Sequence record: NC_135731.1
Strand: one strand, 5' to 3'
From: a phage
Length of the DNA stretch: 64,000 nt
Shown: in pieces, positions 1 through 64,000 of the stretch
Position numbering within the stretch: the first letter of the stretch is position 1
Layout of the letters: the number at the start of each line of letters is the position of its first letter
Notes under the pieces: model-generated
What the model was told of the DNA's origin: nothing
The model's input: the letters and a program-made list of their open reading frames with translations, nothing else
Database searches by the model: none
Translations under genes and position numbers: made by a program

Positions 1-1372
1 GAGCTTTCTTCTTGCTGTCTTTAGTTACATCCTTAGTTCTCCACATTGTCGGGAGCCAGCCAGCGCTGATCAGATACCGCTTAATGTCGTCCTGATTGCT
101 GATTTTCATAGGTATCTTGCAGTCCGGCATTCGCTTCTGCTGTAGATCACTTATTGCCTGATCCATCAGCTCTTTAGGCAAAGGGTGTGGTGTGGAAGTG
201 CCCTTAATATAGCCTCTCAAGAAATCAGCCATCTTATCGGGGTCTTTGCAGCCCATCTCTTCACACCATTTTATCCCCATCTTGCTGACATCCCCTGTAG
301 AGGTAAATGCTCTCTTAGGCGGGGCTTTGAACTCTAAAGCGCTCATGTCTACAGGATAGCCAAGCTTATCTTTTAACCATTTCCAACCATTATTAGAGAT
401 TGTCCCGTCTTGGTTAAACGGCTTTTCAGGGAACTTGGGCCGCTGAGACATTGACAGCTCTTTTAAAGGCAGTTGTGGTTCAACACGATCAGCTATTTCT
501 TTCATCCACGCATCGCAACGGTCACGTAAAGCAATAGCTCCATCTATGTCGAAGTATACACCCTGACGGGCCTGCAGCTCCATCAGGAAGTGCTGCAGCA
601 TGCCTCGACGTAATGCGTTCTTCCAGGTGATCTTCTTGAACCCTTTCGGCTTCTCTTTGGCTGGATCGTACATAAAGTTCTGCATGTCAGATTTGCCGTA
701 GAATACACCTTTTGATTCCGCTACCAGCTCTTTCCAGAGCAGCTCCTGGATGATAACGTCCTCGAATACACGATCCACATACTTCCACAACGGGAGATCG
801 CGCCAGTCATCAATTTGAACTTTCTGGTTACCAAGGGCGTAGCCCCATGCCATAAGACCGTGAGGTCCAACAGGCTGCATTTTCTTAGTAACCGGGTTAA
901 ATACTGAGTCTGGACAACCTTTTGGCAAAGGTCGGTCAGGCCACAAAATTCGGCTCATAGCCAATGTATCAAACAGATTAACCTGGTGGTCGTTGATAGT
1001 CCCCATACACTTAGGATCACGGAACATATCAAAATGAATACCGGACAATCTCTCCATCAGCATAAAGTCGTAGCTGTAGCAGTTGTGGCAGTTCAAAGCT
1101 GTGGGTGACCAGTCAGAATTGCCTGTAAGCCAACCTTCCAACTCTGAAAAATCTGCTATGCGAACTTCAAAATCTTTATAAAGAGTTTTCTTTGCCAGAA
1201 TAAAGTTCTTAGCCTTCTCTATATCCTCTTCAGAGTAGTGTGTGCGGTCATTTAGAGGAAGGAACAGCATAAAACGGTTCTTATTCAGCTCTTTAAACAA
1301 GCCGCAGTGATAATAAAGATCTAGGTCTTCTAGTAAACCAGAGGCCTCCAGGTCGAAAGACCACATACTCAT
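1..1372 (-). CDS. DNA polymerase, family A (T7 gp5-like), N-terminal exonuclease part; gene continues beyond window start
   Basis: Absent from ORF track because no stop lies inside the window. Manual translation from ATG at 1372 (RBS AAGGAG 8 nt upstream) gives MSMWSFDLEASGLLEDLDLYYHCGLF..., resembling the T7 DNA polymerase N-terminus with its D-x-E exonuclease motif; later segments HGLMAWGYALG and YVDRVFEDVIIQELLWKEL track recalled T7 gp5 segments. Frame appeared open to position 1 on manual translation (not rechecked codon by codon). Confidence 0.8.
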   Translation of the reverse strand, partial: MSMWSFDLEASGLLEDLDLYYHCGLFKELNKNRFMLFLPLNDRTHYSEEDIEKAKNFILAKKTLYKDFEVRIADFSELEGWLTGNSDWSPTALNCHNCYSYDFMLMERLSGIHFDMFRDPKCMGTINDHQVNLFDTLAMSRILWPDRPLPKGCPDSVFNPVTKKMQPVGPHGLMAWGYALGNQKVQIDDWRDLPLWKYVDRVFEDVIIQELLWKELVAESKGVFYGKSDMQNFMYDPAKEKPKGFKKITWKNALRRGMLQHFLMELQARQGVYFDIDGAIALRDRCDAWMKEIADRVEPQLPLKELSMSQRPKFPEKPFNQDGTISNNGWKWLKDKLGYPVDMSALEFKAPPKRAFTSTGDVSKMGIKWCEEMGCKDPDKMADFLRGYIKGTSTPHPLPKELMDQAISDLQQKRMPDCKIPMKISNQDDIKRYLISAGWLPTMWRTKDVTKDSKKKA

Positions 1373-1430
1373 ATACAGTTCTCCTTAAAGGGGAGGCGGT
1401 TGTACTACCCCTCCCACTCTTGGTTAAACA

Positions 1431-3509
1431 TTAAAAAGGTGTTTCATCGTCTTCAAAACCGGGAACAGGGTCAGAGGACGGATCATCATACGGAAGGTCT
1501 TCTTGTGTGTCAACAGGGTTAACAGTAGGAGTTACAACCTTATCAGCCACAACCCTACCTACAGGTGTTTCTACAACTGCGTGCTCTTGATCCTCAAACA
1601 TAGCTTGAGGTCTCCAAACAACCTCCCCACCTTCTCCGTCTGTGAACATCTGCATTTCTTTGTCCCAGTACCAGTTGCTGGCATCATGGAACTTACCTGT
1701 GTGGGGATCCATAACTAAGGTATCCGCAATGCCTAACGTTTTTGCTGGGCGGTTTTTAAGACCTACCAGTCGGACACGTCCACGGGAACGATCCACCATC
1801 TCTTCTGCCTCCACCCCAACAACTACCCAGCTAAGTTGCTCCAATCCGGCACTACCCCGAAGGTTCTCTTTTCGTACAGGATACCAGAAAGGTAACGGAT
1901 TCCCATCCTTGTCCTTTGGAGGCACAATCTCTGTGCGTTTCAGGTGAGCGATCACCAAGATAAATACATTAAACTGCTTACAGAACGCGGCTAGTTGGGT
2001 CATAGCCATGTCCAGCTCTTTTCGCTCATCCTTAACATTAAGCCCTGAAATTACCATGGACAGGTGATCCAGCACAATATAACGGCAGTGATACAGACAC
2101 ACCATTTGTTTAAGCTTAGTGATCAACTCATCTACAGGAATAGACCCAAAATGCTTGAACACTTTGATTTTTCCCTCCTTGGCCCAAGATTGGTGAATCT
2201 CAGCATGCTCCTGATCAGTCAGGAACTGACTAGGGTCTTCAACAAACTCTTTAACATCAAACCCCAACTGGTTGGCGTATAGAGAGTTAATTGCTTCCTC
2301 AGGGTCCTCTTCAAGGTGAATCAGACACAGGCGATCATCCTCTTCATAATCATCGGCTTTAGGGCATGTAGGATCCATCAAGTATTTTGCAATGCAGTGT
2401 TCTAGTTTCTTGGCTACAGTTGTTTTACCACCGCCAGATGGGCCTGTCAGCATCATCAAGGTGCCTTTGTGAAGTCCTTTCAGCATCTTCTGCAATTTAG
2501 GGAACTCCGCGCTGATATCTACGCCATTAGAAGTCTTCTTACGAAGAGATTCAATGGAGAAGTCTTCTAAATCAGATACAGCATCAGGCACATATTTGAC
2601 TGGGTGACGGAACATGTTGACAATATCTTCCAGCTTTTTAGCCTTCAGCATGTCACGGATATCTTTTACACCGTCAGGGTCGTTTACCTCACTGGGGTAT
2701 TCCACGTGGTAAACGTTATCAGCCATCAAAAATGCCGCGATATTATGTGTGGCTTCAACACCTTTGATAACGTGTTTTTGCTTCTCTACCTCGTTAGCTG
2801 CATCGTTGTCCATTGCAAGGACCACTGTTCCGTAGCTACGGATAAATTTCTCATTGTTTGCAAAAGTATCTACTGCGTTTGCACATCCACAGTTAATTCC
2901 AACAAAAGGCAGGCAGGGTTTTCCTGCCAGATCACTCCCGTTGATAACTGCATCGATCCCGTCCTGGACCTCTTTAGCCCACTGTTTCACCTTTGCCGGG
3001 GCTTTAGCGTTGGTGAGAATCCCTTTTACTTGTATCTGATATGCAGCCTGCCATGCTGCAATAACATCGCCTTCTCCCTCACAAACGTTAATCTGCTTAC
3101 GGTTGTTAGAAGATGCACACAGCTTTTGCCCAAACATTTGGGAGTTAGCCTTTACGATCCCAACCGTCGTAAAGTGCCCACGTTGCTCTTTGGGGATCGT
3201 CCAGTCACGCTTTTTGAAACCGGACAGATTCCCGTAGCGGTCGTAATATGGGAAATATGTTGCAGTAACTGTCACACCGTCTTCTTGGGACAATGCTGAT
3301 CGCACACCAAAATATTGTGCAGCCATTAGACCGATATTTTGTTGTGGTACAGGGACAATTTTAGTATTTTCTAAAACAGTCTCTACAGTTTCAACTTCTT
3401 TTTCATCACGATAGTCTCGTTTCACACTTCCCCCACTTTTATACTTAGTTGCTTTCGGGTTTGGCTCACCGAAACGGTTATATGCAGATGCCATAAATTT
3501 ACTTCCCAT
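1431..3509 (-). CDS. DNA primase/helicase (TOPRIM + DnaB/SF4-like helicase, T7 gp4-like)
   Basis: TOPRIM motifs VCEGEGD and LAMDNDAAN in N-terminal half; Walker A GPSGGGKTT and DnaB-like C-terminal half; lies immediately upstream of the polymerase as in T7 gene 4 then gene 5. No CxxC zinc-ribbon pairs seen at the N-terminus. Confidence 0.8.
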   Translation of the reverse strand: MGSKFMASAYNRFGEPNPKATKYKSGGSVKRDYRDEKEVETVETVLENTKIVPVPQQNIGLMAAQYFGVRSALSQEDGVTVTATYFPYYDRYGNLSGFKKRDWTIPKEQRGHFTTVGIVKANSQMFGQKLCASSNNRKQINVCEGEGDVIAAWQAAYQIQVKGILTNAKAPAKVKQWAKEVQDGIDAVINGSDLAGKPCLPFVGINCGCANAVDTFANNEKFIRSYGTVVLAMDNDAANEVEKQKHVIKGVEATHNIAAFLMADNVYHVEYPSEVNDPDGVKDIRDMLKAKKLEDIVNMFRHPVKYVPDAVSDLEDFSIESLRKKTSNGVDISAEFPKLQKMLKGLHKGTLMMLTGPSGGGKTTVAKKLEHCIAKYLMDPTCPKADDYEEDDRLCLIHLEEDPEEAINSLYANQLGFDVKEFVEDPSQFLTDQEHAEIHQSWAKEGKIKVFKHFGSIPVDELITKLKQMVCLYHCRYIVLDHLSMVISGLNVKDERKELDMAMTQLAAFCKQFNVFILVIAHLKRTEIVPPKDKDGNPLPFWYPVRKENLRGSAGLEQLSWVVVGVEAEEMVDRSRGRVRLVGLKNRPAKTLGIADTLVMDPHTGKFHDASNWYWDKEMQMFTDGEGGEVVWRPQAMFEDQEHAVVETPVGRVVADKVVTPTVNPVDTQEDLPYDDPSSDPVPGFEDDETPF

Positions 3510-4263
3510 TAATTCTGCTCCTTACTACAGGCTCGTTTGCTAAGAATACGGCTTTTGCCCAGCCACGGGGTGTGAGGCTTCGAATCATCTTCGTCCTTGC
3601 ACTTTTTCCACCTAGCTTAGCGTGTTGCATGGAATACCCGCTAACCGCGTCAACTATTTGCGGGACAGGTTTTGTGGCCGGGATTATAAATCCATTACCT
3701 ATCCAGCCGCAAGTTATTTTTGGATAGGCATCGCGTGGAGCTATAAATTCAGGAAACCAGGGGTTTACATCATTCTCCGGTAAATACCCGCCATAGTCAG
3801 AAGGATGAAAACGGTAATCAGGTTTGCGCCACAGTGTGGACATAACACCTACGGGATTCTCTACATGCCATGGGCAATCGTAAATCTCTCCTAGCTCTTC
3901 CGCAACCCGAGCATCCTTTACAGCATTAATTTGGATCAAAGGATCCTTAGCCAGCTTTTTCTTAAAATGTGCAGCACCTGATACTGCTAAATGCGTGCAC
4001 GGAGGAAATGCAAGAATAAAGTCTGGAGCTGGATACATGCAAAAAGTTTCCTGAGGGAACCATGGGTCAATCCAATAATCCACATAGTGAATGTTAGGAT
4101 GATCGGTTATCACCTCTGCATAACTGCCGTGGTCAGCACCTTCTGCATTAAAGCACAGGCACAGGTACCCAGCTTTTGCCCAGTCAATAACTGCACCACC
4201 AGACCCGTCAAATAGACTCCACACAACACCTTTGTGGTAGTGTTCTTTGTAGATGAATTTCAA
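3499..4263 (-). CDS. C5-cytosine methyltransferase-like protein (minimal; motifs I, IV, VI recognisable)
   Basis: SLFDGSGG (motif I-like), FPPCTHLAVSGA (PC motif IV-like, catalytic Cys), HVENPVG (ENV motif VI-like). Track start at 4293 is a GTG inside a terminator hairpin; TTG at 4261-4263 with AGGAG RBS 8 nt upstream is the likelier start. Too short for a canonical MTase with target-recognition domain, so function is uncertain. Confidence 0.4.
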   Translation of the reverse strand: MKFIYKEHYHKGVVWSLFDGSGGAVIDWAKAGYLCLCFNAEGADHGSYAEVITDHPNIHYVDYWIDPWFPQETFCMYPAPDFILAFPPCTHLAVSGAAHFKKKLAKDPLIQINAVKDARVAEELGEIYDCPWHVENPVGVMSTLWRKPDYRFHPSDYGGYLPENDVNPWFPEFIAPRDAYPKITCGWIGNGFIIPATKPVPQIVDAVSGYSMQHAKLGGKSARTKMIRSLTPRGWAKAVFLANEPVVRSRINGK

Positions 4264-4281
4264 TTTGCTGTCTCCTAATGC

Positions 4282-4308
4282 AAAAAGCCCCACCCTTTCG
4301 GGCAGGGC
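4282..4308 (-). terminator. rho-independent terminator after the 4315-4797 gene
   Basis: Imperfect GC-rich hairpin spanning 4287-4308 (GCCCTGCCC-GAAA-GGGTGGGGC on the minus strand) followed by TTTTTG. Confidence 0.5.
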
Positions 4309-4314
4309 CTAGTG

Positions 4315-4797
4315 TTAAACCCGGATACCTATTGTATACTCGGTGGATACCAATGTCAAATCTAAATTTAAAATTTCTTGCATCTCATAATATGCGTCCA
4401 GGGTTAGATACATTTCCCCATCCTTTTCTACATACTTGTCCAAGTGCTTGAGGCATTTCGGATAACTATCAAGTGCAGCTTTCAGGCACTCAAACTCTGT
4501 GCTGTTGATGAATCCTTCCATCTTGGCTACCCGTTCTGGGGTAATGATAGCACTGTAGTGAGATTTAGCTTCCTGAATGCAATGGGTCCAAGCATCAACT
4601 TTCTCTTCGAAAAGTCCGAAGAATTTCTTTTTGGTGAGCTTCAGATTCTTTAAGTGCTTAAGCACTCGGTTGCCGATCACAGCCACATCACGAAACTTAA
4701 GGATCACTTTGTCGATATCTTCGCGACCTATTTTCACAAAACAGGCCTTACACATTTCAGGGGAGGAATAACCAACTTTCCACATAAAATCTGACAT
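4315..4797 (-). CDS. hypothetical protein (160 aa)
   Basis: Long ORF co-directional with neighbours, tightly packed; no recognisable motif. Confidence 0.6.
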   Translation of the reverse strand: MSDFMWKVGYSSPEMCKACFVKIGREDIDKVILKFRDVAVIGNRVLKHLKNLKLTKKKFFGLFEEKVDAWTHCIQEAKSHYSAIITPERVAKMEGFINSTEFECLKAALDSYPKCLKHLDKYVEKDGEMYLTLDAYYEMQEILNLDLTLVSTEYTIGIRV

Positions 4798-4809
4798 ACC
4801 ACCTTCTCC

Positions 4810-5205
4810 TTATTCCTGAAAAGCAACGATATCATATGAACTTGCAGACGATCCTAGTGAAGAATGACTCCAATCTAGGTTATCAGAGTAGTCAGCGTAC
4901 TGTGCACCACTACGTAGTTTATATTTTACCCACTTACCTGGTGCAGGGTTTTCACCACCTTCCCATACTACCCAGTCTTCTGGCAGGCCGTCCTGAGGGT
5001 AGTCATCCACCTCACTAATAATCTTAGGGTTTGGCACCAAGAACCATGCAGGCTCTTCCTTCCGGGTAAGTGTCCACACAGCGTAGGTATCTGAGCAGGC
5101 GCATGATAGCAAAGTATATCCACTATTCAGAACTTTTGCAAGCTCTTTTTCAGCATCTCCTAATTTGGTTAAGTGGTATTGGATAATCTTCACACCTGTA
5201 ATCAT
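4810..5205 (-). CDS. hypothetical protein (131 aa)
   Basis: Co-directional ORF, stop adjacent to next start; no recognisable motif. Confidence 0.6.
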   Translation of the reverse strand: MITGVKIIQYHLTKLGDAEKELAKVLNSGYTLLSCACSDTYAVWTLTRKEEPAWFLVPNPKIISEVDDYPQDGLPEDWVVWEGGENPAPGKWVKYKLRSGAQYADYSDNLDWSHSSLGSSASSYDIVAFQE

Positions 5206-5507
5206 CAGAAACCTCCAACTTCTTCAGCAAATGCAGCTGCTGTCGTCGCTGCATCCAGATAGGACTCTAGTTCACGGGCTGCACGTTTGTAAATTGAGTG
5301 GCGCATATCGTTTGGCAGTTGGTGGAAGTCCACCTCTTCACCGTTGTGGTAAACACGCACATCGGTAATTTGTCTAAATCCGTAATAGTCAACATCAGAG
5401 TCACGGCACTCCGAGTCTGGCAACTGGACAACTGCTTGAGCTTCCACAGTAAACATATCGTCAAGTTCGAAATCGATTTCAAAAGTGTATGGTTTATAAC
5501 GTTTCAT
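5205..5507 (-). CDS. hypothetical protein (100 aa)
   Basis: Co-directional ORF; chosen over the overlapping 5267-5482 alternative-frame ORF because it fills the intergenic space and reads protein-like. Confidence 0.55.
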   Translation of the reverse strand: MKRYKPYTFEIDFELDDMFTVEAQAVVQLPDSECRDSDVDYYGFRQITDVRVYHNGEEVDFHQLPNDMRHSIYKRAARELESYLDAATTAAAFAEEVGGF

Positions 5508-5567
5508 CGTTTAGTGCTTCCTTAGTTTTTGTGGGGAGGAGTGCCTCCCCTTTAGACTAACATCTTA

Positions 5568-5909
5568 CTACTGAAGGTCTTCAGAGTCAAGCTCAAAAAG
5601 AATCAAACTGTGCATGCCTGCAGAGAGATCAACGCACCCTGCAATAATAAGGGTCTGATAGTAAGGTTCAGCACCCTCAATGTCTTCGTTAAAATCTACA
5701 ACAAGATAGTCACCTTTGTTAAAGGTGTATTTGTCCGATGTAAACGCAAAACCTGCCCAGTCCCCTACTGCAGGATCTTTATCAGTCACCTTTGTTAGCA
5801 GCAGGTCTTTTTCACGAGATCTTTTAGTAAAATCGTGAATAACAACATCCTTCTCTTCAGGAGTTGGATTGCCACACACGTAGTTAACTATATTTCTCCA
5901 CAAACTCAT
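5568..5909 (-). CDS. hypothetical protein (113 aa)
   Basis: Co-directional ORF whose stop overlaps the helicase start region. Confidence 0.55.
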   Translation of the reverse strand: MSLWRNIVNYVCGNPTPEEKDVVIHDFTKRSREKDLLLTKVTDKDPAVGDWAGFAFTSDKYTFNKGDYLVVDFNEDIEGAEPYYQTLIIAGCVDLSAGMHSLILFELDSEDLQ

Positions 5910-7276
5910 ACGTCCCCCTCTTCTGCTCTGGTTTCAAAATCTTTCCTGACAATTTTGTCTAAGTCAGGGAATGTTGTATTATAAAACTCTACGACTCGCG
6001 GGTCAACAATAATGTCAACTTCTCTTAGTGGACGCAACAAGTTTATTCCTTGTATTGTCTTAACTCGACTCAAAGCAACATACGTCATCCCAGGAGAGAA
6101 AGCTCCGTTCTTTCCAAGGTCTAGGTTGTAACAATCTAGCGTAAGTCCTTGACTTTTATGAGATGTTACGGCGTACCCAGATTTCAGAGGAAGTTGCCTG
6201 TATGATCCAATCACTACCCTCTCTATAAACTTCTCCATCTTCCTTTCTGCAATGTTGTATCTTTGAGATGGCTTATACTCGTTATTCTCCCACAACCTTT
6301 GCTCTATGTCAACCTGTGTTCCATCTTCAAGCTCCACCACCACCGCCTTGTTCTTAAATTTAACAATCGTGGCACGTGTTCCGTTAACATAATAAGGTAC
6401 TTTGTGCGTCGGGTCAACATCGTTGGCGGTTATCATAACCTTCATGCCAATTTTCAACTTCATCTCCTGCTCAACTGGTAGGGTGGAGGGAAACTTACCT
6501 TTCATTTCACCAGTGTATACCTTCTCTGGGGCGTTGATGGCATCATAGAACCTTCTGTTCACTTCCTCCGCTTGTTTGTTGGTGGCGCAAATTGTGAGAG
6601 CGTCTGTTGGTACACCGCCTTTGTAACAGCGAGCATTAAGTTCTGCTACAACCTCTTTTATGCGACGACCCTCACGAACACAGTTGAGCATTGTGGCAAA
6701 TCGAATAGACTCCTGTCGGAACTGATCTACTAGGGCTATGTTGTGGAGGTCAAGCTCTTTCCAAGATTCGGTATAGCAACACAGGTCCGTATGGTAGAAG
6801 TTGAAGTAGGCTTCCTTCTCCATAGAAGAGACAACAGGAGGTGCCTGGTAAAAATCGCCAAACAATATGACCTGTATGCCTCCGAAAGGTTTGTCATTTT
6901 TTCGAAGGAAGCGGAGTTTCCTATCCATCTCTATAAACTTATCAGCACGGATCATGGAGATTTCATCGATAATTAGGATGGTAAATGCCTTGCTTTTCAA
7001 AGGCTTTGCTGTTTTTGCCCTTATTGCGGTCCAGTCTGACTCCATGCTCACACCTGCTGCAAGATCGAAGGTTCGGTGTGCTGTTGCTCCATTAACGTTT
7101 AAAGCGGCCACCCCTGTCGGGGCAACCGTTATGCAAGAGTCTCCATACATTGACTGGATCATGTTGATGAGGTACGTCTTCCCACAACCTGCAGGTCCTG
7201 AGACGAAGACATTCTCACCGCTCATGATTGCAACGAGGGCAGCATCTGTGCCTACATCATACTGCCCTTTTTCCAT
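5906..7276 (-). CDS. SF1B DNA helicase (Dda/RecD/PIF1-like)
   Basis: Walker A GPAGCGKT, Walker B-like IIDEISM, C-terminal TSHKSQGLT and YVALSRV helicase motifs typical of the Dda/RecD family. Confidence 0.8.
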   Translation of the reverse strand: MEKGQYDVGTDAALVAIMSGENVFVSGPAGCGKTYLINMIQSMYGDSCITVAPTGVAALNVNGATAHRTFDLAAGVSMESDWTAIRAKTAKPLKSKAFTILIIDEISMIRADKFIEMDRKLRFLRKNDKPFGGIQVILFGDFYQAPPVVSSMEKEAYFNFYHTDLCCYTESWKELDLHNIALVDQFRQESIRFATMLNCVREGRRIKEVVAELNARCYKGGVPTDALTICATNKQAEEVNRRFYDAINAPEKVYTGEMKGKFPSTLPVEQEMKLKIGMKVMITANDVDPTHKVPYYVNGTRATIVKFKNKAVVVELEDGTQVDIEQRLWENNEYKPSQRYNIAERKMEKFIERVVIGSYRQLPLKSGYAVTSHKSQGLTLDCYNLDLGKNGAFSPGMTYVALSRVKTIQGINLLRPLREVDIIVDPRVVEFYNTTFPDLDKIVRKDFETRAEEGDV

Positions 7277-8517
7277 TACGCCTCCTCGTAAAGAATGTCG
7301 ATAGTGTTACCGTCGCGGTCAACCACGTATTCGATAGGGTCTCCATCTTTGCGTGCTTCCGGAGCTACCACAATCTCATAGCGGCATGCACGGCACTTAG
7401 CGCTATTGTGTTGGTATGGCACACTAACCACATCTGCAGGGTCAACCATAACAGTCATTACAGTGCCGTAGCTCTTTGCATACTCTTTGCTGGCGCAGTG
7501 CAGGCCATAAGAACACGCAGCTTCCGGATCATCTTCTACAAAGTTACGAGGCATGGATACAAAAGCACCCTGGTATTGTGGAACTTTACCGCTGTGCCAA
7601 TCCACCCACTTGCTTCCGTTAAACTGAACCCCCTTATAGCAAATGATTCGACCATCTTCTGCAATCTGGATATCGTTGGCCTGCATAAAATCGTAAAGCA
7701 TGTTTACAGATTTTGCAGATGGATTGCGTAGCAGGCGAACGAGGAATTTCACATAGCGGTCATCCAATGTTCCGTCTGCGTAGTCTTTCTCAATTTTCTT
7801 TGCAATGGTGGATCGCATCTCTACGCCGTAGTAGTAGAGCTTACCATCTTTCATGATCAGGTTGTCTGCAAGTGTAGTGAACTCGTTCTTGCGTTCCAGC
7901 CAGACAAGGATTTCACCAATTGCCTCATCATATTCCTGAACAGAGATATGGTCGAAGACTTTCTGGTAAACTTCCTCACTTTCACTGCGGCGAATTTCAA
8001 AAATACCTTCGTTGCAGGTGATCTGGAGGAGTTCTCCGCAAATAACTACCAAAGGCTCGATGCTTCGAGTCTGTTGCTGAGACACACTGCTCACCACCTC
8101 CAACACCGGATCTTTTACTTCTACTAAAGGTTCTTCTGACTTGATTGCTACCCCAGTGAACCCTACACCGTGAACAACACACAGTGGGTATACCACGCCC
8201 CAACGTTTAACGGAACCTTCGCCTAAATCTAAGATCATGGCGTACTTACCGTTATCTTCCAGACCGTATCGAAATAAACGGGCCTCTTCGCGGGTTTCAA
8301 AATCCTCACGGGTGTAGCAGACGCTGTCACGGTCAGGATCGAACAACTCTGGGGCACCAACTGCCAGTGTCCAGGTTGTGTCGCCTTTCTCAATGGCACA
8401 TGTGAAACCCTTCTTCTCAAGCTCTGCACGGCGGTCGCGTGCTTCTTTACGAGTTTTGAAGTGTTCGTAGATGAAAATCATAACTGTCTCCTTATTTGGT
8501 GTTATTCTTTGTATCAA
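7276..8517 (-). CDS. rIIB: rIIB-like protein
   Basis: C-terminal region (LYDFMQANDIQIAEDGRIICYKGV ... VSMPRNFVEDDPEAACSYGLHCASKEYAKSYG ... DVVSVPYQHNSAKCRACRYEIV) closely follows the recalled T4 rIIB C-terminus; lies directly downstream of the rIIA-like gene as in T4. Confidence 0.7.
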   Translation of the reverse strand: MIQRITPNKETVMIFIYEHFKTRKEARDRRAELEKKGFTCAIEKGDTTWTLAVGAPELFDPDRDSVCYTREDFETREEARLFRYGLEDNGKYAMILDLGEGSVKRWGVVYPLCVVHGVGFTGVAIKSEEPLVEVKDPVLEVVSSVSQQQTRSIEPLVVICGELLQITCNEGIFEIRRSESEEVYQKVFDHISVQEYDEAIGEILVWLERKNEFTTLADNLIMKDGKLYYYGVEMRSTIAKKIEKDYADGTLDDRYVKFLVRLLRNPSAKSVNMLYDFMQANDIQIAEDGRIICYKGVQFNGSKWVDWHSGKVPQYQGAFVSMPRNFVEDDPEAACSYGLHCASKEYAKSYGTVMTVMVDPADVVSVPYQHNSAKCRACRYEIVVAPEARKDGDPIEYVVDRDGNTIDILYEEA

Positions 8518-10474
8518 TCAGCTCACGGTATTCAATCATAGCAGGAGTGTCCCAATATTTCAAGCCTACATGCTTCAAAAGTGGATATTTCTTTTCCAAT
8601 CTTGCAATATAGGCCTTCCCGCACTTGACTCGGTTGGCGATTAAGATTTTGGCACGATGATTTAGCTCACTGTGCTTCCACGCGGTGTTGCCTTCCCACT
8701 TGTGGAAATGTGGCCGATAATTTCCAAAATCTTGCATGGGGATAATTTTCCCTAATTGTTTATACAGGCTGTCATATGAAGTTTCATTTGCTGCGCGAGT
8801 CAGTAAGAATTTCCAAGCGTCCTCTTTCAACAAATGTTCCACATTCTTCTCTGTAACATACTGGCAATCAGGATCAGTCCAAAGCAGACGGGATTCCGAT
8901 ACCAGGTACAGATCTTCCCCTTCAGGAATCTGGAGTGCCGCACGCACGCGGTCATAATCTTGCTGGTAGATGTTACTCAGCTGCCCCAGCCAACAACTTC
9001 CACGTTGGATATCACCCTCATAAGGAATGCAGTGCTTAATCTTCTTGAACTCTGCCTTAGTAATACGTTCACGACGGAAGTAACCATCCTTCTCAAGTTT
9101 TTTAACCCAATAACCTGGCTCATAATGAGTTTTGGTTTCACCTTTCTTCGCAGGTCGGCGTGGAAGCTCAGATAACAATTTGACCGTATCTGCAAAGAAC
9201 GGATGGTGTGCCACCTCTTTAAACTCTTTCACCAGATCCGTGTCCCGGCAATAGAAAACGTTGCGTCCGGTGATCTCGCTTAAGTAGTTACACTTATTTC
9301 GGTTATATTTGCCGTCTCCGTCGTTAAATACAAGGTATACACCTCGTAAGAACTCCGACTTTCCGTAACGAGCATAACCTATGCGGCCTTTATTTAAGCC
9401 GCCAGCGAAAATTTCACAATCGCCTAAGTCGCCAAGCCCTGTTTCTTCCCAACGGTTCCACATAAAGTTTTTGCCGAAGATGTGTCCGAACACTCCACTA
9501 TTCTTCATCATTTCACGTGCTTCTGCGGAGGTTTTTGCCGTCTCCAGTTCTGCAACAACTTCTGCCCCACGAAGACGTATACCTTCTTTGACAAAGGCCT
9601 CCAGGCGATCCTGGAATCCACCGTCGTCATGGCCCTCTATAGTCCATTCACGTCCTGGGTTAATATTGCAATCTCCGATAGGAATTTCCACGCAGATTGC
9701 AGGGTAATCGGTCAATGTCTCCAGGAACTTAGAGCGGTAAGGTTGGTGACCCATCACAACACGGCTCTCGTCTGAGCTGGTATAGCCCTTCAGAATGGTC
9801 ATCTTCCAACCATCCTTCTCGTAATGATACTGTGCCTCAACCTTGTCACCTTCTAACATCTTACTGGTCATGGGATCGGTGACGGTGAACGGAAACTTCG
9901 CATAGCGTAAGCACGATGCAATAGCAGTGCGATATTTCAGTACATGCTCTTTCTTAACATGGAACTGAACTTTTACCCCGTTGTGCTCTTCAGTCTTCCG
10001 CTCGCGGATCTTGGTAACGTTTGGGATACCCTGATCCAAGAACAATAGATATGTGCTTTCAACACCATTATGCACACTGATCACATCGAAAGTGTCCACC
10101 ATGCTGAACGGAGCCTTTGAACCAACACCTTTATTACCTACCAGAGCGTTGCTGTTGCGCTTGGTTGACTCCCCGAGGTTCATAAAAGTGTTGCGGACCA
10201 TCTCTTCTGACATACCCAATCCAACGTCCTGTACAAAGAAGTATGGTTCAAGGTCTGTAGGAGAGTGAATAATGATCGGTACATCCCCCCGTCCAGACTC
10301 AACATGGGAGTCCACGGCATTGAAGATTGGTTCACGGCAGCTTGCCAGCACCTTATCTTCGTAAATCCCTTTAATAATTAGCCCAAAAGTCTCTTTGTTC
10401 AGAGAAATTGAGCCCCTGGTGACCTCCATATTCCCGGTTAGTACCGCTTTAGTTTCATTACTGTTTACGATCAT
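8492..10474 (-). CDS. rIIA: rIIA-like protein with N-terminal GHKL (Bergerat-fold) ATPase domain
   Basis: N-box-like EPIFNAVDSH, G1 box QDVGLGMS, G2 box GNKGVGSKAPFS; the same order and spacing as recalled for the T4 rIIA N-terminus. Start ATG overlaps the upstream hydrolase stop (ATGA). Confidence 0.7.
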   Translation of the reverse strand: MIVNSNETKAVLTGNMEVTRGSISLNKETFGLIIKGIYEDKVLASCREPIFNAVDSHVESGRGDVPIIIHSPTDLEPYFFVQDVGLGMSEEMVRNTFMNLGESTKRNSNALVGNKGVGSKAPFSMVDTFDVISVHNGVESTYLLFLDQGIPNVTKIRERKTEEHNGVKVQFHVKKEHVLKYRTAIASCLRYAKFPFTVTDPMTSKMLEGDKVEAQYHYEKDGWKMTILKGYTSSDESRVVMGHQPYRSKFLETLTDYPAICVEIPIGDCNINPGREWTIEGHDDGGFQDRLEAFVKEGIRLRGAEVVAELETAKTSAEAREMMKNSGVFGHIFGKNFMWNRWEETGLGDLGDCEIFAGGLNKGRIGYARYGKSEFLRGVYLVFNDGDGKYNRNKCNYLSEITGRNVFYCRDTDLVKEFKEVAHHPFFADTVKLLSELPRRPAKKGETKTHYEPGYWVKKLEKDGYFRRERITKAEFKKIKHCIPYEGDIQRGSCWLGQLSNIYQQDYDRVRAALQIPEGEDLYLVSESRLLWTDPDCQYVTEKNVEHLLKEDAWKFLLTRAANETSYDSLYKQLGKIIPMQDFGNYRPHFHKWEGNTAWKHSELNHRAKILIANRVKCGKAYIARLEKKYPLLKHVGLKYWDTPAMIEYRELIDTKNNTK

Positions 10475-10971
10475 TTATTGCGCTCCTTGTAGTAGATATG
10501 GCTCCCGAATTGAGCTGTCCTCTGCATCTTTTTTGCCCATTTCGGTCGTACTTTGGTTGTATGGTAGTGTGTTGCTCCACCTGTTATATCCATAGCCATG
10601 TATGCAACATGGTTGTTATTATAGACCTTTAGAAGCATCTTTGCAAGACTTTTAGCGTGATCCCATGAATCTTTTTCTGTCACCTTAAAAGTTTTGCCGT
10701 GGTTTGTCCACGAAAACTGGTTAGGTTGGTAGACAATCTTTCTTATAGTGTCTGGGTATTTGGGGTGAGATTTCCTGTTTAGGGTGGCAAACCCAGATGC
10801 CAGCATACCCATCGTGCCATCACCTCTAGCTTCCCTGTAGATATTGCATGCTAGAATGTTTTCCTTAGTATCTGATGGCTTGCAAGTATGGTATACTTTT
10901 TGTTTTGGTGCTGCAACAACAGGCAGCGATAAAAATGCGCTCAAAATAATAGCAAAGATCTTAATTTTCAC
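10471..10971 (-). CDS. secreted cell-wall hydrolase, SleB / Hydrolase_2-like
   Basis: N-terminal signal-peptide-like segment MKIKIFAIILSAFLSLPVVAAP, then NIYREARGDGTMGM matching the SleB-family IYxEARGE signature. GTG start with GGAG RBS; terminator hairpin immediately upstream. Confidence 0.7.
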   Translation of the reverse strand: MKIKIFAIILSAFLSLPVVAAPKQKVYHTCKPSDTKENILACNIYREARGDGTMGMLASGFATLNRKSHPKYPDTIRKIVYQPNQFSWTNHGKTFKVTEKDSWDHAKSLAKMLLKVYNNNHVAYMAMDITGGATHYHTTKVRPKWAKKMQRTAQFGSHIYYKERNK

Positions 10972-10980
10972 AATAACTCC

Positions 10981-11007
10981 AAATAGAAAATCCCCGCCGA
11001 AGCGGGG
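10981..11007 (-). terminator. rho-independent terminator between the 126-aa gene and the hydrolase gene
   Basis: CCCCGC-CGAA-GCGGGG hairpin followed on the minus strand by TTTTCTATTT; the hydrolase RBS follows immediately. Confidence 0.65.
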
Positions 11008-11019
11008 TGGTCTTAGAAA

Positions 11020-11400
11020 TTAATCGTAGTGTGCCAAAATCTCTCCATCGTTGCAAGTTCCCTCTACAAAGTTATGAAGATTCATACACTCATCTTGATA
11101 GAAGAATTTACCGCTTTTCAGCCGTAAGCCAAATAACTCAGCATCTCCACGATGGCAAGCCTCTACAAGTTCATAGATTTCATACGGCAACTCTCCGTCG
11201 TCATGGAAGAACCCAGCCTTATCGTTGACATAGATGAAGAAATAATCACTGCTATCGCAAGCGTCCAATATTTTAAACCAGATTTCATCTACATCTTTTT
11301 CTCGGATATCGATCACGCAAGTAGAGCTGCATTCGTACTCCTTCTCCGGCTCCTCGGTCAATACCACCAGGTAGTTTCCCCGCTTACCTACTTTAGCCAT
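11020..11400 (-). CDS. hypothetical protein (126 aa)
   Basis: Co-directional ORF between the AAA+ ATPase gene and a terminator; no recognisable motif. Confidence 0.6.
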   Translation of the reverse strand: MAKVGKRGNYLVVLTEEPEKEYECSSTCVIDIREKDVDEIWFKILDACDSSDYFFIYVNDKAGFFHDDGELPYEIYELVEACHRGDAELFGLRLKSGKFFYQDECMNLHNFVEGTCNDGEILAHYD

Positions 11401-11409
11401 ACAACCTCC

Positions 11410-12594
11410 TTAAGCTTTAGCCAAAATGGCGCTAAACTCTTCACCAAACTCTTTTACAATCTTCATCAGGTTTGGGTATGCTTTGATCAGCTGAGCAACG
11501 ATCTTGTCACGACCTTTACCGATAAGCAAGGCATTTCCTAAGGCATTAGGTTTCATCATCGCCATAAAGACTGAGAATACAAAATCTCGGTTCTCGTCCT
11601 TGAAGTTTTCCCAAAGGAAATCGAGGAAGTTTGCCACACAGCTAACAAGATCTTCGTCGGAGATACTTGCATTTTCCATCATATTACGAATAGCGATACA
11701 ACCTTCAGATCCAAGAATCCACAAGATGTCCGGCTGTTTAGGACCTACGTATTCTTTGCAACCTCCTGCCATAATCCGACCGATTTCCGGTAAGTTGCGT
11801 TTCTTGGTGTGGTAAGTCCAGATCTCTACCGCTGCAGTGTGACCAATAGCACCTTGCAGAAGAACACGGGCCATAGCGTCAGAAATAATACCGCTGTCAA
11901 AATCGTGCAAGATATCAGATGCAGCAACCCAAGATCGTGGTGTGGCAAAAGATGGACAATTAATCTCAGCCATGGCCTCATAATTATCGATAGCTGATGG
12001 AACTCTTTTCAGATATCCAATTACAGAGGAGTGCACCCCATTAAGGAATGCGTAGTCCTCAATAAACACCTCTGCATTGCTTGTAACTTCTACAATGATA
12101 AAACGGTTAGCCAGAGGGGCTTCGAGCGCCGAAAGAACCGCACCATCTGTAGAACGGTTACCAGCAGCCACAAAAACAGAACCCTTAGGGAATGCATAGG
12201 TACCGCACTTGTGGTCGAGCATAATTTGCATTGCCACCTTTTGCAGGTAGTTATCTGCATGAGTGAGCTCATCCAGAAAGATAATTCCGCTCCAGTCAGG
12301 ATCCGCAGGCCAAAATTCTGGAATTGCAAATACTGTACGTGTAGTTCCATCCGCTTCTACAGGGATAGGTAGCCCAGATAAGTCGGCAGGATCTTTATCT
12401 GACAGTCGCACGTCAACCAAGTTGTCATCTCGCTCACCGAACATATTATCGGCAATCTGCTTCATCACCTGGCTCTTTCCCACGCCCATCGGTCCTAAAA
12501 TCAGGACAGATCGGTTATGACGCTGGGCAAACTGAATGATAGCTGGCAACTCACGGACAGTGATTTGACCACTTTCAAATACGTTTCTTGACAT
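11410..12594 (-). CDS. MoxR-class AAA+ ATPase (CobS-like)
   Basis: Walker A ILGPMGVGKS, Walker B IIFLDELTHA, sensor-like VAAGN; single AAA module of about 390 aa as in MoxR/CbbQ/CobS proteins. Confidence 0.75.
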   Translation of the reverse strand: MSRNVFESGQITVRELPAIIQFAQRHNRSVLILGPMGVGKSQVMKQIADNMFGERDDNLVDVRLSDKDPADLSGLPIPVEADGTTRTVFAIPEFWPADPDWSGIIFLDELTHADNYLQKVAMQIMLDHKCGTYAFPKGSVFVAAGNRSTDGAVLSALEAPLANRFIIVEVTSNAEVFIEDYAFLNGVHSSVIGYLKRVPSAIDNYEAMAEINCPSFATPRSWVAASDILHDFDSGIISDAMARVLLQGAIGHTAAVEIWTYHTKKRNLPEIGRIMAGGCKEYVGPKQPDILWILGSEGCIAIRNMMENASISDEDLVSCVANFLDFLWENFKDENRDFVFSVFMAMMKPNALGNALLIGKGRDKIVAQLIKAYPNLMKIVKEFGEEFSAILAKA

Positions 12595-12863
12595 TAGTAA
12601 AAGTCCTCTACTTGTGTGTAAGTGTTTTCAAAGTTTTCCAAAACAGATATCACATCGGATCTGTCAATATCATACGTTACTCTCCAGTTGTACGCAACCC
12701 TTTCTGCTGTTGCCTCTTCTGGCGCTAGTCGTCTGCTGGCATAAAAGAGTGTTGGAGTGCACTTTCTTGCTTGCCCTCTAACTTTCCCATAATAATATCT
12801 GTGAATATCTTTGTCAAAATTTAACTCTTTTTCTGCACGAAGTTCATATTGCTGGTATAACAT
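12594..12863 (-). CDS. hypothetical protein (89 aa)
   Basis: Co-directional ORF abutting the AAA+ ATPase start. Confidence 0.55.
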   Translation of the reverse strand: MLYQQYELRAEKELNFDKDIHRYYYGKVRGQARKCTPTLFYASRRLAPEEATAERVAYNWRVTYDIDRSDVISVLENFENTYTQVEDFY

Positions 12864-12907
12864 CTCTACTACTCCTTAAGCAGCATCCTTGCCGCCATTC
12901 CTGCCCA

Positions 12908-13288
12908 CTAAAATGCAGTCCGAATCCAGACAAGGTTCTTATCTGCCCAATCGTAGAGGCAAGTCATTGCGCTATTAAATTGCTCGCACGGAGGATAATC
13001 TTCTTCCATCTGGCGCATAGCAGAGCCTTGTGGGTAAAGCTCCCGTGCTGCAAACCACGCATCGTAGTCATCCACGGTATCGAAGTAGTATACAACATCC
13101 TCCAACTCAGGATCGAACTTTGAATCATCAGGATCCAGTTGTTCAGGGAACTTGGAGCGTAACTTGCCAGCCACAATGCTTGCCAACTCGCTAACATGCT
13201 TATTGTCCCACTCCACTAGTTTCCCGTCTTCAGTGATGCGTCCTAACCACTGATCATGCAGGTCAATTGTTGTCTTCCACCGGGCCAT
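12908..13288 (-). CDS. hypothetical protein (126 aa)
   Basis: Co-directional ORF; no motif recognised. Confidence 0.6.
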   Translation of the reverse strand: MARWKTTIDLHDQWLGRITEDGKLVEWDNKHVSELASIVAGKLRSKFPEQLDPDDSKFDPELEDVVYYFDTVDDYDAWFAARELYPQGSAMRQMEEDYPPCEQFNSAMTCLYDWADKNLVWIRTAF

Positions 13289-13290
13289 TA

Positions 13291-13548
13291 TCAGTCCACC
13301 TCTTCTTCTCGTTGTAGTTCAAGATACCCGTAGGTCTGGACATCTTGAAGGGTGTGGAACTCCCCATCTGCCGCTAAGGCACGAACAACTTGGCACAAAA
13401 CCTTATGAGGAACTTCATCCAGACCCAGATTCAGTGCAGGAAACACCTTATCTAAGTCAACAAAATAAACAAATTGTAGCTCACCAGCTTCAAAAGGTGT
13501 ATCTTCAATAAACATCTTCTCGGCATTAGTCAAGATCTGCACTTTCAT
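13291..13548 (-). CDS. hypothetical acidic protein (85 aa)
   Basis: Co-directional ORF; acidic C-terminus (LQREEEVD). Confidence 0.55.
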   Translation of the reverse strand: MKVQILTNAEKMFIEDTPFEAGELQFVYFVDLDKVFPALNLGLDEVPHKVLCQVVRALAADGEFHTLQDVQTYGYLELQREEEVD

Positions 13549-13925
13549 TATTCTACCTCCTCTTCTTTTTCTTCGGTATTAGTTTCAGTGCTACCCCACT
13601 CTGGAGTTTCCACCTCGATAGTAAACTCACGTACTACACGGTAATTACCCATGAAGCGCTCCACTTCGTCAAGGCTTACGGAGAAGCCATTGGCAACCAG
13701 GTCTGCAGCACCCTCTTCTACCAGGTAGTCCAGATTGGCTTCCAAAGCTTCAGGCTCAAACCCTGTTAATGCAATCAGATAACCTTCCCCTTCATCAGGG
13801 AGGACAATACATCCCAACTGATTTTCTTTGAAAAGGCAGTGACCATCATTATTGATTGGGTGTTCATTGCAGTAAATAGCTGCACGATAAGTAACTTTAG
13901 ACATCGGTAAGGTCTCCTTAGGCAA
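13548..13925 (-). CDS. hypothetical acidic protein (125 aa)
   Basis: Co-directional ORF with glutamate-rich tail (TEEKEEEVE). Confidence 0.55.
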   Translation of the reverse strand: MPKETLPMSKVTYRAAIYCNEHPINNDGHCLFKENQLGCIVLPDEGEGYLIALTGFEPEALEANLDYLVEEGAADLVANGFSVSLDEVERFMGNYRVVREFTIEVETPEWGSTETNTEEKEEEVE

Positions 13926-14196
13926 TTGTCATTTTACATTCTTGAAATTTTAACACAAGACGGTGATTGTGTCTAGTGTCTAAAAAGATTTTTTCAACCA
14001 TCAGGCACACGGTATAACCGTCCATCTTGTTGACAACAAAATCTCCAGGATGAGGGAGAATGTCTCCCGGATTGGGAAAACATAACCCGCTCAGAAAGGC
14101 ATCATCGGTGGTGGACTTAATGGATTTCCACACACTATCTGCCTGAACATTCTCACCAACATAATATACACTACCACATGACTTCATCATAGTCAA
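13918..14196 (-). CDS. hypothetical protein (92 aa)
   Basis: Co-directional ORF with overlapping stop/start junctions. Confidence 0.5.
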   Translation of the reverse strand: MTMMKSCGSVYYVGENVQADSVWKSIKSTTDDAFLSGLCFPNPGDILPHPGDFVVNKMDGYTVCLMVEKIFLDTRHNHRLVLKFQECKMTIA

Positions 14197-15092
14197 ATCT
14201 CCGCGTAAATTAAACTGGAATCAGTATACTTCTTTAGTGGGTAAATATCCTGTCCATAGATGCAATCATTAAACACCTCATCTACCCAAAGGCTACACTT
14301 ATATCCCATCATTTCTAAAACATCCATCTCTTCTTCGGTAAACTTATCACCGCTCTTGCAAGATGTCAATACCTCATTCTGAACTCTTGCTACCTCGAAG
14401 CGGTTATTGGCAATATCGCTATTGGCGATCAAATACTCACCTAGAGGGTGTGCGGCATTAAAGATGCACAGTGGACGGTTGACGTAATAGTCTCCGGGTG
14501 TATAAAAATTGTTGAGGTCTTTCACTAGAACATTCTTATCAGTCACTTCATTTATAACATCATGCATATCGCACATCTTTATATGTTTGAGGATTCCATC
14601 CCCCATCACAAAATAAAAACTTGCTGAGACACTTTCGGCATAGATCTTACTAGATCCGTTGTAGTTGTATTTTACGCGAATGCTCACTGGGGTTTTTCCT
14701 GTCGCGTTAGCCATCATCCAAAGGAACGGAAGTTCAAACTTCTCTTCTGAGGAAACAAAAGGTGAAGTTGCCAGAGATCTGAAACCTCCAGAAAAGTTGA
14801 AAGTCACAGAACCGCTTCGGCGGTATGATACCGCGTATTCTACTTTTATATCGACATACCCATTGGAATAGGTGTGTCCTTCATTATCTAAATATGTCCA
14901 CTTATCAGACCCAGATACCAATCTACGCTCAATAACCTTCATCACTACAGGAATTAGTGGGTTGGTACAAACCGCTTTTGAAGTAGCTTTATCATCTAAA
15001 GCCTCGTAAATTGCAGAAAGGATGTCCCCAGCTGAAAGATTGGTTGTTATGTCCTGTTTCCACCGCGTACTAAAACTGTTAAGATTTGCCAT
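14193..15092 (-). CDS. hypothetical protein (299 aa), first gene of the leftward early operon
   Basis: Long ORF starting next to the divergent intergenic region 15093-15168; no motif recognised. Confidence 0.65.
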   Translation of the reverse strand: MANLNSFSTRWKQDITTNLSAGDILSAIYEALDDKATSKAVCTNPLIPVVMKVIERRLVSGSDKWTYLDNEGHTYSNGYVDIKVEYAVSYRRSGSVTFNFSGGFRSLATSPFVSSEEKFELPFLWMMANATGKTPVSIRVKYNYNGSSKIYAESVSASFYFVMGDGILKHIKMCDMHDVINEVTDKNVLVKDLNNFYTPGDYYVNRPLCIFNAAHPLGEYLIANSDIANNRFEVARVQNEVLTSCKSGDKFTEEEMDVLEMMGYKCSLWVDEVFNDCIYGQDIYPLKKYTDSSLIYAEI

Positions 15093-15174
15093 AAGTAAGT
15101 GCTCCTATGTTAGTTTTCTTTCGAATGGGTGCACTATATTGTGGAGTTAGAGTAAAGTCAACACGTTTTTGATG

Positions 15175-15203
15175 TTGACATCTGTTGAGACACTTGATAC
15201 GAT
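15175..15203 (+). promoter_or_regulatory. sigma70-type promoter (TTGACA-17 nt-TACGAT)
   Basis: Perfect -35 hexamer 15175-15180, 17-nt spacer, -10 TACGAT 15198-15203, at the head of the plus-strand operon; it overlaps the track ATG at 15169, which argues for the downstream start at 15235. Confidence 0.5.
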
Positions 15204-15234
15204 TTCTTCACTTACAGAGCACGAGAGACGACTC

Positions 15235-16212
15235 ATGAATCTTGAAAAATATTATACACCAGAAGAGTTAGAGCGCTTGCTCAAAAAATATAGACGCAAA
15301 CAGAATAACGCACGGAAACGAGATATAGAGTTCGACCTGTCATGGGAAGAATACCTCCTATTTGGTAAAAAACTTTTAGGAGATGGAGTATGCGACTATA
15401 CCCTTATACCTTTTGACATGCACACAGATGAAAACGGGCTGGGGAATCCTTTCTACCCATCTTTGGAGCGTATAGATGATGAAGGTCCTTACGCAATTGA
15501 CAATTGTTGTGTGGTAGGGTTGAGGTGCAATGCTCTGAAAGACTGTCTGGTAGATAAAAAGACTGCAATCCTGATTAAAGACAAAACTGATCGAAAAATT
15601 GTCCAGCAGATGATGCTCCACCTGAGCGAAGAGCGTATGGAGAAATTGAAAGGTGATTATACTTTTGAAGATTTCATCTTGCAATACGGGACAGAAGAAG
15701 ATAAGCTAGCACTATTTGACGAAGAGGAAGAAGATATGTCACCAATGCAGGACTTTAAAAATTTCATGGCTGATCGTGCAGCCAACAAACACATTTCAGA
15801 CATCGTAAACGAGACTGTGACAGAAGAAGTTGAAGAACAGAACTCTGAAGAGGAAAAAGAGCCTCAGGAGGTCGAAGAGGAGATTTCAGAAGAGGTTCCT
15901 GCACTGCCTGATGATGTTGAGATTGCTAAGGCTTACACTTTCTATTGTCAAACGTTCTACGATGCAGGTATGAAAGTTGATCTGTCGTTCAGCCAATTTA
16001 AGAGTTCGTATATTCGCAAATGCTGTGCTTTAACTGGTGAACGTCTTGGAGCTGGACTTAAACCCCTGTTGGTGACCGACTGGAATAAAGGTTTCACTAA
16101 AGGAAACTTTATGGTAGTATCTCCAATTATGGAGAAAGCTATGACAGACCTTATGAAGACCACTCGCATGACAATGACCGAGTTGGCAGGTATTTTCAAA
16201 CACGTTAAATAA
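15235..16212 (+). CDS. hypothetical protein with an internal tandem duplication (track start 15169 is the alternative)
   Basis: N-terminal segment (FDLSWEEY...GVCDYTLIPFD...AIDNCCVV) is echoed near the C-terminus (VDLSFSQF...CCALTGERL...LLVTDWNKG...FMVVS), separated by an acidic linker. Start chosen downstream of the promoter. Confidence 0.55.
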   Translation: MNLEKYYTPEELERLLKKYRRKQNNARKRDIEFDLSWEEYLLFGKKLLGDGVCDYTLIPFDMHTDENGLGNPFYPSLERIDDEGPYAIDNCCVVGLRCNALKDCLVDKKTAILIKDKTDRKIVQQMMLHLSEERMEKLKGDYTFEDFILQYGTEEDKLALFDEEEEDMSPMQDFKNFMADRAANKHISDIVNETVTEEVEEQNSEEEKEPQEVEEEISEEVPALPDDVEIAKAYTFYCQTFYDAGMKVDLSFSQFKSSYIRKCCALTGERLGAGLKPLLVTDWNKGFTKGNFMVVSPIMEKAMTDLMKTTRMTMTELAGIFKHVK

Positions 16213-16216
16213 TGAC

Positions 16217-16233
16217 AGGGGCCAATGGCCCCT
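16217..16233 (+). terminator. intergenic stem-loop (weak terminator or attenuator)
   Basis: AGGGGCC-AAT-GGCCCCT hairpin between the 15235-16212 gene and the next start; the T-tract is interrupted, so probably leaky. Confidence 0.35.
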
Positions 16234-16245
16234 TCTGGAGTTTTA

Positions 16246-17706
16246 ATGGATAGCAGAAGTTCAGAAATCATTGCCTCGCAGAAAGATGATGCCCTGAGAA
16301 TGTTGCAGGCTGCACGTATGTATCTTCTTGAAAAGCTGCCTTTTTATGGCACACTACTGTCAGGGTTGCAGTTCGTAGAAAACCACACATGGTGCTCCAC
16401 CATGGCAACCGACCATAAACGCATCTATTACAGTCCTGAGTTCATTATGGGATTGGCTGATGAACGCAAGGCTATTCTTAAGGCTTCTCTAACTGACGAG
16501 CAGTTTGAGATGGCTGAAGTTTTCTATTCCCCAAAATCTGTGAAAGAGGTGGCCTTCCTTCTGTCACATGAGGTGGGGCATATTATCTGTGATCACCTGG
16601 TCCGTGGTAAAAGCTTTGAGCCGGAACTGTTCAATATTGCTTGTGATCACGTTATCAACACAGGCCTTGTGGTTGACTTTAGCAAACCTCCTTGTGTTTT
16701 CTTCCCGAAGGGGAAAAGCACTATGTTCGTGAAAGGTAAGCCTTTTGGCTTCTTAGCCAGCTGCTACTGCGACATGAAGTTTCATGGATGGATTGCTGAG
16801 AACGTTTATGCAGTTCTTGATAAGCAAAGAGATCAGAATAACGGTAAAAGTAAGAGCGGTAAAGGTGAGAACTCTCAAGGTGATAAGCGACAAACCGATG
16901 ATCACATGAGTGGGAATGGTGGCACCAGTGATAATCTTGGAAAGGCTATGGGGTATGATCAGCCACAACCTGTAATCAGCCAATCTGATAAAGATCAGGC
17001 CATGCAAGACTCTGGTGACATGCTGGAAGCAGCAATGCAAGCTTCCGGAGGTCGTTGCCCTGAGGCGGTGCGTGAGTTTGTCAAGAACAGAGGTAAGCCT
17101 GTAATCAACTATATAGACATCATTAAGCAACGTATGTTGTCTAAACGAAAGGCTGAACTGACTTACAGAAAACCTGGTCGCCGATCTGGGTCTTTGACCA
17201 GCACAATGCGAAAAGTTGGGGCTATAAACAAGAACCAGCACGTTATTGTTCCTGGCCGTAATCCGGAAAACACTATAGATATTGTGGTGGCTTTAGACGT
17301 TTCTGGCTCAATCTCTCAAAGAACTTTAAAGAAAATGTTCAATGAAATCACCGGATTGTGCAATCTGTATAAAGAGTTTAAGGTTACAATGTTCTGTTGG
17401 TCAACTGAGGTTGGAGAGGTTAAAGTATACACTCGCGGCAACATAGACGAGATGATCAACTATGAGGTCCACTCAACATGGGGCACAACAGCTGCTTGCG
17501 TGTTCGAGTATCTGGATGCCAACATACCGAATGCAAAAGATGTCATCGTCCTGACCGATCTATACTTTGAGCATAACTTTGAACAAAAGGCTATTGACAA
17601 CAAGTGGAAAAAGTACGATACTCTATGGGTCCTCACTGATGGGTATAATAAAAATTATATCCCGAGCTTTGGGAAAACTGTGGAATTAATCGAGTACGCT
17701 AAGTAA
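16246..17706 (+). CDS. VWA-domain protein with N-terminal metallopeptidase-like domain (DUF2201 / CobT-like partner of MoxR ATPases)
   Basis: N-terminal TMATDHKRIYYSPEF ... LLSHEVGHIICDH (HExxH-like); C-terminal VWA/MIDAS-like VALDVSGSIS. Track start 16225 lies inside the upstream hairpin; ATG 16246 has a GGAG RBS. Confidence 0.65.
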   Translation: MDSRSSEIIASQKDDALRMLQAARMYLLEKLPFYGTLLSGLQFVENHTWCSTMATDHKRIYYSPEFIMGLADERKAILKASLTDEQFEMAEVFYSPKSVKEVAFLLSHEVGHIICDHLVRGKSFEPELFNIACDHVINTGLVVDFSKPPCVFFPKGKSTMFVKGKPFGFLASCYCDMKFHGWIAENVYAVLDKQRDQNNGKSKSGKGENSQGDKRQTDDHMSGNGGTSDNLGKAMGYDQPQPVISQSDKDQAMQDSGDMLEAAMQASGGRCPEAVREFVKNRGKPVINYIDIIKQRMLSKRKAELTYRKPGRRSGSLTSTMRKVGAINKNQHVIVPGRNPENTIDIVVALDVSGSISQRTLKKMFNEITGLCNLYKEFKVTMFCWSTEVGEVKVYTRGNIDEMINYEVHSTWGTTAACVFEYLDANIPNAKDVIVLTDLYFEHNFEQKAIDNKWKKYDTLWVLTDGYNKNYIPSFGKTVELIEYAK

Positions 17707-17721
17707 GAGAGGAGGTTATTT

Positions 17722-17985
17722 ATGGCAACAGAGTTAAAATTTGCATCAAACCGTAAAACTAAGAAGTATCTGTCCTCAGTAGCTCCAGGCACTGTGGTGA
17801 TGTTTGTTGATGAACTTGGGGATGTGAATACAGCACTTGTTGTAAAATCACATCCTGCAAACATATATGTTGGGGTATTTGACCTGTTCAGAAAGGTGTT
17901 TGTAGAACTACCTCACAGTTTGGTTGTTACAGAAATGGATGCCTGCATAGAAATTCTTGGCGAAGTTATGGTGGAGGAACAATAA
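17722..17985 (+). CDS. small paralog family protein 1 of 4 (87 aa)
   Basis: Strong RBS AGAGGAGG; shares a pattern (basic N-terminus, G-x-VV, VxxFDL, ELD..I.ILGE) with the three following ORFs. Confidence 0.65.
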   Translation: MATELKFASNRKTKKYLSSVAPGTVVMFVDELGDVNTALVVKSHPANIYVGVFDLFRKVFVELPHSLVVTEMDACIEILGEVMVEEQ

Positions 17986-18248
17986 TGGCTACTAGCATTG
18001 TATTCAATTCTAAGGTGAAGAACAAAAAGCGTGCAGACAGTTTTCCGTGTGGGACCGTGGTAAGTTGCGACGGAGACGGCATTCAAAACATAGTTATGAT
18101 TGTCAAAACAGGAGAACATTGTGTGTGGGGTTTCGATTTAGAAAATAATGAGTTGTACGATCTGCCGCCAAACATGAAAGTTACAGAGCTTGACACCAAA
18201 ATTACCATCCTTGGAGAGACAAGCTATTCAAAAGAAGGAGGAGAATAA
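17985..18248 (+). CDS. small paralog family protein 2 of 4 (87 aa)
   Basis: TAATG stop-start overlap with paralog 1; FPCGTVV ... WGFDL ... ELDTKITILGE. Confidence 0.65.
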   Translation: MATSIVFNSKVKNKKRADSFPCGTVVSCDGDGIQNIVMIVKTGEHCVWGFDLENNELYDLPPNMKVTELDTKITILGETSYSKEGGE

Positions 18249-18511
18249 TGACCACAAAAATCACTATCGCAGAACCGAAAGCCAACACTCAACCTATCGA
18301 AAAGTTTAAGTGCGGTGAGGTGGTAACATTCACACCAGATAATGAAGATGCTAAGATTTTCGCAATGGTCACAGCTGAGTGGATGTGCGACAACACCACA
18401 CAAGTGCTACGTTTCGATACCTACCTCACAGATGAGATCCGAAACGATAAGATCGTGACAGGTGTGGACACTGAAATTATTTTCTACAAGAGCTTTTTAG
18501 AGGGTTTCTGA
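18248..18511 (+). CDS. small paralog family protein 3 of 4 (87 aa)
   Basis: TAATG overlap with paralog 2; FKCGEVV ... LRFDTYL ... GVDTEIIFY. Confidence 0.6.
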   Translation: MTTKITIAEPKANTQPIEKFKCGEVVTFTPDNEDAKIFAMVTAEWMCDNTTQVLRFDTYLTDEIRNDKIVTGVDTEIIFYKSFLEGF

Positions 18512-18512
18512 T

Positions 18513-18746
18513 ATGGCAAAAATTCGTAAATTATCCAGCAATCAGGTTGTGAAAGACTTTGAATCTGGAGAGATTCTGTATGTTCGTGATGCAGATGACG
18601 AAGGTGAAGATCTTGTTATGTTGGTGGGGCACGCTGAGGACGGATGCATCCAAGCTGTTTTTCTTGAAACAGCTATGGTGCACTGGATAGAGCTGGACCT
18701 GAAAGCACGAAAACCTAAAGCAGAAATCCTGATTTACGAAGATTAA
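18513..18746 (+). CDS. small paralog family protein 4 of 4 (77 aa), most divergent
   Basis: Starts 2 nt after paralog 3; similar length and hydrophobic/acidic pattern (ESGEILYV ... ELDLKARKP..ILIYED). Confidence 0.55.
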   Translation: MAKIRKLSSNQVVKDFESGEILYVRDADDEGEDLVMLVGHAEDGCIQAVFLETAMVHWIELDLKARKPKAEILIYED

Positions 18747-18762
18747 CAAAAAGGAGATAGCC

Positions 18763-19212
18763 GTGTTGAGCAAACGTGAATGCGACAGCATTAGCCTGAA
18801 TTCTTATAAGAAACAATGGTTTGGGGTGGAAGTTTGCCGACTGCGGCTAGGCTCCTACCTGAACTTCGTTTATTATGAGAGTGACAGTCGTATCGTTTCT
18901 TATGAAGTGTTCTACACTAAGAACACCTTCGAACTGCGCCGTAAAGTGGATGGTGGGAGAACTACCCCCCAGAATAATTGGGAAACTATCCTACCTACAG
19001 ATGTTATAGGAAGTCCCCTGAATGTATCTGAAGATGAAAATCTTATGGTTCATGCTATGATGGGACTTGACAGCTTAGAGCTGGCGATCTATGATATGTC
19101 CATCGAAGCAGTTAAGCTGGACTACATCGAAAACACTTTAGAGGAAGGTATCAAGAAGTTTCTCAGTGAGAAATTAAAAGACCACTTTCATAAGGAGCTA
19201 TATCTGTTATGA
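18763..19212 (+). CDS. hypothetical protein (149 aa)
   Basis: GTG start with AAGGAGA RBS; co-directional in the early operon. Confidence 0.55.
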   Translation: MLSKRECDSISLNSYKKQWFGVEVCRLRLGSYLNFVYYESDSRIVSYEVFYTKNTFELRRKVDGGRTTPQNNWETILPTDVIGSPLNVSEDENLMVHAMMGLDSLELAIYDMSIEAVKLDYIENTLEEGIKKFLSEKLKDHFHKELYLL

Positions 19213-19454
19213 AGACCCGTAAAGAACGTAACAAAATTTTACCTGGAGCTCTCGAACACCTGATGAAGTGCAGATCTATTTGGCACTCTGCCAAGGAAGG
19301 GCAGAAGGTGGTTGTGGTTAGTGACAATACCAACCCGTTTGGAGATTATACCACCATGATGGCCCCATATGTCCGTGATGGCGTTGTAGAAGTTGTCCCT
19401 TACAACGGTTTGCATGAACGGCACTTTGAAAGCACTTTGCTAGTGGAGCTATAG
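19209..19454 (+). CDS. hypothetical protein (81 aa)
   Basis: ATGA overlap with the preceding gene. Confidence 0.5.
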   Translation: MKTRKERNKILPGALEHLMKCRSIWHSAKEGQKVVVVSDNTNPFGDYTTMMAPYVRDGVVEVVPYNGLHERHFESTLLVEL

Positions 19455-19456
19455 TC

Positions 19457-20023
19457 ATGGCGGTCAATGTGGCTTACAACACAGGAAAGCTTGACAGAGA
19501 CATTGGATGTCTTGTCCTTTCAGATACAGAAGAGTATTGGGGCTATGGGTTGCTGTCAGACCCACACCCGAGCAACCTTGTATCAACAGTGCTATACCGC
19601 TACGACCCTGTGCCAACGGTACACGACAAAGACATTCACGACCTTCGGATCAAGTGTCTGGAAGATCTGCTGAACAATGGTTGCAATGATCTGCGGGTAG
19701 CCAAAGAGAAGCTTACAAACATTCACAAAGAGGAAGTGATGAGCACCCTAAGTAAGAGATCAGTGCACAAAAAGATGATGCTGAACTTTGCAATGGGTAT
19801 CTACATGGACGGATATAAGGGTGGGGATCCGATCCTCAAACTTCGCTGCCCAACACTGTGGGAAAGGGTGGTTGACAGTAAGGACGGTACTGCCCTGCTT
19901 GAGCTACACACTGCAGGTTGGATTTGGCGGTATGTGGACGGATACCCTCTGTGGGCATGTGGACCTGGGGAATTTGTTGACAGACCTAGCGCGGTAGTGG
20001 ACTTACTATTGCAGTTTGAATAA
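19457..20023 (+). CDS. hypothetical protein (188 aa)
   Basis: Co-directional ORF; no motif recognised. Confidence 0.6.
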   Translation: MAVNVAYNTGKLDRDIGCLVLSDTEEYWGYGLLSDPHPSNLVSTVLYRYDPVPTVHDKDIHDLRIKCLEDLLNNGCNDLRVAKEKLTNIHKEEVMSTLSKRSVHKKMMLNFAMGIYMDGYKGGDPILKLRCPTLWERVVDSKDGTALLELHTAGWIWRYVDGYPLWACGPGEFVDRPSAVVDLLLQFE

Positions 20024-20081
20024 AAAAGGTGAGTTATAAGGTATTCATACACCTACCAACAATACAACAGGAGAGACTGAG

Positions 20082-20357
20082 ATGACGAAAGAAGAAGCCG
20101 ACGTATTAGATTTTGCACTAGAGGCTACGCAGGAGGCTTTGGTGTTAGCTTGGAAAATGAACCAGCGTGCTGCAGAATGCAACCGCCGCATCAATGAGAT
20201 TCTAGGCATGTCCATGTATGATTTCACCATGCATGCTGGAGAGATCCCTGAATTAACTGCTGAGATGAATGATCTTGACGATAAAATTAATATCATTCTG
20301 AAGACAGCGGAAACAACTCACCAAACCGCCCGTAAATTTATCAACGAGAAGGTGTGA
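20082..20357 (+). CDS. hypothetical helical protein (91 aa)
   Basis: RBS-like AGGAGAGA upstream; co-directional. Confidence 0.55.
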   Translation: MTKEEADVLDFALEATQEALVLAWKMNQRAAECNRRINEILGMSMYDFTMHAGEIPELTAEMNDLDDKINIILKTAETTHQTARKFINEKV

Positions 20358-20359
20358 AT

Positions 20360-20824
20360 ATGGACTACAGCTACTGCGGGGAAGAGGTCCCTTTTAACTA
20401 CAGCAATCTTACCACAAGCAATCCATATGAGACACGCCACGGCACACACATCATTGCCATTGACTTTGATGGAACATTTAATGCGAGTCCTTTCATCTTC
20501 TCCCGCCTGATCAGGGACCTGAAGAAGGAGAGGTGGACAGTATACCTTGTGACTTTCCGATTCATTACTCAAGACAATGTGGACATTGAGTATTGGCGCA
20601 AGGAGCTTGATGTTGGTGTGTTTTATACTGGAGGTATTCAGAAGGCAGCCTATCTGGCGCAGTTTGATATCTACCCAGATATCTGGATTGATGATTCTCC
20701 GGCATGTATTCCGGCTAAAAATCAGTTAGAGTTTGCAATGAAGGAGATCGAGTATAAGTCTGAGGCTAAGCGGAACGGATGGCCTTTTATTATTGAAGAT
20801 TACCCAGATCCTGAACCGGAGTAA
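20360..20824 (+). CDS. HAD-superfamily hydrolase (possible 5'(3')-deoxyribonucleotidase)
   Basis: HAD motif I IIAIDFDGTF (DxDGT) and C-terminal acidic motif IWIDDSP; ATG at 20360 with AAGG RBS preferred over the GTG at 20354. Confidence 0.5.
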   Translation: MDYSYCGEEVPFNYSNLTTSNPYETRHGTHIIAIDFDGTFNASPFIFSRLIRDLKKERWTVYLVTFRFITQDNVDIEYWRKELDVGVFYTGGIQKAAYLAQFDIYPDIWIDDSPACIPAKNQLEFAMKEIEYKSEAKRNGWPFIIEDYPDPEPE

Positions 20825-20829
20825 GAGCC

Positions 20830-21000
20830 ATGAGGCGAAGATATCATTACCTGATGTGGAAGTTATATCATGGTGCTGCTAAAGCTTACCGCACCGTGTT
20901 TAGTAATGACAATCACTGCATTATGTTACGCCTTGCCGCCATTGAACACCACAATGAGTGGATTCGTGCAATCGTAATAGGTGACAAAGATTTTAAGTAA
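20830..21000 (+). CDS. small hypothetical protein (56 aa), below the ORF-track size cutoff
   Basis: ATG 6 nt after the preceding stop with GGAG upstream; reads MRRRYHYLMWKLYHGAAKAYRTVFSNDNHCIMLRLAAIEHHNEWIRAIVIGDKDFK. Confidence 0.4.
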   Translation: MRRRYHYLMWKLYHGAAKAYRTVFSNDNHCIMLRLAAIEHHNEWIRAIVIGDKDFK

Positions 21001-21030
21001 AGTATTGCTTTCTAGATGGAGACTGATTAA

Positions 21031-21411
21031 ATGTGCAAGTGTAAATCCTATAATTGGAAAGTGAAAGGTGCCAAGCATCAAAATGTTATCGTTGATGTGC
21101 CTAAAAAGCTCCGTGACGGCAAAAAACGTGTGTGCCTTGATAAGTGCATGGTTAAGCCTATCATGAGTCTATGGGCGGCAGGATTGAAAACTCTAAACTG
21201 CTGCTGTGGTCATAACAAAGATGTTCCAAGTATAATTATCCCAGAAGATGCAGACCCTAAAGCTTATGCCAAAATACTGACCCGCTACCCCAGCACCTTC
21301 CTGATCGGAAAATGGTGTCACGATGAACTTCAATGGTGGGTAGCGTACGGTAGTATAGGTACTGCTTTTGGCTTTCCAGCCCTGTCAGAGCGCTACGTAA
21401 AAGTGTCATAA
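21031..21411 (+). CDS. cysteine-rich (zinc-binding-like) protein, 126 aa
   Basis: Cys clusters MCKCKS, CLDKC and NCCCGH suggest a zinc-binding fold; family not identified. Confidence 0.5.
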   Translation: MCKCKSYNWKVKGAKHQNVIVDVPKKLRDGKKRVCLDKCMVKPIMSLWAAGLKTLNCCCGHNKDVPSIIIPEDADPKAYAKILTRYPSTFLIGKWCHDELQWWVAYGSIGTAFGFPALSERYVKVS

Positions 21412-21420
21412 TCGATTTTA

Positions 21421-21438
21421 AGGCCTCAAACGAGGCCT
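21421..21438 (+). terminator. stem-loop after the Cys-rich gene (weak terminator)
   Basis: AGGCCTC-AAAC-GAGGCCT hairpin 10 nt after the stop; poor T-tract. Confidence 0.3.
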
Positions 21439-21516
21439 GTGCCTTCATAAATTGTCCTACCTTATGTGATTACCCTCCTGAACAAAATACCTCTCCAAAA
21501 TCGTTTAAAATTAAGC

Positions 21517-21545
21517 TTGACACCAACATCAGATCTATGTATGAT
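21517..21545 (+). promoter_or_regulatory. sigma70-type promoter (TTGACA-17 nt-TATGAT)
   Basis: Perfect -35 21517-21522, 17-nt spacer, -10 TATGAT 21540-21545; overlaps the track ATG at 21537, implying the real start is ATG 21576. Confidence 0.5.
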
Positions 21546-21575
21546 TATCTCACCAACCAAACAGAGGAGATCGTC

Positions 21576-21983
21576 ATGAACAATCTTGCAGATGTAAATG
21601 TCGAAATTGTTAAACTAAAGTTCTTGGGCTTTCGAGACCCTTATTCTTTAACAGCTATACTAATGGATACTCACTTCACACCAGGTAAAGAGTACACAGC
21701 CTTCCGTTATATTTGTGGAGATCACGAATCAGCTTATAGTGTGAATACAAACCTCGGCGAGGGATATTTCATCAAAGATATCACAGATCACTTGTGGGGT
21801 ATGTGGGAGTTGGTGGAGAAAGAGAATAAATCCCTCCCCAAAGAGATTTGGGTGCACACCTTTCACACAGGTAAGTTTGGGGGTACGGAACATAAGTCTA
21901 TCCACTATGATGAAGAAAGCGCCATAAAACAGCAAGCTGTGCTTGGTGGATCTGTAGAAAAATTTGTTAAATGCGAGGACTGA
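21576..21983 (+). CDS. hypothetical protein (track start 21537 is the alternative)
   Basis: ATG 21576 has RBS GAGGAGA 5 nt upstream and lies downstream of the predicted promoter. Confidence 0.55.
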   Translation: MNNLADVNVEIVKLKFLGFRDPYSLTAILMDTHFTPGKEYTAFRYICGDHESAYSVNTNLGEGYFIKDITDHLWGMWELVEKENKSLPKEIWVHTFHTGKFGGTEHKSIHYDEESAIKQQAVLGGSVEKFVKCED

Positions 21984-21986
21984 GAA

Positions 21987-22187
21987 ATGGCTGATTTTTG
22001 CAAAGATTGTTCTGAAGAGTTGTTTGGTCGTGACTGCGGAGATCTGAAAGGACTGATCACAGAAGACCAGTGGAAGGAAGGTTACGCGGCACCTGTTATC
22101 TGTGAAGGCTGTGGTTACACCTATGTCGATCATGAAGGTAAGCGTGTCCAGCCGTCTGAAGATGGGTCGTGTTGGGAATATTACTAA
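21987..22187 (+). CDS. zinc-ribbon protein (66 aa)
   Basis: Two CxxC pairs (CKDC ... CEGC); last gene before the bidirectional terminator. Confidence 0.5.
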   Translation: MADFCKDCSEELFGRDCGDLKGLITEDQWKEGYAAPVICEGCGYTYVDHEGKRVQPSEDGSCWEYY

Positions 22188-22191
22188 TTAT

Positions 22192-22228
22192 AAAAAGAAA
22201 GGGGCCGTTTGGCCCCTTTTTTATTTTC
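22192..22228. terminator. bidirectional rho-independent terminator between convergent operons
   Basis: GGGGCC-GTTT-GGCCCC hairpin flanked by an A-run on one side and a T-run on the other (AAAAAGAAA ... TTTTTTATTTT); sits between the plus-strand stop at 22187 and the minus-strand stop at 22235. Confidence 0.7.
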
Positions 22229-22234
22229 CTCCTG

Positions 22235-25200
22235 TTAACTAGGGAAGTTTGTATAAGCTTCGAGATGGTATTGCTGGTTACCAGGTAGCATAACACCTAT
22301 GCTTGCAATACCTAATGTTCTACCACCAGGGTTCCACTGAAACTTAAATCCAATCCAACCCGAGCTTCTGGCTGCATCAATGTTATCACTGTACCCAAAA
22401 GTGGCTAGACCATCAACACCTGCTCCGAAAAGCAGTTGTATCTGGTTCCTTGGTAGGCCAATAATTTCAGGTATGTAAGCACCAAAAAATGTAGGGTTGG
22501 TGGTTGTGGTCGGATTGTTCATTACCGGACCGGTAAAGACCCTCATATTAGACGTTCCTGCAGGTCTAGGGTAGGCCCCGTCAAGAGGATTTCCTTCCCA
22601 AATAAACCACTGAGGTGCCATCTGTTTGACAGTGAATGATGTTGAGGACGTTTTGCGGCCTGCATCATCTGTAACTACAAACTTTATAGTGACATTCCCA
22701 GCAGCTTTAAATGTTACCAATCCTGTGGCAGCGTCCACTGTTGCAATGTTGGTATTACTACTTTCCCAAGTCTTTCTAATCCCGGATACATTGGAAGGGG
22801 TAATAGAAGGTTCCTGCATCTGCAGTTGACCACCCACAATCCCTATGCCGTTGCCTGGATTATACAGCACACCAACCTCGTCTATAATGTTCCCTGCTTT
22901 GAGACTATACTTCCTTGAGAAGTTGTAGGTTCCGTTATAAGTGTGTGTCCCTGAGAAGGTGACATCTGCCTTTCCGTAAGAGATGCAAACCAAAGCATAC
23001 TTCCTGTCAGGCAACGTTGCTCCAGTCTCCGGGTGAGTTTTACCCACCTGAAACACACTTGGGTCAGTGGAGTCGTGGCTATCACTAACGGAGCTTGGAC
23101 CACCCATCAGTTGTGACAAGCAATTCCTTACCCATGTCCAGTTATTATCGCTGGAGAAGTCCACAGTTAAATCAAACACAACCCACTCATTTGGCTTCCA
23201 CACAGGTGTTGTAATGGACTTGCCTACACCGCCTCCTTGGAGTGTTGCCGACTGTTCAGTGATCAGGGCCGCATAGGCCAGAGTTCCTAAACTCAGAGTC
23301 TGGCTTGCTGTCCTCACTACCTTAGAATCAGCATCTGTGAAGTTGTTGATGATTTGGAATGTGCCATAAGTGTTTTTACAGGTAATTCTGGCGTTCAGTG
23401 TGTCAATCTTTCTCACATCTGCCATAGCAGTGTTAGACACAGAGAAGTCAGAAGCTTTAGCTGAGTTTGCCGCAACAGCAGGATCAACGTTAAGAGTTGC
23501 GTTGAACTGACAAGCGGGGGTAACCAGCAGCTTGTTATCACCTATTTGCTTCCATGAAACACTTTGAACAGGAAGATTCCATTTAATACCTGAGAAAACC
23601 TTAGCAACCCTTGGCCCCAAAGCTCCAGTCCTGTTGTCTTTACAGCACATAGACATGGTGATCGTTGACGGAGTGGCCTGACCAAATAATTGCTGTGCTT
23701 TTGCAGAGGACATAGTGTAGAAATTGTCCTTAACAAACTCATCAGCGGCTAAAGATCCGTCAGCCCTCCACCACTGCACCTGATACCCAGTCTTATCCCA
23801 GCCACCGACCTGCTTCAGGTCTTCCCAGGAGATTTCCAGATCCCCAGTGGTAGGGTTGATTGCAGCAGTTCCTGGTGTTCCAGAGGACCATAATGGGATA
23901 TCGAACCACGCTGGTTTAACAGATTGTACTGCGCTCGGTCCTATTGCAGCAGCAAGTTGCTGACCCATCAACACACGAGCATCTTTTACCAGACCCCACT
24001 CAATCATAGACCCAGAGTAGCCCTCTTTCTTGTAGGCTGAGGATCCGTTCAAATGGATGAGTCGGCTTGTGCCAAAGTTATGTGCTCCACCACCGTTGTC
24101 GTCTGCAAAATTGGTTATGATTCTGTCCCTGATGTTTTTCCATGCCCTGCCTCCAATCTCATAGTCATGGTCATAACATCTTTGCAGTGTTGTCCAGCAA
24201 ATGATCGCCATCCTTCTACCATCGCTGAATCCAAAGGCCTGATCGTTAAGCTCTCTCCACAAGTAGCAGTTAGTGGTCCACATGGCCCTATGAATGTTAA
24301 ACCAGTTTATAGATTTGGCTGAGTTGTCCCACTGAGTCCCAGGTAATTCAGGCCATACTGCATTGACCAGCATGTCTTCTGTTCCTGCATCAACCAAGAA
24401 CCCTCTTACCTTCTTACCCATGCCTACCCTATCTTTTGCAATCCAGCTGCCAAACAATCTCAGTTTTGGACCGTAGACAACATCTTCCGGATGCTCAAAA
24501 GAAACATATTTTAGGTATATTGTAGGGTCACCATAGGTGCCATCACAAACAGCTTTGTGCATGTTCTCGCCAAGGTCTAGACGAAGTCCTGTTACAACTT
24601 TAGACGTGTCGGTGAATTTGTCTGTTAAATCAAACTCATACCACCACCAACCTGCACCCAACAATACTTTCTTACAACGCTGTGCGTCTGTATCAGATAT
24701 TCTCTTATCCCCTGCAAAAGGTGAGTCAGCAAACTGATAGTGCAGAGCGATCTCAAAAGGATGTGTGGATGTCCCGTTTTCTGCAAGAACTTGTTTACCT
24801 ATCAGGTCGCACTTAATGATCATCACAACACGTTTGTATCCGTTTGTTACCGGAATTTGCATGGACATGGATGTCCCATCCATGTTTGATCTCAGTGCAG
24901 TCATGATGATATAAGGGTCAACGGCATTGCCCAAAGTCTCAGGACCGGGGATTATCTTATACTTCTTGACCTGCCCCATGATGTAGTCACTTGCGTAAGT
25001 TGCCTCATTCAAGCAAGATCCCCCACCAGGTAACTCACCAGGTCCCCAGAAAAATGCGCCGTAACAGTTGTAGAACCACTTGTTAGGATCGTATTTATTC
25101 TTGAAGGTCTGAACCTCGTTGGCCTGTTTTGTCAAGAAAACCTGCGTGTCTGTGAAGATTGCAGGGTTTACTCTCGCCTGTCTTGGAGGGTAACCTGTAG

Positions 25201-27862
25201 TTTGGTTAAACCACAAATTACAAGAGTAATCCCTCATATAGTCATAATCAGAGTATTTGTTTACATCTTCGTTCCAACACATGTTTAGGTTGGTACCGCC
25301 CATGCATACAATATATTCTGCGACATACTTATCACTTCTGGTAGGAATACCTATGAACCATCTGTTAACAGGCTCATCCCAAGCTGTGCGCTCATCTTTA
25401 ACGCAGATAGCAATCCAGTCATGTGTTCCTGTTTTCTTGCACACATCTCGCTTCATACCATAGTAGAACTCTTTAGTATTCGGCTCAGGTGCATTTATCA
25501 GGTAACTCCATGCCTGATTTGCATAAGTTCCATTGGTGCGTGGATCATGATCAAAGGCATACATGATGATCCTTTCCCCACCAAGATGTTCGCCAAGAGT
25601 AACTTTGACATTTACATCGCCGTAACCGTTGCGAACAACATCCATATTATCAATAGAGATGCCTCTAGGGGTATAGGCAATTTTCAGAGAGTTATCTTCA
25701 CTAGTGCCACCAAGGGTGATCCCTATGTTGTTTGTTGTCCCGTCGGCATATCTTACTGTGGCTTCCCAGCGTATTCCGAAATATCCTGCATCATGGCTGA
25801 CAATTTTCAGTGTACGAGCTCCTGGGTGAGGTTTTCCAGGATCAGGCCAAGGGTCTGGGTGTTCGTGAACAGTCAACGACGTTCCGTTCTGCTCATTAAC
25901 CTGCAACATTTTACCACCCTTGCCATTAGGATTGAACTCCCACAAGGCTTGTGTTTTCACAATATTGTCATACGTGGCGCGTCTTTGATCGTAGATCTCT
26001 TGGGTCACATCATAAGTGACTGATCCAGCATCCATTCTGTGGAGTCTGACCATATACGATGTATCCCCTTCTACTGCAGGCTGGGTCCCATTCAGCCCAA
26101 AGTATACAGTATCGTTAACATGGAACTGCTTGTTTCTACCAACGGTATGCCACTTGCCGTCGGACGGATACGCAGGAACTATAGTGTTCCAGTTCAAAGT
26201 CCTTGTCGTATAGGTTCTTCCAGTGCCATGCTTGTCATGGTAGGTGATCTTGATAGAATACAAACCACGTCTGTTGATGTTACGGTTATACTGGGTAACC
26301 ACAACTTCGTTAGCACCACCATGGTTCCAGTTAGTGGAAAACTGATAGTTTGCATCTGTAACAACAGTGCCTGCAGCATTTACCAACTCAATCTTGTCAA
26401 TAATGAACGTAGCACCCTCCGGCTGAGGTTTCAATTTCATCTTGACAGTATCTCCGATGTAAATGTTGCTAGCATTGCTCACACCATTGACATCAAAGAT
26501 GTCTTCGATACCCCAGCTATCTACCGGGACATTTTTATACCAATTCTCCGGAATCTCTGTGAACCCTTGGCTGTTAAGTCTGCCACCAAAGAGGTTATTA
26601 GATCCTGAAAAACTACCACGTGGTATTCCTGACCACCAAAGCTTTCCATTTACCACACAGAGTGTGCCTAAGAAACCTTCCCTGTGGATCCCTTGAAAAT
26701 AAACGCTTTCTGTCCAGCTTACTGGCTCTGTCTGTTCAACAAACTTAGCTGTTGCCAGCGCTCTGTAATGAATAAAATTGGCCCTAGGACTATTATTAGC
26801 AGATTGAGCACCAATATCGTTACACAGGTTTCTGGAGAAACCACGGTACTGTTTTGTACCATTATTGAAGAAAATTCCACTAGTCCCGTACCCGCGAGCC
26901 ATAATTACTTCATGGGTATAGGTGATGTTAAGGCTTCTCCACGTGTCGTCACCCCAAACATCCTGACCATAAAACACATTAACAAGCTGTTGGTCATCAG
27001 GTTTGTGCATCCTTTCTGTGGCTATAATTGCACCATTAGGTCCACACATGAACCCTTTCCATGTCTCGCCCACCGGGATGCCTTTAAACTGGTCAAGAGT
27101 CACATGCTCGGCTGGATAAACTAGTGCGTTTTTGCTGTTATTTCTTAAGAAATCGTAACCTGCAATCCAGAATCCGTTAGGACCACCAAAAATAACCGAG
27201 TTGTCATGAACTTCACAATTAATTCTTGGATTTTTCCAAGGACCTGTCTCTGGACTTTCAGATGTTTCACCAATCTTAACTGGAGTAGCGTGTTGATTTT
27301 TGTCAACATGAAGAGAGCCGTAAGTATTATTGCCAGAGCCGTACAGGTGAAGCATACCATCAGCCTCTGGTGCAGCAATTACCCACACTGTATTGTTTAC
27401 ACCACCCATTACTTCAACAAGTCTCTCAGGATGGGTGTCCAAATGCAACCCTGTTACGATCTGTTCCGGCAAAGGTGTCCACTCTCTGACACAAACATCG
27501 TTTCCACCTGCTGCCTCAGATCCGATAAGACCAGCTGTGCAACCAATATAGAAAAATTTATTATCGAATGTGCGGATTACAAATGCACGGTCAGCTCTCC
27601 AAACATGGTCTACGTTCCAAGCTGCCTCATTAGGATAGTTTATTGTATCAAGATCTCCAGTCCGACACTCTCCGAACCTATTATAGCCAGTAATATTAAG
27701 CTGACCATCATCAAAAAGTATAGCTAAGCTATTTACATAGGATACTGTATTGCTTGTACCATCACTGTTGTCTATTGGGTATGACAGAACAGCAAGTTCC
27801 TTAATTCCACCCCTCTTATCGAGGAAATGACGACCAAGTTTTAGCAAAGGGATTGGAAGCAT
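22235..27862 (-). CDS. very large virion-associated protein (1875 aa), putative adhesin or fibre with RCC1-like repeats and a C-terminal Ig-like (Big_2-like) domain
   Basis: N-terminal glycine-rich repeats resembling RCC1 beta-propeller blades (ITGYNRFGECRTGD, LYGSGNNTYGSLH); near the C-terminus NIATVDAATGLVTFKAAGNVTIKFVVTDDAG resembles bacterial Ig-like domains; last gene of the late operon. Confidence 0.4.
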   Translation of the reverse strand: MLPIPLLKLGRHFLDKRGGIKELAVLSYPIDNSDGTSNTVSYVNSLAILFDDGQLNITGYNRFGECRTGDLDTINYPNEAAWNVDHVWRADRAFVIRTFDNKFFYIGCTAGLIGSEAAGGNDVCVREWTPLPEQIVTGLHLDTHPERLVEVMGGVNNTVWVIAAPEADGMLHLYGSGNNTYGSLHVDKNQHATPVKIGETSESPETGPWKNPRINCEVHDNSVIFGGPNGFWIAGYDFLRNNSKNALVYPAEHVTLDQFKGIPVGETWKGFMCGPNGAIIATERMHKPDDQQLVNVFYGQDVWGDDTWRSLNITYTHEVIMARGYGTSGIFFNNGTKQYRGFSRNLCNDIGAQSANNSPRANFIHYRALATAKFVEQTEPVSWTESVYFQGIHREGFLGTLCVVNGKLWWSGIPRGSFSGSNNLFGGRLNSQGFTEIPENWYKNVPVDSWGIEDIFDVNGVSNASNIYIGDTVKMKLKPQPEGATFIIDKIELVNAAGTVVTDANYQFSTNWNHGGANEVVVTQYNRNINRRGLYSIKITYHDKHGTGRTYTTRTLNWNTIVPAYPSDGKWHTVGRNKQFHVNDTVYFGLNGTQPAVEGDTSYMVRLHRMDAGSVTYDVTQEIYDQRRATYDNIVKTQALWEFNPNGKGGKMLQVNEQNGTSLTVHEHPDPWPDPGKPHPGARTLKIVSHDAGYFGIRWEATVRYADGTTNNIGITLGGTSEDNSLKIAYTPRGISIDNMDVVRNGYGDVNVKVTLGEHLGGERIIMYAFDHDPRTNGTYANQAWSYLINAPEPNTKEFYYGMKRDVCKKTGTHDWIAICVKDERTAWDEPVNRWFIGIPTRSDKYVAEYIVCMGGTNLNMCWNEDVNKYSDYDYMRDYSCNLWFNQTTGYPPRQARVNPAIFTDTQVFLTKQANEVQTFKNKYDPNKWFYNCYGAFFWGPGELPGGGSCLNEATYASDYIMGQVKKYKIIPGPETLGNAVDPYIIMTALRSNMDGTSMSMQIPVTNGYKRVVMIIKCDLIGKQVLAENGTSTHPFEIALHYQFADSPFAGDKRISDTDAQRCKKVLLGAGWWWYEFDLTDKFTDTSKVVTGLRLDLGENMHKAVCDGTYGDPTIYLKYVSFEHPEDVVYGPKLRLFGSWIAKDRVGMGKKVRGFLVDAGTEDMLVNAVWPELPGTQWDNSAKSINWFNIHRAMWTTNCYLWRELNDQAFGFSDGRRMAIICWTTLQRCYDHDYEIGGRAWKNIRDRIITNFADDNGGGAHNFGTSRLIHLNGSSAYKKEGYSGSMIEWGLVKDARVLMGQQLAAAIGPSAVQSVKPAWFDIPLWSSGTPGTAAINPTTGDLEISWEDLKQVGGWDKTGYQVQWWRADGSLAADEFVKDNFYTMSSAKAQQLFGQATPSTITMSMCCKDNRTGALGPRVAKVFSGIKWNLPVQSVSWKQIGDNKLLVTPACQFNATLNVDPAVAANSAKASDFSVSNTAMADVRKIDTLNARITCKNTYGTFQIINNFTDADSKVVRTASQTLSLGTLAYAALITEQSATLQGGGVGKSITTPVWKPNEWVVFDLTVDFSSDNNWTWVRNCLSQLMGGPSSVSDSHDSTDPSVFQVGKTHPETGATLPDRKYALVCISYGKADVTFSGTHTYNGTYNFSRKYSLKAGNIIDEVGVLYNPGNGIGIVGGQLQMQEPSITPSNVSGIRKTWESSNTNIATVDAATGLVTFKAAGNVTIKFVVTDDAGRKTSSTSFTVKQMAPQWFIWEGNPLDGAYPRPAGTSNMRVFTGPVMNNPTTTTNPTFFGAYIPEIIGLPRNQIQLLFGAGVDGLATFGYSDNIDAARSSGWIGFKFQWNPGGRTLGIASIGVMLPGNQQYHLEAYTNFPS

Positions 27863-27872
27863 TGTGTTCTCC

Positions 27873-27903
27873 AGATAAGAAAACCGCCCCGTCAGGAGCG
27901 GTT
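27873..27903 (-). terminator. hairpin with T-tract directly upstream of the RBS of the 1875-aa gene (attenuator-like)
   Basis: Minus-sense CCGCTCC-TGAC-GGGGCGG followed by TTTTCTTATCT, then GGAGAA RBS and ATG at 27862. Confidence 0.45.
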
Positions 27904-27910
27904 AGATATA

Positions 27911-29656
27911 TTAACGTTGTGCAATTACTACGTCTACGATATCACCAACACCACAATACGTTAATTGCAGCAAGGTAACACTGTTAGCCTTGTTGTTAAT
28001 AACAGGTGTTGCCGACAGGATAGCATACTTATCGTGCAAAGTCACGTTGTGACCTACAGCATCCTGAATTACATAGATAACCGCAGTGAATGGATAAGGT
28101 TTATCTTCCGCTGATGTCCCAGGCCACTGTCCTATTGTAAAATCCCCTTTCGCGTGGACAACATACATACTGGCCTGCCCGTTAGGTGTCCATGTCCCCC
28201 CGGATGCGTCAACCTCCTCTAGATCAAAATCTACCTTCCCTGCGTGGAAAGTAGGGGCAGTAATGGTTTTACCAGCCTCAATTTCTTGAGAGGTGGTTAT
28301 CTTACCGCTGGAGTTAATGCCATTACAAACAAAGTTGACATTGGAGAAGTCTGGCAGCCACCCGGTCACTGTGCCGGATATTTCAAGGTTGTGAAGGTAG
28401 GTGGTGCCCGTACCTGCTGCGTTTAAACTAACATCCCCATTTACCTGCAAGTTTCTGGTAACGTTGCAGTTTTCAGAGTTTGCAGTTGTTGCAGTTAAAG
28501 TGGTGGTTGTCAGCTCGGTAATTACACCTTTGTTGGCTGTAAGCCCTTCTCCTTCAAAAGTTGCACGCTCATTGACCCTTAGAGTATTCAGAGCTATGTT
28601 TTGGATAGAGGCCGTACCTCGAATAACTACAGACCCGCCAACCTCCAAATCACCATTTATTAATGCGTCACCCGTGCTTTCAATATAGCTAGGGTAGATC
28701 ATGGTGCCATCGACAGAGTAGGTTATCCCTGTAACGGTACCTGTCACCTCAAGGTTCTTAACCCTGGTGGTCCCATCGACCTGCAATGTCGGTTCGGTTG
28801 CTGCCTTCATGGCATTACCACGAATGTACACGTAGTCAAAAAAGTTATTACCTAGACCGTCAAAATGCACATCGTTGTTATTAGCCACTGGTTTCCCAGA
28901 AGTTATAGTGTCGGCTATAACTCTGTGGGTGGATACTTCATGAGGTTGCAGCTCTGTGCTTCTCCAGTCTGCATGCTTAGGATCGCTCCACGCAAAAGTT
29001 AGTGTAGAAGTATTTGCAGTAAGGATTAGGTTCCTGAAGCGTGCAGTAGAATCCGCTCCATTAACAGGCCCGTGTATGGTAAGGGTGCCACCAACTATGG
29101 TGTTAGCCAGTTCTGTAAGACCTTTTACTACCAAAGACCCTACAGTTACTTTCATCCCCTCCATGGCTTTGAATATACTATCCACATAGTCAACAACAAA
29201 CTCTGTGTTTGCTATAGACTCGGACTTATCGTCCATTGGAGGTGTAGGTGCTCTCGGGTCACCTTCGAACCTTGGACTGTTAAGTTTTGCGTAGTATTTT
29301 GCCATTACTGCAGAATCGGTATATAATCTCCAGTTTGGAGATTGTGAAGGATCTGCTGGCATTCTAACCGGGTTAGATTTTGATGCTGCTGGGGCATACC
29401 ACCACTGAGTGCCTGTATCCCCTTTAAACTCATACAACTGGTTAAAAACTGTTGTGGATGCACCATACGCCCAAGGGATTGGTGGCGTTTTAAAATAAAG
29501 GGTGTCAAGCATGGCTTTTCGTACCGTAGGGATGGTGGTCCCATCCTCTACGACAACTTCATCCACAGCGTTACCGTTGACAATCAAGTGCAAACGTTCA
29601 GAATCAACAATTACTTGATCTACCGCCTGCTCGAAGCTTGTCATGTCTTGCGCCAT
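27911..29656 (-). CDS. putative tail fibre or spike protein (581 aa)
   Basis: Ser/Thr/Gly/Asn-rich repetitive sequence typical of beta-structured fibre proteins; lies in the fibre cluster. Confidence 0.4.
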   Translation of the reverse strand: MAQDMTSFEQAVDQVIVDSERLHLIVNGNAVDEVVVEDGTTIPTVRKAMLDTLYFKTPPIPWAYGASTTVFNQLYEFKGDTGTQWWYAPAASKSNPVRMPADPSQSPNWRLYTDSAVMAKYYAKLNSPRFEGDPRAPTPPMDDKSESIANTEFVVDYVDSIFKAMEGMKVTVGSLVVKGLTELANTIVGGTLTIHGPVNGADSTARFRNLILTANTSTLTFAWSDPKHADWRSTELQPHEVSTHRVIADTITSGKPVANNNDVHFDGLGNNFFDYVYIRGNAMKAATEPTLQVDGTTRVKNLEVTGTVTGITYSVDGTMIYPSYIESTGDALINGDLEVGGSVVIRGTASIQNIALNTLRVNERATFEGEGLTANKGVITELTTTTLTATTANSENCNVTRNLQVNGDVSLNAAGTGTTYLHNLEISGTVTGWLPDFSNVNFVCNGINSSGKITTSQEIEAGKTITAPTFHAGKVDFDLEEVDASGGTWTPNGQASMYVVHAKGDFTIGQWPGTSAEDKPYPFTAVIYVIQDAVGHNVTLHDKYAILSATPVINNKANSVTLLQLTYCGVGDIVDVVIAQR

Positions 29657-29665
29657 GATTTCTCC

Positions 29666-29932
29666 TTAAGCTTTTTGCTCTTCGTTTTTAACGTGGTCAG
29701 GGTGCTGGCAACCCCACCGGAGCGAGATGAATTTGCTAATAAGCTGGGGGCAGGCTACTGAAGGTGCATATATCCACGCATACCATTCAGGAAGCGTATC
29801 ATTGTACCCCATATGAATAAACACCCCAGTCATCACCGCCATGCCTATGTTAGACCATAGCTTAGATTGGGACACTTTCGTAGGGTCATCAGATGCCGCA
29901 ACCAGTCCCCATAAAAACTGAGTTAGTTTCAT
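29666..29932 (-). CDS. small membrane protein (88 aa)
   Basis: Hydrophobic segment NIGMAVMTGVFIHMGY; holin-like size but no lysis partner nearby, so not called a holin. Confidence 0.35.
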   Translation of the reverse strand: MKLTQFLWGLVAASDDPTKVSQSKLWSNIGMAVMTGVFIHMGYNDTLPEWYAWIYAPSVACPQLISKFISLRWGCQHPDHVKNEEQKA

Positions 29933-29943
29933 TTACCCTCTTT

Positions 29944-30990
29944 TTAAGCATAAGATATAGTGATCCATTGACCATTTACAAGTTTTTGGATAGCACCTGT
30001 CCAGTAATCACCTTGATAAGGGTGTTTATAAGCGTAGTTACCAGAGCACATCACATGTCCAGGGTAGACTCTTGACTCTCTGTAGGTGGTTTTGAAACGG
30101 TTTGCTATCCTTACATCATCAACCCCTCTGCTGGGCATAGGGATGGTAAGGTTACCACTACTGTCTGCGCCGTTACCATTTACCCTACGGACCACGTTTC
30201 TTCCACCGACTGTTGCATATTGGCCCCTAACGGTTTCATCGTTACAATCAACTCTTCCACCTATTTGAGCGCTTCCGCAGGATTGTTGTCCATTAACAGT
30301 GGCTCTTGGTATCGTGACCGCATTGGCATTTGCAGAGGAACTTTTTGCATCGTTGCATTCAAGATTTCCTTGGATAGCCAGTCTTGCACGGTTGGCAGTT
30401 ATAGCATTGAGCTTCATAGCTGAAAACACAGGCTGCCCACCAGAAGGTTGAAATCTCCAACGGAACCCATCTATTTGGTGAGAAGGATCATCAAGGTCTG
30501 TGCCGTCAGCACCACCGATGTTGTCCATAATCCAGAAATCCATCGTCGTCTTGTCTGGAGTTATGGTGGTATATATTGCCGCACTGTCTGTTGACGCAGA
30601 TGCAAACTCGATTCTTTGAAGACCTAAAGTTTGAGTCTGAGTCATTATGTCTCCAGACTTGTCAACATATAGATCGTCCATTTCTTCAGGTGAGTATACA
30701 TTGAGAACTTGACGTGCAGCAGCTTTGTCTGGAACGTCTGCTAGATTATTAGTGACCCTTAAGAATCTATTATCCCATCCTGGGACAACATCTTCTGTTA
30801 AATGCTTCAACCACGCAGAAAGCATGTGAAGTTCAAAGTTAACAACTTCACATGCCATTCTTTGTGTCATATCCCAACCTTTCAATCTCTCTTCTTTTTT
30901 TGGTTGAGATTTATTCAACTCTCCCGTATTTTCAAGCACAACATCCTGATTGGCCCAAATATCAAGAGGGATAACTGGTTTAGTCATCAC
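29944..30990 (-). CDS. tail fibre protein, paralog B (348 aa)
   Basis: Homologous along its length to the 32002-33042 product; shared termini MxKPxxPLxIWA and LQKLVNGQWIT(I/V)xYA with a divergent central region. Confidence 0.6.
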   Translation of the reverse strand: MMTKPVIPLDIWANQDVVLENTGELNKSQPKKEERLKGWDMTQRMACEVVNFELHMLSAWLKHLTEDVVPGWDNRFLRVTNNLADVPDKAAARQVLNVYSPEEMDDLYVDKSGDIMTQTQTLGLQRIEFASASTDSAAIYTTITPDKTTMDFWIMDNIGGADGTDLDDPSHQIDGFRWRFQPSGGQPVFSAMKLNAITANRARLAIQGNLECNDAKSSSANANAVTIPRATVNGQQSCGSAQIGGRVDCNDETVRGQYATVGGRNVVRRVNGNGADSSGNLTIPMPSRGVDDVRIANRFKTTYRESRVYPGHVMCSGNYAYKHPYQGDYWTGAIQKLVNGQWITISYA

Positions 30991-31017
30991 GTTCTCCTGA
31001 GAAAATTCCTTAGGACT

Positions 31018-31046
31018 ATTTTAACACTTTAGAGAACAAAATGCAA
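31018..31046 (-). promoter_or_regulatory. putative promoter with extended -10 (TGTTAAAAT) upstream of fibre paralog B
   Basis: Minus-sense TTGCAT-17 nt-TGT-TAAAAT about 28 nt upstream of the ATG at 30990; the -35 overlaps the T-tract of the preceding terminator. Confidence 0.4.
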
Positions 31047-31066
31047 GAACGGAGTCCTTTCCGTTC
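31030..31066 (-). terminator. rho-independent terminator after the 104-aa gene
   Basis: Minus-sense GAACGG-AAAGGACT-CCGTTC hairpin followed by TTGCATTTTGTTCTCT. Confidence 0.5.
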
Positions 31067-31076
31067 TGACCTTTGT

Positions 31077-31391
31077 TTACCTTTTACTATGCTCTACGAG
31101 CATGTGCAAAATCTTTTGTACATCAGCTCGGATGCCGGAGACATCTGTCCTGACATCCTGCTTAAGGTCGTTAATATCGGCCTCTAGCTTGCTTAACCGA
31201 GTCTCGATAACGGAATCAAGTCTATCTTTTGTAACCATACTGTTTTTCACTAAGATGAGGTCTTTCTCCAGCTCATCCAACCTCTTGGAAATGCCTTTCC
31301 ATTTGGTGTGCCACTGGTTGAAAGCCCATACACAGATCGGGACAACGGTACCCATGCAGATACCGTACAATGCCGCCAAATCCAACTCCAC
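31077..31391 (-). CDS. membrane-anchored coiled-coil protein (104 aa)
   Basis: N-terminal hydrophobic helix LYGICMGTVVPICVWAF followed by heptad-like charged repeats (LDELEKDLILVK ... LSKLEADINDLKQDV); topology resembles an i-spanin but no embedded lipoprotein partner was identified. Confidence 0.4.
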   Translation of the reverse strand: MELDLAALYGICMGTVVPICVWAFNQWHTKWKGISKRLDELEKDLILVKNSMVTKDRLDSVIETRLSKLEADINDLKQDVRTDVSGIRADVQKILHMLVEHSKR

Positions 31392-31402
31392 AACACCTCC
31401 TC

Positions 31403-31987
31403 TTAGAGGGTAGGTCGCTCCGGGAAGAAAATGTCAGGGGCTTTAGATGTATCTATTTCAAGAAGTTTTACCCTGTACATTTTCAAATCTCTGATGTTAC
31501 GTTTCTGGTCATCAGTAAGATCATATTCAAGGTCAATCATGTCTTGATAGGCACCAATTCTAGCAGTAGCCCAAGCAAGTTCTGTCTCTATGACACCCTC
31601 TGCCTGTTGAACAAAGAATTCATTATCTGTGACAAATTCATCACCAACTAAACGCAAAGCGTCGTGGTGAAGCATAATGTTTTCTGGTACCTCTTCTTTT
31701 TTGGCGATAACCACACGAAGACCTGGAGCAGGCCATAAGGCATCAGGTTCTTCTGTAGATGTCTTAAGAATTCCCTTCTCGTCAACAAGTAGGAAGACAC
31801 AACCCGGATTTTCTTGTCGTAATGTTCGTGACTGCACATACCAATCGCCATCATCATTACGTAAAAAATACCCAGTGTATGCGGTGTAATCCTCAACCTC
31901 TTGAGGGGTCAGCTCTTTGGTTTCCTTGTTGGCGTGGTATTCGCCAGATCCCGGTTGGTAAAGTTTAAACTCTTGAAGTATTTTCAT
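31403..31987 (-). CDS. tail fibre assembly protein (Tfa family)
   Basis: C-terminal KMYRVKLLEIDTSKAPDIFFPERP matches the recalled lambda Tfa C-terminus ([24 protein letters not shown]); lies immediately downstream of a fibre gene, as for lambda stf-tfa. Confidence 0.75.
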   Translation of the reverse strand: MKILQEFKLYQPGSGEYHANKETKELTPQEVEDYTAYTGYFLRNDDGDWYVQSRTLRQENPGCVFLLVDEKGILKTSTEEPDALWPAPGLRVVIAKKEEVPENIMLHHDALRLVGDEFVTDNEFFVQQAEGVIETELAWATARIGAYQDMIDLEYDLTDDQKRNIRDLKMYRVKLLEIDTSKAPDIFFPERPTL

Positions 31988-32001
31988 GTTAGTCCTCCGA
32001 T

Positions 32002-33042
32002 CTATGCATAATTAACAGTGATCCATTGACCATTTACAAGTTTTTGTAAAGGTCCTGCCCAGTAGGTTGAACCACGCATCTCTTTTTTGTCACCGAAATG
32101 CCAGCCTGTGACAACGTAGCCGTTGCGAATTGGAGATTCAGAAACGCCGTCAACAAGTCTTGCACCGATTCTGATGTCTTGCACACCTGTCTGCGGGATA
32201 GTGATCGTTACATCACCGTTACCGTTAGCCGTCACTCCGTTCACAGAGCGAACCACATTTCTATTACCGACAACACAGTGCTGGCTTCTTACAACCATAC
32301 TGTCACAACTTGCACCACCATTAACATACACTGACCCAGCCGTCAACTGACTAGCCACATTACAGTTGGTGAATGTTGCTGTATTGCTGATAGTAAGGTT
32401 ATTGCACCTCATGTTATCGACAACTTCAACATTGCCTACCACTTTCAACAGCGCACGATTAGCCGTGATCGCGTTAAGGTACATCAAAGTGAACTCTGGA
32501 TTAATATCCGGCTGAGTTGGCTGGAATCTCCAACGAAACGCATCTACTGTAGATGTACCACCATCATCAAACGACCCGGTATTATCACTTAACCCAAAGT
32601 CGAGAGTTGTCTTATCTGGGCCAATAGTTGTCTCTATCCAAGCCTTATCTGTCTCGGCAGCTTTAAAGTTGATACGTTGCAACCCCAAGGGGCCTGTCAT
32701 TGTATCACCTGTAACTTTTACATACCTGGCGTCTGCCTCTTCCTTAGTGATAATCCCAAGGTTTCTACGGGCAACAGGGATGTTCAAAAGATCGCTCAAG
32801 TTATTATCACGTACCAGATAACGACCTTCTTGAGCGGGGATCTGCTCGTCAGCAATGTATTTTGCCCAAGTCCCGAGCATATTGAAAATATAGTTAAGTT
32901 CTTCACAGGATGGCTTTTGACCAAGATCCCAACCTTTTCTCCACAAATCATCAATCGGGCGTAGCCTGTTCTGTCTGTGGGTGTTAGGCAGAACCTGATC
33001 CTCCTCTGCCCAAATCTCTAATGGAAAACTAGGTTTTGACAT
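32002..33042 (-). CDS. tail fibre protein, paralog A (346 aa)
   Basis: Fibre-type motif VTGDTMTGPLGLQRINF; conserved termini shared with paralog B; followed by the Tfa gene. Confidence 0.65.
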   Translation of the reverse strand: MSKPSFPLEIWAEEDQVLPNTHRQNRLRPIDDLWRKGWDLGQKPSCEELNYIFNMLGTWAKYIADEQIPAQEGRYLVRDNNLSDLLNIPVARRNLGIITKEEADARYVKVTGDTMTGPLGLQRINFKAAETDKAWIETTIGPDKTTLDFGLSDNTGSFDDGGTSTVDAFRWRFQPTQPDINPEFTLMYLNAITANRALLKVVGNVEVVDNMRCNNLTISNTATFTNCNVASQLTAGSVYVNGGASCDSMVVRSQHCVVGNRNVVRSVNGVTANGNGDVTITIPQTGVQDIRIGARLVDGVSESPIRNGYVVTGWHFGDKKEMRGSTYWAGPLQKLVNGQWITVNYA

Positions 33043-33054
33043 TTTATCTCCTGA

Positions 33055-35127
33055 TTATGAGAAGTCTGGCGGGACAACATCTTCTACATACCCTTTCAGA
33101 GCAACCTGCCCCATATGAAGCACGGTAGAATCTCTGGCGGTAACAGTGATGCTGTCAGACATTACTTGCGGGTATGCCCACACATACTGTTTTACCTCAG
33201 GGTATCTATACTCTATGGTTGCCATGTTTCCGCAGATACATCTCCATAAAAATTCTTGGTAATTCCTGGTTGGGTCGTAGCCATATACCGGAGCAAGCTC
33301 TTTGCTAGGAACGAACCCTGCAAGGTATTGTATTTCAGACGGTTGCCAACCTAACTTAACGATAGGTATGTTTACAGACTCTTTTGCCTTTTCAATACCT
33401 CCCTGCATCACCCAATCGTAGCACTCGGTGCAGAAGAAATCAAGAGCACCTGCTTCCTTTTTATATTGGTCAGCAAGGTTCAGCTTTTGCGTAAGCTCGG
33501 TTTCCATGATGGTTGGGAAAAACAGCAAAGCTGTCATCTGAGCTGATGCAGCGTGTGCCTTTATTGCCTTTGAAATAGCCGCAATACGAGCGCCAAGCTT
33601 ACCACGACAAAATGCTACATACTTGTCGTAAACACCGCCAGTTTTAGGATCGTCAATAGTCCCAATATCTAATGCATACTCACCTGTCTCATCATAAAAC
33701 GCCTGCTTTGTAGGGTAATCATAAATACAAGGTCTACGAGTATCGGTATTGTACCACCACCACGGTTCACCAACCTGCATAATCACTGGCAGGTTGTTTC
33801 TCATAGCGGCTGATGCAAAATTCTTAAATACTGCAGTAAGGAAATTCATACCCTCTTCAATGGTTGGAGACAGGAGGTAGCTACAGGGTGTATACCCTGT
33901 TTTAGCGTAGTTATCGTTCCAGTCTCTTTGGGTCCATTCCAACGGGCAGGCATCGCTGAAAAGCTCAAAACTTACAGATTGCATAACGTCGAAGTTATGT
34001 CGTTTGGCATTGTACATAAAATCATCATGCCATTTATAAGCTGCAGCGTTTAGCGCCCCTGTTCTGTTTATAGACCATTGGGTTCCTGACCATGTGTAGT
34101 CATAATAATGACTCATACCAACATAATGGTTTATGGTTCCGGTATAGCCCAGACGCTTGATATTGTTCAACACCCTTAAAGGAGATACGTTCCACATATC
34201 GTCATATGCGGTGCAGATCCCAACGTCGTGCTCTTTAACCTGAATATTGTTAAGTTGCATCATTTTCCAACCCGTGTCTGGCTGAAGCAGATCTAGGCGC
34301 AACTCACACTCTACATTTTCCGTTCTCGGGTCTGTGCTATTACTTACCCAGTCTTTAGGCATAAGCGGTATTAAAATCCTTCTCACCTGCCGAGGATCAA
34401 CACCCATCATGTTGTTGTTCTGATCCATCCCGACGCAGTCCTCGAAATCAATATGAATCTCTGCAACATTCTTATCCTCTGAGATGCTGACAGCATATTG
34501 AGCTAAAGGAACATAGATGATTGTGCCATCAACAAGGTCTACAGTCATAATCATCTTTTCAGGAGTGGAGAAGTTGCTGGCATTGGTTATTGACATTCTG
34601 AACCAAAGCTTGGTGTTTCTCATCTCGTAGTGATCATCAAACCCAATACCGAAATGGTCATACTTGTCAACTGTTTCCCAAATGCACCCAGCCATACCTC
34701 CATATGTTCTTGACACTAAACGGTTAATACAACAGTTGTTATCTGCAACAATACAGGTACTTTCAGTCTGCTGAGTAGTTGTAACCCAATATCTTGGGTG
34801 AAACATTCTCTCCTCAACAGTATCCCAAGATATCCTGTCAAGATTCTCATCTGAAACTATTGTACATTTCGACCTTTGTGTTCCAATCATCACCCCTTGA
34901 GATTTTGATGAAAACTCCATAAAGAAGCTTCTTGGCAACCTGTTGGGTAATTTGTCAACAATTTCTACGGGGATCTCAATACTGGTTGCCCCAATTGGGA
35001 TAGTTACATCGCCCTCAACATGATTATAATCCCTACCAGGAACGGCAGTATCCTGAACTGTGCGGTAATGAAACTGTGCAGCCATTGTAGAGTAATCACG
35101 GTAAGGTTTAAAAACAGCTGTTGCCAT
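33055..35127 (-). CDS. tail-associated protein (690 aa), possibly carbohydrate-active
   Basis: Large ORF in the fibre cluster; N-terminal segment (GRDYNHVEGDVTIPIGATSIEIPVEIVDK) resembles Calx-beta-like modules; no catalytic motif confirmed. Confidence 0.35.
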   Translation of the reverse strand: MATAVFKPYRDYSTMAAQFHYRTVQDTAVPGRDYNHVEGDVTIPIGATSIEIPVEIVDKLPNRLPRSFFMEFSSKSQGVMIGTQRSKCTIVSDENLDRISWDTVEERMFHPRYWVTTTQQTESTCIVADNNCCINRLVSRTYGGMAGCIWETVDKYDHFGIGFDDHYEMRNTKLWFRMSITNASNFSTPEKMIMTVDLVDGTIIYVPLAQYAVSISEDKNVAEIHIDFEDCVGMDQNNNMMGVDPRQVRRILIPLMPKDWVSNSTDPRTENVECELRLDLLQPDTGWKMMQLNNIQVKEHDVGICTAYDDMWNVSPLRVLNNIKRLGYTGTINHYVGMSHYYDYTWSGTQWSINRTGALNAAAYKWHDDFMYNAKRHNFDVMQSVSFELFSDACPLEWTQRDWNDNYAKTGYTPCSYLLSPTIEEGMNFLTAVFKNFASAAMRNNLPVIMQVGEPWWWYNTDTRRPCIYDYPTKQAFYDETGEYALDIGTIDDPKTGGVYDKYVAFCRGKLGARIAAISKAIKAHAASAQMTALLFFPTIMETELTQKLNLADQYKKEAGALDFFCTECYDWVMQGGIEKAKESVNIPIVKLGWQPSEIQYLAGFVPSKELAPVYGYDPTRNYQEFLWRCICGNMATIEYRYPEVKQYVWAYPQVMSDSITVTARDSTVLHMGQVALKGYVEDVVPPDFS

Positions 35128-35813
35128 TAACCCTCCTGTCTAGTTGCGTTTACTGTAATACTTTCACAATAAATGGTTGTGGTGTCCCAATCAGGTCTTA
35201 CGTCAGGAACATATAGCAAAGTAGCCAGCCCACCAACTCCAAACTGGTTTTCTTCCCATACTGATCCGAAGCCAAGAGCTGTGGAGTCCCCTTCAAAACC
35301 AAAAGCTTGCCCTTGCGATTCTGTAAGACGCAAATGACAAGGCAATGGTAACATATCTAAGATCTGATCGATAGACTGCAATATGTCAAAGCAAGTTTTT
35401 CTAATATTTATGTCAAACCTGAAGTTGTCTCCTTTCCACGTATCGAAATTGTCTCTTCCGAACAATTGTCGCAAGGTGGAGATGACATCTTCGCGAGTCC
35501 CGCCCCTTGATGCTGCGGCCTGCTGAATAATTAGTGTGGCACGAAAATCAGCATCTGAAAGTCCATTCCTAAGAATACCAAGTTGATTACCAACTTCGTC
35601 AAGGTATCTTCCGCTGGCATTGTTAAGCAATCTTCCTTCAGCCAAACCTACCAGCATCTTATCAACATCCTCCAACCTTTTAAGGTATACGGTTAAGAAT
35701 GTGACTAAATTAACCTTCTCAGCCAGAAAATCTCCAGGTAGGTAGTCAAGACCTCCCTGAACAAAATCTGGCAGAGTGTGGATGTGGTTAACATCCGACT
35801 TAATCTCTGCCAT
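35127..35813 (-). CDS. putative tail or baseplate structural protein (228 aa)
   Basis: Position between structural genes with stop/start overlap; no motif recognised. Confidence 0.4.
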   Translation of the reverse strand: MAEIKSDVNHIHTLPDFVQGGLDYLPGDFLAEKVNLVTFLTVYLKRLEDVDKMLVGLAEGRLLNNASGRYLDEVGNQLGILRNGLSDADFRATLIIQQAAASRGGTREDVISTLRQLFGRDNFDTWKGDNFRFDINIRKTCFDILQSIDQILDMLPLPCHLRLTESQGQAFGFEGDSTALGFGSVWEENQFGVGGLATLLYVPDVRPDWDTTTIYCESITVNATRQEG

Positions 35814-35824
35814 ATCTCGCCGCC

Positions 35825-37315
35825 TTAAATAGTTTGTTGGAAAGTTATATTACTTTCATCGAGGTCAAACACCTCGGTCATGTTTGCAACAATATCGTTT
35901 GCAGTGTAAGCTTCATCGGAAGCCCCCACAGGCTTAACTTGAATTACCAGTCTATTAAATCTACCTATCGACACAGCAGCTGATGCAGCACCAACCAATT
36001 GGATATTGTACAACGTATCTGCAACATCCAGTCCGTTAACAACCTGCAAAAGAGCCTCTACAATGGCATCTTTTTCGGTTGTGGAAAGCGCAGCACCGGA
36101 GTAGGTAATTCTTACATCCAAACGGTAGGTATTTGCCTTGGAATAATAAATTCTTTCAGTTTGACCGTCAGATGTAGTTACATCGTAGAAAATATTACCA
36201 TAAGTCCTGTTCGTACAGGCTATAGTTTGGTAAAGTGCTTGGCAAATGTCCTCCGTTGCACCACCAAACACAACCACTTGGAACTTGTAAGGAGGTATAC
36301 CTTTAGCATCAGTTTTATCGGTATTGTTAGAGAACACTCTCACTTTCTCAACACCTTTCACCTCGCTTACAGCGCTAAGGATTGCAGGACGGGTAGCCTT
36401 AGATGTTAACTGTTTTGTGCTGGAAGCTCTTAAGCGATACTCTGAGTCTTTCTCAACATCCCTGCCCTCATTGAATCTTTCTCTGTTGGTAAGCTTGATA
36501 AATCCACTGGGAGTAGGCGACATTGTTGTCACGGTTTCTGCCTCTCTTGACAGCTCACCAGCCTCGTTAGCTATAACATCTAGGGTGATAGTTCTTTCCC
36601 CTACAATCGGGGATACTCTGAAATCTACCCTACTATTAAGTCCAACTTGATCAAGATTCGAATTGTAACCTATCCACAACGTTCCTGTCAACATATCGAT
36701 CTGAATCAAATCGTCGTTCAACAGGGTTGTATTATCGACAATGAATTGCTTAATCTCTCCGTAAAAGCTTGGCAGATCAGAAGAGTCCAGAGCCTTATCT
36801 GTTAAAACCAAACTTTTTGTTTTGATACTTCCATCTGTCTGGTTGGTAATTTGAAAGTTGTATTTACCAATCCTTAGGTCTGGAGCATTTATTCTGTGGG
36901 CAATAAGATTCCCTGCCACTTGAACATCATTGCTAAGAACAAAGTTGCCACTATCCAGCGTATAAGTTTTGGAATCATAAATCATATTGTACGGCACAGT
37001 TGTGTTGATCGTCAACTGGCAGGTACCTGATGATTTAGAACGGCCTCTTCGGTAAATACCCTGCCTTCCAAGAAGTTCGTCTAGGTAAATACCTTCTGCC
37101 CCATACAGCGTCTGCGATGCGTATACAGATGCTGCCATAAGAATAAGTTGATACTCTCGCTCGTTGAAGATAGTGGTCAGCTTATCTGCAACGGAGTTAC
37201 TCTGTACGTTGAAGTTTTCGCCAAAAGCACGGATCAGGCTTTGCTTAGTTTCAACGATTAGGTCATTTAGGGTTGGTATAACGAAACCAGCCTCTGTCAA
37301 TCCATACTTAGCCAC
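35825..37315 (-). CDS. putative tail or baseplate structural protein (496 aa)
   Basis: GTG start at 37313-37315 with perfect GGAGGA RBS; first gene after a promoter/terminator pair. Confidence 0.45.
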   Translation of the reverse strand: MAKYGLTEAGFVIPTLNDLIVETKQSLIRAFGENFNVQSNSVADKLTTIFNEREYQLILMAASVYASQTLYGAEGIYLDELLGRQGIYRRGRSKSSGTCQLTINTTVPYNMIYDSKTYTLDSGNFVLSNDVQVAGNLIAHRINAPDLRIGKYNFQITNQTDGSIKTKSLVLTDKALDSSDLPSFYGEIKQFIVDNTTLLNDDLIQIDMLTGTLWIGYNSNLDQVGLNSRVDFRVSPIVGERTITLDVIANEAGELSREAETVTTMSPTPSGFIKLTNRERFNEGRDVEKDSEYRLRASSTKQLTSKATRPAILSAVSEVKGVEKVRVFSNNTDKTDAKGIPPYKFQVVVFGGATEDICQALYQTIACTNRTYGNIFYDVTTSDGQTERIYYSKANTYRLDVRITYSGAALSTTEKDAIVEALLQVVNGLDVADTLYNIQLVGAASAAVSIGRFNRLVIQVKPVGASDEAYTANDIVANMTEVFDLDESNITFQQTI

Positions 37316-37348
37316 GTCACTCCTCCGGTATGAAAATCTCTACAAGGT

Positions 37349-37377
37349 ATTTTACCAAATTTTGTAACAATAGTCAA
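37349..37377 (-). promoter_or_regulatory. sigma70-type promoter with extended -10 (TTGACT-17 nt-TGG-TAAAAT)
   Basis: Minus-sense -35 TTGACT (plus 37372-37377) and -10 TAAAAT (plus 37349-37354) preceded by TGG; about 33 nt upstream of the GTG start at 37315. Confidence 0.5.
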
Positions 37378-37384
37378 TCTGAGC

Positions 37385-37412
37385 ATAAAAATAAACCCCG
37401 CCGAAGCGGGGG
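37385..37412 (-). terminator. rho-independent terminator after the gpJ-like gene
   Basis: CCCCGC-CGAA-GCGGGG hairpin followed on the minus strand by TTTATTTTT, 10 nt after the stop at 37422. Confidence 0.7.
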
Positions 37413-37421
37413 CTTTAAAGG

Positions 37422-40400
37422 TTAGTCGTGAGACTCGTTCCAAGGTCCCTGGAAGCTTGAGTTAGAACGACTAACGATCACAGTGGGACAGGAGATTGTG
37501 ACACTTGTCACGTTTGACGTTGACCACGGGGTGTAGATTTCAATAATAATGTCTATAGTTTGTTCACCTAGACCTGTTATCCCAATTGCACACATGCCAT
37601 CGTTGTCGTTTCCGTACTTCTTGCCAGCAAGGAGTTGATGACCAGCTATCCACGCATTTAGTTGGGAGTTGGCACGAGTACCTTTCAGTTTAAAGAAGAA
37701 TGTTACGTTCTTACCTTGACCTGAAACGTTATCTACGTATCTCCACCTCCAACGGCAAACCCTCTGCTGGGAGTTATGCACTGGAGCACAATCTCCGTAA
37801 GTCCTGTGTGCAACAATTGCACCTTCGAACTGGTTAGCACGGATAACAGAAGCTTCTACACGACCACGGAATGTACCTCCGGTTGCATCTATGGTACCTC
37901 TAAAGCTACCATTATTGGCATAAACATCTCCACGGAAGGTACCACTAGTGGCATTAACTGCCCCTGTGAAGTTACCAGAACTGGCGTTGATGTTGCCTTT
38001 CACCCACACATCCATAAATTGGGCATGCCCGTTCTTGTTAATATACCAACCGTATTTATGGTACCCGTTGCCATCGTAGTTGTTTGACGAAATTTCTTGT
38101 GCGATCTTGGCAGAGGAGATCGTGCCATTCTCTATAAAAGCGTCTTTCAAGAACGCTTGGTTGTTCTTGATTGCGAAAGCAAGGGTTGCTGTTCCATTTC
38201 CGGGGTTATATACCGCAAAGTTGTTTGCACTAACCATGAAGTATGATTGAACTTGTCCTCCAGACCCCTCCATGCCCAGCTGGATACCTGCCACATATTT
38301 ATTACCATGGCTGTCAACCTGAATCTTAGCTCCCCACTGAGCATCTATTTTACCCTCAAGTGTTGTTACAGCTTTAGAGGTATTAGATACTGTAGCCCTG
38401 AGCTCATCAATATTACCCATTTCGTCAACAATTTCTTGTTTTGCAGAGGTAAGTTCTTGACGGATCGCTGTGGCTGTATTATTAACAAGATCAACTGTTG
38501 TACTATTAGTTTCTTGAATAGATGCTTGCAGATTGGCAACCTCTTTCTGCACATCATCTTCCAGCTTGGTGATCTTCCCTGTAGCTGCCACCAGATCCTG
38601 CTTAATAGCTTCCGTTGTCTTATTTAGCAGATCGGTTGTTGCCTTGTTGGTTTCTTGAATAGAGGAGTTAAGTTTGCTCTCAGTGTTCTTCAACTCTTCC
38701 CGCAGAGTACCTTGAGTTGCAGTTATTTGCTCACTCAATGCTTGAGTTTTACGATTAACGAGATCAACGGTTGATCTATTTGTTGTCTCGATTAGTGACC
38801 CAAGCCTACCAGACTCTGCTGCAAGTTTATCGTCAAAGGATTGCTGAGCTGCTACCAGCTTACTGTTAAGGGCAGAAATTTCTCCATTAACCCCTGTAAA
38901 TTTTTCTGTCGTCTCTCTGACAACACCCTCTATTGTATCCCCAAGCTCTTCAAAAATGCTAGTAACACGGTCATTGACTGCACCAACATTTTTATCCATT
39001 TCCTTGACTGCATTATCAAGATTGGCGGTAAGCTCTTTATAAGTCTCTGTCTTTTTGAACTCAGCATCAATCTGTGGCATAAGATCTTCTATGGATGTGT
39101 AACAGCGGGCTGCACACTCCACAAAAGCAGATGAACCAAAAGCATTTGTTGTCCTGATATACCAGTAATAAATCTTATCGTTCTGCAGACCTTCAGATGT
39201 CCAAGTTGAACCAACACCCATACGAGTGGCTTTTGAAGTAACTGTTACATCACTGGTATCTGGCAATCTTGTCATCCCAGATGTCCAAAAGTCGTACTGG
39301 GTGCTTACACTAGCCAAGTCTCTGCTGTGCGGGATCAGGGTAATAGCAAAGTATCCCTGTTTAACCTCCACAGAAACAGGAGCTTCAGGTGCCTGAATGT
39401 TGAACTCACAATATGCTTCCGGAGATACGCCACCTTTATAAGATGTTGCAACCACGGTTGCTGTGTATGACCCCTTGGTCAAGCCTTCTACTCTGACAAA
39501 CTGCTCAACTGTTTGTGCTGTCCAAACAATCTCTCCGTTCTTTCTTACCTGCACAATATTTTGAGCGTAGGTCCCAACGTTGTCCCAAGCCAAAACACCG
39601 TGAGTTACTTCTCCAGCTTGGAGAACGGAATATCTGAAGTTTTGCGGTTGAGCTATACCAGATGGAGATATTGGAATATCTACATCACCAGAATCCGGAA
39701 GTTGACCCGTGGCATCATTCCACTCTTTAGCATCTTGACGAAGTTTTACCTTGACGCCACCCTTTTTGGTAAACTCCCATTCAAGAACTCTCATTTCTTG
39801 GCCCACTATACCAATACTTGGGAGGTCCATCGTAACGTAACGACCAGGTTTAAATTTGAAACCTCGCATATTGCAGGTGACTTCAATAATCCTACCAGCT
39901 CTGGCACGTCTTAGGAAGATTGCAGAAACACGCTGAGCTTGATAAGGACTGGTAACAAAACGATAGTCTATATCGATTATCTTTCTTTCTCCATCCTTCT
40001 CTATCCACTCTGGGACAAACACTGATGGAAAATCTGTTTCAGAATATCCTTTGGTCGGACTAGTGAATCTGCCAGTTATTGTGTTGGATCTTTTGTCAAA
40101 TGAGGCTTCCGGATAGATCTTTACCTCACCACAGACACAATCCTCACTCAGTGTCATTGTTGCCGGGCCATAGTATGCACCAACCAGCAAACCATACTTA
40201 CCAGCTACATAGCTGAGATCTGCGCCACAAGCTTTCAGCATTTCTGCCATAATACTTGCTGGTGCCTCATCCATATCGAACTCGCCATTAATTGTGTAAC
40301 GGCGCTCACTGGTTCCGTCTGCGTTTTTTACCTCCTCGTCACATATGTTGGCAGCCTCCTTGAAGGACTCCCAGTTGATGGTTTCGTCAGGACATTTAAG

Positions 40401-41021
40401 GTATGTTCTTAAATAGTCCAGAATCACTAAGGCCGCGTTATTGGTATACACCTCTTTACTGATGCGAGGGTCATAGCATTTTTTACCAACCTTGACCAGT
40501 GTAACGTTTGGCAACCCAAAAGGAAACTTATTAGGGTCAAACTTGAAGCTGGCACGCAGCCAACTGATCCCTCTACCTATCATATCTGGTGACCACGATG
40601 GGCAGTGTGTACCCATGAAAGGATCAGATGTTTTTCTGTCGTTATGTAGCTCCCACGATACCAGATCTCCATACGAGGAAATAGGATTACCGTCGATGAG
40701 TATGTCTTCTATACCTTCCAGAGGATGATTAGCAAGAACAATGGCACAATGGAGGGTTCTGTCTCTGTCCTGCTCCAAAAACGCAAGCAGCCCAGACGTG
40801 CGTGTCTTTCCATACACTACAGAGCAGGGTGCAGCAGAAGATCTGAGAAGCTTTTGTCTATCTTGCTGACTTCTGTAAGATTTGTTGCCCTCAAAAATCT
40901 TATCCAGAGTTCTGGTGGTAACAGTGTTCAGGCTGTCAGCCAGAGCTGCCTTGGATGCGTTCCAGTCATAGCTTGAAGATCTTGCAGAAGCAACGATGTT
41001 ATCAATCATTGCAATTGGCAT
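37422..41021 (-). CDS. lambda gpJ-like protein (tip attachment / host specificity family, with fibronectin III-like region)
   Basis: Several segments track recalled lambda gpJ: GYFAITLIPH vs GYFQITATPH; YYWYIRTTNAFGSSAFVE vs YYFYIRSVNTVGKSAFVE; NKYVAGIQLGMEGSGG...NNFAVYNPGNGTAT vs KHYVAGIGLSMEDTEEG...NRIAFIDPANGNET; N-terminal WESFKEAANICDE resembles the gpJ hub region. Confidence 0.75.
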   Translation of the reverse strand: MPIAMIDNIVASARSSSYDWNASKAALADSLNTVTTRTLDKIFEGNKSYRSQQDRQKLLRSSAAPCSVVYGKTRTSGLLAFLEQDRDRTLHCAIVLANHPLEGIEDILIDGNPISSYGDLVSWELHNDRKTSDPFMGTHCPSWSPDMIGRGISWLRASFKFDPNKFPFGLPNVTLVKVGKKCYDPRISKEVYTNNAALVILDYLRTYLKCPDETINWESFKEAANICDEEVKNADGTSERRYTINGEFDMDEAPASIMAEMLKACGADLSYVAGKYGLLVGAYYGPATMTLSEDCVCGEVKIYPEASFDKRSNTITGRFTSPTKGYSETDFPSVFVPEWIEKDGERKIIDIDYRFVTSPYQAQRVSAIFLRRARAGRIIEVTCNMRGFKFKPGRYVTMDLPSIGIVGQEMRVLEWEFTKKGGVKVKLRQDAKEWNDATGQLPDSGDVDIPISPSGIAQPQNFRYSVLQAGEVTHGVLAWDNVGTYAQNIVQVRKNGEIVWTAQTVEQFVRVEGLTKGSYTATVVATSYKGGVSPEAYCEFNIQAPEAPVSVEVKQGYFAITLIPHSRDLASVSTQYDFWTSGMTRLPDTSDVTVTSKATRMGVGSTWTSEGLQNDKIYYWYIRTTNAFGSSAFVECAARCYTSIEDLMPQIDAEFKKTETYKELTANLDNAVKEMDKNVGAVNDRVTSIFEELGDTIEGVVRETTEKFTGVNGEISALNSKLVAAQQSFDDKLAAESGRLGSLIETTNRSTVDLVNRKTQALSEQITATQGTLREELKNTESKLNSSIQETNKATTDLLNKTTEAIKQDLVAATGKITKLEDDVQKEVANLQASIQETNSTTVDLVNNTATAIRQELTSAKQEIVDEMGNIDELRATVSNTSKAVTTLEGKIDAQWGAKIQVDSHGNKYVAGIQLGMEGSGGQVQSYFMVSANNFAVYNPGNGTATLAFAIKNNQAFLKDAFIENGTISSAKIAQEISSNNYDGNGYHKYGWYINKNGHAQFMDVWVKGNINASSGNFTGAVNATSGTFRGDVYANNGSFRGTIDATGGTFRGRVEASVIRANQFEGAIVAHRTYGDCAPVHNSQQRVCRWRWRYVDNVSGQGKNVTFFFKLKGTRANSQLNAWIAGHQLLAGKKYGNDNDGMCAIGITGLGEQTIDIIIEIYTPWSTSNVTSVTISCPTVIVSRSNSSFQGPWNESHD

Positions 41022-41458
41022 TAATACCTCCAGACATCAACAACGATAGAATCTTTCATGTCGAACATAAAGACCCCTTTATCACCTTTCGCCCAAATCT
41101 GGTTGTTCCAGAACACACCAGCGGTGAGCCCGTTCAGACCCTCGAAGATAACAATATCGCCACGCTGAACCTGTTTAGGAGTATCTAGTCGAGTCATAAA
41201 GAGATCAAAAATAGTAGGTAGGTGTGTGGTTTTGAAACGGAGCATGCACCATCTTTTGCTTTCCAACTCTGTTTTATACGTTCCTTCGAAGTTAGAAAGA
41301 AAATCTGTTCCGTATTGGGCATCAACACACTTGGCTGCAAAGGTGCAACAATCGTGGAATCCCCATTCAAAAGGTATGGTGGCCTCTTCGTCAAACACTT
41401 TCCACAATCTTTCTTGCCAATCTACTAAACGAGGATGTGTGCTCATTAAACCTCCCAA
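41021..41458 (-). CDS. putative tail-tip assembly protein (145 aa)
   Basis: One of three short genes directly upstream of the gpJ-like gene, a position occupied in lambda by tip-assembly genes; contains a Cys motif FHDCCTF; assignment is positional only. Confidence 0.3.
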   Translation of the reverse strand: MGGLMSTHPRLVDWQERLWKVFDEEATIPFEWGFHDCCTFAAKCVDAQYGTDFLSNFEGTYKTELESKRWCMLRFKTTHLPTIFDLFMTRLDTPKQVQRGDIVIFEGLNGLTAGVFWNNQIWAKGDKGVFMFDMKDSIVVDVWRY

Positions 41459-42012
41459 ATGATCGGGCGGCTCGCCACCTGATCCACATATTTAAAAAAT
41501 CTGTCATTATCGTTTCTTGAGCTGTGGCTTTCCTCCGTGTACCGATAAGGAAAACCTCTTAACCAACTGTTGAAGATGGAAGAGATGGATATGGACAAAG
41601 CACTATTCTCACCTGTCTGAATAGCCATATCTGTTATAAGTCCGTCAAACAAGCCATTGGTTGTAACAGGCAGACCATTCTCCATAGCGGTAATGTACAA
41701 CGTGGCACGACAACCAGAATACTCCGTCTTCAGTAGATCACCAACATACTTAGGATCAAACCCGTTCAATGTTGCTACCACAGATCCGAAGTTGGTGGCA
41801 TCTTTCTCAGACACAGCAGTTAATGTTGCTGATCCACCTATCCCTATAAAATGTTGCCCCTCAATTACTACAACACCAGTGCCTGAGCACACCCTGACAG
41901 TCCCTGTCGGTAGCTCTAGCTTTGCAGCAATTAAGATCTCAACACCATCAAGCTCCAGCTTCTCAAGAAATAAATTATCTAATGGCGCTCTGATCATCTT
42001 AGAAATCCTCAA
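41446..42012 (-). CDS. putative minor tail protein (188 aa)
   Basis: Positional call, second gene upstream of the gpJ-like gene; no direct motif match. Confidence 0.3.
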   Translation of the reverse strand: MRISKMIRAPLDNLFLEKLELDGVEILIAAKLELPTGTVRVCSGTGVVVIEGQHFIGIGGSATLTAVSEKDATNFGSVVATLNGFDPKYVGDLLKTEYSGCRATLYITAMENGLPVTTNGLFDGLITDMAIQTGENSALSISISSIFNSWLRGFPYRYTEESHSSRNDNDRFFKYVDQVASRPIIWEV

Positions 42013-42589
42013 AGAAGGTGATAACTATATTATCACCTTTTTGCATAGCATCGACTTTTTGCTTAATTTTATAAATATCTCTGATATGAAACCTACCCTT
42101 TGGGGATTGAGTTATTATCTTCATAGTATCCCCTGCGGCAATAGGTTTTCTAAGTCTTGGAGATATGCTTATAACAGCAGACCCAACACCATCGCTGCGC
42201 ACTGGAGCTGTTACCACTTTCAACTCATCATTGACAGATATTTTATCCCCAGCTCTGGCTATGTCTCTGTTTGGCTCCCACCCAACCGTCTTCAAAAAAT
42301 CGTCGTTACCGGTAGGCCCAAGGGCGATTGGCTCATTAGCTGTAACTGAGTGACCGTAAGTTTTAATAAGAAAGATGTTTCCATCTTTATACACCTGATC
42401 AACAAAACTCTTAAGTTCCAGCAGCTGAGACTCGCTGATATTTGAAACCGTCAGAGTGCCTTTCCAGTTAGGTGTGGCATAGGTTACTTTTTGCGTTTTA
42501 CCTGTAAACGGACTTTTAAACGTAACAATATCTGCCAGCAGCTCCAATCTAATATCTGGAAGATATCTAGGCCTTTCCCATAAAAACAT
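41999..42589 (-). CDS. putative minor tail protein (196 aa)
   Basis: First gene after a promoter/terminator pair; GGAGG RBS; positional call only. Confidence 0.3.
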   Translation of the reverse strand: MFLWERPRYLPDIRLELLADIVTFKSPFTGKTQKVTYATPNWKGTLTVSNISESQLLELKSFVDQVYKDGNIFLIKTYGHSVTANEPIALGPTGNDDFLKTVGWEPNRDIARAGDKISVNDELKVVTAPVRSDGVGSAVISISPRLRKPIAAGDTMKIITQSPKGRFHIRDIYKIKQKVDAMQKGDNIVITFFEDF

Positions 42590-42620
42590 TGTGCCTCCAG
42601 GTTAAACAATCATGATAGTT

Positions 42621-42649
42621 ATTTTACCAGATTTTAAGTTAATACGCAA
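42621..42649 (-). promoter_or_regulatory. putative promoter with extended -10 (TTGCGT-17 nt-TGG-TAAAAT)
   Basis: Minus-sense -10 TAAAAT (plus 42621-42626) preceded by TGG, about 31 nt upstream of the ATG at 42589; weak -35. Confidence 0.45.
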
Positions 42650-42650
42650 T

Positions 42651-42681
42651 ACAAACAAAAAGCCCCCGCCGAAGCGAGGGC
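42651..42681 (-). terminator. rho-independent terminator after the long fibre gene
   Basis: Hairpin CCCTCGC-TTCG-GCGGGGG followed by CTTTTTGTTTGT on the minus strand, 8 nt after the stop at 42689. Confidence 0.65.
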
Positions 42682-42688
42682 AAAACAG

Positions 42689-45600
42689 TTACTTCAGTTT
42701 CTCTTGCAACCCAGCAACAACCTCTGTCAATTTTTTAACCTGCTCCTCAAGGGCGGTTATTTTATCGTCCTGTTCCCTGCAAACCTGGACAAGCAAGCCT
42801 GTTACAGCTGCGTAATCCACGCTGTAGAATCTTTCCTCTGTTATTAAAGGAGTTCCATCCTGATCAGGGTTTGGGATTTCCTTTCTTTGCACGAAAGAGC
42901 TAACTGCTTCCGGCAGCGCTTCAAGCACTTCTTGTGCTATAACACCTGCATAAGGCATACCGTTCTCTTTAAGAGTGTAAGTATAACCCTTCATCTTCCG
43001 GATAGCTTCTAACGCATCAGGAATAACAGATATGTTATCTTTCAGGTCTCTGTCAGAACTCTGATTGACAGATGTGCAATTCACAGCACCGTTTACAGAA
43101 AGATATCTTGATTTATCCGGCAAGGTACCGCAATGCCATACCCAATTTGCTTGAGACTCGTCACGAACCTTAAACTCTAACACGTTTGGACGATCCCCTG
43201 TGCTGCCGTTACCCCAATAATGGAGTACAGCATCATCCTTGGGTAAGCCATCTGCGTTGGAGGGAAGACCATTAGCACCGATATGAATTTCCAGTTGATT
43301 ACTGGTTTCACCAAAAATGTGATTAGGTCTTAACTGAATGCCCTTACCAGCATCGTGTCTCCATTCTTCCCAAGTAAAGACATCGCCAACGTAGTTACCA
43401 GCACGAGTATATCTGTCACCAAAATAGGTGATATATTCCTGCACACAACCTTGAGGTCTGTTAGCTGTGTTTTTGTAAACAAGCAGTGTACCAGCGTACG
43501 GAGCAGGGTAGTGGCGATCTGTTACAAGTGCGTCAGCGTTTGAACCCTGGTGATAGAAACCTTCACGGCTACCATCGTAGTCATTAAGGTCTTCTGTCCC
43601 TAGACCTTGACCACGGTGCTGAATAACTTTGTTCCACGCCCTGTGGTTTCCCTGCTCTATGGAACGAGTGTACAACTGGTCTAAACGACCTGCCATCTGG
43701 AAAGCGTAGTTTCCAGAAAATGCCACAGACAGTCCGCCAACAACCATTGAACCTTCAGGTCCGTTGACGTTGCCAGCCAGTATTTTGGATGGGTTGTTAG
43801 GCCCAAACTGGTTGTTCCAGTCTGCACCCGTATGACATACAAAACCACCTGGTGCCGAGAAAGTACCATCTTTGTTGAAATTGTAGAATCTGTGAGCAGA
43901 ACCTACAACATCACGAACAATAACTTGACCAGCCTCTGGAGTAGATCTGAACTCTGCCTGACCTTTGAGACCAGCACCATTACCGCATTTGGAGGTAAAC
44001 GTACCGTTAGTCAGATCCTCTGTCCCATCTGATGCACACTGGAAGCCTGCATTAGAGAATAACGCCTTTCTAGGACTGCCGTAGCACAAATAGTCAAGAC
44101 CGTCGGCGCATAGCTCGACTTTTGGCATATTCATTTTGCTCATCACAGCATAGCGTTCAGCAGTGCCTATATAGTGCCACTGTGTGCCGCCACCAGTGTA
44201 GAACCCTGAAGTCCCTTTGAAGTCAACAATAGGTCTGGTGTTGGTATTATTATCTCCAAGAACAGCAAGATTCAAATCTGCTGACTGGAGAGGTGCAACG
44301 AACTTAACACCGTCCTGATTGTCTGTTACAGAGCCAACCTGGTAATCTTGCTCCCTGGTAAACACCTCGACAACATTTCTACTTGCGTATATGCTGACAG
44401 GGAAAGCACGCGCCTCTGCATAGAAAGCAACATATTCTTGTTTACCCCTTGTTGGAGCAACCATCCCAAGAAGTGCTTTTTCATTCTGGTAGAAATTTAC
44501 TACCCCGTAGAAAGAGTCTCCTCTGTCTGTCCAACCACCAGTTCTATAGTGACACTGCAGAGTCGCACAGTTCATAGGGTCACTGCCGGATGACGATCTG
44601 GTAACTATGGTAATATCAGTGCCAGTTGCTGGAGCATAGTACGGATCTGTTCTGACGATAATTGGGTAGTATTTCCCATCTTCCATCCCTGCGGTTCTTG
44701 GCAGTGTTAAGAAGTCTTTTACACCTGCTGCTATAGGAACTTTGAACAGATTCTGAGCATCTGCTAAAGTTGTGGCCCCAGTACCACCTGCGGCGTGAGG
44801 TAAAGGTTCCCACTTGGCCTTCCGGTTGTTATAAACACCCCATTCCAGAGTGCCGTTACCGGATTCATCCATCCCGCCATCCCAGATGACCATCTTGGCG
44901 GCTTTCTTGGATCCCCAGAAGCCTCTTTCTGCTCCTGAACTGCGGATCCACTCTCCAAGTCCCCAGTTTGTCAGCTGACCAGTAAGATCCCCAACCTGCA
45001 TGTATTTAGGACAATCTAAGACCCCATCCTCACGGAATCCTAAATATCTATGAGTTTCAGATCCTTTTGCGCCTTTGTGCAGGTGGATTGTCAACCAAGC
45101 TTTGTTATCGTTCCTTACCTCAGAGTAAATCCTATACCCATGCTCAAGGACACCATCAGCGCTGTATTTGTCTCCGTTAACAATACCTGATGCTGACTTA
45201 ACATCAGCAGAACTTTGAGACAGGTAAAGGTGACCGAAGGTAGGGGAGTTTCTAGACCCGAGACCGATGTGCGCTCTAAAGGTCTCATCGTTACGAGGTC
45301 TGACCATCGGCTGCCATGCAGTCCACTGATTTGTGTCGGCCTGATAGGTTCTCAAATACCAAACATCTACGTTAGAGAATGGATAGTATTCCTGACGACA
45401 ACCTGTACCGCCGTTAGCATTGTTCTGCCAAACAATCAAGTGACCAGCACCAGAACCTGCAGGGTATCCATTTGCCTCAGTTGCATAAGCAGTCATTGGC
45501 TGGTAGTATACACCATCCTGATTACCAGTCAAGTTATTGATATTGAAATTTGGCTCAAGGGCTGCACGTTGCTTATAGAAAGCACCGATATTGATACGGA

Positions 45601-46495
45601 TTCCAGCGGCATCTCTAGCCCCTGTGCCGCCCTGCTCTATAGCAAGAGGCTGCCAAGAAGCTGTTTGTTGGTTCCACATACCCCAACGGCCTGTTGCATC
45701 AAGCTGCAAGTACCCTGCCGTGTTTAAATCATCTCCAGCACGGATAACTGTTCTTGTTGGATTATTTGCCTCTAGGCGTTTAAATTCATCACGAAGTGCT
45801 ATTCTTTTTGTTGTTGCTACACCGTTGGTTACTGCGATGGTATACATTGCTCCGGAGGTAGCTCCACGGAAAATACCATCAACAGTTGTAGTATCACGAC
45901 GAGATACCACACCGTTCAGAAATTTTTCACCAGCTGCTACAGAAGGATAGTTGGTGGTTCTTCCCTCTTCAATAACTGCAGGGCCAACAAAGTTATCAAG
46001 GTGGATAACATCGCCTACAGTGTGCACTGTACCAAAATCTACACGCTGTGCAAGTGCTTTAGCATCGTTAGCTGTCTGAACAGTAACATCCATTACATCC
46101 TGGACAGACTGACCTTCAGCTGTCATAATCATGGATGCGCCAATGGTAGATTCCAGCTCCTCTCTCAATGATGGATCTGTATATACCATCCATGCAGCGT
46201 CAGTAATCCCACCATCGGAGTACGGTGAAGACAATGCAGGAACAGTGTGCGGAAATTCGCCTTTCCAACGCAGGTAGAGGTCTTCCTCTTCGAAGTAGGC
46301 AAAATCCATTGGGCCGTTTAACTTACCACCTTCCTTAAAGGAGATTACATGAGAAACAGTCCCATCCACATGGACAACATCGCCAATTTTTACACGACGG
46401 GTCAGGTCTGGTTGTTGAACAACCAGGTAATCATCCTCTGTCACTGCGGTAGTGGCAGGAAGAGATTCAATTCTGACAACTTTAATATCAGCCAT
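42689..46495 (-). CDS. long tail fibre or tailspike (1268 aa) with C-terminal intramolecular chaperone (peptidase S74-like) domain
   Basis: C-terminus SDRDLKDNISVIPDALEAIRKMKGYTYTLKENGMPYAGVIAQEVLEALPEAV followed by a coiled coil matches the auto-cleaving chaperone domain of endosialidase and T5 L-shaped fibre type proteins; N-terminal roughly 80 aa are shared with the 49130-49798 product. Confidence 0.7.
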   Translation of the reverse strand: MADIKVVRIESLPATTAVTEDDYLVVQQPDLTRRVKIGDVVHVDGTVSHVISFKEGGKLNGPMDFAYFEEEDLYLRWKGEFPHTVPALSSPYSDGGITDAAWMVYTDPSLREELESTIGASMIMTAEGQSVQDVMDVTVQTANDAKALAQRVDFGTVHTVGDVIHLDNFVGPAVIEEGRTTNYPSVAAGEKFLNGVVSRRDTTTVDGIFRGATSGAMYTIAVTNGVATTKRIALRDEFKRLEANNPTRTVIRAGDDLNTAGYLQLDATGRWGMWNQQTASWQPLAIEQGGTGARDAAGIRINIGAFYKQRAALEPNFNINNLTGNQDGVYYQPMTAYATEANGYPAGSGAGHLIVWQNNANGGTGCRQEYYPFSNVDVWYLRTYQADTNQWTAWQPMVRPRNDETFRAHIGLGSRNSPTFGHLYLSQSSADVKSASGIVNGDKYSADGVLEHGYRIYSEVRNDNKAWLTIHLHKGAKGSETHRYLGFREDGVLDCPKYMQVGDLTGQLTNWGLGEWIRSSGAERGFWGSKKAAKMVIWDGGMDESGNGTLEWGVYNNRKAKWEPLPHAAGGTGATTLADAQNLFKVPIAAGVKDFLTLPRTAGMEDGKYYPIIVRTDPYYAPATGTDITIVTRSSSGSDPMNCATLQCHYRTGGWTDRGDSFYGVVNFYQNEKALLGMVAPTRGKQEYVAFYAEARAFPVSIYASRNVVEVFTREQDYQVGSVTDNQDGVKFVAPLQSADLNLAVLGDNNTNTRPIVDFKGTSGFYTGGGTQWHYIGTAERYAVMSKMNMPKVELCADGLDYLCYGSPRKALFSNAGFQCASDGTEDLTNGTFTSKCGNGAGLKGQAEFRSTPEAGQVIVRDVVGSAHRFYNFNKDGTFSAPGGFVCHTGADWNNQFGPNNPSKILAGNVNGPEGSMVVGGLSVAFSGNYAFQMAGRLDQLYTRSIEQGNHRAWNKVIQHRGQGLGTEDLNDYDGSREGFYHQGSNADALVTDRHYPAPYAGTLLVYKNTANRPQGCVQEYITYFGDRYTRAGNYVGDVFTWEEWRHDAGKGIQLRPNHIFGETSNQLEIHIGANGLPSNADGLPKDDAVLHYWGNGSTGDRPNVLEFKVRDESQANWVWHCGTLPDKSRYLSVNGAVNCTSVNQSSDRDLKDNISVIPDALEAIRKMKGYTYTLKENGMPYAGVIAQEVLEALPEAVSSFVQRKEIPNPDQDGTPLITEERFYSVDYAAVTGLLVQVCREQDDKITALEEQVKKLTEVVAGLQEKLK

Positions 46496-46508
46496 TCTTT
46501 CTCCTGAA

Positions 46509-46526
46509 AGGGGGCAAACAGCCCCC
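46509..46526 (-). terminator. hairpin directly upstream of the fibre gene RBS (attenuator-like)
   Basis: Minus-sense GGGGGC-TGTTT-GCCCCC followed by TTTCAGGAGAAAGA and ATG at 46495; short T-tract, so probably partial termination. Confidence 0.35.
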
Positions 46527-46530
46527 TATG

Positions 46531-49128
46531 TTAAAGGTACAATCCACGGTATTGAGCATAAAGGCCCAGACCGCGAAGGATTTCGCCAGAGTGATAGCCA
46601 ACCGGATCAGAAACTGCCCAGCAGCCGTTTAAAACATTATCACCATTGATGAAGTGGTGCTTTTGCAGTAGCTTCACACAGGCCTCTACAACAATATCTA
46701 TTTGAGGTATTGTCTCTGAATACCCGCACAGACCTAGCCAGCAGCAACCTGCAAGCCATTCACCTACCACCCACATCCTGTCTCCTCTGTCCTGATAAGA
46801 ATATCCCCCCGAGGTGTTAAAGTCTGTAGGTAGATTTCCTGAATGAGATGACTGGAATCTGTTGAGGAACCATGCCCATTTCTGGCAGAACAGGAATAGT
46901 CTTTCATCAACAGGTTCTTTATGTTTCTTGAGCTCATATATTGTGCGGCACGCAGCAACAAAAGATCTTGACTGGAGCTTAGAGTTATCTACCATCTCCC
47001 ACCAACCAGTCAGCCCTTCATTACCTCTTTGCCATACATAACGTGAGGCAACTGGACCCTCTGTCTTAAATGTATTATTATACCAGACTTGAGCGTCATA
47101 CAGAAAGCCTATTGTATTTGACAATCTATGGCGATCTATGTTTTCTGCACCCATGCAGTATACTGCTGGGTATTGCATGCCTGGGTAGGGCCAATTTGGC
47201 CTTTCCTCTAAGAGATAGTTTTCCTTATCTATCACCTTTCCGGCAGGGAACACACCTGGTGTGTGCCTGTATGCACCTTGCTTGTAGTTTCTGACATAGC
47301 AATCGCCAACCTTAGCGGTTGATTCTGTCTTGCTTGCCATCCACACGCTAAACCAGATTAGATAAGCATCCCTATCTGCAATATAGAATTGCGGCAGCGT
47401 GTTGACGCAATACAGATCAAACAAGCCATTACCTATCTGCCTGTCGCTTAGGCTGAAATCTACAGAGGTGAGTCCCTTAGGATTAGCAAAGAAAGGTTTA
47501 ATCTCTTCTTCAGTGTGATGAGGTTGTGTCGGATCTAGTTTGAAATCTCCTAGAGTAAGAGTTTCTGTTATCCATTGTCCATTAGTGGCATATAGATCAG
47601 CATACCATAACCACCTGTCTTTGTCAAGAAATTTGACCCTTACCATCTCATCATCTGATCGATAAGTTACTGAGTTTAAAGAAATCTCTCTTCCAAAATT
47701 GAAAGTTACTTTGCCTCTTGCTATATTACAACGGGTGAAGTTGTCAGAGTGGTTGTAAATGTCAGTATCGTACTGCATACTAACACTGGCACCACCGCTC
47801 ACGGCAATATTTTCCTCTTTAGGTAAGAGGTACGGATTACCGTCTTTACCAACTACCTCTACGAAATCAGTAACCTTGGCAACTATTTCTGTTACCTCTG
47901 CCCCTCCAAAAGGAACCCCTATCCTGTACTGTTTTTTGTTATTGTTGCCATCATTAAGGATGAAATGTGGCTGGAACAGAACCCCTTCTCCTCCGAAATT
48001 CATAACAATTTCAGCATCTCTGCCTATTTTATATGTAGTCCCTTTTTGAATTATTTCGCAAGGCTGGCGTGCGTTCATCCTAAAATTGATATACCCGTCA
48101 CTGTCCCTACTCATGACAGGAACTGTTCCTGCAACAAGACAAGTACCATCTGTGAACGGTGCCTTAATCAACGTGGTCTTTCTAAACAACTTGTCGTAGG
48201 CGTTTATATCACTGAAATTAAGCAACTTGTTGTAAGACTGTTTAAACGCGGTGTAATACTTTTCCTCACCTGTCAAGGTGTAGAGTTGATAACAAGCGTC
48301 ACACCACATTTCTTCCCCGTCCAACTCTGGGGCCTGATTATCTGCAACCACGTTTATAGGATTTACAATTACAGGGGATCCAGCAGGTATCACCGATCCA
48401 CCCTGCTCTTGAGGTAATCTTACACAATAGGTCACCTTGTGGCTTCCTGTAACACCCTTATCTTGTAATTGGATTGTGCCGAACTCTATAGACGTATGCC
48501 CACTGTCGGCTATGCTCCCGTTAGCCCAATAGCGGTTACCATCCCATGCTATGTACCACTCAACCCACCAACTTAATCCTGATGTTGTCCAATCTGGGTT
48601 AGCATCTGTGCCACCGTAAACATCAGAGTCTACAGTGTTTCTTCCTAACACACCGTTATACGCTTGGAATGCCTTGTCCAGGTATTCCCCCCATGTCGGA
48701 GCTCCCGCTGGGATTTTTCCTCTACCGTTGGTAAAAGACACCACCACATCTTTAAACCCACCGTGTGATGGAACCCCATCTGTGGATAGAGGGTAGTGGG
48801 ACAATCTTTGCATTTTACTTTCTACGGCATATGCACCCAGAAGATGACTATTGTAAGCTTCCCAAGCATCTTTTGCCCTATCCAGATAGAAATCGCTTTT
48901 CGATGCCCTGTATGCTTCAATGTATCCCAGAATCAACACAGCTTGGGACTCATGCATTGCCCAATCGTTATTTATCTTATTACCTGCCCACCCTGCAGCT
49001 ATAAGACCATCAGGGTTTACTAGCTTATTTTGTGTAGGTGTGTTGGTAATACCTGTGTTGTTATCGAGGCACTTCCTGTGCCCCTCAATCATCTGAAATA
49101 CGTTATCAATGTTGTGTTGAATACGCAT
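46531..49128 (-). CDS. large tail-associated protein (865 aa), possibly a polysaccharide-degrading tailspike
   Basis: ATG lies 1 nt after the stop of the 222-aa anchor-like gene (TAAGATG) with GGAG upstream; aromatic-rich, enzyme-like composition; no catalytic motif confirmed. Confidence 0.4.
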   Translation of the reverse strand: MRIQHNIDNVFQMIEGHRKCLDNNTGITNTPTQNKLVNPDGLIAAGWAGNKINNDWAMHESQAVLILGYIEAYRASKSDFYLDRAKDAWEAYNSHLLGAYAVESKMQRLSHYPLSTDGVPSHGGFKDVVVSFTNGRGKIPAGAPTWGEYLDKAFQAYNGVLGRNTVDSDVYGGTDANPDWTTSGLSWWVEWYIAWDGNRYWANGSIADSGHTSIEFGTIQLQDKGVTGSHKVTYCVRLPQEQGGSVIPAGSPVIVNPINVVADNQAPELDGEEMWCDACYQLYTLTGEEKYYTAFKQSYNKLLNFSDINAYDKLFRKTTLIKAPFTDGTCLVAGTVPVMSRDSDGYINFRMNARQPCEIIQKGTTYKIGRDAEIVMNFGGEGVLFQPHFILNDGNNNKKQYRIGVPFGGAEVTEIVAKVTDFVEVVGKDGNPYLLPKEENIAVSGGASVSMQYDTDIYNHSDNFTRCNIARGKVTFNFGREISLNSVTYRSDDEMVRVKFLDKDRWLWYADLYATNGQWITETLTLGDFKLDPTQPHHTEEEIKPFFANPKGLTSVDFSLSDRQIGNGLFDLYCVNTLPQFYIADRDAYLIWFSVWMASKTESTAKVGDCYVRNYKQGAYRHTPGVFPAGKVIDKENYLLEERPNWPYPGMQYPAVYCMGAENIDRHRLSNTIGFLYDAQVWYNNTFKTEGPVASRYVWQRGNEGLTGWWEMVDNSKLQSRSFVAACRTIYELKKHKEPVDERLFLFCQKWAWFLNRFQSSHSGNLPTDFNTSGGYSYQDRGDRMWVVGEWLAGCCWLGLCGYSETIPQIDIVVEACVKLLQKHHFINGDNVLNGCWAVSDPVGYHSGEILRGLGLYAQYRGLYL

Positions 49129-49129
49129 C

Positions 49130-49798
49130 TTAGATAGCTCCTGCGATAATCAGTGCCCCGTACCAAGTTAACCCGTTGTCGTAGGTTTCCAACTTGAAAA
49201 TGTCTGTTGCACCAGCTGTAAATGTTAGGATAGGATCTCTTCCGTAGGACCATTTAACATTACCAGGCCAATAGACTTTGTTGCCGCCAGAGGTCTGAGT
49301 AATGCATACGGTTATAGTTCTCGCCACCCCTTCAAGACCTTCTGTTTGATTTTCAAAAGAGATTGTGGTATTTGAAGTTAGTCGAACCTTAAAGGTATCC
49401 GCAACTTCAAGATCCATATCAAGCTGACCACCGATAGATCCGTAATCAACTATTCTGCCAGAAGAAGTTGCAGCAAGCTCACCAAAAACAGACCAGGCGT
49501 TTGCAGACACACCCCCAGCACCCTCTACAGTGGAGTCTGGGAGGATTATTTTAGGATAATCCCCGTTCCACGTGTAGTAGCGCTTAGTTTCTGGATCATA
49601 AGCAAAGTCCTTCTTGCTCTTAAGATAACCACCCTCTGTGAAATAGACTATTTTAGTAATGCTGAGATCGTTGACAACATCATCAATCTTAGCCTTTCTT
49701 GTCCCATCAGTCTGGTTGACAACCAAGAAGTCATCACTCAGGACTGTTTCTGCATCTTCAAGATCTGGAATTGGTATTGTAGGATAAGCTACAGCCAT
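49130..49798 (-). CDS. tail protein carrying a fibre N-terminal anchor-like domain (222 aa)
   Basis: N-terminus (DDFLVVNQTDGTRKAKIDDVV ... EGGYL...DFAY) is homologous to the N-terminus of the 1268-aa fibre (DDYLVVQQPDLTRRVKIGDVV ... EGGKL...DFAY). Confidence 0.5.
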   Translation of the reverse strand: MAVAYPTIPIPDLEDAETVLSDDFLVVNQTDGTRKAKIDDVVNDLSITKIVYFTEGGYLKSKKDFAYDPETKRYYTWNGDYPKIILPDSTVEGAGGVSANAWSVFGELAATSSGRIVDYGSIGGQLDMDLEVADTFKVRLTSNTTISFENQTEGLEGVARTITVCITQTSGGNKVYWPGNVKWSYGRDPILTFTAGATDIFKLETYDNGLTWYGALIIAGAI

Positions 49799-49807
49799 GA
49801 TTTCTCC

Positions 49808-50524
49808 TTAGTTAACATCAATAGCACGACCAGACTGGTTGGCAATAGCCTCATCATTGGAGGTAGCAATAACACCAGAGTATTCGCGCTCATCTGGAGC
49901 AAGCGTCCAGGTATTGCGGTTAATGGTTTGTTCTGCCTCAGTCATCAGCAGATCTTTATCCTGAGTCAACAGAGAGCCTACAGGGATCGGGTTTTCCATC
50001 TCAGGACCAGCATACTGGTTCCACCATGTGGCATCTCCGGTTCTAGGCAATCTGAAGTTGATCAGGTAGTACAGTTTATTAGCCCACTTAATCCAACCCT
50101 CATCATCACAGAGAGAGGTTGTCCCAGAATCAGGTTGTGGGTAGGTAAACTGATCAAGACCTACGAAAGCCAGCCTTACAATCTCGTTCTCTTTGGTAAC
50201 AACCTCAAAGAACGCTTGGTATGTTCTCGATCTTCGATCCATGGTAGACTGGAAGTTTACGATGTTTAGCACATCCGGCTCTTGTCTTGCCACTTCCATA
50301 ATCTTGTTATCAAGAACAGTCTTCATGACCTTCTTACTGAGAAAGTCCATATAAGGGAAGCCAAACAACTCGTCAAAGTACCAGCTCCCCTTCCACGTAT
50401 TAAACCTCATCCACAAGCGCTGGCGCAGACTTACCTGGTTTGAATCTATCAACTCAAGACCTTTGTCTATCGCCAAATCACCTGTCTGTGGGTCCATCAA
50501 TATATCACTATAAAGCGTAGCCAT
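49808..50524 (-). CDS. putative baseplate protein (238 aa)
   Basis: Immediately downstream of the spike-like gene, where baseplate wedge genes sit in P2/Mu-type tails; positional call only. Confidence 0.35.
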   Translation of the reverse strand: MATLYSDILMDPQTGDLAIDKGLELIDSNQVSLRQRLWMRFNTWKGSWYFDELFGFPYMDFLSKKVMKTVLDNKIMEVARQEPDVLNIVNFQSTMDRRSRTYQAFFEVVTKENEIVRLAFVGLDQFTYPQPDSGTTSLCDDEGWIKWANKLYYLINFRLPRTGDATWWNQYAGPEMENPIPVGSLLTQDKDLLMTEAEQTINRNTWTLAPDEREYSGVIATSNDEAIANQSGRAIDVN

Positions 50525-50536
50525 GAAAGCCCTCTA

Positions 50537-51214
50537 TTAGTGCGGTCCACTTGTCTCGCCATCAGGGCAAGAGTGGGTATGACCTTTATATTCTGCATAG
50601 AATGAATCCAAATCCACACCAGCAGCAGTTATAATTCTACCAGATGGGTCTATTGTGGCACCATTCATTCTGATATTTCCATCCACAGCAGCTCGCAAAT
50701 TGGCAGCACCGTTAGTGAAAGAAAACTCCCCGCTGCTGTCGCACCGTAATGTCCCACCCGGTGTTTGAAGCTCAAAATCTCCAGAAGGTGTCAGTTTAAA
50801 ATAGACCTTATCATTCCATAACTCTACGTTATCAGGATCGATCTGTAAAGCGTTTGAGTCTGAATGAACAGAGGTTATTGCCCACCCAGGAAACAGGCCG
50901 TGAGTTTGTTGATCGTCGTTATTGTTTTCATTTCTCTCTGAAAACTGCAATCCTACAACATCACCAGCTTTAATAGGAAGTGTTAACCTTGCCTTTCCAC
51001 TGTTTGCAGACATCACCTGAATTGGAACGTCATAGATAAGAGGGTATCTCTCCACATCTCCATCATCAAACGTGGTTTCAGCTATTGGCTGCACGGCTGC
51101 AGAAGGGATACTGTAGTCTACACTGACAACTCTGGCCCTGATACTGGTGTGGTAGTCCCTCATTATTTTTTCTATAAAGGATCTTACAGCAGCATCTTTC
51201 CTATTTATTGCCAT
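50537..51214 (-). CDS. baseplate central spike protein (P2 gpV / Mu gp45-like)
   Basis: C-terminus KGHTHSCPDGETSGPH resembles the recalled P2 gpV terminus (HTHKHPGDSGGTTGSPL) with its His-x-His apex motif; N-terminal LPIKAGDVVGLQFSERN fits the OB-fold part of such spikes. Confidence 0.55.
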   Translation of the reverse strand: MAINRKDAAVRSFIEKIMRDYHTSIRARVVSVDYSIPSAAVQPIAETTFDDGDVERYPLIYDVPIQVMSANSGKARLTLPIKAGDVVGLQFSERNENNNDDQQTHGLFPGWAITSVHSDSNALQIDPDNVELWNDKVYFKLTPSGDFELQTPGGTLRCDSSGEFSFTNGAANLRAAVDGNIRMNGATIDPSGRIITAAGVDLDSFYAEYKGHTHSCPDGETSGPH

Positions 51215-52218
51215 TATACCTCCTCAGTTTTGTCAACAACTCCACCCACTGTTTCCCCAAGGCCAAGCTCTGTAGTGTAATCACCTCCTTCTATGGTGCC
51301 CTTATGATGCACCGTGATCACCTTATAGAATCCTGTATATTGCTTGCTTTTAAGATAAATAGTGGACTCTGGGAGGATAGCTCCGTTAAGGCATGTGGTT
51401 ACAGTAAGGCCAACATCCTCTCTCGGGTTTTTCTTTTTCTTTTTAGATGTCGAACCACCTTTGGCAGCAGCTTTAGCTTTTCGTTTTTTAGCAGGTTCTG
51501 GATTTTTAGGGGTAGGAGATCCATGCATCCCAGACTCTGCACTTATTTCAAACACAGAGTCTTTGAACCTTTTTCCAACCTTGGTCCAATACAAAGCCCC
51601 ATCCTGAACGCTAAATGTGGAGTTGGTCAGCCTTGCAAACCTGCGGAGGTTCTCTGCAGTGTTTCCAGAGAAAGCCATAGAGTATTGTAAAGTCTGGTTT
51701 CCAAAACCCACAACCCTACCTTTTGGCAAGTTCATATCCTTCAGTAGGTCATTAAGCACAGAGTTCAGAGGTGTGCCTTTCTGATAAGATCTTGTGCTTT
51801 GGCACTTAATGATGTTCTCAGTGCCATCCCCAAAGATGAACTTAGTTTTTCTGGTCGGACCTTCCCATCTGTCTTCAACAAACTCCACAGTTCCGGAGAA
51901 TATCAACTGGTTCTCATTATCATAGCCAGCTTCAAACATAACTGCAAGGGCATCGGCCTGATGCATATCCAAATAGTTAACTGTATCGTCAGACAGGTTG
52001 TAAACTGTCACATAACCTTTGTTTGGCTCTTTGGTATTGTCCTTTTGTATGTCAAACTCTATATTGGCAGCACCAGTGTCCGAGCTAACTTCATAGACTC
52101 CGGAATCACTCTCCCCTTTCTTTTCAACAGATTTTGGGATATTGGTTTTTGATTTACCACCATGTTCTACAGGACGACCAAACAATAATCGCCATGTTCT
52201 ACGTCTGTACTCTGCCAT
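51214..52218 (-). CDS. putative baseplate or tail structural protein (334 aa) with lysine-rich segment
   Basis: Position between the tape measure and spike genes; internal basic stretch KKRKAKAAAKGGSTSKKKKKNPRE; no motif match. Confidence 0.35.
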   Translation of the reverse strand: MAEYRRRTWRLLFGRPVEHGGKSKTNIPKSVEKKGESDSGVYEVSSDTGAANIEFDIQKDNTKEPNKGYVTVYNLSDDTVNYLDMHQADALAVMFEAGYDNENQLIFSGTVEFVEDRWEGPTRKTKFIFGDGTENIIKCQSTRSYQKGTPLNSVLNDLLKDMNLPKGRVVGFGNQTLQYSMAFSGNTAENLRRFARLTNSTFSVQDGALYWTKVGKRFKDSVFEISAESGMHGSPTPKNPEPAKKRKAKAAAKGGSTSKKKKKNPREDVGLTVTTCLNGAILPESTIYLKSKQYTGFYKVITVHHKGTIEGGDYTTELGLGETVGGVVDKTEEV

Positions 52219-52598
52219 TATTCTAACCCTTGCTGTTCCTTGTAAAGATCAACCGGGGTGCCGTATACAAGTTGTAGCTCAGATCTCGCCCCAAGGTTAT
52301 ATCTTCCAACCCTGCCCCAATATTGATCGTCTTTAAACGACAGCGCCATCAGTCTACCTTTCGGTAAATCATCTCTGTAATGCAGTCCGTCTAAAATATC
52401 TTGACAAGCTGTTACTTTTCTGGTTACTAAAGGACTGTCACCTACTGGACCAAGAGATAACCACCAGGACTCATCCCTCTCATTCCATTGCATACGCATT
52501 TCATACGTTTCATTGTCTAAAACAACACGCATGGTTTGATCAGGAAAGCCGTCAATGTCCCACACAAAGGTGATTATGCACCAATCTTTAAGCTCCAT
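52218..52598 (-). CDS. putative tail structural protein (126 aa)
   Basis: Co-directional with stop/start overlap in the tail module. Confidence 0.35.
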   Translation of the reverse strand: MELKDWCIITFVWDIDGFPDQTMRVVLDNETYEMRMQWNERDESWWLSLGPVGDSPLVTRKVTACQDILDGLHYRDDLPKGRLMALSFKDDQYWGRVGRYNLGARSELQLVYGTPVDLYKEQQGLE

Positions 52599-52610
52599 TA
52601 TACGCTCCCC

Positions 52611-53495
52611 TTATTTCCCGTTAACTTTGTTGTAGTTTCCCTGCTCAGATGGGACTATGGTAGAAGGTCTTCCATATTCCTGATAATACCAATCCGCAGC
52701 CGATTGGGTAACACCGTTTTCATCTGTCCACATCATAGATTTGTATGGCTGCCACTCCTCTGCAGCGTTTGTGGATGCAGTGTCTGCGAATGCTCCTGTG
52801 TCCCTCTTGTTACCTACGTTACTACCATTCTTACAGTCGTTGACAGCGCCTTTTTGTTGGGTCTTGCCTACTTTCTTAGGATTGCTGTATACAGTTGCAT
52901 TAACAACCTTATTCAAGTAGAATGTGCGGAACTCTGTAAGTTCTACATCAAACACCATTGCAGCGCCTTCACCAACAGACTTGTTGGCAGAAAGACTGGT
53001 TATGATGTAGTTCTCAAGAAGTCTCTCCTCGGTAACCAAAGAAACCAACTGGCGCTTATTAATGATCTCAGTCAAAGCCTCCAGTGCAGCGCCCGGTCGC
53101 ATAGATGCTGCAGGGTTTTTAGAGTCAGTATTCCTGTCAATGTAGTTTTGCTCATAGATTATATGTGGAGATGTATTTACCCTGCCAGTAAAAGAAAATA
53201 CACCATCTTTAATTACAGCGTGGTCTGACAGGGTAGATTTATCTTCCACCGCAAACCCAGTCTTATCAACAGAATGTTTGAAAGAGTAATTCTCAACCTG
53301 ATCGAAGATAATGGCAAGATCGTTAGTAAAGTTTTTACCCTTCATCTCCGTATTGCGACCACCATAGTTAAGACCGCTGACAAACATAGTATACTTTACA
53401 TCGCTTTCAGTTTGCTGCTCTGCCTTTTCAGCCTTTGGAGATTTAACCTCTTGAGGCTTGTACAGGTCTTTTTCATCAACTATATTGCTTGGCAT
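52611..53495 (-). CDS. putative tail structural protein (294 aa), first gene after the tape measure gene
   Basis: GGAGAGG RBS; preceded by its own promoter-like element and the tape measure terminator. Confidence 0.4.
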   Translation of the reverse strand: MPSNIVDEKDLYKPQEVKSPKAEKAEQQTESDVKYTMFVSGLNYGGRNTEMKGKNFTNDLAIIFDQVENYSFKHSVDKTGFAVEDKSTLSDHAVIKDGVFSFTGRVNTSPHIIYEQNYIDRNTDSKNPAASMRPGAALEALTEIINKRQLVSLVTEERLLENYIITSLSANKSVGEGAAMVFDVELTEFRTFYLNKVVNATVYSNPKKVGKTQQKGAVNDCKNGSNVGNKRDTGAFADTASTNAAEEWQPYKSMMWTDENGVTQSAADWYYQEYGRPSTIVPSEQGNYNKVNGK

Positions 53496-53528
53496 AACCT
53501 CTCCAGGACACTCCTATACCATCTAGAT

Positions 53529-53557
53529 ATTGTATCATAAAATAGCCGTTTTTACAA
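53529..53557 (-). promoter_or_regulatory. putative promoter with extended -10 (TTGTAA-17 nt-TGA-TACAAT)
   Basis: Minus-sense elements about 33 nt upstream of the ATG at 53495, immediately after the tape measure terminator. Confidence 0.4.
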
Positions 53558-53561
53558 CACC

Positions 53562-53588
53562 GATAAAATAAAGGGGGCCGGAGCCCCC
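53562..53588 (-). terminator. rho-independent terminator after the tape measure gene
   Basis: GGGGGC-CGGA-GCCCCC hairpin followed on the minus strand by TTTATTTTATC, 12 nt after the stop at 53600. Confidence 0.65.
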
Positions 53589-53599
53589 TGCACAGTTTA

Positions 53600-55936
53600 T
53601 TACCAAAGGTCGGTAGACATGAAGTTGATATCTTTATTGTTCTCCCACTCAAGTTTTGCATCAAATATTTTGTTAAACTCACCCTCATCTATTGAAATCG
53701 TGATTTTCCCATCACTGATCTCTAAAGGTAGCATTTCCATAGTTCTTAATTGAGAAGCAAAACCAGGGCCACCCGGCAACGGAAGAGTCCCGCCCGGTAA
53801 GGTGTCCAAAGGATTAACAAACCCGTTACCTCCCGATATGATATCTTTGCGAATCATATCGCTGATAGTATCCAGCTGCTGATTTCTTTCACTTAGTGGG
53901 TTGTAACGGTCATTAAATAATTCCCCGGCGCTTAGTATTGTACCGATAATGCCCAGCTTACCGAGCAGACCAACTTTGCCACCAGGTGTCTTGAGGCCAC
54001 CCCCACCTTTTCCTGCCGGAGCTCCACCACCAGATCCTTCTGTAGTAGCGGCACCCGCTGCTCCAGCTGCACCCCTTAGAGAGTTAAGGAATTTAAAGGT
54101 TTTTACAAGCATGGATGCCATGACAAAACCTTTTGTTAGGGCATTGACTACCAGCATGATGGCAGCAGCAAACCCTGCCCATTTAGCATAGCTAAAGGTG
54201 TCATGAAGCTCTTCAGAATATTCCTTCGTCTTAGCTGTTATGAATCCCCATTTAATCCCCCATTCAAGGAAAAACATGCGGATCTTGACTATGGTGTTGT
54301 TTAGTTCACCAACTACCCAGTTAAGGCCTCTCACAAACCCGCTAACAAAATCACCAGAGGCATCCCACACAAATTGCAGAGTCTCACCAGTGCGGATCAG
54401 TGTATAATAGAACTCTGTCAGTTCGTCAGACCAACGGGTGAACAGTTTCTGACGAGTCAGTTCGATGAAGGTTTTCAGTCTGTTTTCTGCCAGCACGTTA
54501 GACTTCTGCATTCTTTCATAACCAGCTGCAGATGCCTCGTTCATGTACTTAGCCACATACTTCATGATCTTGGCTGTTTTAACCTCACCTTTCTTCATCA
54601 TGTCCATGAACTGATCCATGGAGAGTTCAGAAAGACCAAAAGCCTCTTTGGTGGCCTTGATAAAAGGTTCGTATGCACCGGGCAATGCTTCAGCAAGTTG
54701 TTGCTTCAGTTCTTCGGACATTACTTGTCCCTTGCCTAGCATCTGTTGGATAGCCATAATACCACGCTGGTATTTTACCTCATCGGCACCATAAGCAGCA
54801 GCATACTGGGAGTATGCAGAGAACAGCTCATGAACCTCCTGATTTGTCATCTGGTTTTTGGCGTTTACCGACATCTGGGCGTAACCTTGAAGACCAGATT
54901 TGAGATCAAAACCAAGACGCATAGCCTCTTGCTGGACAAACGCAACCTCACTGTTGGCTTTGTTTGGATCTCCAGTAACAGCAGTAAGAGCAGCACTTGC
55001 ACCCTCCATCATGTGACCGGATCTGTTAACAGCAGTAAATCCAGAAAAAGCCGTATACGCAGCTGTTGCATTAATAACAGATCTACGTAAGTCTCTCATG
55101 GCATCGCCTAGTGTAAGCGTTTGGCTGGTGGCGCTTTTAAACCCAGACTGCAGCGCTGACAGGTGGGCGTTAAAGGTTGACTTCTTCATCTCCCCGCGAG
55201 CAAACCTGGACTCTAACTCTGAGTATCCTGGCAAGCTTCCACGGAATCCGGCCCCATACTTGGCAGAAAGTCTTATCGCGGAGTTGTAGAGGTGGGTTCT
55301 CCTTGCCTCACGATCCGACATAAGCTTATTATCCATACCAGCTTTACTGTCTCTTCTTAGCTGTCTATGATAACGATTCATAGCGGCTGTCTGAGCTTTC
55401 ACAAGGTTAGGGTCGGAAGCCACACCACCCATATTAGGGTTACCGGGGATATATTTGAAAGATTTGGCATTAGCCAAAACTCTTGCCTTAGGTGCCTTAT
55501 AACCACCGTAAGACACTGGTGCAGATTTGGCAGCCTTTTTGGCCTCTTTAGCTTGCTGCTGGTAGAACTTACGCATCCTAGCCATTTCTGGATTTTTAGC
55601 GGTAAGATTACCTACAGCTTGTTTACGTCTCGCATTCTCCCTACGTTCTATTGCAGCCCTTACTGCAGCCTCTTTCTTGGCCTGTGCTACGCTCTCTCTG
55701 TGCAGCTTAGCATTTGCCTGAGATTGCTGTCTGGCAACCCGCTGCATTGTCTGCTGGGTTTTAACAGCTACCGCCTGCCATCTACTCATGGGGTTGGCTG
55801 AGTTAAAATCTTCGCCCAGTTTCCTGAACTCCCTCCCAATACTGCGAATTTTCTCTACAGCTTTTTTGTAGGAGGAGTTCTCTATCTCAAAGCCAATCTT
55901 GTTGACTGTTGTGGCAACTATTTTGTTTGTAGCCAT
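53600..55936 (-). CDS. tail tape measure protein (778 aa)
   Basis: Long, low-complexity helical protein with Ala/Gln/Lys-rich segments, a hydrophobic segment (WAGFAAAIMLVVNALTKGFVMASMLV) and a Gly-rich tract; lies directly downstream of the frameshifting chaperone pair, the canonical tape measure position. Confidence 0.7.
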   Translation of the reverse strand: MATNKIVATTVNKIGFEIENSSYKKAVEKIRSIGREFRKLGEDFNSANPMSRWQAVAVKTQQTMQRVARQQSQANAKLHRESVAQAKKEAAVRAAIERRENARRKQAVGNLTAKNPEMARMRKFYQQQAKEAKKAAKSAPVSYGGYKAPKARVLANAKSFKYIPGNPNMGGVASDPNLVKAQTAAMNRYHRQLRRDSKAGMDNKLMSDREARRTHLYNSAIRLSAKYGAGFRGSLPGYSELESRFARGEMKKSTFNAHLSALQSGFKSATSQTLTLGDAMRDLRRSVINATAAYTAFSGFTAVNRSGHMMEGASAALTAVTGDPNKANSEVAFVQQEAMRLGFDLKSGLQGYAQMSVNAKNQMTNQEVHELFSAYSQYAAAYGADEVKYQRGIMAIQQMLGKGQVMSEELKQQLAEALPGAYEPFIKATKEAFGLSELSMDQFMDMMKKGEVKTAKIMKYVAKYMNEASAAGYERMQKSNVLAENRLKTFIELTRQKLFTRWSDELTEFYYTLIRTGETLQFVWDASGDFVSGFVRGLNWVVGELNNTIVKIRMFFLEWGIKWGFITAKTKEYSEELHDTFSYAKWAGFAAAIMLVVNALTKGFVMASMLVKTFKFLNSLRGAAGAAGAATTEGSGGGAPAGKGGGGLKTPGGKVGLLGKLGIIGTILSAGELFNDRYNPLSERNQQLDTISDMIRKDIISGGNGFVNPLDTLPGGTLPLPGGPGFASQLRTMEMLPLEISDGKITISIDEGEFNKIFDAKLEWENNKDINFMSTDLW

Positions 55937-55990
55937 GGTTTCCTCATAATAAAAAGGGCCAGATCCCAGAAAAGGAATCCGGCCCTTAGA

Positions 55991-56356
55991 TTATCCTCTC
56001 CTGCGCTTAGCTTTCGCAGCAGCTGCGGCAGCCTTCTGCTCCCGCTCCATTTCCCTGTTTTGGACGGTATCTAGGAATTCTTCGATATCAAGATACTCAC
56101 AGAGCTTCAGGAAATACGCCATATCTGCAAGATTTAGCGATTCAAAATTTTCCCCTTTGAAATTCTTGAGCACCCTGCACCAAAGAAAGTCGAACCAGTT
56201 GAGTGAACTGTTCTTAGCTGCCCACTCGCTGGCCCTCACAACAACCTTGCTTATTCCTGCTCTTCCGGAGTCTGATCCAGGTTGTTCACCTGCTGAATCA
56301 TACCCATCTGCTGTAACATCTCCAGAAGGCTTCCTAAACCGTCTTGTGTGAAAAAA
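55991..56356 (-). CDS. tail assembly chaperone, -1 frameshift extension frame (T-like part of a G/GT-type pair)
   Basis: The frame of the 82-aa ORF (GTG at 56239) is open upstream to a stop at 56366-56368 and overlaps the 3' part of the upstream chaperone ORF in the -1 frame; a slippery heptamer lies at 56350-56356. Confidence 0.5.
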   Translation of the reverse strand, partial: FFHTRRFRKPSGDVTADGYDSAGEQPGSDSGRAGISKVVVRASEWAAKNSSLNWFDFLWCRVLKNFKGENFESLNLADMAYFLKLCEYLDIEEFLDTVQNREMEREQKAAAAAAKAKRRRG

Positions 56357-56724
56357 CAGCCGTAGTTAACCTCCAGAACCTTACCTGCCAGCTTAATCAT
56401 CTCCAGCAGATGCCCTGCAAACACAACATCTGGGTTAAGCTTATCCACACCATCCACAGTAATATCTTCGAACAAGATTTTAAATAACTCTTCAATGGAG
56501 TTATCATCAAGTTCTTGGAACAGGTAAGCCAGGGCTGTAGGAAGGACCTCTGCCATATTCTGACCACCTGAGAGAATAGATCCACCGATAGCACCTAGCG
56601 GGACAGCCACAATCTTACCGATTTTAGGCATGTTTTTCATTGCTTTCATCGGTCCCCAGTGGGTGATCACAAAGTTGTGCCCTGCTAAATCAATCTCTGT
56701 TGTAGGTCTAAAGTTTATAGCCAT
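56251..56724 (-). CDS. tail assembly chaperone (G-like, 157 aa)
   Basis: Small acidic protein immediately upstream of the tape measure gene, with a downstream overlapping -1 frame; RBS AAGGATG; driven by the promoter at 56768-56796. Confidence 0.6.
   Translation of the reverse strand: MAINFRPTTEIDLAGHNFVITHWGPMKAMKNMPKIGKIVAVPLGAIGGSILSGGQNMAEVLPTALAYLFQELDDNSIEELFKILFEDITVDGVDKLNPDVVFAGHLLEMIKLAGKVLEVNYGCFFTQDGLGSLLEMLQQMGMIQQVNNLDQTPEEQE
56350..56356 (-). other. candidate -1 programmed ribosomal frameshift site (T TTT TTC)
   Basis: X XXY YYZ heptamer in the zero frame of the chaperone ORF (codons TGT TTT TTC, residues CFF) inside the region where the -1 frame is open. Confidence 0.45.
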
Positions 56725-56751
56725 TTTATAGCATCCTTATTAGTCATGTTG

Positions 56752-56789
56752 TGCACCATATTTGTGTATTTTACCATGATTATGGTGCA
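56752..56789 (-). promoter_or_regulatory. inverted repeat (TGCACCATA ... TATGGTGCA) overlapping the chaperone/tape measure promoter; candidate operator
   Basis: Perfect 9-bp arms at 56752-56760 and 56781-56789 separated by 20 bp; one arm lies in the promoter spacer, the other just downstream of the -10. Confidence 0.4.
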
Positions 56790-56796
56790 TTGTCAA
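56768..56796 (-). promoter_or_regulatory. strong sigma70-type promoter (TTGACA-17 nt-TAAAAT with TGG extended -10)
   Basis: Minus-sense perfect -35 TTGACA (plus 56791-56796), 17-nt spacer, TGG then TAAAAT (plus 56768-56773); about 45 nt upstream of the chaperone ATG at 56724. Confidence 0.6.
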
Positions 56797-56837
56797 TTTA
56801 ACCTTTCAAGCAATTCAAGAACGTGTGTCAAAACCAT

Positions 56838-56868
56838 AAAAGCAAAAAGCCCCACCCGAAGGTGAGGC
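56838..56868 (-). terminator. rho-independent terminator after the tube-like gene
   Basis: Hairpin GCCTCACC-TTCG-GGTGGGGC followed on the minus strand by TTTTTGCTTTT, 19 nt after the stop at 56887. Confidence 0.65.
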
Positions 56869-56886
56869 TTATGCTAAAGTGTGCCC

Positions 56887-57360
56887 TTAGATAATACCTG
56901 CAAGACCTGCGAGGCCAGTAAGAGCACCAGTGATGTTATCACGGTTGAGCCATGCATCCAGAATACCGATATCCCAGTCAAGTTGGCCCACTTCTGTTCC
57001 GTAAGTCAGGTCAGGCTGTTTCTGGATCCAACCGATTGTGGAAATACCAGGACCCTGGCTACCTTCCAGCAGAACCGGGAAGAATACCAGGCCAGTAATC
57101 GATGCCTGTTTCTGCCAGTCAGAAAGGTAAGCGTTCCATACAGAAGTGTTCTGCAAAGACACAGTCATAACACCGGATTGGTTACGGGACAGAGCCGCAG
57201 ACATTTCACCATCCACACCGACGTGAGGATAAATGTTGTCCTCGTTTCTTGAAACAACAATCTTAGTGTCAGCAGCGAAGCCAGTGACACGCTGCTGCAT
57301 CAGATACAGTTTGACCTTTTTAGGGTCATACGCATAAGGAGTTAAAATTTGAGTTTCCAT
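56887..57360 (-). CDS. putative tail tube protein (157 aa)
   Basis: Small protein directly after the sheath-like gene and before the chaperones, the tube position in P2/Mu-type contractile tails; followed by a strong terminator. Confidence 0.45.
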   Translation of the reverse strand: METQILTPYAYDPKKVKLYLMQQRVTGFAADTKIVVSRNEDNIYPHVGVDGEMSAALSRNQSGVMTVSLQNTSVWNAYLSDWQKQASITGLVFFPVLLEGSQGPGISTIGWIQKQPDLTYGTEVGQLDWDIGILDAWLNRDNITGALTGLAGLAGII

Positions 57361-57370
57361 CTAGGCTTCC

Positions 57371-58747
57371 TTATTCAGTCATTGCAACAGCACTGGTGGA
57401 TTTAGAACCAACTTTGTCCAGAAGGACGTTGATCCGGATACGAACGAAGTGCAGGGCGTTATTATACACCAGTTCTACTTTCACACCTTCCAGAACACGA
57501 GCAGCCAACTGATTGGTTGGGATTTCTGCACGTTTAGGAACTGTGATGATCGGGTCGTAGAATACATTATTGTCTTCGTCGAAACCTGTCAGGATCGCAC
57601 CATTCTTAATGCCAGTGTTGATTGGGTTGTTCATCAGGACAGACTTGATAACCGGAAGATCATCATCAGACATCTTCATGCTTAAACCCATATTGGAGCG
57701 ACGATGCATGTACCCAAACATGGATTCTTCAGATCTGAACTTGATCCAGTGTGCAAAACGAATAGCGTCTGCATACTGACCTGAAGCACACTTGCCTTCC
57801 CAGAAAGCACCAACACCGTTAATCATTCTGTAGAAGTTAACGTGGTTTTCCCAAATCGCCATACGCTGAGTTAAAGTCAGAGATGGTGCAATCACACCCG
57901 GCATCTGTTTTAAGTGCAAGCTGTCACCGTAAGACGGATCGTTGGATGCCATAGCGCCTACGATACCACCCTCTGGAAAATCTTTATCAGCACGAGGATC
58001 GTACATGCCAACACTGTCATACTGTGCAGCCATCAGTTTGGTGGCGATGTTATTATCTTTACCAGTCACATCTTCTGCAGTAGAGTAGACATGCAGCTTG
58101 TAGTTAGCCTGAGCCCACTTAGCACATGCTTCAATGTCGGTGTGGTCTTCATGGCACAGGAAGTACCAATTGTCACGCTCAGCATTGATCTTATCAACTA
58201 CTGTAGAAGGTTTTTCAGCATTGGCGATATTTTTGATTGTATAGTTACCAGTATGGTAACCAACAGTGCAGTCACCAGTGATGGTGAGAACACCTTCAGC
58301 AGCCTCTACAGTGATATCGTTCAAGCTATCATCTGCTTCAATTTTAGTCTTCATTGACTCTGCAATCTGAGTTGCACCTGTTCCACCAGAGATAGGCACT
58401 ATCAAAGAAGTATTGTAGCTACCTTTTGCAATAGTCATTACGACATCGGTATCAGCTGCGGCAGCAATACCTTTAAAATCTACAGTGGTCTTTTCTTTGG
58501 CCTGTCTGCCGATCATAACGTATTGTGGAGGGAATACACCACCAAAAGCTTTTGCTGCAAACTCATACGCTGCAGAGCCTTGTGCGAAACCATCTTCCAC
58601 CATCTGATCCAGCTCAGCATACACGCGAGCTCGCTCAGTAAAGTTGTTGTGGATAGCGATGAACAGCGGAGTTTCGAAACCTACAGTGTCAATAGGCTGG
58701 GTTCCGAGGTTAACTGTAACATCTACCACTTTATCTAAATATGGCAT
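57371..58747 (-). CDS. putative tail sheath protein (458 aa); alternative is a large siphovirus-type tail tube protein
   Basis: Size and position; C-terminal region HVNFYRMINGVGAFWEGKCASG resembles the conserved sheath motif recalled from P2 FI (LIRRDGFRFWGNRT) and T4 gp18 (VIRTFPGRGVVVWGARTL). Confidence 0.5.
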   Translation of the reverse strand: MPYLDKVVDVTVNLGTQPIDTVGFETPLFIAIHNNFTERARVYAELDQMVEDGFAQGSAAYEFAAKAFGGVFPPQYVMIGRQAKEKTTVDFKGIAAAADTDVVMTIAKGSYNTSLIVPISGGTGATQIAESMKTKIEADDSLNDITVEAAEGVLTITGDCTVGYHTGNYTIKNIANAEKPSTVVDKINAERDNWYFLCHEDHTDIEACAKWAQANYKLHVYSTAEDVTGKDNNIATKLMAAQYDSVGMYDPRADKDFPEGGIVGAMASNDPSYGDSLHLKQMPGVIAPSLTLTQRMAIWENHVNFYRMINGVGAFWEGKCASGQYADAIRFAHWIKFRSEESMFGYMHRRSNMGLSMKMSDDDLPVIKSVLMNNPINTGIKNGAILTGFDEDNNVFYDPIITVPKRAEIPTNQLAARVLEGVKVELVYNNALHFVRIRINVLLDKVGSKSTSAVAMTE

Positions 58748-58809
58748 TTGTTTCCTCTTAATATCTGTGCACGGATATCAAACACGCAGTGTAATCATTA
58801 CACTACACA

Positions 58810-58840
58810 ATTATAACGATTACTGACCACTGTCTGTAAC
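58810..58840 (-). promoter_or_regulatory. putative promoter (-10 TATAAT) upstream of the sheath gene
   Basis: Minus-sense perfect TATAAT (plus 58810-58815) about 60 nt upstream of the ATG at 58747; -35 is poor (TACAGA). Confidence 0.3.
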
Positions 58841-59371
58841 CGCTTTACCAGAATTGGGTGAAGGGAAGTGTGTGGTTATTTCAGCCTTAATTCCCTGAAG
58901 ATCCTCAAAAGCCCCAATGTCTGTTTCAACAAACCTTACGTTAAATGTCAGCATCACAGTGGCTCTATTTTCATACGTCTGCTTATTCAACGGCACCCTT
59001 TGAGGTGAGATTGTTGAATTGTTAGAGTAGGCAAAGCACGATCCCAGGGGGAAATACTTGTCATAAAACATTGGAAGATTTATTGCTTGCAATACTCTGC
59101 TAAGTGCAGCATGTGCCCTGCCACGATAAGCTGTTAACAGATAGGTAACAGTGTAACTGTGTGTTACGTAAGCATTACCCTCCGCATCTTGAAACTCATT
59201 ATCTTCCCAAGTGGTGGGATTGATCGCCAAGGTTTGTAAAAGTACAAACTCACCTTCCGGCTTTGGTATGGTAGAGCTTTCTGCCAGAACTACAGTTCTT
59301 CCTGTGGCAACCTTGACAAGCTTAGCAATGGTTGTTTCAAGATCAGAAAAAACTTTTTCGAAAGCTTCCAT
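58820..59371 (-). CDS. putative neck or tail completion protein (183 aa)
   Basis: Position between the head genes and the sheath gene; no motif match. Confidence 0.35.
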   Translation of the reverse strand: MEAFEKVFSDLETTIAKLVKVATGRTVVLAESSTIPKPEGEFVLLQTLAINPTTWEDNEFQDAEGNAYVTHSYTVTYLLTAYRGRAHAALSRVLQAINLPMFYDKYFPLGSCFAYSNNSTISPQRVPLNKQTYENRATVMLTFNVRFVETDIGAFEDLQGIKAEITTHFPSPNSGKAVTDSGQ

Positions 59372-59796
59372 TAGTTTTCTCCTTCAGGCTCTTCTACCAC
59401 AAAAAATCTATATCTTCCACCACCAGATGTGACATATGCATCGCATTTTAAAACGGTAAACCATTTCAAGTCACCACGGATGTCAGGCAGCTGAATTTGA
59501 TCAGCCATTGCATATGTTCCTTCATCTGGACTATACAACTTGGTCGAGGAGTAAACTGTAAAAGCCTCGTACTGTCTGTCACCTTCGGGATTTATTTGAG
59601 AGGAGTAATCTTTAGCTGCCCTTCCTGTCAACGGCTGCACAACACACTCTAAGACATCAAACTCTTCATACTCAAGTTCTAACCCCTCGTTAGCAAAAGG
59701 ACCACCAACTGTTTTGTTATACACTCTGTGGCGACCTTTGAATGTTTTACGAGGTATTAGTCTGTTCTTTCCTATCAGCTTATAACCTGCTGCCAC
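59371..59796 (-). CDS. putative head-tail joining protein (141 aa)
   Basis: Positional call; stop/start overlap with the downstream gene. Confidence 0.35.
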   Translation of the reverse strand: MAAGYKLIGKNRLIPRKTFKGRHRVYNKTVGGPFANEGLELEYEEFDVLECVVQPLTGRAAKDYSSQINPEGDRQYEAFTVYSSTKLYSPDEGTYAMADQIQLPDIRGDLKWFTVLKCDAYVTSGGGRYRFFVVEEPEGEN

Positions 59797-59811
59797 TCAA
59801 CCCCCCTTATT

Positions 59812-60270
59812 TTACTGTCCGATTTTAAAGGTTGCAGATTCCAGCAGCACATCGTAATGCCGCATAGCCTCGTTGAAGCCCTTCTCTTGTGCCCACTGCT
59901 CGCTAACAGTAGGGTTACTAAACTGACCAGCCTCAATAACAAACTGGATAGCTTTGGCCCCTGTGTCCCCCATCTGCCTAAGAACAGCCTCTGCACTTGA
60001 TCCTCTAGCCATAGCTCTCAACAATTTTTCTGTCAAGGTCTGCAGTTGCGTGCTGTGAAATGCAAAGGCCGTCTCCATGAAATTGCGAACAGGCAGCCCG
60101 TTCCAACCGAAGTTGTGAATAGCTGCCAATGTTGCCATATTTAAGCCTGACGGGTGAGGTTCGTCATAAAAGCCGTAGGTTATTGTTTTACTTTCAAGTC
60201 TCACAAGTTCTTTGTAGAAGCGATCTAAACGCTTTAGGTTGAACCTTGTTTGACATTTAACCTTTAGCAT
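59812..60270 (-). CDS. putative head completion or neck protein (152 aa; track start 60282 is a GTG alternative)
   Basis: ATG at 60268-60270 preceded by GAGGGA; the promoter -10 ends only a few nt upstream of the GTG at 60282, so the ATG is preferred. Confidence 0.4.
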   Translation of the reverse strand: MLKVKCQTRFNLKRLDRFYKELVRLESKTITYGFYDEPHPSGLNMATLAAIHNFGWNGLPVRNFMETAFAFHSTQLQTLTEKLLRAMARGSSAEAVLRQMGDTGAKAIQFVIEAGQFSNPTVSEQWAQEKGFNEAMRHYDVLLESATFKIGQ

Positions 60271-60288
60271 TATATCCCTCACTAATGT

Positions 60289-60317
60289 ATTTTACCACAA
60301 AGATACATCAAAAGCAA
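60289..60317 (-). promoter_or_regulatory. putative promoter with extended -10 (TTGCTT-17 nt-TGG-TAAAAT)
   Basis: Minus-sense TGG then TAAAAT (plus 60289-60294) with a weak -35; same extended -10 as at 37349, 42621 and 56768. Confidence 0.45.
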
Positions 60318-60323
60318 CAATTT

Positions 60324-60944
60324 TTAAAAACTGCGTTTGCGTCTTGGGTGGCGAGGAGGTTGGTTATTTAGACCACTGATAGGTGTAATCCCCTGGACAT
60401 CGAACGGTCCGTTGCTGTTTTCATTAAATTTAACCCGAATTCCTTCGTCTACACGAACACCACCAATGATAATCATTCTGCTGTAAGCATCTAGCTCAGA
60501 ATCTACATAGTCTGGGTGTGCCAGCAGCCAATCAAGGAAATCTTTCCATTGGGCGTAGGAAGATCCACCACGAATCTCTATGGTCTCATCACCTATTTTT
60601 TCCAGACGGGAAGTTATACTTGCATTACCGCTGGACACTTCCTGCATCATCAGCCACCGCACAAGCTGCACAAGCACATTGTACTTAAGTAGGGGCAGCT
60701 TATCAGGATCTGCCGGATAATTTAGTTTCAACTTCTCCATGTCAAGGAATGTTTTAATTACCCCGTCAGGGAGTGTTTCCTCATCAACATTGCCAAGCAA
60801 TAACCTCATAATATCAATAAGAGGTTGGTCCGGATCAGGTTCCGGAGGTACAGGATCTTCTTTTGGTGGTTCTTCTGGGGTATCAACTACACCATCATGG
60901 TTAGGCGGGGACGGGATAATCTCTTCATCTTCATACCATGCCAT
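60324..60944 (-). CDS. putative head-associated protein (206 aa) with Pro/Glu-rich N-terminal linker
   Basis: Track start 61001 lies inside the terminator hairpin; ATG at 60942-60944 (MAWYEDEE...) has GAGG 9 nt upstream. Confidence 0.4.
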   Translation of the reverse strand: MAWYEDEEIIPSPPNHDGVVDTPEEPPKEDPVPPEPDPDQPLIDIMRLLLGNVDEETLPDGVIKTFLDMEKLKLNYPADPDKLPLLKYNVLVQLVRWLMMQEVSSGNASITSRLEKIGDETIEIRGGSSYAQWKDFLDWLLAHPDYVDSELDAYSRMIIIGGVRVDEGIRVKFNENSNGPFDVQGITPISGLNNQPPRHPRRKRSF

Positions 60945-60959
60945 TTGAAAATACCTCGT

Positions 60960-60993
60960 AAAAATAAAGCCCCATTCCTGATTTGGAAGGGGC
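60960..60993 (-). terminator. rho-independent terminator after the 61004-61831 gene
   Basis: Hairpin GGCCCCTTCC-AAATCA-GGAATGGGGC followed on the minus strand by TTTATTTTT. Confidence 0.55.
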
Positions 60994-61003
60994 CTTAACA
61001 AAA

Positions 61004-61831
61004 TTATGCCAGTGCAGCCTCAAAATCTTTCATCATATTTTGGAAAGTTTTTGCCTTACTTAAGGTAACACCGTACTCTTTAGCGAAGGTTTGGAGTGCA
61101 TCTTTTGAACCACTTTTGTCATCTTCGTTGTTAAGAGCTGCGGCCTGTTTAAGGATTTCATCCTTATTCTCAACAGCTGCAGATGCGAAAGAGGCTACAG
61201 CCACATCTTGTGGATCTGCTACAGGACCTTCACCGTCACCACCAGGTTCAGTAGGACCTACAGGCGGCTCCGGCTCTGGTTCAGGCGGTGGAGCTATCGT
61301 AGAGACCAGCCCAAGATTTACAACCTGAGAACGTTTCTTAGGCCACTCAATGGTGAAAGTTTGGGTATCTTCTTCATAAACAATGTTGCATTGCTCATCG
61401 TTTATGGTCACTTTTTTAGGCATCCCTACAGGGTCCCACAGATGTCCCTCTGCCACGGAAACTTTGAAAGCAGCATCTACCTCTTTAAACACTGACGGAG
61501 TGAGTGTGATATTGACATCCCCGCTTTGCAGTGTTAAAGTGCTTTCATCAAGGTTCTCTGTGAAGAACAGAAGAATAACACCCATACGGATGGTTGAAAT
61601 ACCAGTATCAATTGGCAGGCCTGTGTGTTTTGCAATCTTCTGGAAGAAGTCTACAATCGTTCTACATGGATAGTGAACACTGCCAATAACGAATTCTGTT
61701 GGTGGCAGCAGAGCTGATAAACCAACATTGATTTCTGGATTGTATTGTGCTAAAAATTGATAAAAACTTAATTGATTGTTGAAAACTCTTAATAGAGGAT
61801 CATACTCAACTGGATATACGGCTCTCTTCAC
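61004..61831 (-). CDS. virion structural protein (275 aa) with Pro/Glu-rich linker
   Basis: First gene after the major capsid terminator; internal linker PPPEPEPEPPVGPTEPGGDGEGP between two folded-looking halves. Confidence 0.4.
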   Translation of the reverse strand: MKRAVYPVEYDPLLRVFNNQLSFYQFLAQYNPEINVGLSALLPPTEFVIGSVHYPCRTIVDFFQKIAKHTGLPIDTGISTIRMGVILLFFTENLDESTLTLQSGDVNITLTPSVFKEVDAAFKVSVAEGHLWDPVGMPKKVTINDEQCNIVYEEDTQTFTIEWPKKRSQVVNLGLVSTIAPPPEPEPEPPVGPTEPGGDGEGPVADPQDVAVASFASAAVENKDEILKQAAALNNEDDKSGSKDALQTFAKEYGVTLSKAKTFQNMMKDFEAALA

Positions 61832-61850
61832 GGGACACTCCTGTTAAACC

Positions 61851-61887
61851 CTAATAAATAAAAAGGGGAGGGGAGAACCCCCTCCCC
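61851..61887 (-). terminator. strong rho-independent terminator after the major capsid gene
   Basis: Hairpin GGGGAGGGGG-TTCT-CCCCTCCCC followed on the minus strand by TTTTTATTTATT, 25 nt after the stop at 61912. Confidence 0.7.
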
Positions 61888-61911
61888 ATATGGGATGAAT
61901 CACCTTAGTGA

Positions 61912-62922
61912 TTAGCCACCGTTTTTCAGAGTTACTTTAACAACCAGCTCTGGACGGGTGTTAACTGCCAGCATAGAAGTTTCAGATTCAATCTTCTCTT
62001 CACGCAGGTATGCAGAATGTTTATACCACATATACAGTTCCTGTGCTGGGGTATTTGCTTCGTTAACATCGTCTGCCGGAGCAAAGTGCAGCTGGAACAT
62101 CTGATCAATACCCATCGGCAGAATGCGAGCTTCTTTCTTAGGAATATTGCCAGAGATATCTTCGATAAAGGTGATACCTTTATGCTCAAACACACGGTAT
62201 ACGCTGTCTTGACCGCCAGCACCCAGACGGCGACGCAGAGGTTCCTGAGCAGAGCCGTAATAGGTGTATGCCAGTTCTACCAGCGGGTGATGGGTAATAG
62301 CACTGAAGAACTCTGGTGAGCACAGGGCTACGATGCGATAGCCAGCTGCGTTATCGCCAGCTTGCAGCGCGATGTGCAGACGAGCTTCTTCCAGAACCTC
62401 CATAGGATCCTGATCTGCTTTTGCAGGGTCAATTTCAACAGATTTCTGAGACACACCCCACAGAGTGTAGTAATCATACTGGCAGGTGGTGTCACCAGGT
62501 GCATAGGATTTACCTAGAATAGCCTGGAACAGCGCTTTCTCACGCAGTGCTTCATGAGAAACACGGATACGGCGAACAACGCGGGTTACTACGTCCTGAA
62601 CAGTTTTCGGAGCATCAGGGGTGAAGTAACGACGGAAGTTCTGAACATCTGCTGCGGTAATGCCTTTGTCCAGAGGGAAGAACGGGATGTTCAGGTTTTT
62701 AACCTGAGCACGTTCACTACCAACGTAGTTACGCTCACCACCACGACGGCGTGCCGGAATGTCGGTTACAACTTCATCAACACGTTCGATCTGAGCAATT
62801 GTTGAGGTGCCAAGGCGAGTTTCGAACAGATCCATACCGGTAATCAGGCGAAATTGACGCGGAACAAGGTCCAGAGTAGCACCTAAATCAACAATGCCAA
62901 ATTCATCTTTACGAGTAATCAT
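61912..62922 (-). CDS. major capsid protein (lambda gpE-like family)
   Basis: 336 aa, preceded by scaffold-like and decoration-like genes and followed by a strong terminator, the lambda-type head order; weak sequence resemblance to gpE, so family assignment is partly positional. Confidence 0.65.
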   Translation of the reverse strand: MITRKDEFGIVDLGATLDLVPRQFRLITGMDLFETRLGTSTIAQIERVDEVVTDIPARRRGGERNYVGSERAQVKNLNIPFFPLDKGITAADVQNFRRYFTPDAPKTVQDVVTRVVRRIRVSHEALREKALFQAILGKSYAPGDTTCQYDYYTLWGVSQKSVEIDPAKADQDPMEVLEEARLHIALQAGDNAAGYRIVALCSPEFFSAITHHPLVELAYTYYGSAQEPLRRRLGAGGQDSVYRVFEHKGITFIEDISGNIPKKEARILPMGIDQMFQLHFAPADDVNEANTPAQELYMWYKHSAYLREEKIESETSMLAVNTRPELVVKVTLKNGG

Positions 62923-62970
62923 TTATTTCTCCAAAGTAAAACTTAAATATTTTCCCGAACAATTTAGGGC

Positions 62971-63360
62971 TTACTCTTCACCAAGAGTCTGGACGTGAAC
63001 TTTGTTACCCAGAGCTTCCAGCTTTTCAAGAACAGCCTGCTTAGCTGCTTCACCGTTAGACCCTAGCAGTTTATCTTTTGCAAAGGTAACACCGTGAACT
63101 GCAACAACCAGTTTATATTTCTGACCTGTTTGCAGAGGCTCAGCGAGATGAACTTTTCCTGCATCTTTTACCAGAGCTCGGTCTACAAGAACACCATAAA
63201 CGTCTGAGCCATCATCGTTAGCGATAGTGCCAGTTTTTGTTACAACAGTACCAGCATGATGGTGCTCTGTCAGTGTAATTTCCATCTCTTTAAAATTGTA
63301 GCCAGCATCGCTAGAATCAACTTTGCCGAGCACGATATCAGAATATTGAGCGGTAATCAT
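62971..63360 (-). CDS. head decoration protein (lambda gpD-like position), 129 aa
   Basis: Small protein between the scaffold-like and major capsid genes; Gly/Val-rich beta-type composition. Confidence 0.55.
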   Translation of the reverse strand: MITAQYSDIVLGKVDSSDAGYNFKEMEITLTEHHHAGTVVTKTGTIANDDGSDVYGVLVDRALVKDAGKVHLAEPLQTGQKYKLVVAVHGVTFAKDKLLGSNGEAAKQAVLEKLEALGNKVHVQTLGEE

Positions 63361-63380
63361 TTATTTCCCCCGTTAATGTC

Positions 63381-64000
63381 TTATTTGTTAGATTCTGCAC
63401 GTGCACGAGCAAGTGCTTTTGCAACGTTTTCAGCAAGAATTTCTTCTGCGGATTTTGCAATATCATCCACAACAGGTTCGCCATCATTACCATGTTCAGT
63501 GGTGGCAAACTCTTCTTTAGTTTTATGCACCTCTGCTTCCAGCTCTTCAATTTTTGCTTGAGCTTTCTCCAGCATAGCTACGATAGGTTCGTTAGCTTTT
63601 TCCAGCATGAAGTCAACCAGGGTTGCGTGATCTTCTTCACCAACAAAGCTTAAAGCTTGAGCCTTAGTCAGCATTTTAGCTTTTTCAACTTCAACCTGGG
63701 CCTTGATGATTTCTTCAGCTTTACTCTGGGTTGCTTTCAGCTCTTCTACTTGCTTCAGCAGATCCAGATACTCTTTAGTTTTGGTTACGTCCACCGGATT
63801 CTCCTCGGTATTTGCGGATTTTGCAACATCATCCACCTCGGTAGTTTTATCCACCTCAGCAGGTTCCTGTACCGCCTTGATCAGGTTCCCTTCTTTATCG
63901 AAGAGATCAGCGGTTACTTGTTCAAAAATCTGTTGTGTTTTTAACAGGCTGTACTGATCTACCACACTAAGCTGCTTGCCTTCTTTTGCAGCCTTATGAA
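63381..64000 (-). CDS. head scaffolding protein, C-terminal part (possibly the end of a protease-scaffold fusion); 5' end beyond the window
   Basis: Highly charged Ala/Glu/Lys-rich coiled-coil sequence (KAQVEVEKAKM ... KIEELEAEVHKTKEE); the frame stays open upstream of the track start at 63965 to the window end, and the GTG at 63965 has no well-placed RBS. Confidence 0.55.
   Translation of the reverse strand, partial: HKAAKEGKQLSVVDQYSLLKTQQIFEQVTADLFDKEGNLIKAVQEPAEVDKTTEVDDVAKSANTEENPVDVTKTKEYLDLLKQVEELKATQSKAEEIIKAQVEVEKAKMLTKAQALSFVGEEDHATLVDFMLEKANEPIVAMLEKAQAKIEELEAEVHKTKEEFATTEHGNDGEPVVDDIAKSAEEILAENVAKALARARAESNK

Follow-up and report, generated by a model that had tools for sequence, protein, structure and literature searches.

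A tested relative of the gene described here is the Dcm protein of phage K42 (711-bp gene, 236 aa), which puts 5-methylcytosine (5mC) on the msDNA of retron Ec86 and triggers Ec86 (10.1101/2023.08.16.553469; Cell Rep 2024;43:114857). Expression of K42 Dcm alone from a plasmid is sufficient both for 5mC formation and for retron triggering; LC-MS against a 5mC standard revealed high msDNA 5mC with the wild-type enzyme only, and activity was abolished in a C82A/E128A/K175A/K176A quadruple mutant, K175 being named as a substrate-binding residue (10.1101/2023.08.16.553469). The CCWGG specificity of this enzyme was assumed from that of the host Escherichia coli Dcm and was not mapped. Mutation of either C of the CCTGG in msDNA abolishes Ec86 defence, and dcm+ MG1655 cells carrying Ec86 show no self-activation, msDNA 5mC being low without the phage enzyme (10.1101/2023.08.16.553469).

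A second described phage enzyme, CmoX of Synechococcus phage S-B43 (PDB 8YF3), is a DNA cytosine C5-carboxymethyltransferase with a target-recognition domain (TRD), an SPPC motif and Arg350 (PMC12783734). HPLC/MS analysis of the DNA of Krischvirus TB34 found no modified nucleoside. For rV5 and the Vequintavirinae, literature searches on methylation gave annotation-level statements only; in the BASEL study, Vequintavirinae were 'exceptionally susceptible' to the RM systems tried, and no protective benefit was visible.

We analysed a 64,000-nucleotide stretch of phage DNA (NC_135731.1), the whole of which is referred to as the window. It derives from a Vequintavirus (rV5-like coliphage) and is 100% identical to phiWec196 across the 2-kb stretch compared. 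The original prediction had placed a product of roughly 254 aa at 3499–4263, directly after a terminator and overlapping the start of a primase-helicase gene. The ORF listing contains an ORF with exactly these coordinates, 765 nt long and encoding 254 aa, which lies on the minus strand and is read from 4263 to 3499. The features of the locus are as follows.

3499..4263, minus strand: CDS of a probable 254-aa short C5-cytosine DNA methyltransferase, with a TTG start and a TAA stop; ortholog of rV5 gp226.
3499..3509, minus strand: 11 nt shared by the 3' end of the methyltransferase CDS and the ATG region of the primase-helicase ORF, as also in rV5.
4271..4276, minus strand: ribosome-binding site AGGAGA, 7 nt 5' of the TTG start.
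4280..4310, minus strand: intrinsic-terminator-like hairpin and U-tract, between the 160-aa upstream ORF and the methyltransferase gene.
4331..4359, minus strand: near-consensus sigma-70 promoter, TTGACA-17-TACAAT (11/12), equivalent to P231 of the rV5 record.

Both positional claims hold. The terminator-like hairpin (4310–4285; an 11-bp stem with 7 G-C pairs and a GAAA loop, centroid fold −20.3 kcal/mol) is followed by UUUUU, the whole occupying 4310–4280 just upstream of the gene, while the 11-nt overlap at the other end is with a 692-aa primase-helicase ORF (1431–3509; PHROG 239, E 3e-159). Translational coupling between the methyltransferase and primase-helicase genes is possible. The sigma-70 promoter sits in the 3' end of the upstream ORF. 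The GTG at 4293, which would give a longer ORF, falls inside the hairpin and is an improbable start. Small ORFs with no assigned function flank the methyltransferase gene.

The ORF is the ortholog of rV5 gp226 (YP_002003728), which carries the RefSeq label 'DNA methyltransferase'. Amino-acid identity is at least 90% in 116 of the 116 Vequintavirus-like phage records that hold the gene, which belongs to the conserved core of the genus. Labels in other Vequintaviruses are 'DNA cytosine methyltransferase', 'Dcm' or 'Dcm-like', and that in phiWec196 is 'hypothetical protein'. In phiWec196, the best-matching record, the gene should be relabelled DNA (cytosine-5) methyltransferase, short phage type, the kind of name already used for rV5 and in BASEL phages.

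The protein matches PHROG 757 ('DNA methyltransferase') over residues 2–251 at E 8e-87. At E≤1e-3, homologs comprise 3,386 protein clusters in one database and 2,074 representatives at 50% identity in a second; judged from sequence, the ORF is far beyond chance. Family members are uniformly short, mostly about 225–260 aa with lengths clustering at 210–260 aa, and the window protein, at 254 aa, has no extra domain. They occur in 1,503 of 50,697 phage records and are concentrated in enterobacterial phages, among whose commonest methyltransferase genes they rank; few C5 DNA methyltransferases are smaller. In P0266 the module is fused to a D12-class Dam methyltransferase (PF02086, E 2.5e-48), and in P0262 to an HNH endonuclease, fusions that point to DNA as the substrate. 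In the five lineages compared, which include Vequintavirus, Krischvirus, Drexlerviridae and lambdoid prophages, the gene neighbours are unrelated, which argues that the enzyme acts alone, without a partner gene. When residue conservation was counted in 226 family sequences, C89, E135, K182 and R228 each proved to be conserved in at least 95%, and all residues conserved to this degree are intact in the window protein.

The original prediction of a C5-methyltransferase-like protein had cited three motifs, FDGSGG, FPPCTHLAVSGA and HVENPVG, and we found all of them. The motifs and segments of the protein map to the window as follows.

4195..4215, minus strand: motif I, LFDGSGG (residues 17–23), the AdoMet-binding loop; placed by hhalign to M.HhaI F18-G-x-G and by PF00145 matches over 4–94 in relatives.
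3976..4008, minus strand: motif IV, FPPCTHLAVSG (residues 86–96), with the predicted catalytic nucleophile Cys89; aligned with HhaI P80-C81.
3850..3864, minus strand: motif VI, VENPV (residues 134–138), with Glu135; aligned with HhaI E119-N120.
3586..3831, minus strand: strongly conserved family-specific segment (residues 145–226), which replaces the canonical motif VIII and variable TRD.
3547..3585, minus strand: C-terminal motif IRSLTPRGWAKAV (residues 227–239), at the start of the terminal helix; placed by conservation and by helix 233–251 of the model.

Alignment with hhalign of the 226-sequence family profile to a HhaI-family profile, itself narrow since the M.HhaI homolog search gave only close relatives of at least 71% identity, returned a probability of 83.5% and an E of 8e-6. 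It pairs F18 with F18, N39 with N39, P88-C89 with P80-C81 and E135-N136 with E119-N120, so that the register and the canonical order of M.HhaI are kept for motifs I, II, IV (Pro-Cys) and VI (Glu-Asn). Position 89 is Cys in 221, and position 135 Glu in 225, of the 226 family sequences. PF00145 is weakly matched by 20 of 32 close relatives (best E 1.3e-6), and several relatives exceed the Pfam gathering threshold over positions 4–94, which cover motifs I–IV. The window protein gave no PF00145 match even at E≤10 and no NCBIfam methyltransferase match, and a sequence search of the PDB with the window protein or a 32-sequence profile gave nothing significant.

The structural similarity that was looked for is present: a confident AlphaFold model matches only C5-cytosine methyltransferases of the Dnmt type, DNMT3 being the best, and Dnmt2 scores below the DNA enzymes. 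The model shows one compact and complete domain, with a C-terminal helix (233–251). The KarlJaspers (Bas06) gene bas06_0055 (711 bp) encodes a protein with 53% identity to the window protein over 235 residues (E 8e-86), and C82, E128, K175 and K176 are all found at exactly these positions in the 236-aa Warwickvirus version. With Cys and Glu motifs in register with those of M.HhaI, and a 53%-identical relative that makes 5mC in vivo, the C5-methyltransferase-like reading is well supported.

The C-terminal half gave no statistically supported alignment to any of the solved C5 methyltransferases tried (HhaI, HaeIII, CmoX and DNMT3A). When the family HMM was run by hmmsearch on HhaI, HaeIII and CmoX, motifs I–IV aligned but the remainder did not, and hhalign against DNMT3A 777–912 (E 0.097) produced no meaningful alignment. 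Because this half is unaligned, counterparts of HhaI R165 (cytosine O2) and N304 (AdoMet pocket) were not located. By eye, K182/T184 may pair with DNMT3A R790/R792, and R228-S229 either with the Gly-Asn of motif X or with the RRLTPRE of motif IX. The IRSLTPRGWAKAV motif, in which R228 is conserved in 220, P232 in 217 and G234 in 220 of the 226 sequences, echoes motif IX (RRLTPRE) in sequence and motif X in position, and its assignment is ambiguous; the local match of this region to motif IX of E. coli Dcm is non-significant. A single IRSLTPRG[FW]AxAV motif occupies the place that motifs IX (RxLTxRE) and X (GN[AS]V) take separately in canonical enzymes.

The QxRxR of motif VIII is absent from the window protein, the conserved strand being D178-x-Y180-x-K182-x-T184, which together with W187 lies within the 145–226 segment. 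Nor does the protein contain a variable TRD between motifs VIII and IX: the interval from strand 184–189 to the C-terminal motif is only about 40 residues long and is conserved family-wide, not variable. The protein is, as originally proposed, too short for a conventional TRD, in whose place the conserved family segment stands.

We conclude that the gene very probably encodes a stand-alone (orphan) AdoMet-dependent DNA cytosine-5 methyltransferase that belongs to a minimal, phage-specific subfamily. The ORF, its family membership, its fold and its motif register were computed in this analysis; by analogy we infer the probable activity of the window protein, its target and its benefit to the phage. 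Under standard C5-methyltransferase chemistry, Cys89 of the Pro-Cys motif would attack C6 of a flipped-out cytosine, N3 would be protonated by Glu135 of the ENP motif, and AdoMet, held by the FDGSG loop, N39/E41 and D66, would give its methyl group to C5, with subsequent release of the enzyme through beta-elimination. The short segment of residues ~145–226, with K182, would replace the large TRD and QxRxR, in an architecture closest to that of the DNMT3 catalytic domain; as this segment is conserved across the whole family, its members probably share one short target. CCWGG, the target of host Dcm, has been proposed for the 53%-identical relative, where it was assumed; methylation of this site would affect ~0.6% of window cytosines. 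Given its position in the replication module, served by a sigma-70 promoter and possibly coupled to the primase-helicase gene, the enzyme would be expected to act on replicating phage DNA and also on DNA of the host, retron msDNA included. The gene is genuine but unremarkable; it is neither a relic nor novel, the short phage type of C5 methyltransferase being already known.

Other identities for the protein have to be weighed against this. The hallmarks of CmoX are a PPC-type motif IV and a motif X Arg; in the family, PPC and, in the C-terminal motif, Arg228 are likewise invariant; furthermore, the E. coli host encodes CmoA, whose carboxy-S-adenosylmethionine could then be used to form 5-carboxymethylcytosine rather than 5mC. 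Nevertheless, PPC is undiagnostic, since it is also present in motif IV of M.HaeIII (GGPPCQ), and Arg228 appears by position to fall one residue before the slot of CmoX R350 and HhaI N304, with Ser229 in that slot. DNMT3A, which uses AdoMet, likewise has Arg-Ser here (G890-R891-S892). CmoX genes usually adjoin cmoA, whereas CmoA homologs are absent from all phage records of Escherichia and Klebsiella and no CmoY-type ligase neighbour was seen at the locus; the K42 homolog, moreover, yields 5mC as identified by LC-MS with a 5mC standard. Cofactor-gene, motif and product evidence together make a CmoX-type identity scarcely probable, and we reject it. The protein could instead be one half of a split methyltransferase of the M.AquI or M.EcoHK31I type, with its recognition subunit encoded separately: at 254 aa, with no recognisable TRD or motif IX, it resembles the M.AquI alpha subunit, and small unassigned ORFs flank the gene. 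We find this barely credible, however, and reject an M.AquI-like enzyme on the grounds that neighbourhoods are not conserved, there being no adjacent subunit gene common to the five lineages, and that the homolog acts alone, as plasmid-expressed K42 Dcm does; the model, with its C-terminal helix, is that of a complete domain.

The original prediction had also raised the alternatives of a degenerate relic and of an enzyme that modifies DNA or nucleotides. That the gene is degenerate or dead, or that its product acts on RNA in the manner of Dnmt2 or on free nucleotides instead of DNA, might be argued from the lack of a Pfam or NCBIfam match to the window sequence and from the lack of a detected modified base in TB34 DNA, and a recognition region conserved throughout the family would fit a single conserved RNA substrate as well. 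Taken as a whole, these possibilities are highly unlikely. A relic is contradicted by the integrity of all family-invariant residues in what is a core gene of the genus, maintained at the level of identity given above in every record that holds it. The activity of the homolog on DNA, the nature of the fusion partners (a DNA adenine methyltransferase, an HNH nuclease) and the lower structure score of Dnmt2 all argue against RNA or nucleotides. The DNA part of the earlier proposal is therefore upheld by a homolog that puts 5mC on DNA, while the free-nucleotide part found no support.

An active C5 DNA methyltransferase, the reading that we prefer, could nevertheless have a target other than the inner cytosine of CCWGG, such as another cytosine, a motif of fewer bases or a site set by DNA structure (hairpin or replicating DNA), in which case the 'Dcm-like' label would be misleading. 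We regard this as possible, though doubtful. CCWGG was taken over from host Dcm for the K42 enzyme; the window protein shows no significant resemblance in sequence to E. coli Dcm or to the Dcm TRD, and its recognition segment is tiny and DNMT3-like. The quiescence of Ec86 and the low msDNA 5mC in dcm+ MG1655 would be awkward if the phage and host marks were identical, and defence is lost on mutation at either C of CCTGG. CCWGG is also modestly depleted in the window (86 sites observed vs 118.6 ± 8.5 expected), where a phage that protects this site itself would face weaker selection against it, but this depletion does not decide specificity. On the other hand, CCTGG in msDNA is needed for the Ec86 response, and filament-bound msDNA may just be out of reach of host Dcm. 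The concentration of the family in enterobacterial phages also favours CCWGG, which in enterobacteria is the target of host Dcm and of EcoRII. A very short, frequent motif (CG, GC or CC) is disfavoured by the absence of a modified base from TB34 DNA. Bulk or non-specific cytosine methylation is likewise unlikely, because TB34 encodes an intact homolog yet showed no modified nucleoside by HPLC/MS; we estimate that methylation at the CCWGG level (~0.6% of cytosines) could escape that assay.

It is unlikely, in our judgement, that the family recognises its target by means of a conserved DNMT3-like element of ~80 residues and with a specificity unlike that of host Dcm. If it did, this would explain why the phage enzyme triggers Ec86 while a dcm+ host does not trigger itself, and the family would represent a new and very small solution to target recognition among C5 methyltransferases. 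The role in evasion of host restriction raised by the original prediction is conjectural, and the sole biological effect demonstrated for any family member runs counter to protection: it betrays the phage to retron Ec86. By analogy, rV5-like therapeutic phages that carry the methyltransferase gene may be sensed by Ec86/Eco1.

Compared with M.HhaI, M.HaeIII and E. coli Dcm (PF00145), the window protein has the same Rossmann-type catalytic core and presumably the same chemistry. It is, however, 70–220 residues shorter than classical type II C5 methyltransferases, which have a QxRxR motif VIII, separate motifs IX and X and a variable TRD, and it has no recognisable equivalents of these. Comparison with Dcm of E. 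coli MG1655 (472 aa) gave E 1.2 by BLASTP and E 0.18 by hhalign, and the two are not orthologs; E. coli Dcm is linked to vsr, and no vsr-like neighbour was seen at the locus. CmoX differs in being a full-length PF00145 protein (372 aa, E 6e-53) whose gene adjoins cmoA and an amide ligase gene, a context absent from the window locus, and its motif IV is SPPC as against FPPC. The catalytic domains of DNMT3A and DNMT3B show 13–15% identity to the window protein, with a TM of about 0.5; their motif VIII reads R790-x-R792 where, by eye, the short phage family has K182-x-T184. DNMT3 acts on CpG as a DNMT3L-assisted oligomer.

At the other extreme, rV5 gp226 and its counterparts at the same position in other Vequintaviruses are orthologs within a 2-kb region of 90–100% nucleotide identity; the 765-nt CDS, promoter P231 and the 11-nt primase-helicase overlap of rV5 are all as in the window, with no material difference. 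The K42/KarlJaspers Dcm is more distant, coming from a Drexlerviridae siphovirus (KarlJaspers) rather than a Vequintavirus myovirus and from a different genomic setting, whereas the window gene overlaps that for the primase-helicase. The window protein has a 9-residue N-terminal extension relative to it (254 vs 236 aa), and K176 of K42 Dcm is replaced by Ile183, at a position that is Lys in 153 of the 226 family sequences. Nevertheless, C82, E128 and K175 of K42 Dcm correspond to C89, E135 and K182 of the window protein, the two share the C-terminal IRSLTPRG, and both are closest in fold to DNMT3A.

The ORF listing, together with direct reading of region 3300-4400, places the gene for the 254-aa protein on the minus strand, with a terminator-like hairpin at its 5' side and the primase-helicase gene at its 3' end:

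4263-3499, minus strand: methyltransferase ORF, 254 aa (start TTG at 4263, stop TAA at 3501-3499; direct reading)
4310-4280, minus strand: terminator-like hairpin with an 11-bp stem, a GAAA loop and a U-tract (hairpin itself 4310-4285)
1431-3509: primase-helicase ORF, 692 aa (PHROG 239, E = 3e-159)

A ribosome-binding site, AGGAGA, lies 7 nt upstream of the TTG, and the 765-nt CDS is identical in extent in the curated record of phage rV5. The longer form given by the ORF tool (GTG at 4293, 264 aa) is unlikely, as it begins within the hairpin. The original prediction of a compact C5-methyltransferase beside the replisome genes was essentially right, and the finding is real. The motif strings that it quoted are all found in the protein (LFDGSGG, residues 17-23; FPPCTHLAVSG, 86-96; VENPV, 134-138); the terminator that it placed next to the gene is the hairpin, which lies between an upstream 160-aa ORF and the methyltransferase gene; and the overlap with the primase-helicase gene consists of the final 11 nt of the CDS, which overlap the primase-helicase ATG.

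A near-consensus sigma-70 promoter, TTGACA-17-TACAAT (4359-4331, minus strand), is the 'P231' of rV5. It is followed on the minus strand, after ~20 nt, by the strong hairpin (4310-4285) and U-tract, and then by the ribosome-binding site and the methyltransferase start; RNA initiated here would run into the terminator inside its own 5' leader, and the arrangement at 4280-4359 looks like an attenuator or a 5' stabiliser.

The methyltransferase sequence was undetected with Pfam and NCBIfam; PHROG 757 ('DNA methyltransferase') matched the window protein over its whole length (E = 8e-87). A search of 5.8 billion proteins gave 3,386 homolog clusters, nearly all of 225-260 aa, and an exhaustive profile search of 1.84 billion representatives gave 2,074 homologs at E ≤ 1e-3 and 944 at E ≤ 1e-10, mostly of 200-260 aa. 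By tblastn, the family gene is present in 1,503 of 50,697 phage records. The main host genera are Escherichia (576 records), Klebsiella (521) and Salmonella (107), and the phages concerned include members of Drexlerviridae, Kagunavirus, Krischvirus (Phi1, RB49) and the phi92-like group. Positions at least 95% conserved in a 226-sequence alignment are G32, P87, C89, G96, K103, A114, E135, N136, P137, P154, D178, Y180, K182, T184, W187, P195, R228, P232 and G234. Among distant family representatives, P0247, P0232 and P0190 no longer have the catalytic Cys: FPPCTD is replaced by APPGRD, SPPSRD or FPEYMD, and in two of the three the ENP motif is also without its Glu. Such proteins may have become inactive and been put to a different use.

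AlphaFold2, run on an alignment of 32 sequences, gave a confident model of the window protein (mean pLDDT 90.4, pTM 0.89). DNMT3A/B ranked first in Foldseek (E about 2e-6, TM about 0.5), and the best matches in a search of viral models were family members named 'site-specific DNA-cytosine methylase'. Some relatives pass the PF00145 threshold, only across profile positions 4-94, which correspond to motifs I-IV. Alignment of the family profile with an HhaI-family profile by hhalign (probability 83.5%, E = 8e-6; M.HhaI sequence checked against PDB 10mh) set F18 of the family on F18 of HhaI (motif I), N39 on N39 (motif II), P88-C89 on P80-C81 (motif IV) and E135-N136 on E119-N120 (motif VI).

The activity of one homolog was established in a study of retron Ec86 (bioRxiv 10.1101/2023.08.16.553469; later Wang et al., Cell Rep 2024;43:114857, as cited in PMC12640716). 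In every escape mutant of phage K42 a 711-bp 'dcm' gene was disrupted; its product was modelled on DNMT3A, with C82 named as catalytic and E128, K175 and K176 as substrate-binding. Wild-type K42 Dcm raised msDNA 5mC, as measured by LC-MS, and activated the retron; C82A/E128A/K175A/K176A Dcm did neither. A CCTGG change in the msDNA stem-loop led to loss of defence, and such a Dcm was encoded by 34 of 35 Ec86-sensitive phages. The same study gives 95.4% identity between K42 and BASEL phage KarlJaspers (MZ501090), in which bas06_0055, of 711 bp, is annotated 'Dcm-like C5 cytosine methyltransferase'. The bas06_0055 product shares 53% identity with the window protein across 235 residues (E = 8e-86), and C82, E128, K175 and K176 of the 236-aa Warwickvirus version align with C89, E135, K182 and Ile183 of the window protein. 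The K42 results and the homology of bas06_0055 thus make this an experimentally supported family of DNA 5mC methyltransferases.

By megablast against phage genomes, region 3000-5000 is 100% identical to Escherichia phage phiWec196 and 90-99% identical to 115 further records; the matched records are rV5-like phages, genus Vequintavirus, some labelled 'Campylobacter phage'. The gene is named inconsistently from record to record: phiWec196 and the original rV5 entry call it 'hypothetical protein', RefSeq rV5 calls it 'DNA methyltransferase', and others use 'DNA cytosine methyltransferase', 'putative site specific DNA methylase', 'Dcm' or 'Dcm-like C5 cytosine methyltransferase'. It thus already has an annotation in close relatives, and it belongs to a family with a characterised member.

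The family gene is also carried by 39 records that bear the name 'Campylobacter phage' and give Campylobacter jejuni as host (e.g. MG065690, MG065644, MG065677). Sixteen of these match the E. coli Vequintavirus 2-kb region by megablast, with about 96% identity in the two listed. The Campylobacter host labels look doubtful. In rV5, a 441-aa 'methyltransferase', gp230, similar to the N-terminus of adenine-specific DNA methylase (NC_011041, 5025-6350), is flanked by homologs of ORFs 5205-5507 and 5568-5909 of the window. Comparison of position 5507-5568 with rV5 5025-6350 revealed no gp230 homolog in the window, indicating that the methyltransferase complement varies between Vequintaviruses. ORF 5205-5507 (minus strand) encodes a 100-aa product of unknown function (PHROG 4240), with a weak secondary match (E = 2e-4) to the C-terminal part of the PHROG 1573 'DNA methyltransferase' profile.

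The CCWGG specificity ascribed to K42 Dcm was borrowed from E. coli Dcm, not obtained by mapping (bioRxiv 10.1101/2023.08.16.553469), and neither BLASTP nor hhalign detected a relationship between the window protein and E. coli Dcm. Because the retron is not self-activated in dcm+ MG1655, where msDNA 5mC is low without the phage enzyme (bioRxiv 10.1101/2023.08.16.553469), the phage enzyme may do something other than simply reproduce the host mark. An intact homolog is present in Krischvirus TB34 (OX001802, 1501-2217), and HPLC/MS detected no modified nucleoside in TB34 DNA (PMC13390438), which argues against dense or non-specific methylation. A CCWGG target would mean only 172 methylated cytosines, or 0.6% of all cytosines, in the 64-kb window, and methylation at such a level could escape the HPLC/MS assay. 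The window (1-64000) holds 86 CCWGG sites, where dinucleotide-preserving shuffles predict 118.6 ± 8.5 (z about -3.8); CCWGG is thus moderately avoided despite the phage-encoded putative CCWGG-type methyltransferase. The benefit in evading restriction that had been suggested for the gene remains putative, since Vequintavirinae are exceptionally susceptible to the RM systems tested in BASEL (PMC8594841).

Phage SAP (OZ034687), 99.96% identical to TB34, has glucosylated hydroxymethylcytosines, while TB34 is unmodified; neither phage is known to have a gene for an hmC synthase or a glucosyltransferase, and the difference is described by the authors as unexplained (PMC13390438). The family genes of TB34 and SAP each show 97.3% nucleotide identity to that of Phi1.

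The PPC motif could suggest a carboxymethyltransferase like the phage enzyme CmoX, but it is also present in ordinary enzymes such as M.HaeIII, the diagnostic Arg does not appear to be at the equivalent position, no Escherichia or Klebsiella phage encodes CmoA, and the product of the K42 homolog is 5mC; we consider this reading extremely improbable. A relic, which the original prediction had allowed for, an enzyme acting on RNA or nucleotides, and one half of a split enzyme are each highly unlikely at best. Every one of the family's conserved positions is intact in the window protein, so the gene is real and under selection rather than a relic. The neighbourhoods of five lineages are all unrelated: the family gene adjoins the primase-helicase gene in the window; a T1-like phage has it next to a DUF3987 primase-like gene; in Drexlerviridae it lies near helicase genes; in Krischvirus its neighbours are small early genes close to alt; and in the nin region of a lambdoid prophage it is found beside Dam, NinG and RusA. 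Because no partner gene is conserved across them, a split enzyme of the M.AquI type is unsupported.

The short C5-methyltransferase module also occurs in larger proteins. Among distant members, it is fused to a D12-class Dam adenine methyltransferase (PF02086, E = 2.5e-48) in representative P0266 (563 aa) and to an HNH endonuclease in P0262 (348 aa), fusions that point to DNA as the substrate. It is also embedded in a 1,397-aa helicase-domain protein of an uncultured phage (BFVD model A0A6J5SE15_1).

The C-terminal half of the window protein differs from the classical enzymes. By sequence, residues ~145-254 could not be aligned significantly with HhaI, HaeIII, CmoX, E. coli Dcm or the verified DNMT3A segment 777-912. 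Classical enzymes carry a QxRxR motif VIII, whereas the strand at this place in the window protein, which lacks QxRxR, reads D178-x-Y180-x-K182-x-T184. They also have a long, variable target-recognition domain, in place of which the window protein has a stretch that is short and conserved family-wide; this uniform conservation suggests that all family members share one target. A single C-terminal motif, IRSLTPRG[FW]AxAV, stands where the terminal helix starts (model residues 233-251). Its match to motif IX of E. coli Dcm, RRLTPRECARLM, is below significance (BLASTP E = 1.2), and it seems to recall motif IX by sequence and the motif X helix by position; its Arg-Ser probably resembles G890-R891-S892 of DNMT3A, as read from the verified DNMT3A sequence.

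Follow-up and report, generated by a model that had tools for sequence, protein, structure and literature searches.

A predicted exported SleB-type hydrolase encoded beside rIIA and rIIB in an rV5-like phage is probably a low-dose accessory

The hydrolase–rIIA–rIIB block in the 64,000-nucleotide stretch of phage DNA analysed here (sequence record NC_135731.1; the window) is the already published gene 2/gene 1/gene 238 block of rV5-like coliphages. We think it probable that gene 2 of this block encodes an exported accessory hydrolase made at low dose, that the phage has a separate lysis enzyme, and that the overlap between the hydrolase gene and rIIA is plain compaction. The gene order can be read directly from the DNA and from earlier annotations; the export of the hydrolase, its enzymatic activity, its low dose and its physiological role are what we infer.

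Results

The block follows the Vequintavirus gene order

The hydrolase gene and its neighbours all lie on the minus strand of the window:

11410..12594, minus strand: MoxR-type AAA ATPase, upstream neighbour in the same leftward unit
11020..11400, minus strand: conserved hypothetical protein of 126 residues (rV5 gene 3; phrog_12370), the last gene before the terminator
10471..10971, minus strand: SleB/CwlJ-family (Hydrolase_2) cell-wall hydrolase of 166 residues with a GTG start (ORF, Pfam, PHROGs)
8492..10474, minus strand: rIIA homolog of 660 residues, its start overlapping the hydrolase stop (ATGA; ORF, Pfam, PHROGs)
7276..8481, minus strand: rIIB homolog, 401 residues from the ATG at 8481 (ORF, PHROGs)
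5906..7276, minus strand: PIF1/Dda-like helicase, its start overlapping the rIIB stop (TAATG; ORF, Pfam, PHROGs)

The preliminary description of this DNA had reported an ATGA overlap between the hydrolase gene and rIIA, with rIIB next, and we confirm both: the junction reads ...AAT AAA TGA, with the rIIA ATG inside it. The gap between rIIA and rIIB is 10 nucleotides long and carries AAGGAG upstream of the rIIB ATG. A TTG at 8517 would be an alternative start giving an rIIB of 413 residues, against 401 from the ATG at 8481 that related annotations use. The rIIA homolog matches phrog_612 over residues 1–657 (E 2e-124, PHROGs) and has an N-terminal GHKL-type ATPase domain (HATPase_c_3, 34.9 bits against a Pfam cutoff of 25), and rIIB, encoded directly after it, matches phrog_609 over residues 144–387 (E 1e-61, PHROGs).

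The same description did not regard the arrangement as standard. By sequence comparison, however, hydrolase, rIIA, rIIB is the standard gene order throughout Vequintavirus, and it was tabulated for rV5 in 2013 with the same 4-bp overlap (Table S3: rIIA at 1..1983, cell wall hydrolase at 1980..2480). The Escherichia phage phiWec196, a Vequintavirus, is 100% identical to the window, and at least 85 phage records match 80% or more of the block with an identity of 90% or higher. In rV5, phiWec196, Bas51 WalterGehring and Bas54 MaxBurger the genes, their order, their lengths (166, 660 and 401 residues), the overlap and the terminator t003 are as in the window, and the DNA of the block is 96–100% identical to its Vequintavirus orthologs. 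rV5 and WalterGehring differ in having a 1.3-kb gene for an N6-adenine methyltransferase further downstream, which the window lacks. Overlaps are also common nearby, at 7 of the 19 same-strand junctions of neighbouring genes in the homologous annotated stretch, so the hydrolase/rIIA overlap alone carries little information.

The hydrolase joins a signal-peptide-like N-terminus to a SleB-type catalytic domain

Against Pfam Hydrolase_2 (PF07486) the hydrolase scores 70.4 bits (cutoff 27; E 2e-19), the match covering profile positions 2–100 of 100 and spanning hydrolase residues 51–161. It aligns with the homologous catalytic domains of the Bacillus spore-cortex lytic enzyme SleB (4F55 and 4FET) as YREARGD against YGESRGE, and the glutamate aligned to the SleB GE motif, E47, is invariant among six divergent phage homologs. 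We take the GE-motif glutamate to be catalytic, following structural work on SleB. Cys30 and Cys42 are kept in five of the six homologs. In contrast to Bacillus SleB, the hydrolase has neither an N-terminal peptidoglycan-binding domain nor a YpeB-type partner; a Pfam search found no second domain in it, and 166 residues leave no room for a binding domain at the N-terminus. Because the phage host has no muramic-delta-lactam cortex, the predicted substrate would have to be ordinary Gram-negative peptidoglycan. The single-sequence AlphaFold2 model of the hydrolase has a mean pLDDT of 47, too low to bear on its fold.

The N-terminus reads MKIKIFAIILSAFLSLPVVA/AP (the slash marks the putative cleavage point), with two lysines, a 12-residue window with a Kyte–Doolittle mean of 2.71 and a V-x-A site. 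Judged by a basic n-region, a hydrophobic h-region and small residues at −3 and −1, it divides into MKIK, then IFAIILSAFLSLPVVA, then V-V-A/A.

10912..10971, minus strand: signal-peptide-like stretch of the hydrolase, residues 1–20 (N-terminus inspection, Kyte–Doolittle)

A hydrophobic N-terminus is present in all six divergent homologs, and a signal peptide has been reported for the homolog in the Certrevirus phage CB7. The signal peptide proposed in the preliminary description thus holds up as a signal-peptide-like segment that is basic, hydrophobic, ends in V-x-A and is kept in homologs. It does not resemble the N-terminal domain of a SAR endolysin, as its h-region is strongly hydrophobic, with many Ile, Leu and Phe residues, and leads into the V-x-A site. 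The product of gene 2 is, on these predictions, a small basic peptidoglycan hydrolase with nothing but a catalytic domain behind what looks like a cleavable Sec signal peptide, and it would probably be exported by Sec to cut or remodel periplasmic peptidoglycan as a dispensable accessory.

A wall-degrading enzyme of this kind might instead travel in the virion and help penetrate the wall at infection; virion lysins are common, and this phage group has several wall-degrading proteins. We regard this as very improbable for the hydrolase. A Sec-type signal peptide would export the protein from the cytoplasm, where virions assemble, and none of five hydrolase peptide strings occurs in the rV5 virion mass-spectrometry table. 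Furthermore, the baseplate cluster has lysozyme and hydrolase genes of its own, and the gene considered here lies in the replication region, not in the structural region. The rV5 table does contain two weak non-tryptic peptides of rIIA, which we regard as noise.

A terminator abuts the hydrolase ribosome-binding site

Directly upstream of the hydrolase gene lies a hairpin of the following kind:

10982..11007, minus strand: intrinsic terminator, CCCCGC-UUCG-GCGGGG then AUUUUCUAUUU, identical to rV5 t003 (−16 kcal/mol)

The terminator runs straight into the ribosome-binding site of the hydrolase, whose GTG start has GGAG 6 nucleotides upstream. The same fusion of terminator and ribosome-binding site stands before the hydrolase gene in Mydovirus and Seunavirus, where the stems are unrelated in sequence, and the start codon of the hydrolase is GTG or TTG in 5 of 7 lineages examined versus 2 of 26 neighbouring genes. 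A terminator abutting the hydrolase ribosome-binding site in three genera, together with a usual GTG or TTG start, appears to be undescribed before now. This combination suggests deliberately low expression: since transcripts must pass a strong terminator at the ribosome-binding site, and translation must begin at GTG, read-through would probably yield the hydrolase in small amounts. The toxicity reported for a Certrevirus homolog expressed in E. coli is in keeping with a low dose, and it is also the one indirect pointer to peptidoglycan cleavage. In the RNA structure computed for the terminator region, part of the Shine–Dalgarno sequence is paired as well (z = −2.25), a result on which we do not rely. 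The conserved design of terminator plus weak start offers a handle for dosage experiments.

The block probably belongs to a long leftward unit

A consensus scan found a divergent promoter pair upstream of the block:

15133..15161, minus strand: sigma-70-like promoter TTGACT-17-TATAGT (10/12), leftward half of the divergent pair
15175..15203, plus strand: partner promoter of the pair

The leftward promoter is the likely start of a long unit containing the block and is equivalent to rV5 P010, which is the sole promoter predicted for rV5 genes 10 to 1 (Table S4) and, together with t003, the only element predicted in that stretch. The P010 string itself is absent from the window at up to 3 mismatches, and the site was found by its consensus instead. 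No credible terminator was found inside the hydrolase–rIIA–rIIB block in a terminator scan; this, the ATGA overlap, the 10-nucleotide gap with AAGGAG and the TAATG overlap fit one transcript, and we infer co-transcription of the three genes. The unit runs on into the helicase, so they do not form a closed operon. In the mechanism we propose, a long leftward unit, not of the late type, would begin near 15150 at the sigma-70-type promoter of the divergent pair, pass in succession through hydrolase, rIIA and rIIB, and reach on into the genes for helicase, primase and polymerase.

The window contains 19 matches to the late-type motif TGGTAAAATA where 5.7 would be expected, an enrichment; none of them falls between 4932 and 15362, and the timing of the hydrolase would be early or middle rather than late. 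A further sigma-70-like match (10/12) lies inside the hydrolase gene at 10646..10618, from which rIIA could have its own transcript; this match, or an unrecognised phage promoter, could alter our estimates of read-through, dose and timing.

Lysis genes lie elsewhere and the hydrolase is dispensable in Bas54

In a related genome the annotated endolysin has a lambda-R-like sequence and adjoins the ligase gene, the i- and o-spanins adjoin terL, and a holin candidate is also annotated elsewhere. The search for holin and spanin genes suggested in the preliminary description thus located spanins, an endolysin and a holin candidate in that genome; none of these genes lies inside the window, where the hydrolase is flanked by the hypothetical gene, rIIA, rIIB and the helicase. 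A classical cassette of adjacent holin, endolysin and spanins was not found, the lysis genes of these phages being dispersed.

Published transposon sequencing of Bas54 (HIDEN-SEQ), which covered rich-medium growth on K-12 and on one clinical isolate (CFE311), bears directly on function, as the Bas54 hydrolase is 98.8% identical to that of the window. Insertions were recovered at 32 of the 36 TA sites of the hydrolase gene, 90 of 101 in rIIA and 56 of 59 in rIIB, all three being classed as non-essential. The lambda-R-like endolysin and the spanins took zero insertions; the annotated ‘putative holin’ did take them. Between K-12 and CFE311, hydrolase insertions showed no significant depletion (log2FC −0.88, adjusted p 1.0). 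Two neighbours of the hydrolase, MoxR and the helicase, were conditionally required on a clinical isolate, and the MoxR ortholog was reported as needed against a predicted defence system, DS-28.

The hydrolase is thus probably a dispensable accessory and not the phage's lysis enzyme, and terminal lysis would be the work of the separate lambda-R-like endolysin and the spanins. On other hosts or media the hydrolase may still have a role tied to particular conditions, and rII could share in it. The preliminary description had also raised a signal-peptide endolysin placed outside a lysis cassette. Its location stands, the gene being encoded away from the lysis genes, but its dispensability in Bas54 speaks against the function; lysis genes elsewhere and a hydrolase that is not required are most of what that description had itself named as refuting it.

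Hydrolase homologs are often found away from rII genes

No rII genes are adjacent to the hydrolase in Certrevirus, Phapecoctavirus, VivaForever, T5-like phages, Nankokuvirus, Cr30 or a Vibrio phage. T4 rIIA, for its part, is not known to have a hydrolase gene directly upstream. In Seunavirus and Mydovirus a small gene for a protein with two transmembrane domains (2-TMD) and a basic C-terminus lies between the hydrolase gene and rIIA, and in Certrevirus a 2-TMD protein gene lies downstream of the hydrolase gene, its product having been proposed as a class II holin. The 2-TMD proteins of the three genera are 51–62 residues long. The sole match to a 2-TMD relative in the window, at 18118..18273, was rejected, being at chance level, on the non-coding strand and without an ORF. 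Three genera share the gene order of hydrolase, then (small membrane gene), then rIIA and rIIB, while their hydrolases have only about 50% identity; this would fit weak selection for linkage, though the genomes are broadly collinear anyway.

The explanation we favour would treat the ATGA overlap as ordinary gene compaction in an inherited order, with no dedicated coupling of hydrolase and rII; it possibly arose once the small two-transmembrane gene, which still separates the pair in sister genera, was lost. The functional link between hydrolase and rII envisaged in the preliminary description is not borne out, given the variable gene order, the common overlaps and the dispensability of each gene in Bas54. 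rIIA and rIIB form an rII module; such modules are widespread, and in other phages they are documented as countering abortive infection of the RexAB type. The rII modules of T4, MM02, EdH4, SUSP1 and N4 counter lambda RexAB, which acts through membrane depolarisation. They share with the window a homologous pair in A-then-B order and are dispensable without Rex, but no muralytic gene beside rII is described for those phages in the sources examined. Anti-Rex activity of the Vequintavirus rII pair was not found in the literature examined.

Signal-peptide (secretory) and SAR endolysins resemble the predicted hydrolase in placing a muralytic enzyme in the periplasm without a holin hole, and they turn lytic on collapse of the proton-motive force. 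The exported hydrolase could by analogy be a second endolysin held until that collapse, with rIIA and rIIB guarding against premature depolarisation or lysis and the 2-TMD protein as a pinholin-like trigger. The signal-peptide-like N-terminus of all homologs fits this, as do the position of the 2-TMD gene (directly downstream in Seunavirus and Mydovirus, downstream in Certrevirus) and the action of rII modules against a membrane depolariser. The insertions tolerated by the Bas54 ‘putative holin’ would place the real lysis trigger with another gene, and the Certrevirus hydrolase homolog was reported to be toxic on expression in E. coli. However, secretory and SAR endolysins are their phages' lysis enzymes, whereas the hydrolase is dispensable beside an indispensable cytoplasmic endolysin; many lineages have the hydrolase without adjacent rII genes, Vequintavirus is without the small membrane gene, and the hydrolase gene sits in a non-late unit with no late motif. 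We therefore consider a second endolysin unlikely, and return to the accessory role.

In 11 sampled lineages the homologs have genes of replication or of early type around them, for helicase, primase, exonuclease or ligase, and annotated holin and endolysin genes do not adjoin them. The SleB-like enzymes of Certrevirus (CB7_83 and CR3_087), T5-like phages (‘SleB’), PAK_P3 (gp151) and the phAPEC8 group have, like the hydrolase, a signal-peptide-like N-terminus and a Hydrolase_2 domain, and are encoded among such genes apart from the main endolysin; they differ in having no rII genes beside them and, in some cases, in having a promoter of their own or a gene for a small membrane protein downstream. 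A sigma-70-like promoter lies directly upstream of the hydrolase gene in Phapecoctavirus-type phages. A 2013 report noted a similarity of rV5 gene 3 to T5.083, and we considered whether gene 3 and the hydrolase form a conserved pair in T5-like phages. We rejected this pairing: gene 3 does not resemble the gene that precedes the hydrolase in T5-like phages, and it had no homologs outside Vequintavirus at E 1e-3.

Discussion

A sharper form of the accessory role, which we put forward tentatively, would make the hydrolase an early periplasmic peptidoglycan-remodelling factor, acting at low dose and unrelated to lysis. Possible purposes are the release or recycling of wall precursors, the conditioning of non-growing cells, the hindering of superinfecting phages and the countering of envelope-linked defence. 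The early-type neighbourhoods of the homologs and the Phapecoctavirus-type promoter point this way, and the PAK_P3 homolog has been proposed as an auxiliary metabolic gene behind the accumulation of cell-wall precursors in infection. The conditional requirement for MoxR and the helicase in Bas54 is also consistent with it, but hydrolase insertions themselves were not significantly depleted on the clinical isolate, and the early timing is a prediction.

With similar reserve, we suggest that SleB-like enzymes could be a widespread class of low-dose, non-late, Sec-exported and condition-specific remodellers that large virulent phages of several unrelated groups (Vequintavirinae, the phAPEC8 group, T5-like phages and Nankokuvirus) keep beside the endolysin. 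Their expression would be held down by the fusion of terminator and ribosome-binding site and by weak start codons, their roles would lie, for example, in non-growing hosts, superinfection or envelope-linked defence, and they may act together with functions that serve membrane integrity, for instance rII or the small 2-TMD protein.

Since this layout is already published for a well-sampled phage genus, the hydrolase–rII arrangement is of little consequence in itself. Of wider interest is the second secreted SleB-type hydrolase that many large virulent phages, from T5-like to rV5-like, encode beside the endolysin, dispensable in the laboratory yet conserved.

Databases often label the hydrolase gene ‘endolysin’. 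For the Vequintavirus hydrolase this is, on the evidence of the published transposon data, a misleading name, and the label affects the mining of endolysins as antimicrobials.

The gene block and its precedents

Four closely packed genes occupy the minus strand of the window from 5906 to 10971:

10971..10471, minus: hydrolase, 166 aa, GTG start, GGAG 6 nt upstream
10474..8492, minus: rIIA, 660 aa, PHROG 612 'RIIA' (E 2e-124), N-terminal HATPase_c_3 domain
8481..7276, minus: rIIB, 401 aa from the ATG at 8481, PHROG 609 'RIIB' (E 1e-61)
7276..5906, minus: PIF1/Dda-like helicase, 456 aa

The hydrolase stop and rIIA start share ATGA, 10 nt separate the rIIA stop from the rIIB start, which is preceded by AAGGAG, and the rIIB stop overlaps the helicase start in TAATG. 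The reading frames, family matches and junction sequences bear out the preliminary description of an ATGA overlap between hydrolase and rIIA, followed by rIIB. Overlaps are routine (7 of 19 same-strand junctions in a homologous annotated stretch), and the ATGA is therefore weakly informative.

The 3.7-kb block matches Escherichia phage phiWec196 at 100% identity and dozens of Vequintavirus genomes at 96-97%, and in 85 records one single match spans at least 80% of it. The matching records annotate cell wall hydrolase (or SleB, or 'endolysin'), rIIA, rIIB and helicase. The 2013 rV5 paper places rIIA (gene 1) at 1..1983 and a cell wall hydrolase (gene 2) at 1980..2480, with rIIB (401 aa) as gene 238; rV5 genes 1 and 2 overlap by 4 bp, as in the window. 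The preliminary description did not regard the arrangement as standard; the 85 records and the rV5 gene table show that it is the published standard layout of Vequintavirus and was already known.

Lysis genes and dispensability

In the relative Bas51 (WalterGehring), the annotated endolysin adjoins the ligase gene, the i-spanin and o-spanin adjoin terL, a holin candidate occupies a separate site, and a lysozyme and a further hydrolase belong to the baseplate cluster. The Bas51 endolysin resembles the lambda R transglycosylase in sequence. In rV5, gp89 is a Pfam Phage_lysozyme. The lysis genes sought elsewhere by the preliminary description are found in Bas51 as an endolysin, spanins and a holin candidate, all away from the block, but they are dispersed and form no single cassette. 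The sole member of this Bas51 set of lysis and wall enzymes within the window is the baseplate hydrolase:

41024..41446, minus: 141-aa 'cell wall hydrolase protein' in a baseplate/tail-fibre cluster, 100% identical to bas51_0030 and unrelated to the block hydrolase

On the clinical isolate CFE311, Bas54 conditionally requires the ortholog of this gene and the tail-fibre genes next to it.

Bas54 was subjected to saturated transposon mutagenesis in the HIDEN-SEQ preprint. The Bas54 coordinates agree with those of phage MaxBurger, and the MaxBurger hydrolase shares 98.8% identity with that of the window. Insertions were recovered at 32 of 36 TA sites in the hydrolase gene (bas54_0065), 90 of 101 in rIIA (bas54_0066) and 56 of 59 in rIIB (bas54_0067), all non-essential in that preprint, which reports zero insertion reads in the endolysin (bas54_0202), i-spanin (bas54_0001) and o-spanin (bas54_0002) genes and tolerated insertions in the annotated 'putative holin'. 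On CFE311 the hydrolase and rII genes showed no significant depletion. The Bas54 MoxR ATPase and PIF1/Dda-like helicase, dispensable on K-12, were strongly depleted on CFE311 (log2FC -7.23 and -6.32); their genes lie at 11410-12594 (-) and 5906-7276 (-) in the window, and MoxR is reported to be needed against the predicted defence system DS-28. Host-specific accessory functions may be common in the neighbourhood of the block.

The hydrolase protein

The hydrolase scores 70.4 bits with Pfam Hydrolase_2 (PF07486), for which the cutoff is 27. Bacillus SleB catalytic domains (PDB 4F55, 4FET) align with it, YGESRGE under YREARGD, and the SleB GE-motif glutamate is therefore present, as E47. An alignment of the window protein with its counterparts in five further phage lineages, at 41-53% identity, shows E47 unchanged in all six sequences, and each N-terminus has one or two basic residues followed by a hydrophobic stretch, closed by a small-x-small site in the five Vequintavirinae and related sequences. 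The window N-terminus reads MKIK-IFAIILSAFLSLPVVA/AP (Kyte-Doolittle mean 2.71). Five of the six sequences retain Cys30 and Cys42, which would fit a periplasmic disulfide. The Certrevirus homolog CB7_83 was reported in the CB7 paper to have a signal peptide and to be toxic upon expression in E. coli. Unlike true SleB, which has a peptidoglycan-binding domain, the 166-aa phage protein is too short to hold one. Single-sequence structure prediction was of too low quality for use. Hydrolase peptides were not found in the rV5 virion peptide data.

Transcription and expression level

The leftward unit that holds the block probably starts at a divergent promoter pair, the counterpart of rV5 P010 and P011:

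15161..15133, minus: sigma-70-like promoter
15175..15203, plus: sigma-70-like promoter

This pair parts the leftward replication-gene unit from a rightward unit headed by an Srd-like anti-sigma factor gene, and the GC skew changes sign there. A strong intrinsic terminator, CCCCGC-UUCG-GCGGGG-AUUUUCUAUUU (rV5 t003), stands between the upstream gene (11400..11020) and the hydrolase. Its U-tract merges directly into the hydrolase GGAG, leaving an interval too short for any promoter, and the next predicted promoter in rV5 after t003 lies only far downstream. The motif TGGTAAAATA, the putative late promoter of rV5, which resembles the T4 late consensus, has 19 matches in the window at up to one mismatch (5.7 expected), confined to the structural region (23900-63200) and nearly all on the minus strand; a motif scan found none in 4932..15362. 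We infer that the hydrolase and downstream genes would be expressed ahead of the late genes, through terminator read-through. A sigma-70-like match within the hydrolase gene (10646..10618) could feed rIIA separately.

The same architecture with stems unrelated to that of the window precedes the hydrolase of Mydovirus AV124 (AGCCCC-AUUAU-GGGGCU-UUUUAAUUU-GGAG-TTG start) and of Seunavirus SPLA5a and EC152 (AGCCCC...GGGGCU-UUUUAAUUU-GGAG-TTG start). In Certrevirus the hairpin is weaker and the start codon is ATG. The TTG start returns in the phAPEC8 group and VivaForever (L010:3895-3985 and L008:4915-5005, records of this type), where a hairpin, a sigma-70-like promoter (TTGCAA-17-TATACT or TACAAT) and AGGAGG precede it in that order, and the hydrolase gene heads its own host-polymerase transcription unit. 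Five of the seven lineages examined start the hydrolase with GTG or TTG, against only 2 of 26 neighbouring genes in a related annotated stretch, one of the two being the hydrolase itself. The terminator-RBS architecture and these starts, with the reported toxicity of CB7_83, suggest selection for a small hydrolase dose. This point was not encountered in the papers reviewed.

Association with rII across phages

Seunavirus and Mydovirus encode, between hydrolase and rIIA, a protein of 51-57 aa that has two hydrophobic segments and is basic at its C-terminus. The gene is present in 61 records, often without annotation:

L005:5536-5691: small membrane ORF of AV124
L006 ~5536-5706: small membrane ORF of SPLA5a (record 97711..97881)
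L011:4536-4709: small membrane ORF of EC152

Its product could serve the hydrolase as a holin- or pinholin-like partner; the window (Vequintavirus) holds no trace of the gene. Certrevirus has the order hydrolase, 62-aa two-segment membrane protein, 61-aa protein and helicase, with no rII genes; the CB7 paper agrees and proposes the 62-aa protein as a class II holin. The hydrolase also lies amid replication-type genes, with no adjacent rII, in the phAPEC8 group, VivaForever, a T5-like phage, Nankokuvirus CHA_P1, Caulobacter phage Cr30 and a Vibrio phage. The simplest history would be an ancestral order hydrolase, small membrane gene, rIIA, rIIB, helicase, with later loss of the small gene in Vequintavirus and of rII in Certrevirus.

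On this comparative evidence the hydrolase would not be tied to rII. The functional link once proposed between them is mostly unsupported, as adjacency varies by lineage, overlaps are common and each gene is dispensable in Bas54. A link by way of membrane energisation, with an exported hydrolase set free by depolarisation and rII guarding against this, has no positive evidence and would be an unlikely one. A CRISPRi-ART study found divergent rII modules dispensable without Rex and required against lambda RexAB.

Role of the hydrolase

The evidence best supports a dispensable peptidoglycan hydrolase of the periplasm that is probably made in small doses and probably exported by Sec; lysis depends on other genes. 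The enzyme, a conserved accessory with unusual expression controls, would be exported by Sec and act on peptidoglycan in the periplasm at low dose, within a block belonging to a long non-late transcription unit, and the rII counter-defence pair would be adjacent by descent. A non-lytic peptidoglycan remodelling factor is also plausible; a remodelling role has been put forward for the PAK_P3 homolog as the reason why wall precursors accumulate. In T5-like Salmonella phages a SleB-type 'second endolysin' is encoded far away from the holin gene, its role left open by the authors.

Related records

WalterGehring (L001:4905-6230) and rV5 (gene 235) carry a gene for a putative N6-adenine methyltransferase of 441 aa that is missing from the window, where tblastn gave no match and the flanks meet at ~5504-5512. 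Sixteen GenBank 'Campylobacter phage' records (MG0656xx, host Campylobacter jejuni, unannotated) share ~96% identity with E. coli Vequintavirus genomes across the block, and appear to be coliphage assemblies that were mislabelled or came from contamination.

Follow-up and report, generated by a model that had tools for sequence, protein, structure and literature searches.

The window studied here is a 64,000-nucleotide stretch of phage DNA (sequence record NC_135731.1), in which positions 17722 to 18746 of the plus strand are occupied by four short consecutive open reading frames, hereafter c1 to c4. A first-pass annotation had reported plus-strand ORFs of 87, 87, 87, and 77 aa in this region, and each of them was recovered exactly where that annotation had placed it. 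Over bases 17000-19500, the sequence matches Escherichia phage phiWec196 (LC739542.1), an rV5-like phage of the genus Vequintavirus, at 100% identity and many other rV5-like phages at 97-98%. In the GenBank entry LC739542.1, c1 through c4 are each annotated as a CDS for a hypothetical protein. The counterparts in phage rV5 are gp014 (85 aa), gp015 (87 aa), and gp016 (77 aa), and phiWec196 has one copy extra. The genes and the signals around them are as follows:

15175-15203, plus strand: sigma-70-type promoter-like site (TTGACA, 17 nt, TACGAT, TG-extended -10), from a promoter scan
16225-17706, plus strand: gp012 homologue, a DUF2201 putative metallopeptidase with a VWA-like domain (N4 gp25-like); upstream neighbour, not a member of the family
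17711-17715, plus strand: Shine-Dalgarno sequence of c1, GGAGG, read from the sequence
17722-17985, plus strand: c1, 87 aa, pI 5.0, phrog_10698; the extra copy, without a counterpart in rV5
17973-17977, plus strand: Shine-Dalgarno sequence of c2, GGAGG, within the 3' end of c1, read from the sequence
17983-17987, plus strand: c1/c2 TAATG stop/start overlap, read from the sequence and kept in the divergent lineage L024
17985-18248, plus strand: c2, 87 aa, pI 4.9, phrog_10698; predicted to fold as an SH3-like beta-barrel of six strands, the N-terminal one long
18236-18241, plus strand: Shine-Dalgarno sequence of c3, AGGAGG, read from the sequence
18246-18250, plus strand: c2/c3 TAATG stop/start overlap, read from the sequence
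18248-18511, plus strand: c3, 87 aa, pI 4.5, equivalent to rV5 gp015, phrog_12861; extremely conserved and, very probably, a diverged paralogue
18500-18504, plus strand: Shine-Dalgarno-like sequence of c4, GAGGG, read from the sequence
18509-18515, plus strand: c3/c4 junction TGAtATG, with a 1-nt spacer and no overlap; the junction recurs in L024
18513-18746, plus strand: c4, 77 aa, pI 4.6, equivalent to rV5 gp016, phrog_12046; probable fourth and most diverged paralogue
22195-22222, bidirectional: intrinsic terminator closing the plus-strand operon, from a terminator scan and the rV5 annotation

Reading frames, selection, and operon context

All four ORFs are true genes of the rV5-like phage, each with its own translation start. 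Translation of the region as one long fused ORF, which had been named as the alternative to four separate genes, is excluded because successive genes differ in frame, their stop codons are kept in all genomes examined, and each gene has its own Shine-Dalgarno sequence. The genes had also been described as joined by TAATG overlaps and for that reason translationally coupled. The overlaps are present at the c1/c2 and c2/c3 junctions but not between c3 and c4, where the stop and start codons are separated by a single nucleotide. With one junction lacking an overlap and a ribosome-binding site in front of every gene, coupling of c1 through c4 may occur but is not required.

Codon differences among related genomes point in the same direction for all four genes. 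Between phiWec196 and rV5, c3 shows six synonymous and no non-synonymous codon differences, and c4 shows three and none. Over six genomes, pN/pS is 0.027 for c3, 0.10 for c4, and 0.03 for the gp014 type, with values of 0.30 for c1 and 0.18 for c2 that rest on few countable differences. These ratios are equal to or below those of the neighbouring genes, which argues that the ORFs encode constrained proteins, and all four genes are under purifying selection.

The predicted promoter at 15175-15203 coincides with the site annotated in rV5 as promoter P11, and a unit comprising genes 11-26 is predicted to begin there; these genes have been proposed to form a plus-strand transcription unit of rV5 (PMC3606486). 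The first gene of this unit is Srd-like, and the second encodes the DUF2201/VWA protein directly upstream of the array, which matches the Pfam families PF13203 (1.3e-27) and PF09967 (4e-11) and whose homologues are spread over the Vequintavirinae, N4-like phages, and jumbo phages. Early expression of the array behind the predicted sigma-70 promoter is thus plausible. Our literature searches on rV5 gp014-016 turned up nothing specific on transcription timing, knock-down, or phenotype, and no Vequintavirus transcriptome. No match to Rfam was found in the whole window.

The products of the array are not virion components: the mass-spectrometry table of the rV5 virion lists no tryptic peptides of gp014, gp015, or gp016. 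The array genes also sit outside the structural module.

Tests of paralogy among the four products

The relationship between c1 and c2 is certain from their sequences, which align in BLASTP with an E-value of 1e-12 and 39% identity over 82 residues and give a shuffle z-score of 21. In contrast, BLASTP produced no alignment for the pairs c2/c3, c3/c4, and c2/c4. All four proteins are full-length members of PHROG families, with E-values of 1e-41 to 1e-62, and all of these families are labelled 'unknown function'; c1 and c2 share phrog_10698 with rV5 gp014, while c3 belongs to phrog_12861 and c4 to phrog_12046. Leaving c1/c2 aside, shuffle z-scores among the four, whether global or local, lie between 3 and 4.8, and control pairs formed with neighbouring genes reach at most 2.7 in nearly all cases.

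Profile comparisons were used for the more distant members. A profile of the c1/c2 family was enriched stepwise to six sequences by the addition of rV5 gp014, P0002 (a 70%-identical variant of c2), P0024 (a metagenomic relative), and d1 and d2 (orthologues of c1 and c2 from the divergent lineage described below). With successive enrichment, the score of c3 went up from 12.1 bits to 16.8 and then to 20.2 bits. This final score corresponds to an E-value of 2.3e-5 in a database of 916 ORFs and was not attained by any of 20,000 composition-preserving shuffles. In hhalign, c3 matched the c1/c2 family over 73 columns with a probability of 88% and an E-value of 3.3e-6. These comparisons make c3 a paralogue of c1 and c2 with little room for doubt.

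The evidence for c4 points the same way with less force. The same enrichment raised its profile score from 5.0 bits to 5.8 and then to 8.1 bits, a final score matched or beaten by 15 of 20,000 shuffles, and the score of reciprocal phmmer searches between c3 and c4 was reached by one to three of 5,000 shuffles. In hhalign, c4 gave P 0.012 and a probability of 3.6% against the c1/c2 family and P 0.031 and 1.6% against c3. Three semi-independent tests place p at about 2e-4 to 7.5e-4. Among the 916 six-frame ORFs drawn from the window and from related loci, the top two non-family matches of the profile were c3 and c4. In our judgement c4 is probably a paralogue as well, through a sequence link that is suggestive. 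The claim of four paralogues made by the first-pass annotation is accordingly borne out by alignment and profile search for c1, c2, and c3, and for c4 it is as yet a suggestion.

The register of the alignment is identical in MAFFT, HMMER, and hhalign, and it brings together four shared elements:

Element 1: F-x-x-G-T-V-V in c1/c2; F-K-C-G-E-V-V in c3; F-E-S-G-E-I-L in c4
Element 2: IVMIVK in c1/c2; IFAMVT in c3; LVMLVG in c4
Element 3: CVWGFDLE in c1/c2; QVLRFDT in c3; CIQAVFLE in c4
Element 4: TELDTKITILGE in c1/c2; TGVDTEIIFYK in c3; KPKAEILIYE in c4

It is conceivable that only c1 and c2 are related, and that c3, c4, or both are unrelated small ORFans that happen to be alike in length, composition, and position. 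The missing BLASTP alignments, the three separate PHROG families, the single-digit hhalign probabilities of c4, and the low confidence of its structure model (below) all suit that explanation. We nevertheless hold it to be improbable in view of the full-length hhalign match of c3 and its failure to be equalled by any shuffle, the three tests on c4, the top two ranks among 916 ORFs, and the single alignment register obtained with three programs. The four proteins further have a charge layout in common, and the core strands predicted for c4 follow the order seen in c2.

No repeats were found between the copies at the DNA level, which indicates that the duplications are ancient. One stretch of 21 nt is shared by c1 and c3 but agrees neither in reading frame nor in register, and it was taken as chance. 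We derive c1, c2, c3, and probably c4 from a single ancestor of about 85 codons that was duplicated in tandem long ago. PHROGs keeps three families separate here; based on our comparisons, phrog_12861 and probably phrog_12046 would be joined to phrog_10698 as diverged paralogues.

Predicted fold and searches for relatives

All four products are acidic proteins of 9-10 kDa that are soluble and cytoplasmic and begin with a basic segment. In each, the first 20 residues have a net positive charge and the body a net charge of -7 to -9; the whole proteins have a net charge of -4 to -8 and a pI of 4.4-5.0, and no transmembrane or hydrophobic segment was found in any of them.

We generated a predicted structure for c2 with AlphaFold2 from the six-sequence alignment (mean pLDDT 80.5, pTM 0.65). 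The model has six strands (residues 2-16, 25-30, 33-42, 47-51, 56-60, and 65-76) arranged as a generic SH3-like barrel, like the Tudor, KOW, and uL2 domains, and falls within the SH3-like fold class of five-stranded, strongly bent antiparallel barrels, in that it superposes on known SH3, Tudor, or KOW domains. An independent BFVD model of the c1 orthologue superposes on it with a TM-score of 0.91, and a Foldseek search of BFVD with the c2 model retrieved the c1 orthologue and a gp014-type protein, followed by many uncharacterized phage proteins of 70-90 aa at marginal E-values. The body of c1 and c2 is therefore predicted to be a small SH3-like beta-barrel.

For c4, a model was built from an alignment of c4 and c3 that was kept apart from c1 and c2, and its confidence is low (pLDDT 57, pTM 0.51). 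It contains four core strands (21-25, 32-41, 45-50, and 55-60) in the order of c2, with a C-terminus that is not defined. A BFVD search with this low-confidence model returned mainly c4's own entry, with five of the top 50 matches common to the c2 list, and the BFVD model of c4 is absent from the top 50 structural neighbours of c2. By homology, c3 and c4 would adopt the same barrel. The idea that structure prediction might reveal a common small beta fold is hence supported for c1 and c2 (pLDDT 80.5, TM 0.91), whereas the c4 model (pLDDT 57) neither confirms nor refutes it.

The first-pass annotation did not recognize the family, and neither did the databases: Pfam, NCBIfam, PADLOC, and PDB sequence and profile searches returned sub-threshold noise only. 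In Pfam, no KOW, Tudor, or other family match was obtained for c1 through c4 at E-values up to 1, and the PDB profile search gave no E-value better than 0.02. We would like to note that PADLOC covers defence systems and not counter-defence proteins, and that its null result says little on anti-defence.

Larger collections yielded few additions. A word-indexed search of 5.8 billion proteins with c2, c3, and c4 found near-identical Vequintavirus proteins only, and scans of IMG/VR and of metagenomes yielded Vequintavirus contigs alone. A full HMMER scan of 1.84 billion representatives added one new relative, P0024, a singleton on a short metagenomic contig whose neighbours differ from those of the array. 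The family thus appears, from these searches, to be confined to Vequintavirus apart from this singleton. A 217-aa protein encoded beside P0024 is 32-35% identical to a gene product of other Vequintavirinae.

Several other candidates were set aside. The long repeat proteins that appeared in the HMMER scan were rejected as spurious, their scores being summed over many short repeats, and the one that was inspected looks RCC1-like. SSE121 gp111 and KB57_220/221 are small Seunavirus and Mydovirus genes located ahead of the gp012 homologue; they might have been displaced relatives, but they showed no similarity to any profile. N4 gp21 and other small N4 proteins have no sequence relation to the array; against the family profile, N4 gp21 scores -2 bits. 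In N4, the gp21 gene precedes gp24/gp25 by three genes, and gp25 is homologous to the gene just upstream of the array.

Evolution of the array and its possible role

The array was found in every examined Vequintavirus, in either a three-gene or a four-gene form. Both c3 and c4 are present in 117 of 117 Vequintavirus records at 90% identity or higher, except for two copies of c4 at 80-90%. The first slot, on the other hand, comes in two forms: c1 plus c2 in 43 of the 117 records and a single gp014-type gene in the remaining 74. Both forms occur among the BASEL phages: CarlMeissner, EmilHeitz, and others have c1 plus c2, and AlexBoehm, MaxBurger, and JeffSchatz have the gp014 type. In a DNA alignment of the two forms, the flanks are near-identical and the divergence runs from about four codons into the gene to the start codon of c3; with the divergence bounded in this way by the gene ends, the two forms point to cassette replacement at gene boundaries. 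The gp014 protein is about 40% identical to c1 and to c2 and 63% identical to P0024, and on these grounds we reject the idea that it is a recent chimera of c1 and c2 produced by unequal crossing-over.

The array is also present in a divergent lineage (loci L024-L026), found in Logan assemblies and one 'E. coli' assembly: all four genes are there, and the three junctions are of the types described above. Compared to L024, c1 is 56% and c2 64% identical, while c3 is 97% and c4 95% identical; among the neighbouring genes, identity is 81% for gp012, 60% for gp017, 55% for gp019, 37% for gp020, and 64% for gp021. The same comparison gives a pS of 0.57 for c3, 0.35 for c4, and 0.63-0.92 for other genes, and a dN/dS of about 0.02-0.05 for c3 and c4. 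Being near-identical despite substantial synonymous divergence, c3 and c4 are the most constrained proteins of the operon. The portrayal of the array as a diversifying family consequently holds for the c1/c2 slot, with its two forms and 56-64% identity, and does not hold for c3 and c4.

In phage A73 and in the genera Seunavirus, Mydovirus, and Certrevirus, no array intervenes: the homologues of gp012 and gp017 are direct neighbours, in that order. This adjacency in sister genera indicates that the array is a Vequintavirus-specific insertion. It is an accessory of the genus Vequintavirus and lies outside the core of the subfamily.

Taken as a whole, these observations lead us to favor, with modest confidence, an ancient array of paralogues that encodes early small protein-binding modules and evolves under two regimes. 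Host RNA polymerase would transcribe the array early in infection, using the sigma-70 promoter that precedes the Srd-like gene, and the products would act in that early phase as small protein-binding modules, either adaptors or inhibitors, docking on host or phage proteins. Under this explanation, c3 and c4 would perform a function that is under strong constraint and fixed across the genus, and the first slot would be an exchangeable cassette, filled by c1 plus c2 or by a gp014-type gene, that is swapped by recombination at gene boundaries. The strong conservation of c3 and c4 is equally consistent with a role internal to the phage.

An alternative proposed from the outset is that the array is an anti-defence or host-takeover family that evolves by duplication. 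In its full form, an arms race would drive the diversification, with each paralogue neutralizing a different host defence or target. The proteins are small, acidic, probably early, and limited to one genus; the operon opens with an Srd-like host-takeover gene; the exchange in the first slot falls exactly at gene boundaries, as a cassette would; and P0024, found in another phage, has other genes around it, as a mobile accessory gene might. An arms race is nevertheless a poor fit for c3 and c4, which are near-invariant across lineages nearly saturated at synonymous sites, and within each allele class pN/pS stays between 0.03 and 0.3. No similarity to characterized inhibitors was found, with the PADLOC result being of little weight here, and Vequintaviruses have been described as exceptionally sensitive to restriction-modification and as commonly targeted by abortive-infection systems (PMC8594841). 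For the array as a whole we therefore judge this alternative unlikely, while an anti-defence arms race is possible for the c1/c2 slot. Host takeover or anti-defence is a candidate role, and the pattern seen here is ordinary for phage accessory genes.

A rather different function would be nucleic-acid or ribosome binding of the KOW/Tudor kind, in which the barrel together with the basic N-terminal arm would regulate phage transcription or translation. The fold neighbours of c2 and the basic first 20 residues point this way, but proteins with a net charge of -4 to -8, and a barrel that by itself carries -7 to -9, are strongly acidic for such a task, and the permissive Pfam search described above found no KOW or Tudor match, leaving this function very unlikely in our estimation. 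One can also imagine the array as a set of genus-specific SH3/KOW-like decoys, each docking on a conserved component of host gene expression or defence, such as RNA polymerase, a NusG or S10 partner, or a defence sensor. The c3 and c4 decoys might then engage invariant host targets, with the c1 plus c2 or gp014 cassette tuning the phage to variable host factors. This decoy idea is speculative and, in our estimation, improbable.

Three PHROG families of 'unknown function', annotated as hypothetical in more than 100 rV5-like genomes, could be merged into one family of small-barrel paralogues, which would slightly lower the unexplained gene content of a phage group that is widely used for O157 biocontrol and is present in BASEL. 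One slot in two natural forms beside two almost invariant paralogues offers a cheap experimental handle, and if the decoy idea were true, this natural two-form polymorphism would be a ready-made experiment for finding new phage-host interfaces. Current understanding is not challenged by any of this; the array is a new small family of tandem accessory genes in a lytic phage, a kind already familiar.

With respect to known folds, SH3-like barrels include Tudor domains, the KOW domains of NusG/Spt5, the C-domain of uL2, the N-domain of EF-P, and the C-terminal Tudor domain of UvrD/PcrA. Unlike these, the array proteins are standalone, 77-87 aa long, and strongly acidic, with a long extra N-terminal strand, and their likeness to SH3-like domain families is in fold class only, with none in sequence. 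The look-alikes found in BFVD with the c2 model are of similar size and are predicted to be small barrels (TM 0.5-0.65, with marginal E-values of 1e-3 to 1e-2); among them are N4 gp21, an 87-aa protein of Kuravirus SU7, two phage 172-1 proteins, and proteins of phage LAMP. They have no detectable sequence similarity to the array, and none is functionally characterized.

With respect to function, T7 Ocr, T4 Arn, and T7 Gp5.9 exemplify the small, acidic, early phage proteins that bind and block a host protein. Their folds are other than that of the array proteins, and many of them mimic DNA. The rV5 proteins differ from these in having no known homology, target, or phenotype, and resemble them in the mode of action proposed here, that of small acidic proteins which would bind to other proteins early in infection.

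Annotation of the genes around the array

Several genes flanking the array of four small genes (c1-c4; c4 a probable paralog of the others) carry annotations that look doubtful, and the features of the plus-strand operon are as follows, in window coordinates.

15172-15276, 5' region of the Srd-like gene, with discrepant annotated starts
16225-17706, DUF2201 metallopeptidase/VWA gene, the gp012 homologue (2757-4218 in related locus L002)
18763-19212, gp017 homologue, a "tail protein" according to RefSeq and phrog_6790
19067-19095, near-consensus sigma-70 promoter-like site within the gp017 homologue (TTGACA, 17 nt, TATGAT; 11/12 matches)
19209-19454, gp018 homologue, 81 aa (corresponding position 4224-4471 in divergent-lineage locus L024)
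21517-21545, near-consensus sigma-70 promoter-like site (TTGACA, 17 nt, TATGAT; 11/12 matches)

The gene upstream of the array is a single ORF of 493 aa in phiWec196 and in most relatives. In the rV5 reference (NC_011041) it is broken into gp012 and an overlapping gp013, a split apparently due to a frameshift or an error in sequencing. RefSeq and PHROG both name this family "HNH endonuclease", a name without backing from the Pfam domains. The name given to the gp017 homologue looks doubtful; the gene lies within the putative early operon, with the structural module far away, and in all Vequintavirinae genera examined it directly follows the gp012 homologue.

The annotated start of the Srd-like gene in phiWec196, at about 15172, and the predicted sigma-70 promoter (15175-15203) overlap. 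In the rV5 annotation, the start of this gene is placed about 100 nt further downstream, and the phiWec196 CDS is therefore probably over-extended at its 5' end. The promoter scan also retrieved the two near-consensus sites listed above from the interior of the operon, which may be internal promoters.

The gp018 homologue differs between phiWec196 and rV5 by seven synonymous and no non-synonymous changes, i.e., the protein is invariant. Its core, G-Q-K-V-V-V-V, hints at another small barrel, and no similarity was detected when it was compared to c1-c4. In the divergent lineage (L024-L026), no gene is called where the gp018 homologue would be.

Records assigned to Campylobacter

Sixteen GenBank "Campylobacter phage" records (within MG065635-MG065690), with Campylobacter jejuni as the stated host, match window 17000-19500 and are at least 90% identical across it to E. 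coli rV5-like phages. The third array gene, c3, is present in all 16 at 95% identity or more. These records appear to be Vequintavirus genomes, either mislabelled or derived from contamination.

A relative and similar predicted folds beyond Vequintavirus

Two further features, in related loci, bear on the distribution of the family and of its predicted fold.

L009 1-2731, contig carrying P0024 (metagenome ERZ15185088, NODE_15642)
L011 3156-3380, phage N4 gp21, a predicted barrel resembling the c2 model

The sole relative beyond Vequintavirus is P0024, present in one copy and flanked by a 217-aa gene and a Cys-rich 143-aa gene. The 217-aa neighbor has homologues in Vequintavirinae, one of them carrying the annotation 5'(3')-deoxyribonucleotidase. 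The contig itself seems to derive from an unclassified phage with a distant relationship to Vequintavirinae.

At the level of predicted structure, matches among the BFVD models include uncharacterized proteins of 70-90 aa, with a small barrel resembling the c2 model, in many lytic phages. Carriers include Kuravirus SU7, 172-1, and NJ01, as well as N4, LAMP, and phages of Erwinia, Proteus, and Vibrio, and some phages encode a pair of these proteins. In N4, gp21 sits a short distance upstream of gp24 and gp25, the latter being the homologue of the array's upstream neighbor. Small phage proteins with such predicted barrels may form a structural class of wide distribution, with a likeness to c2 that is marginal and confined to the level of the fold.
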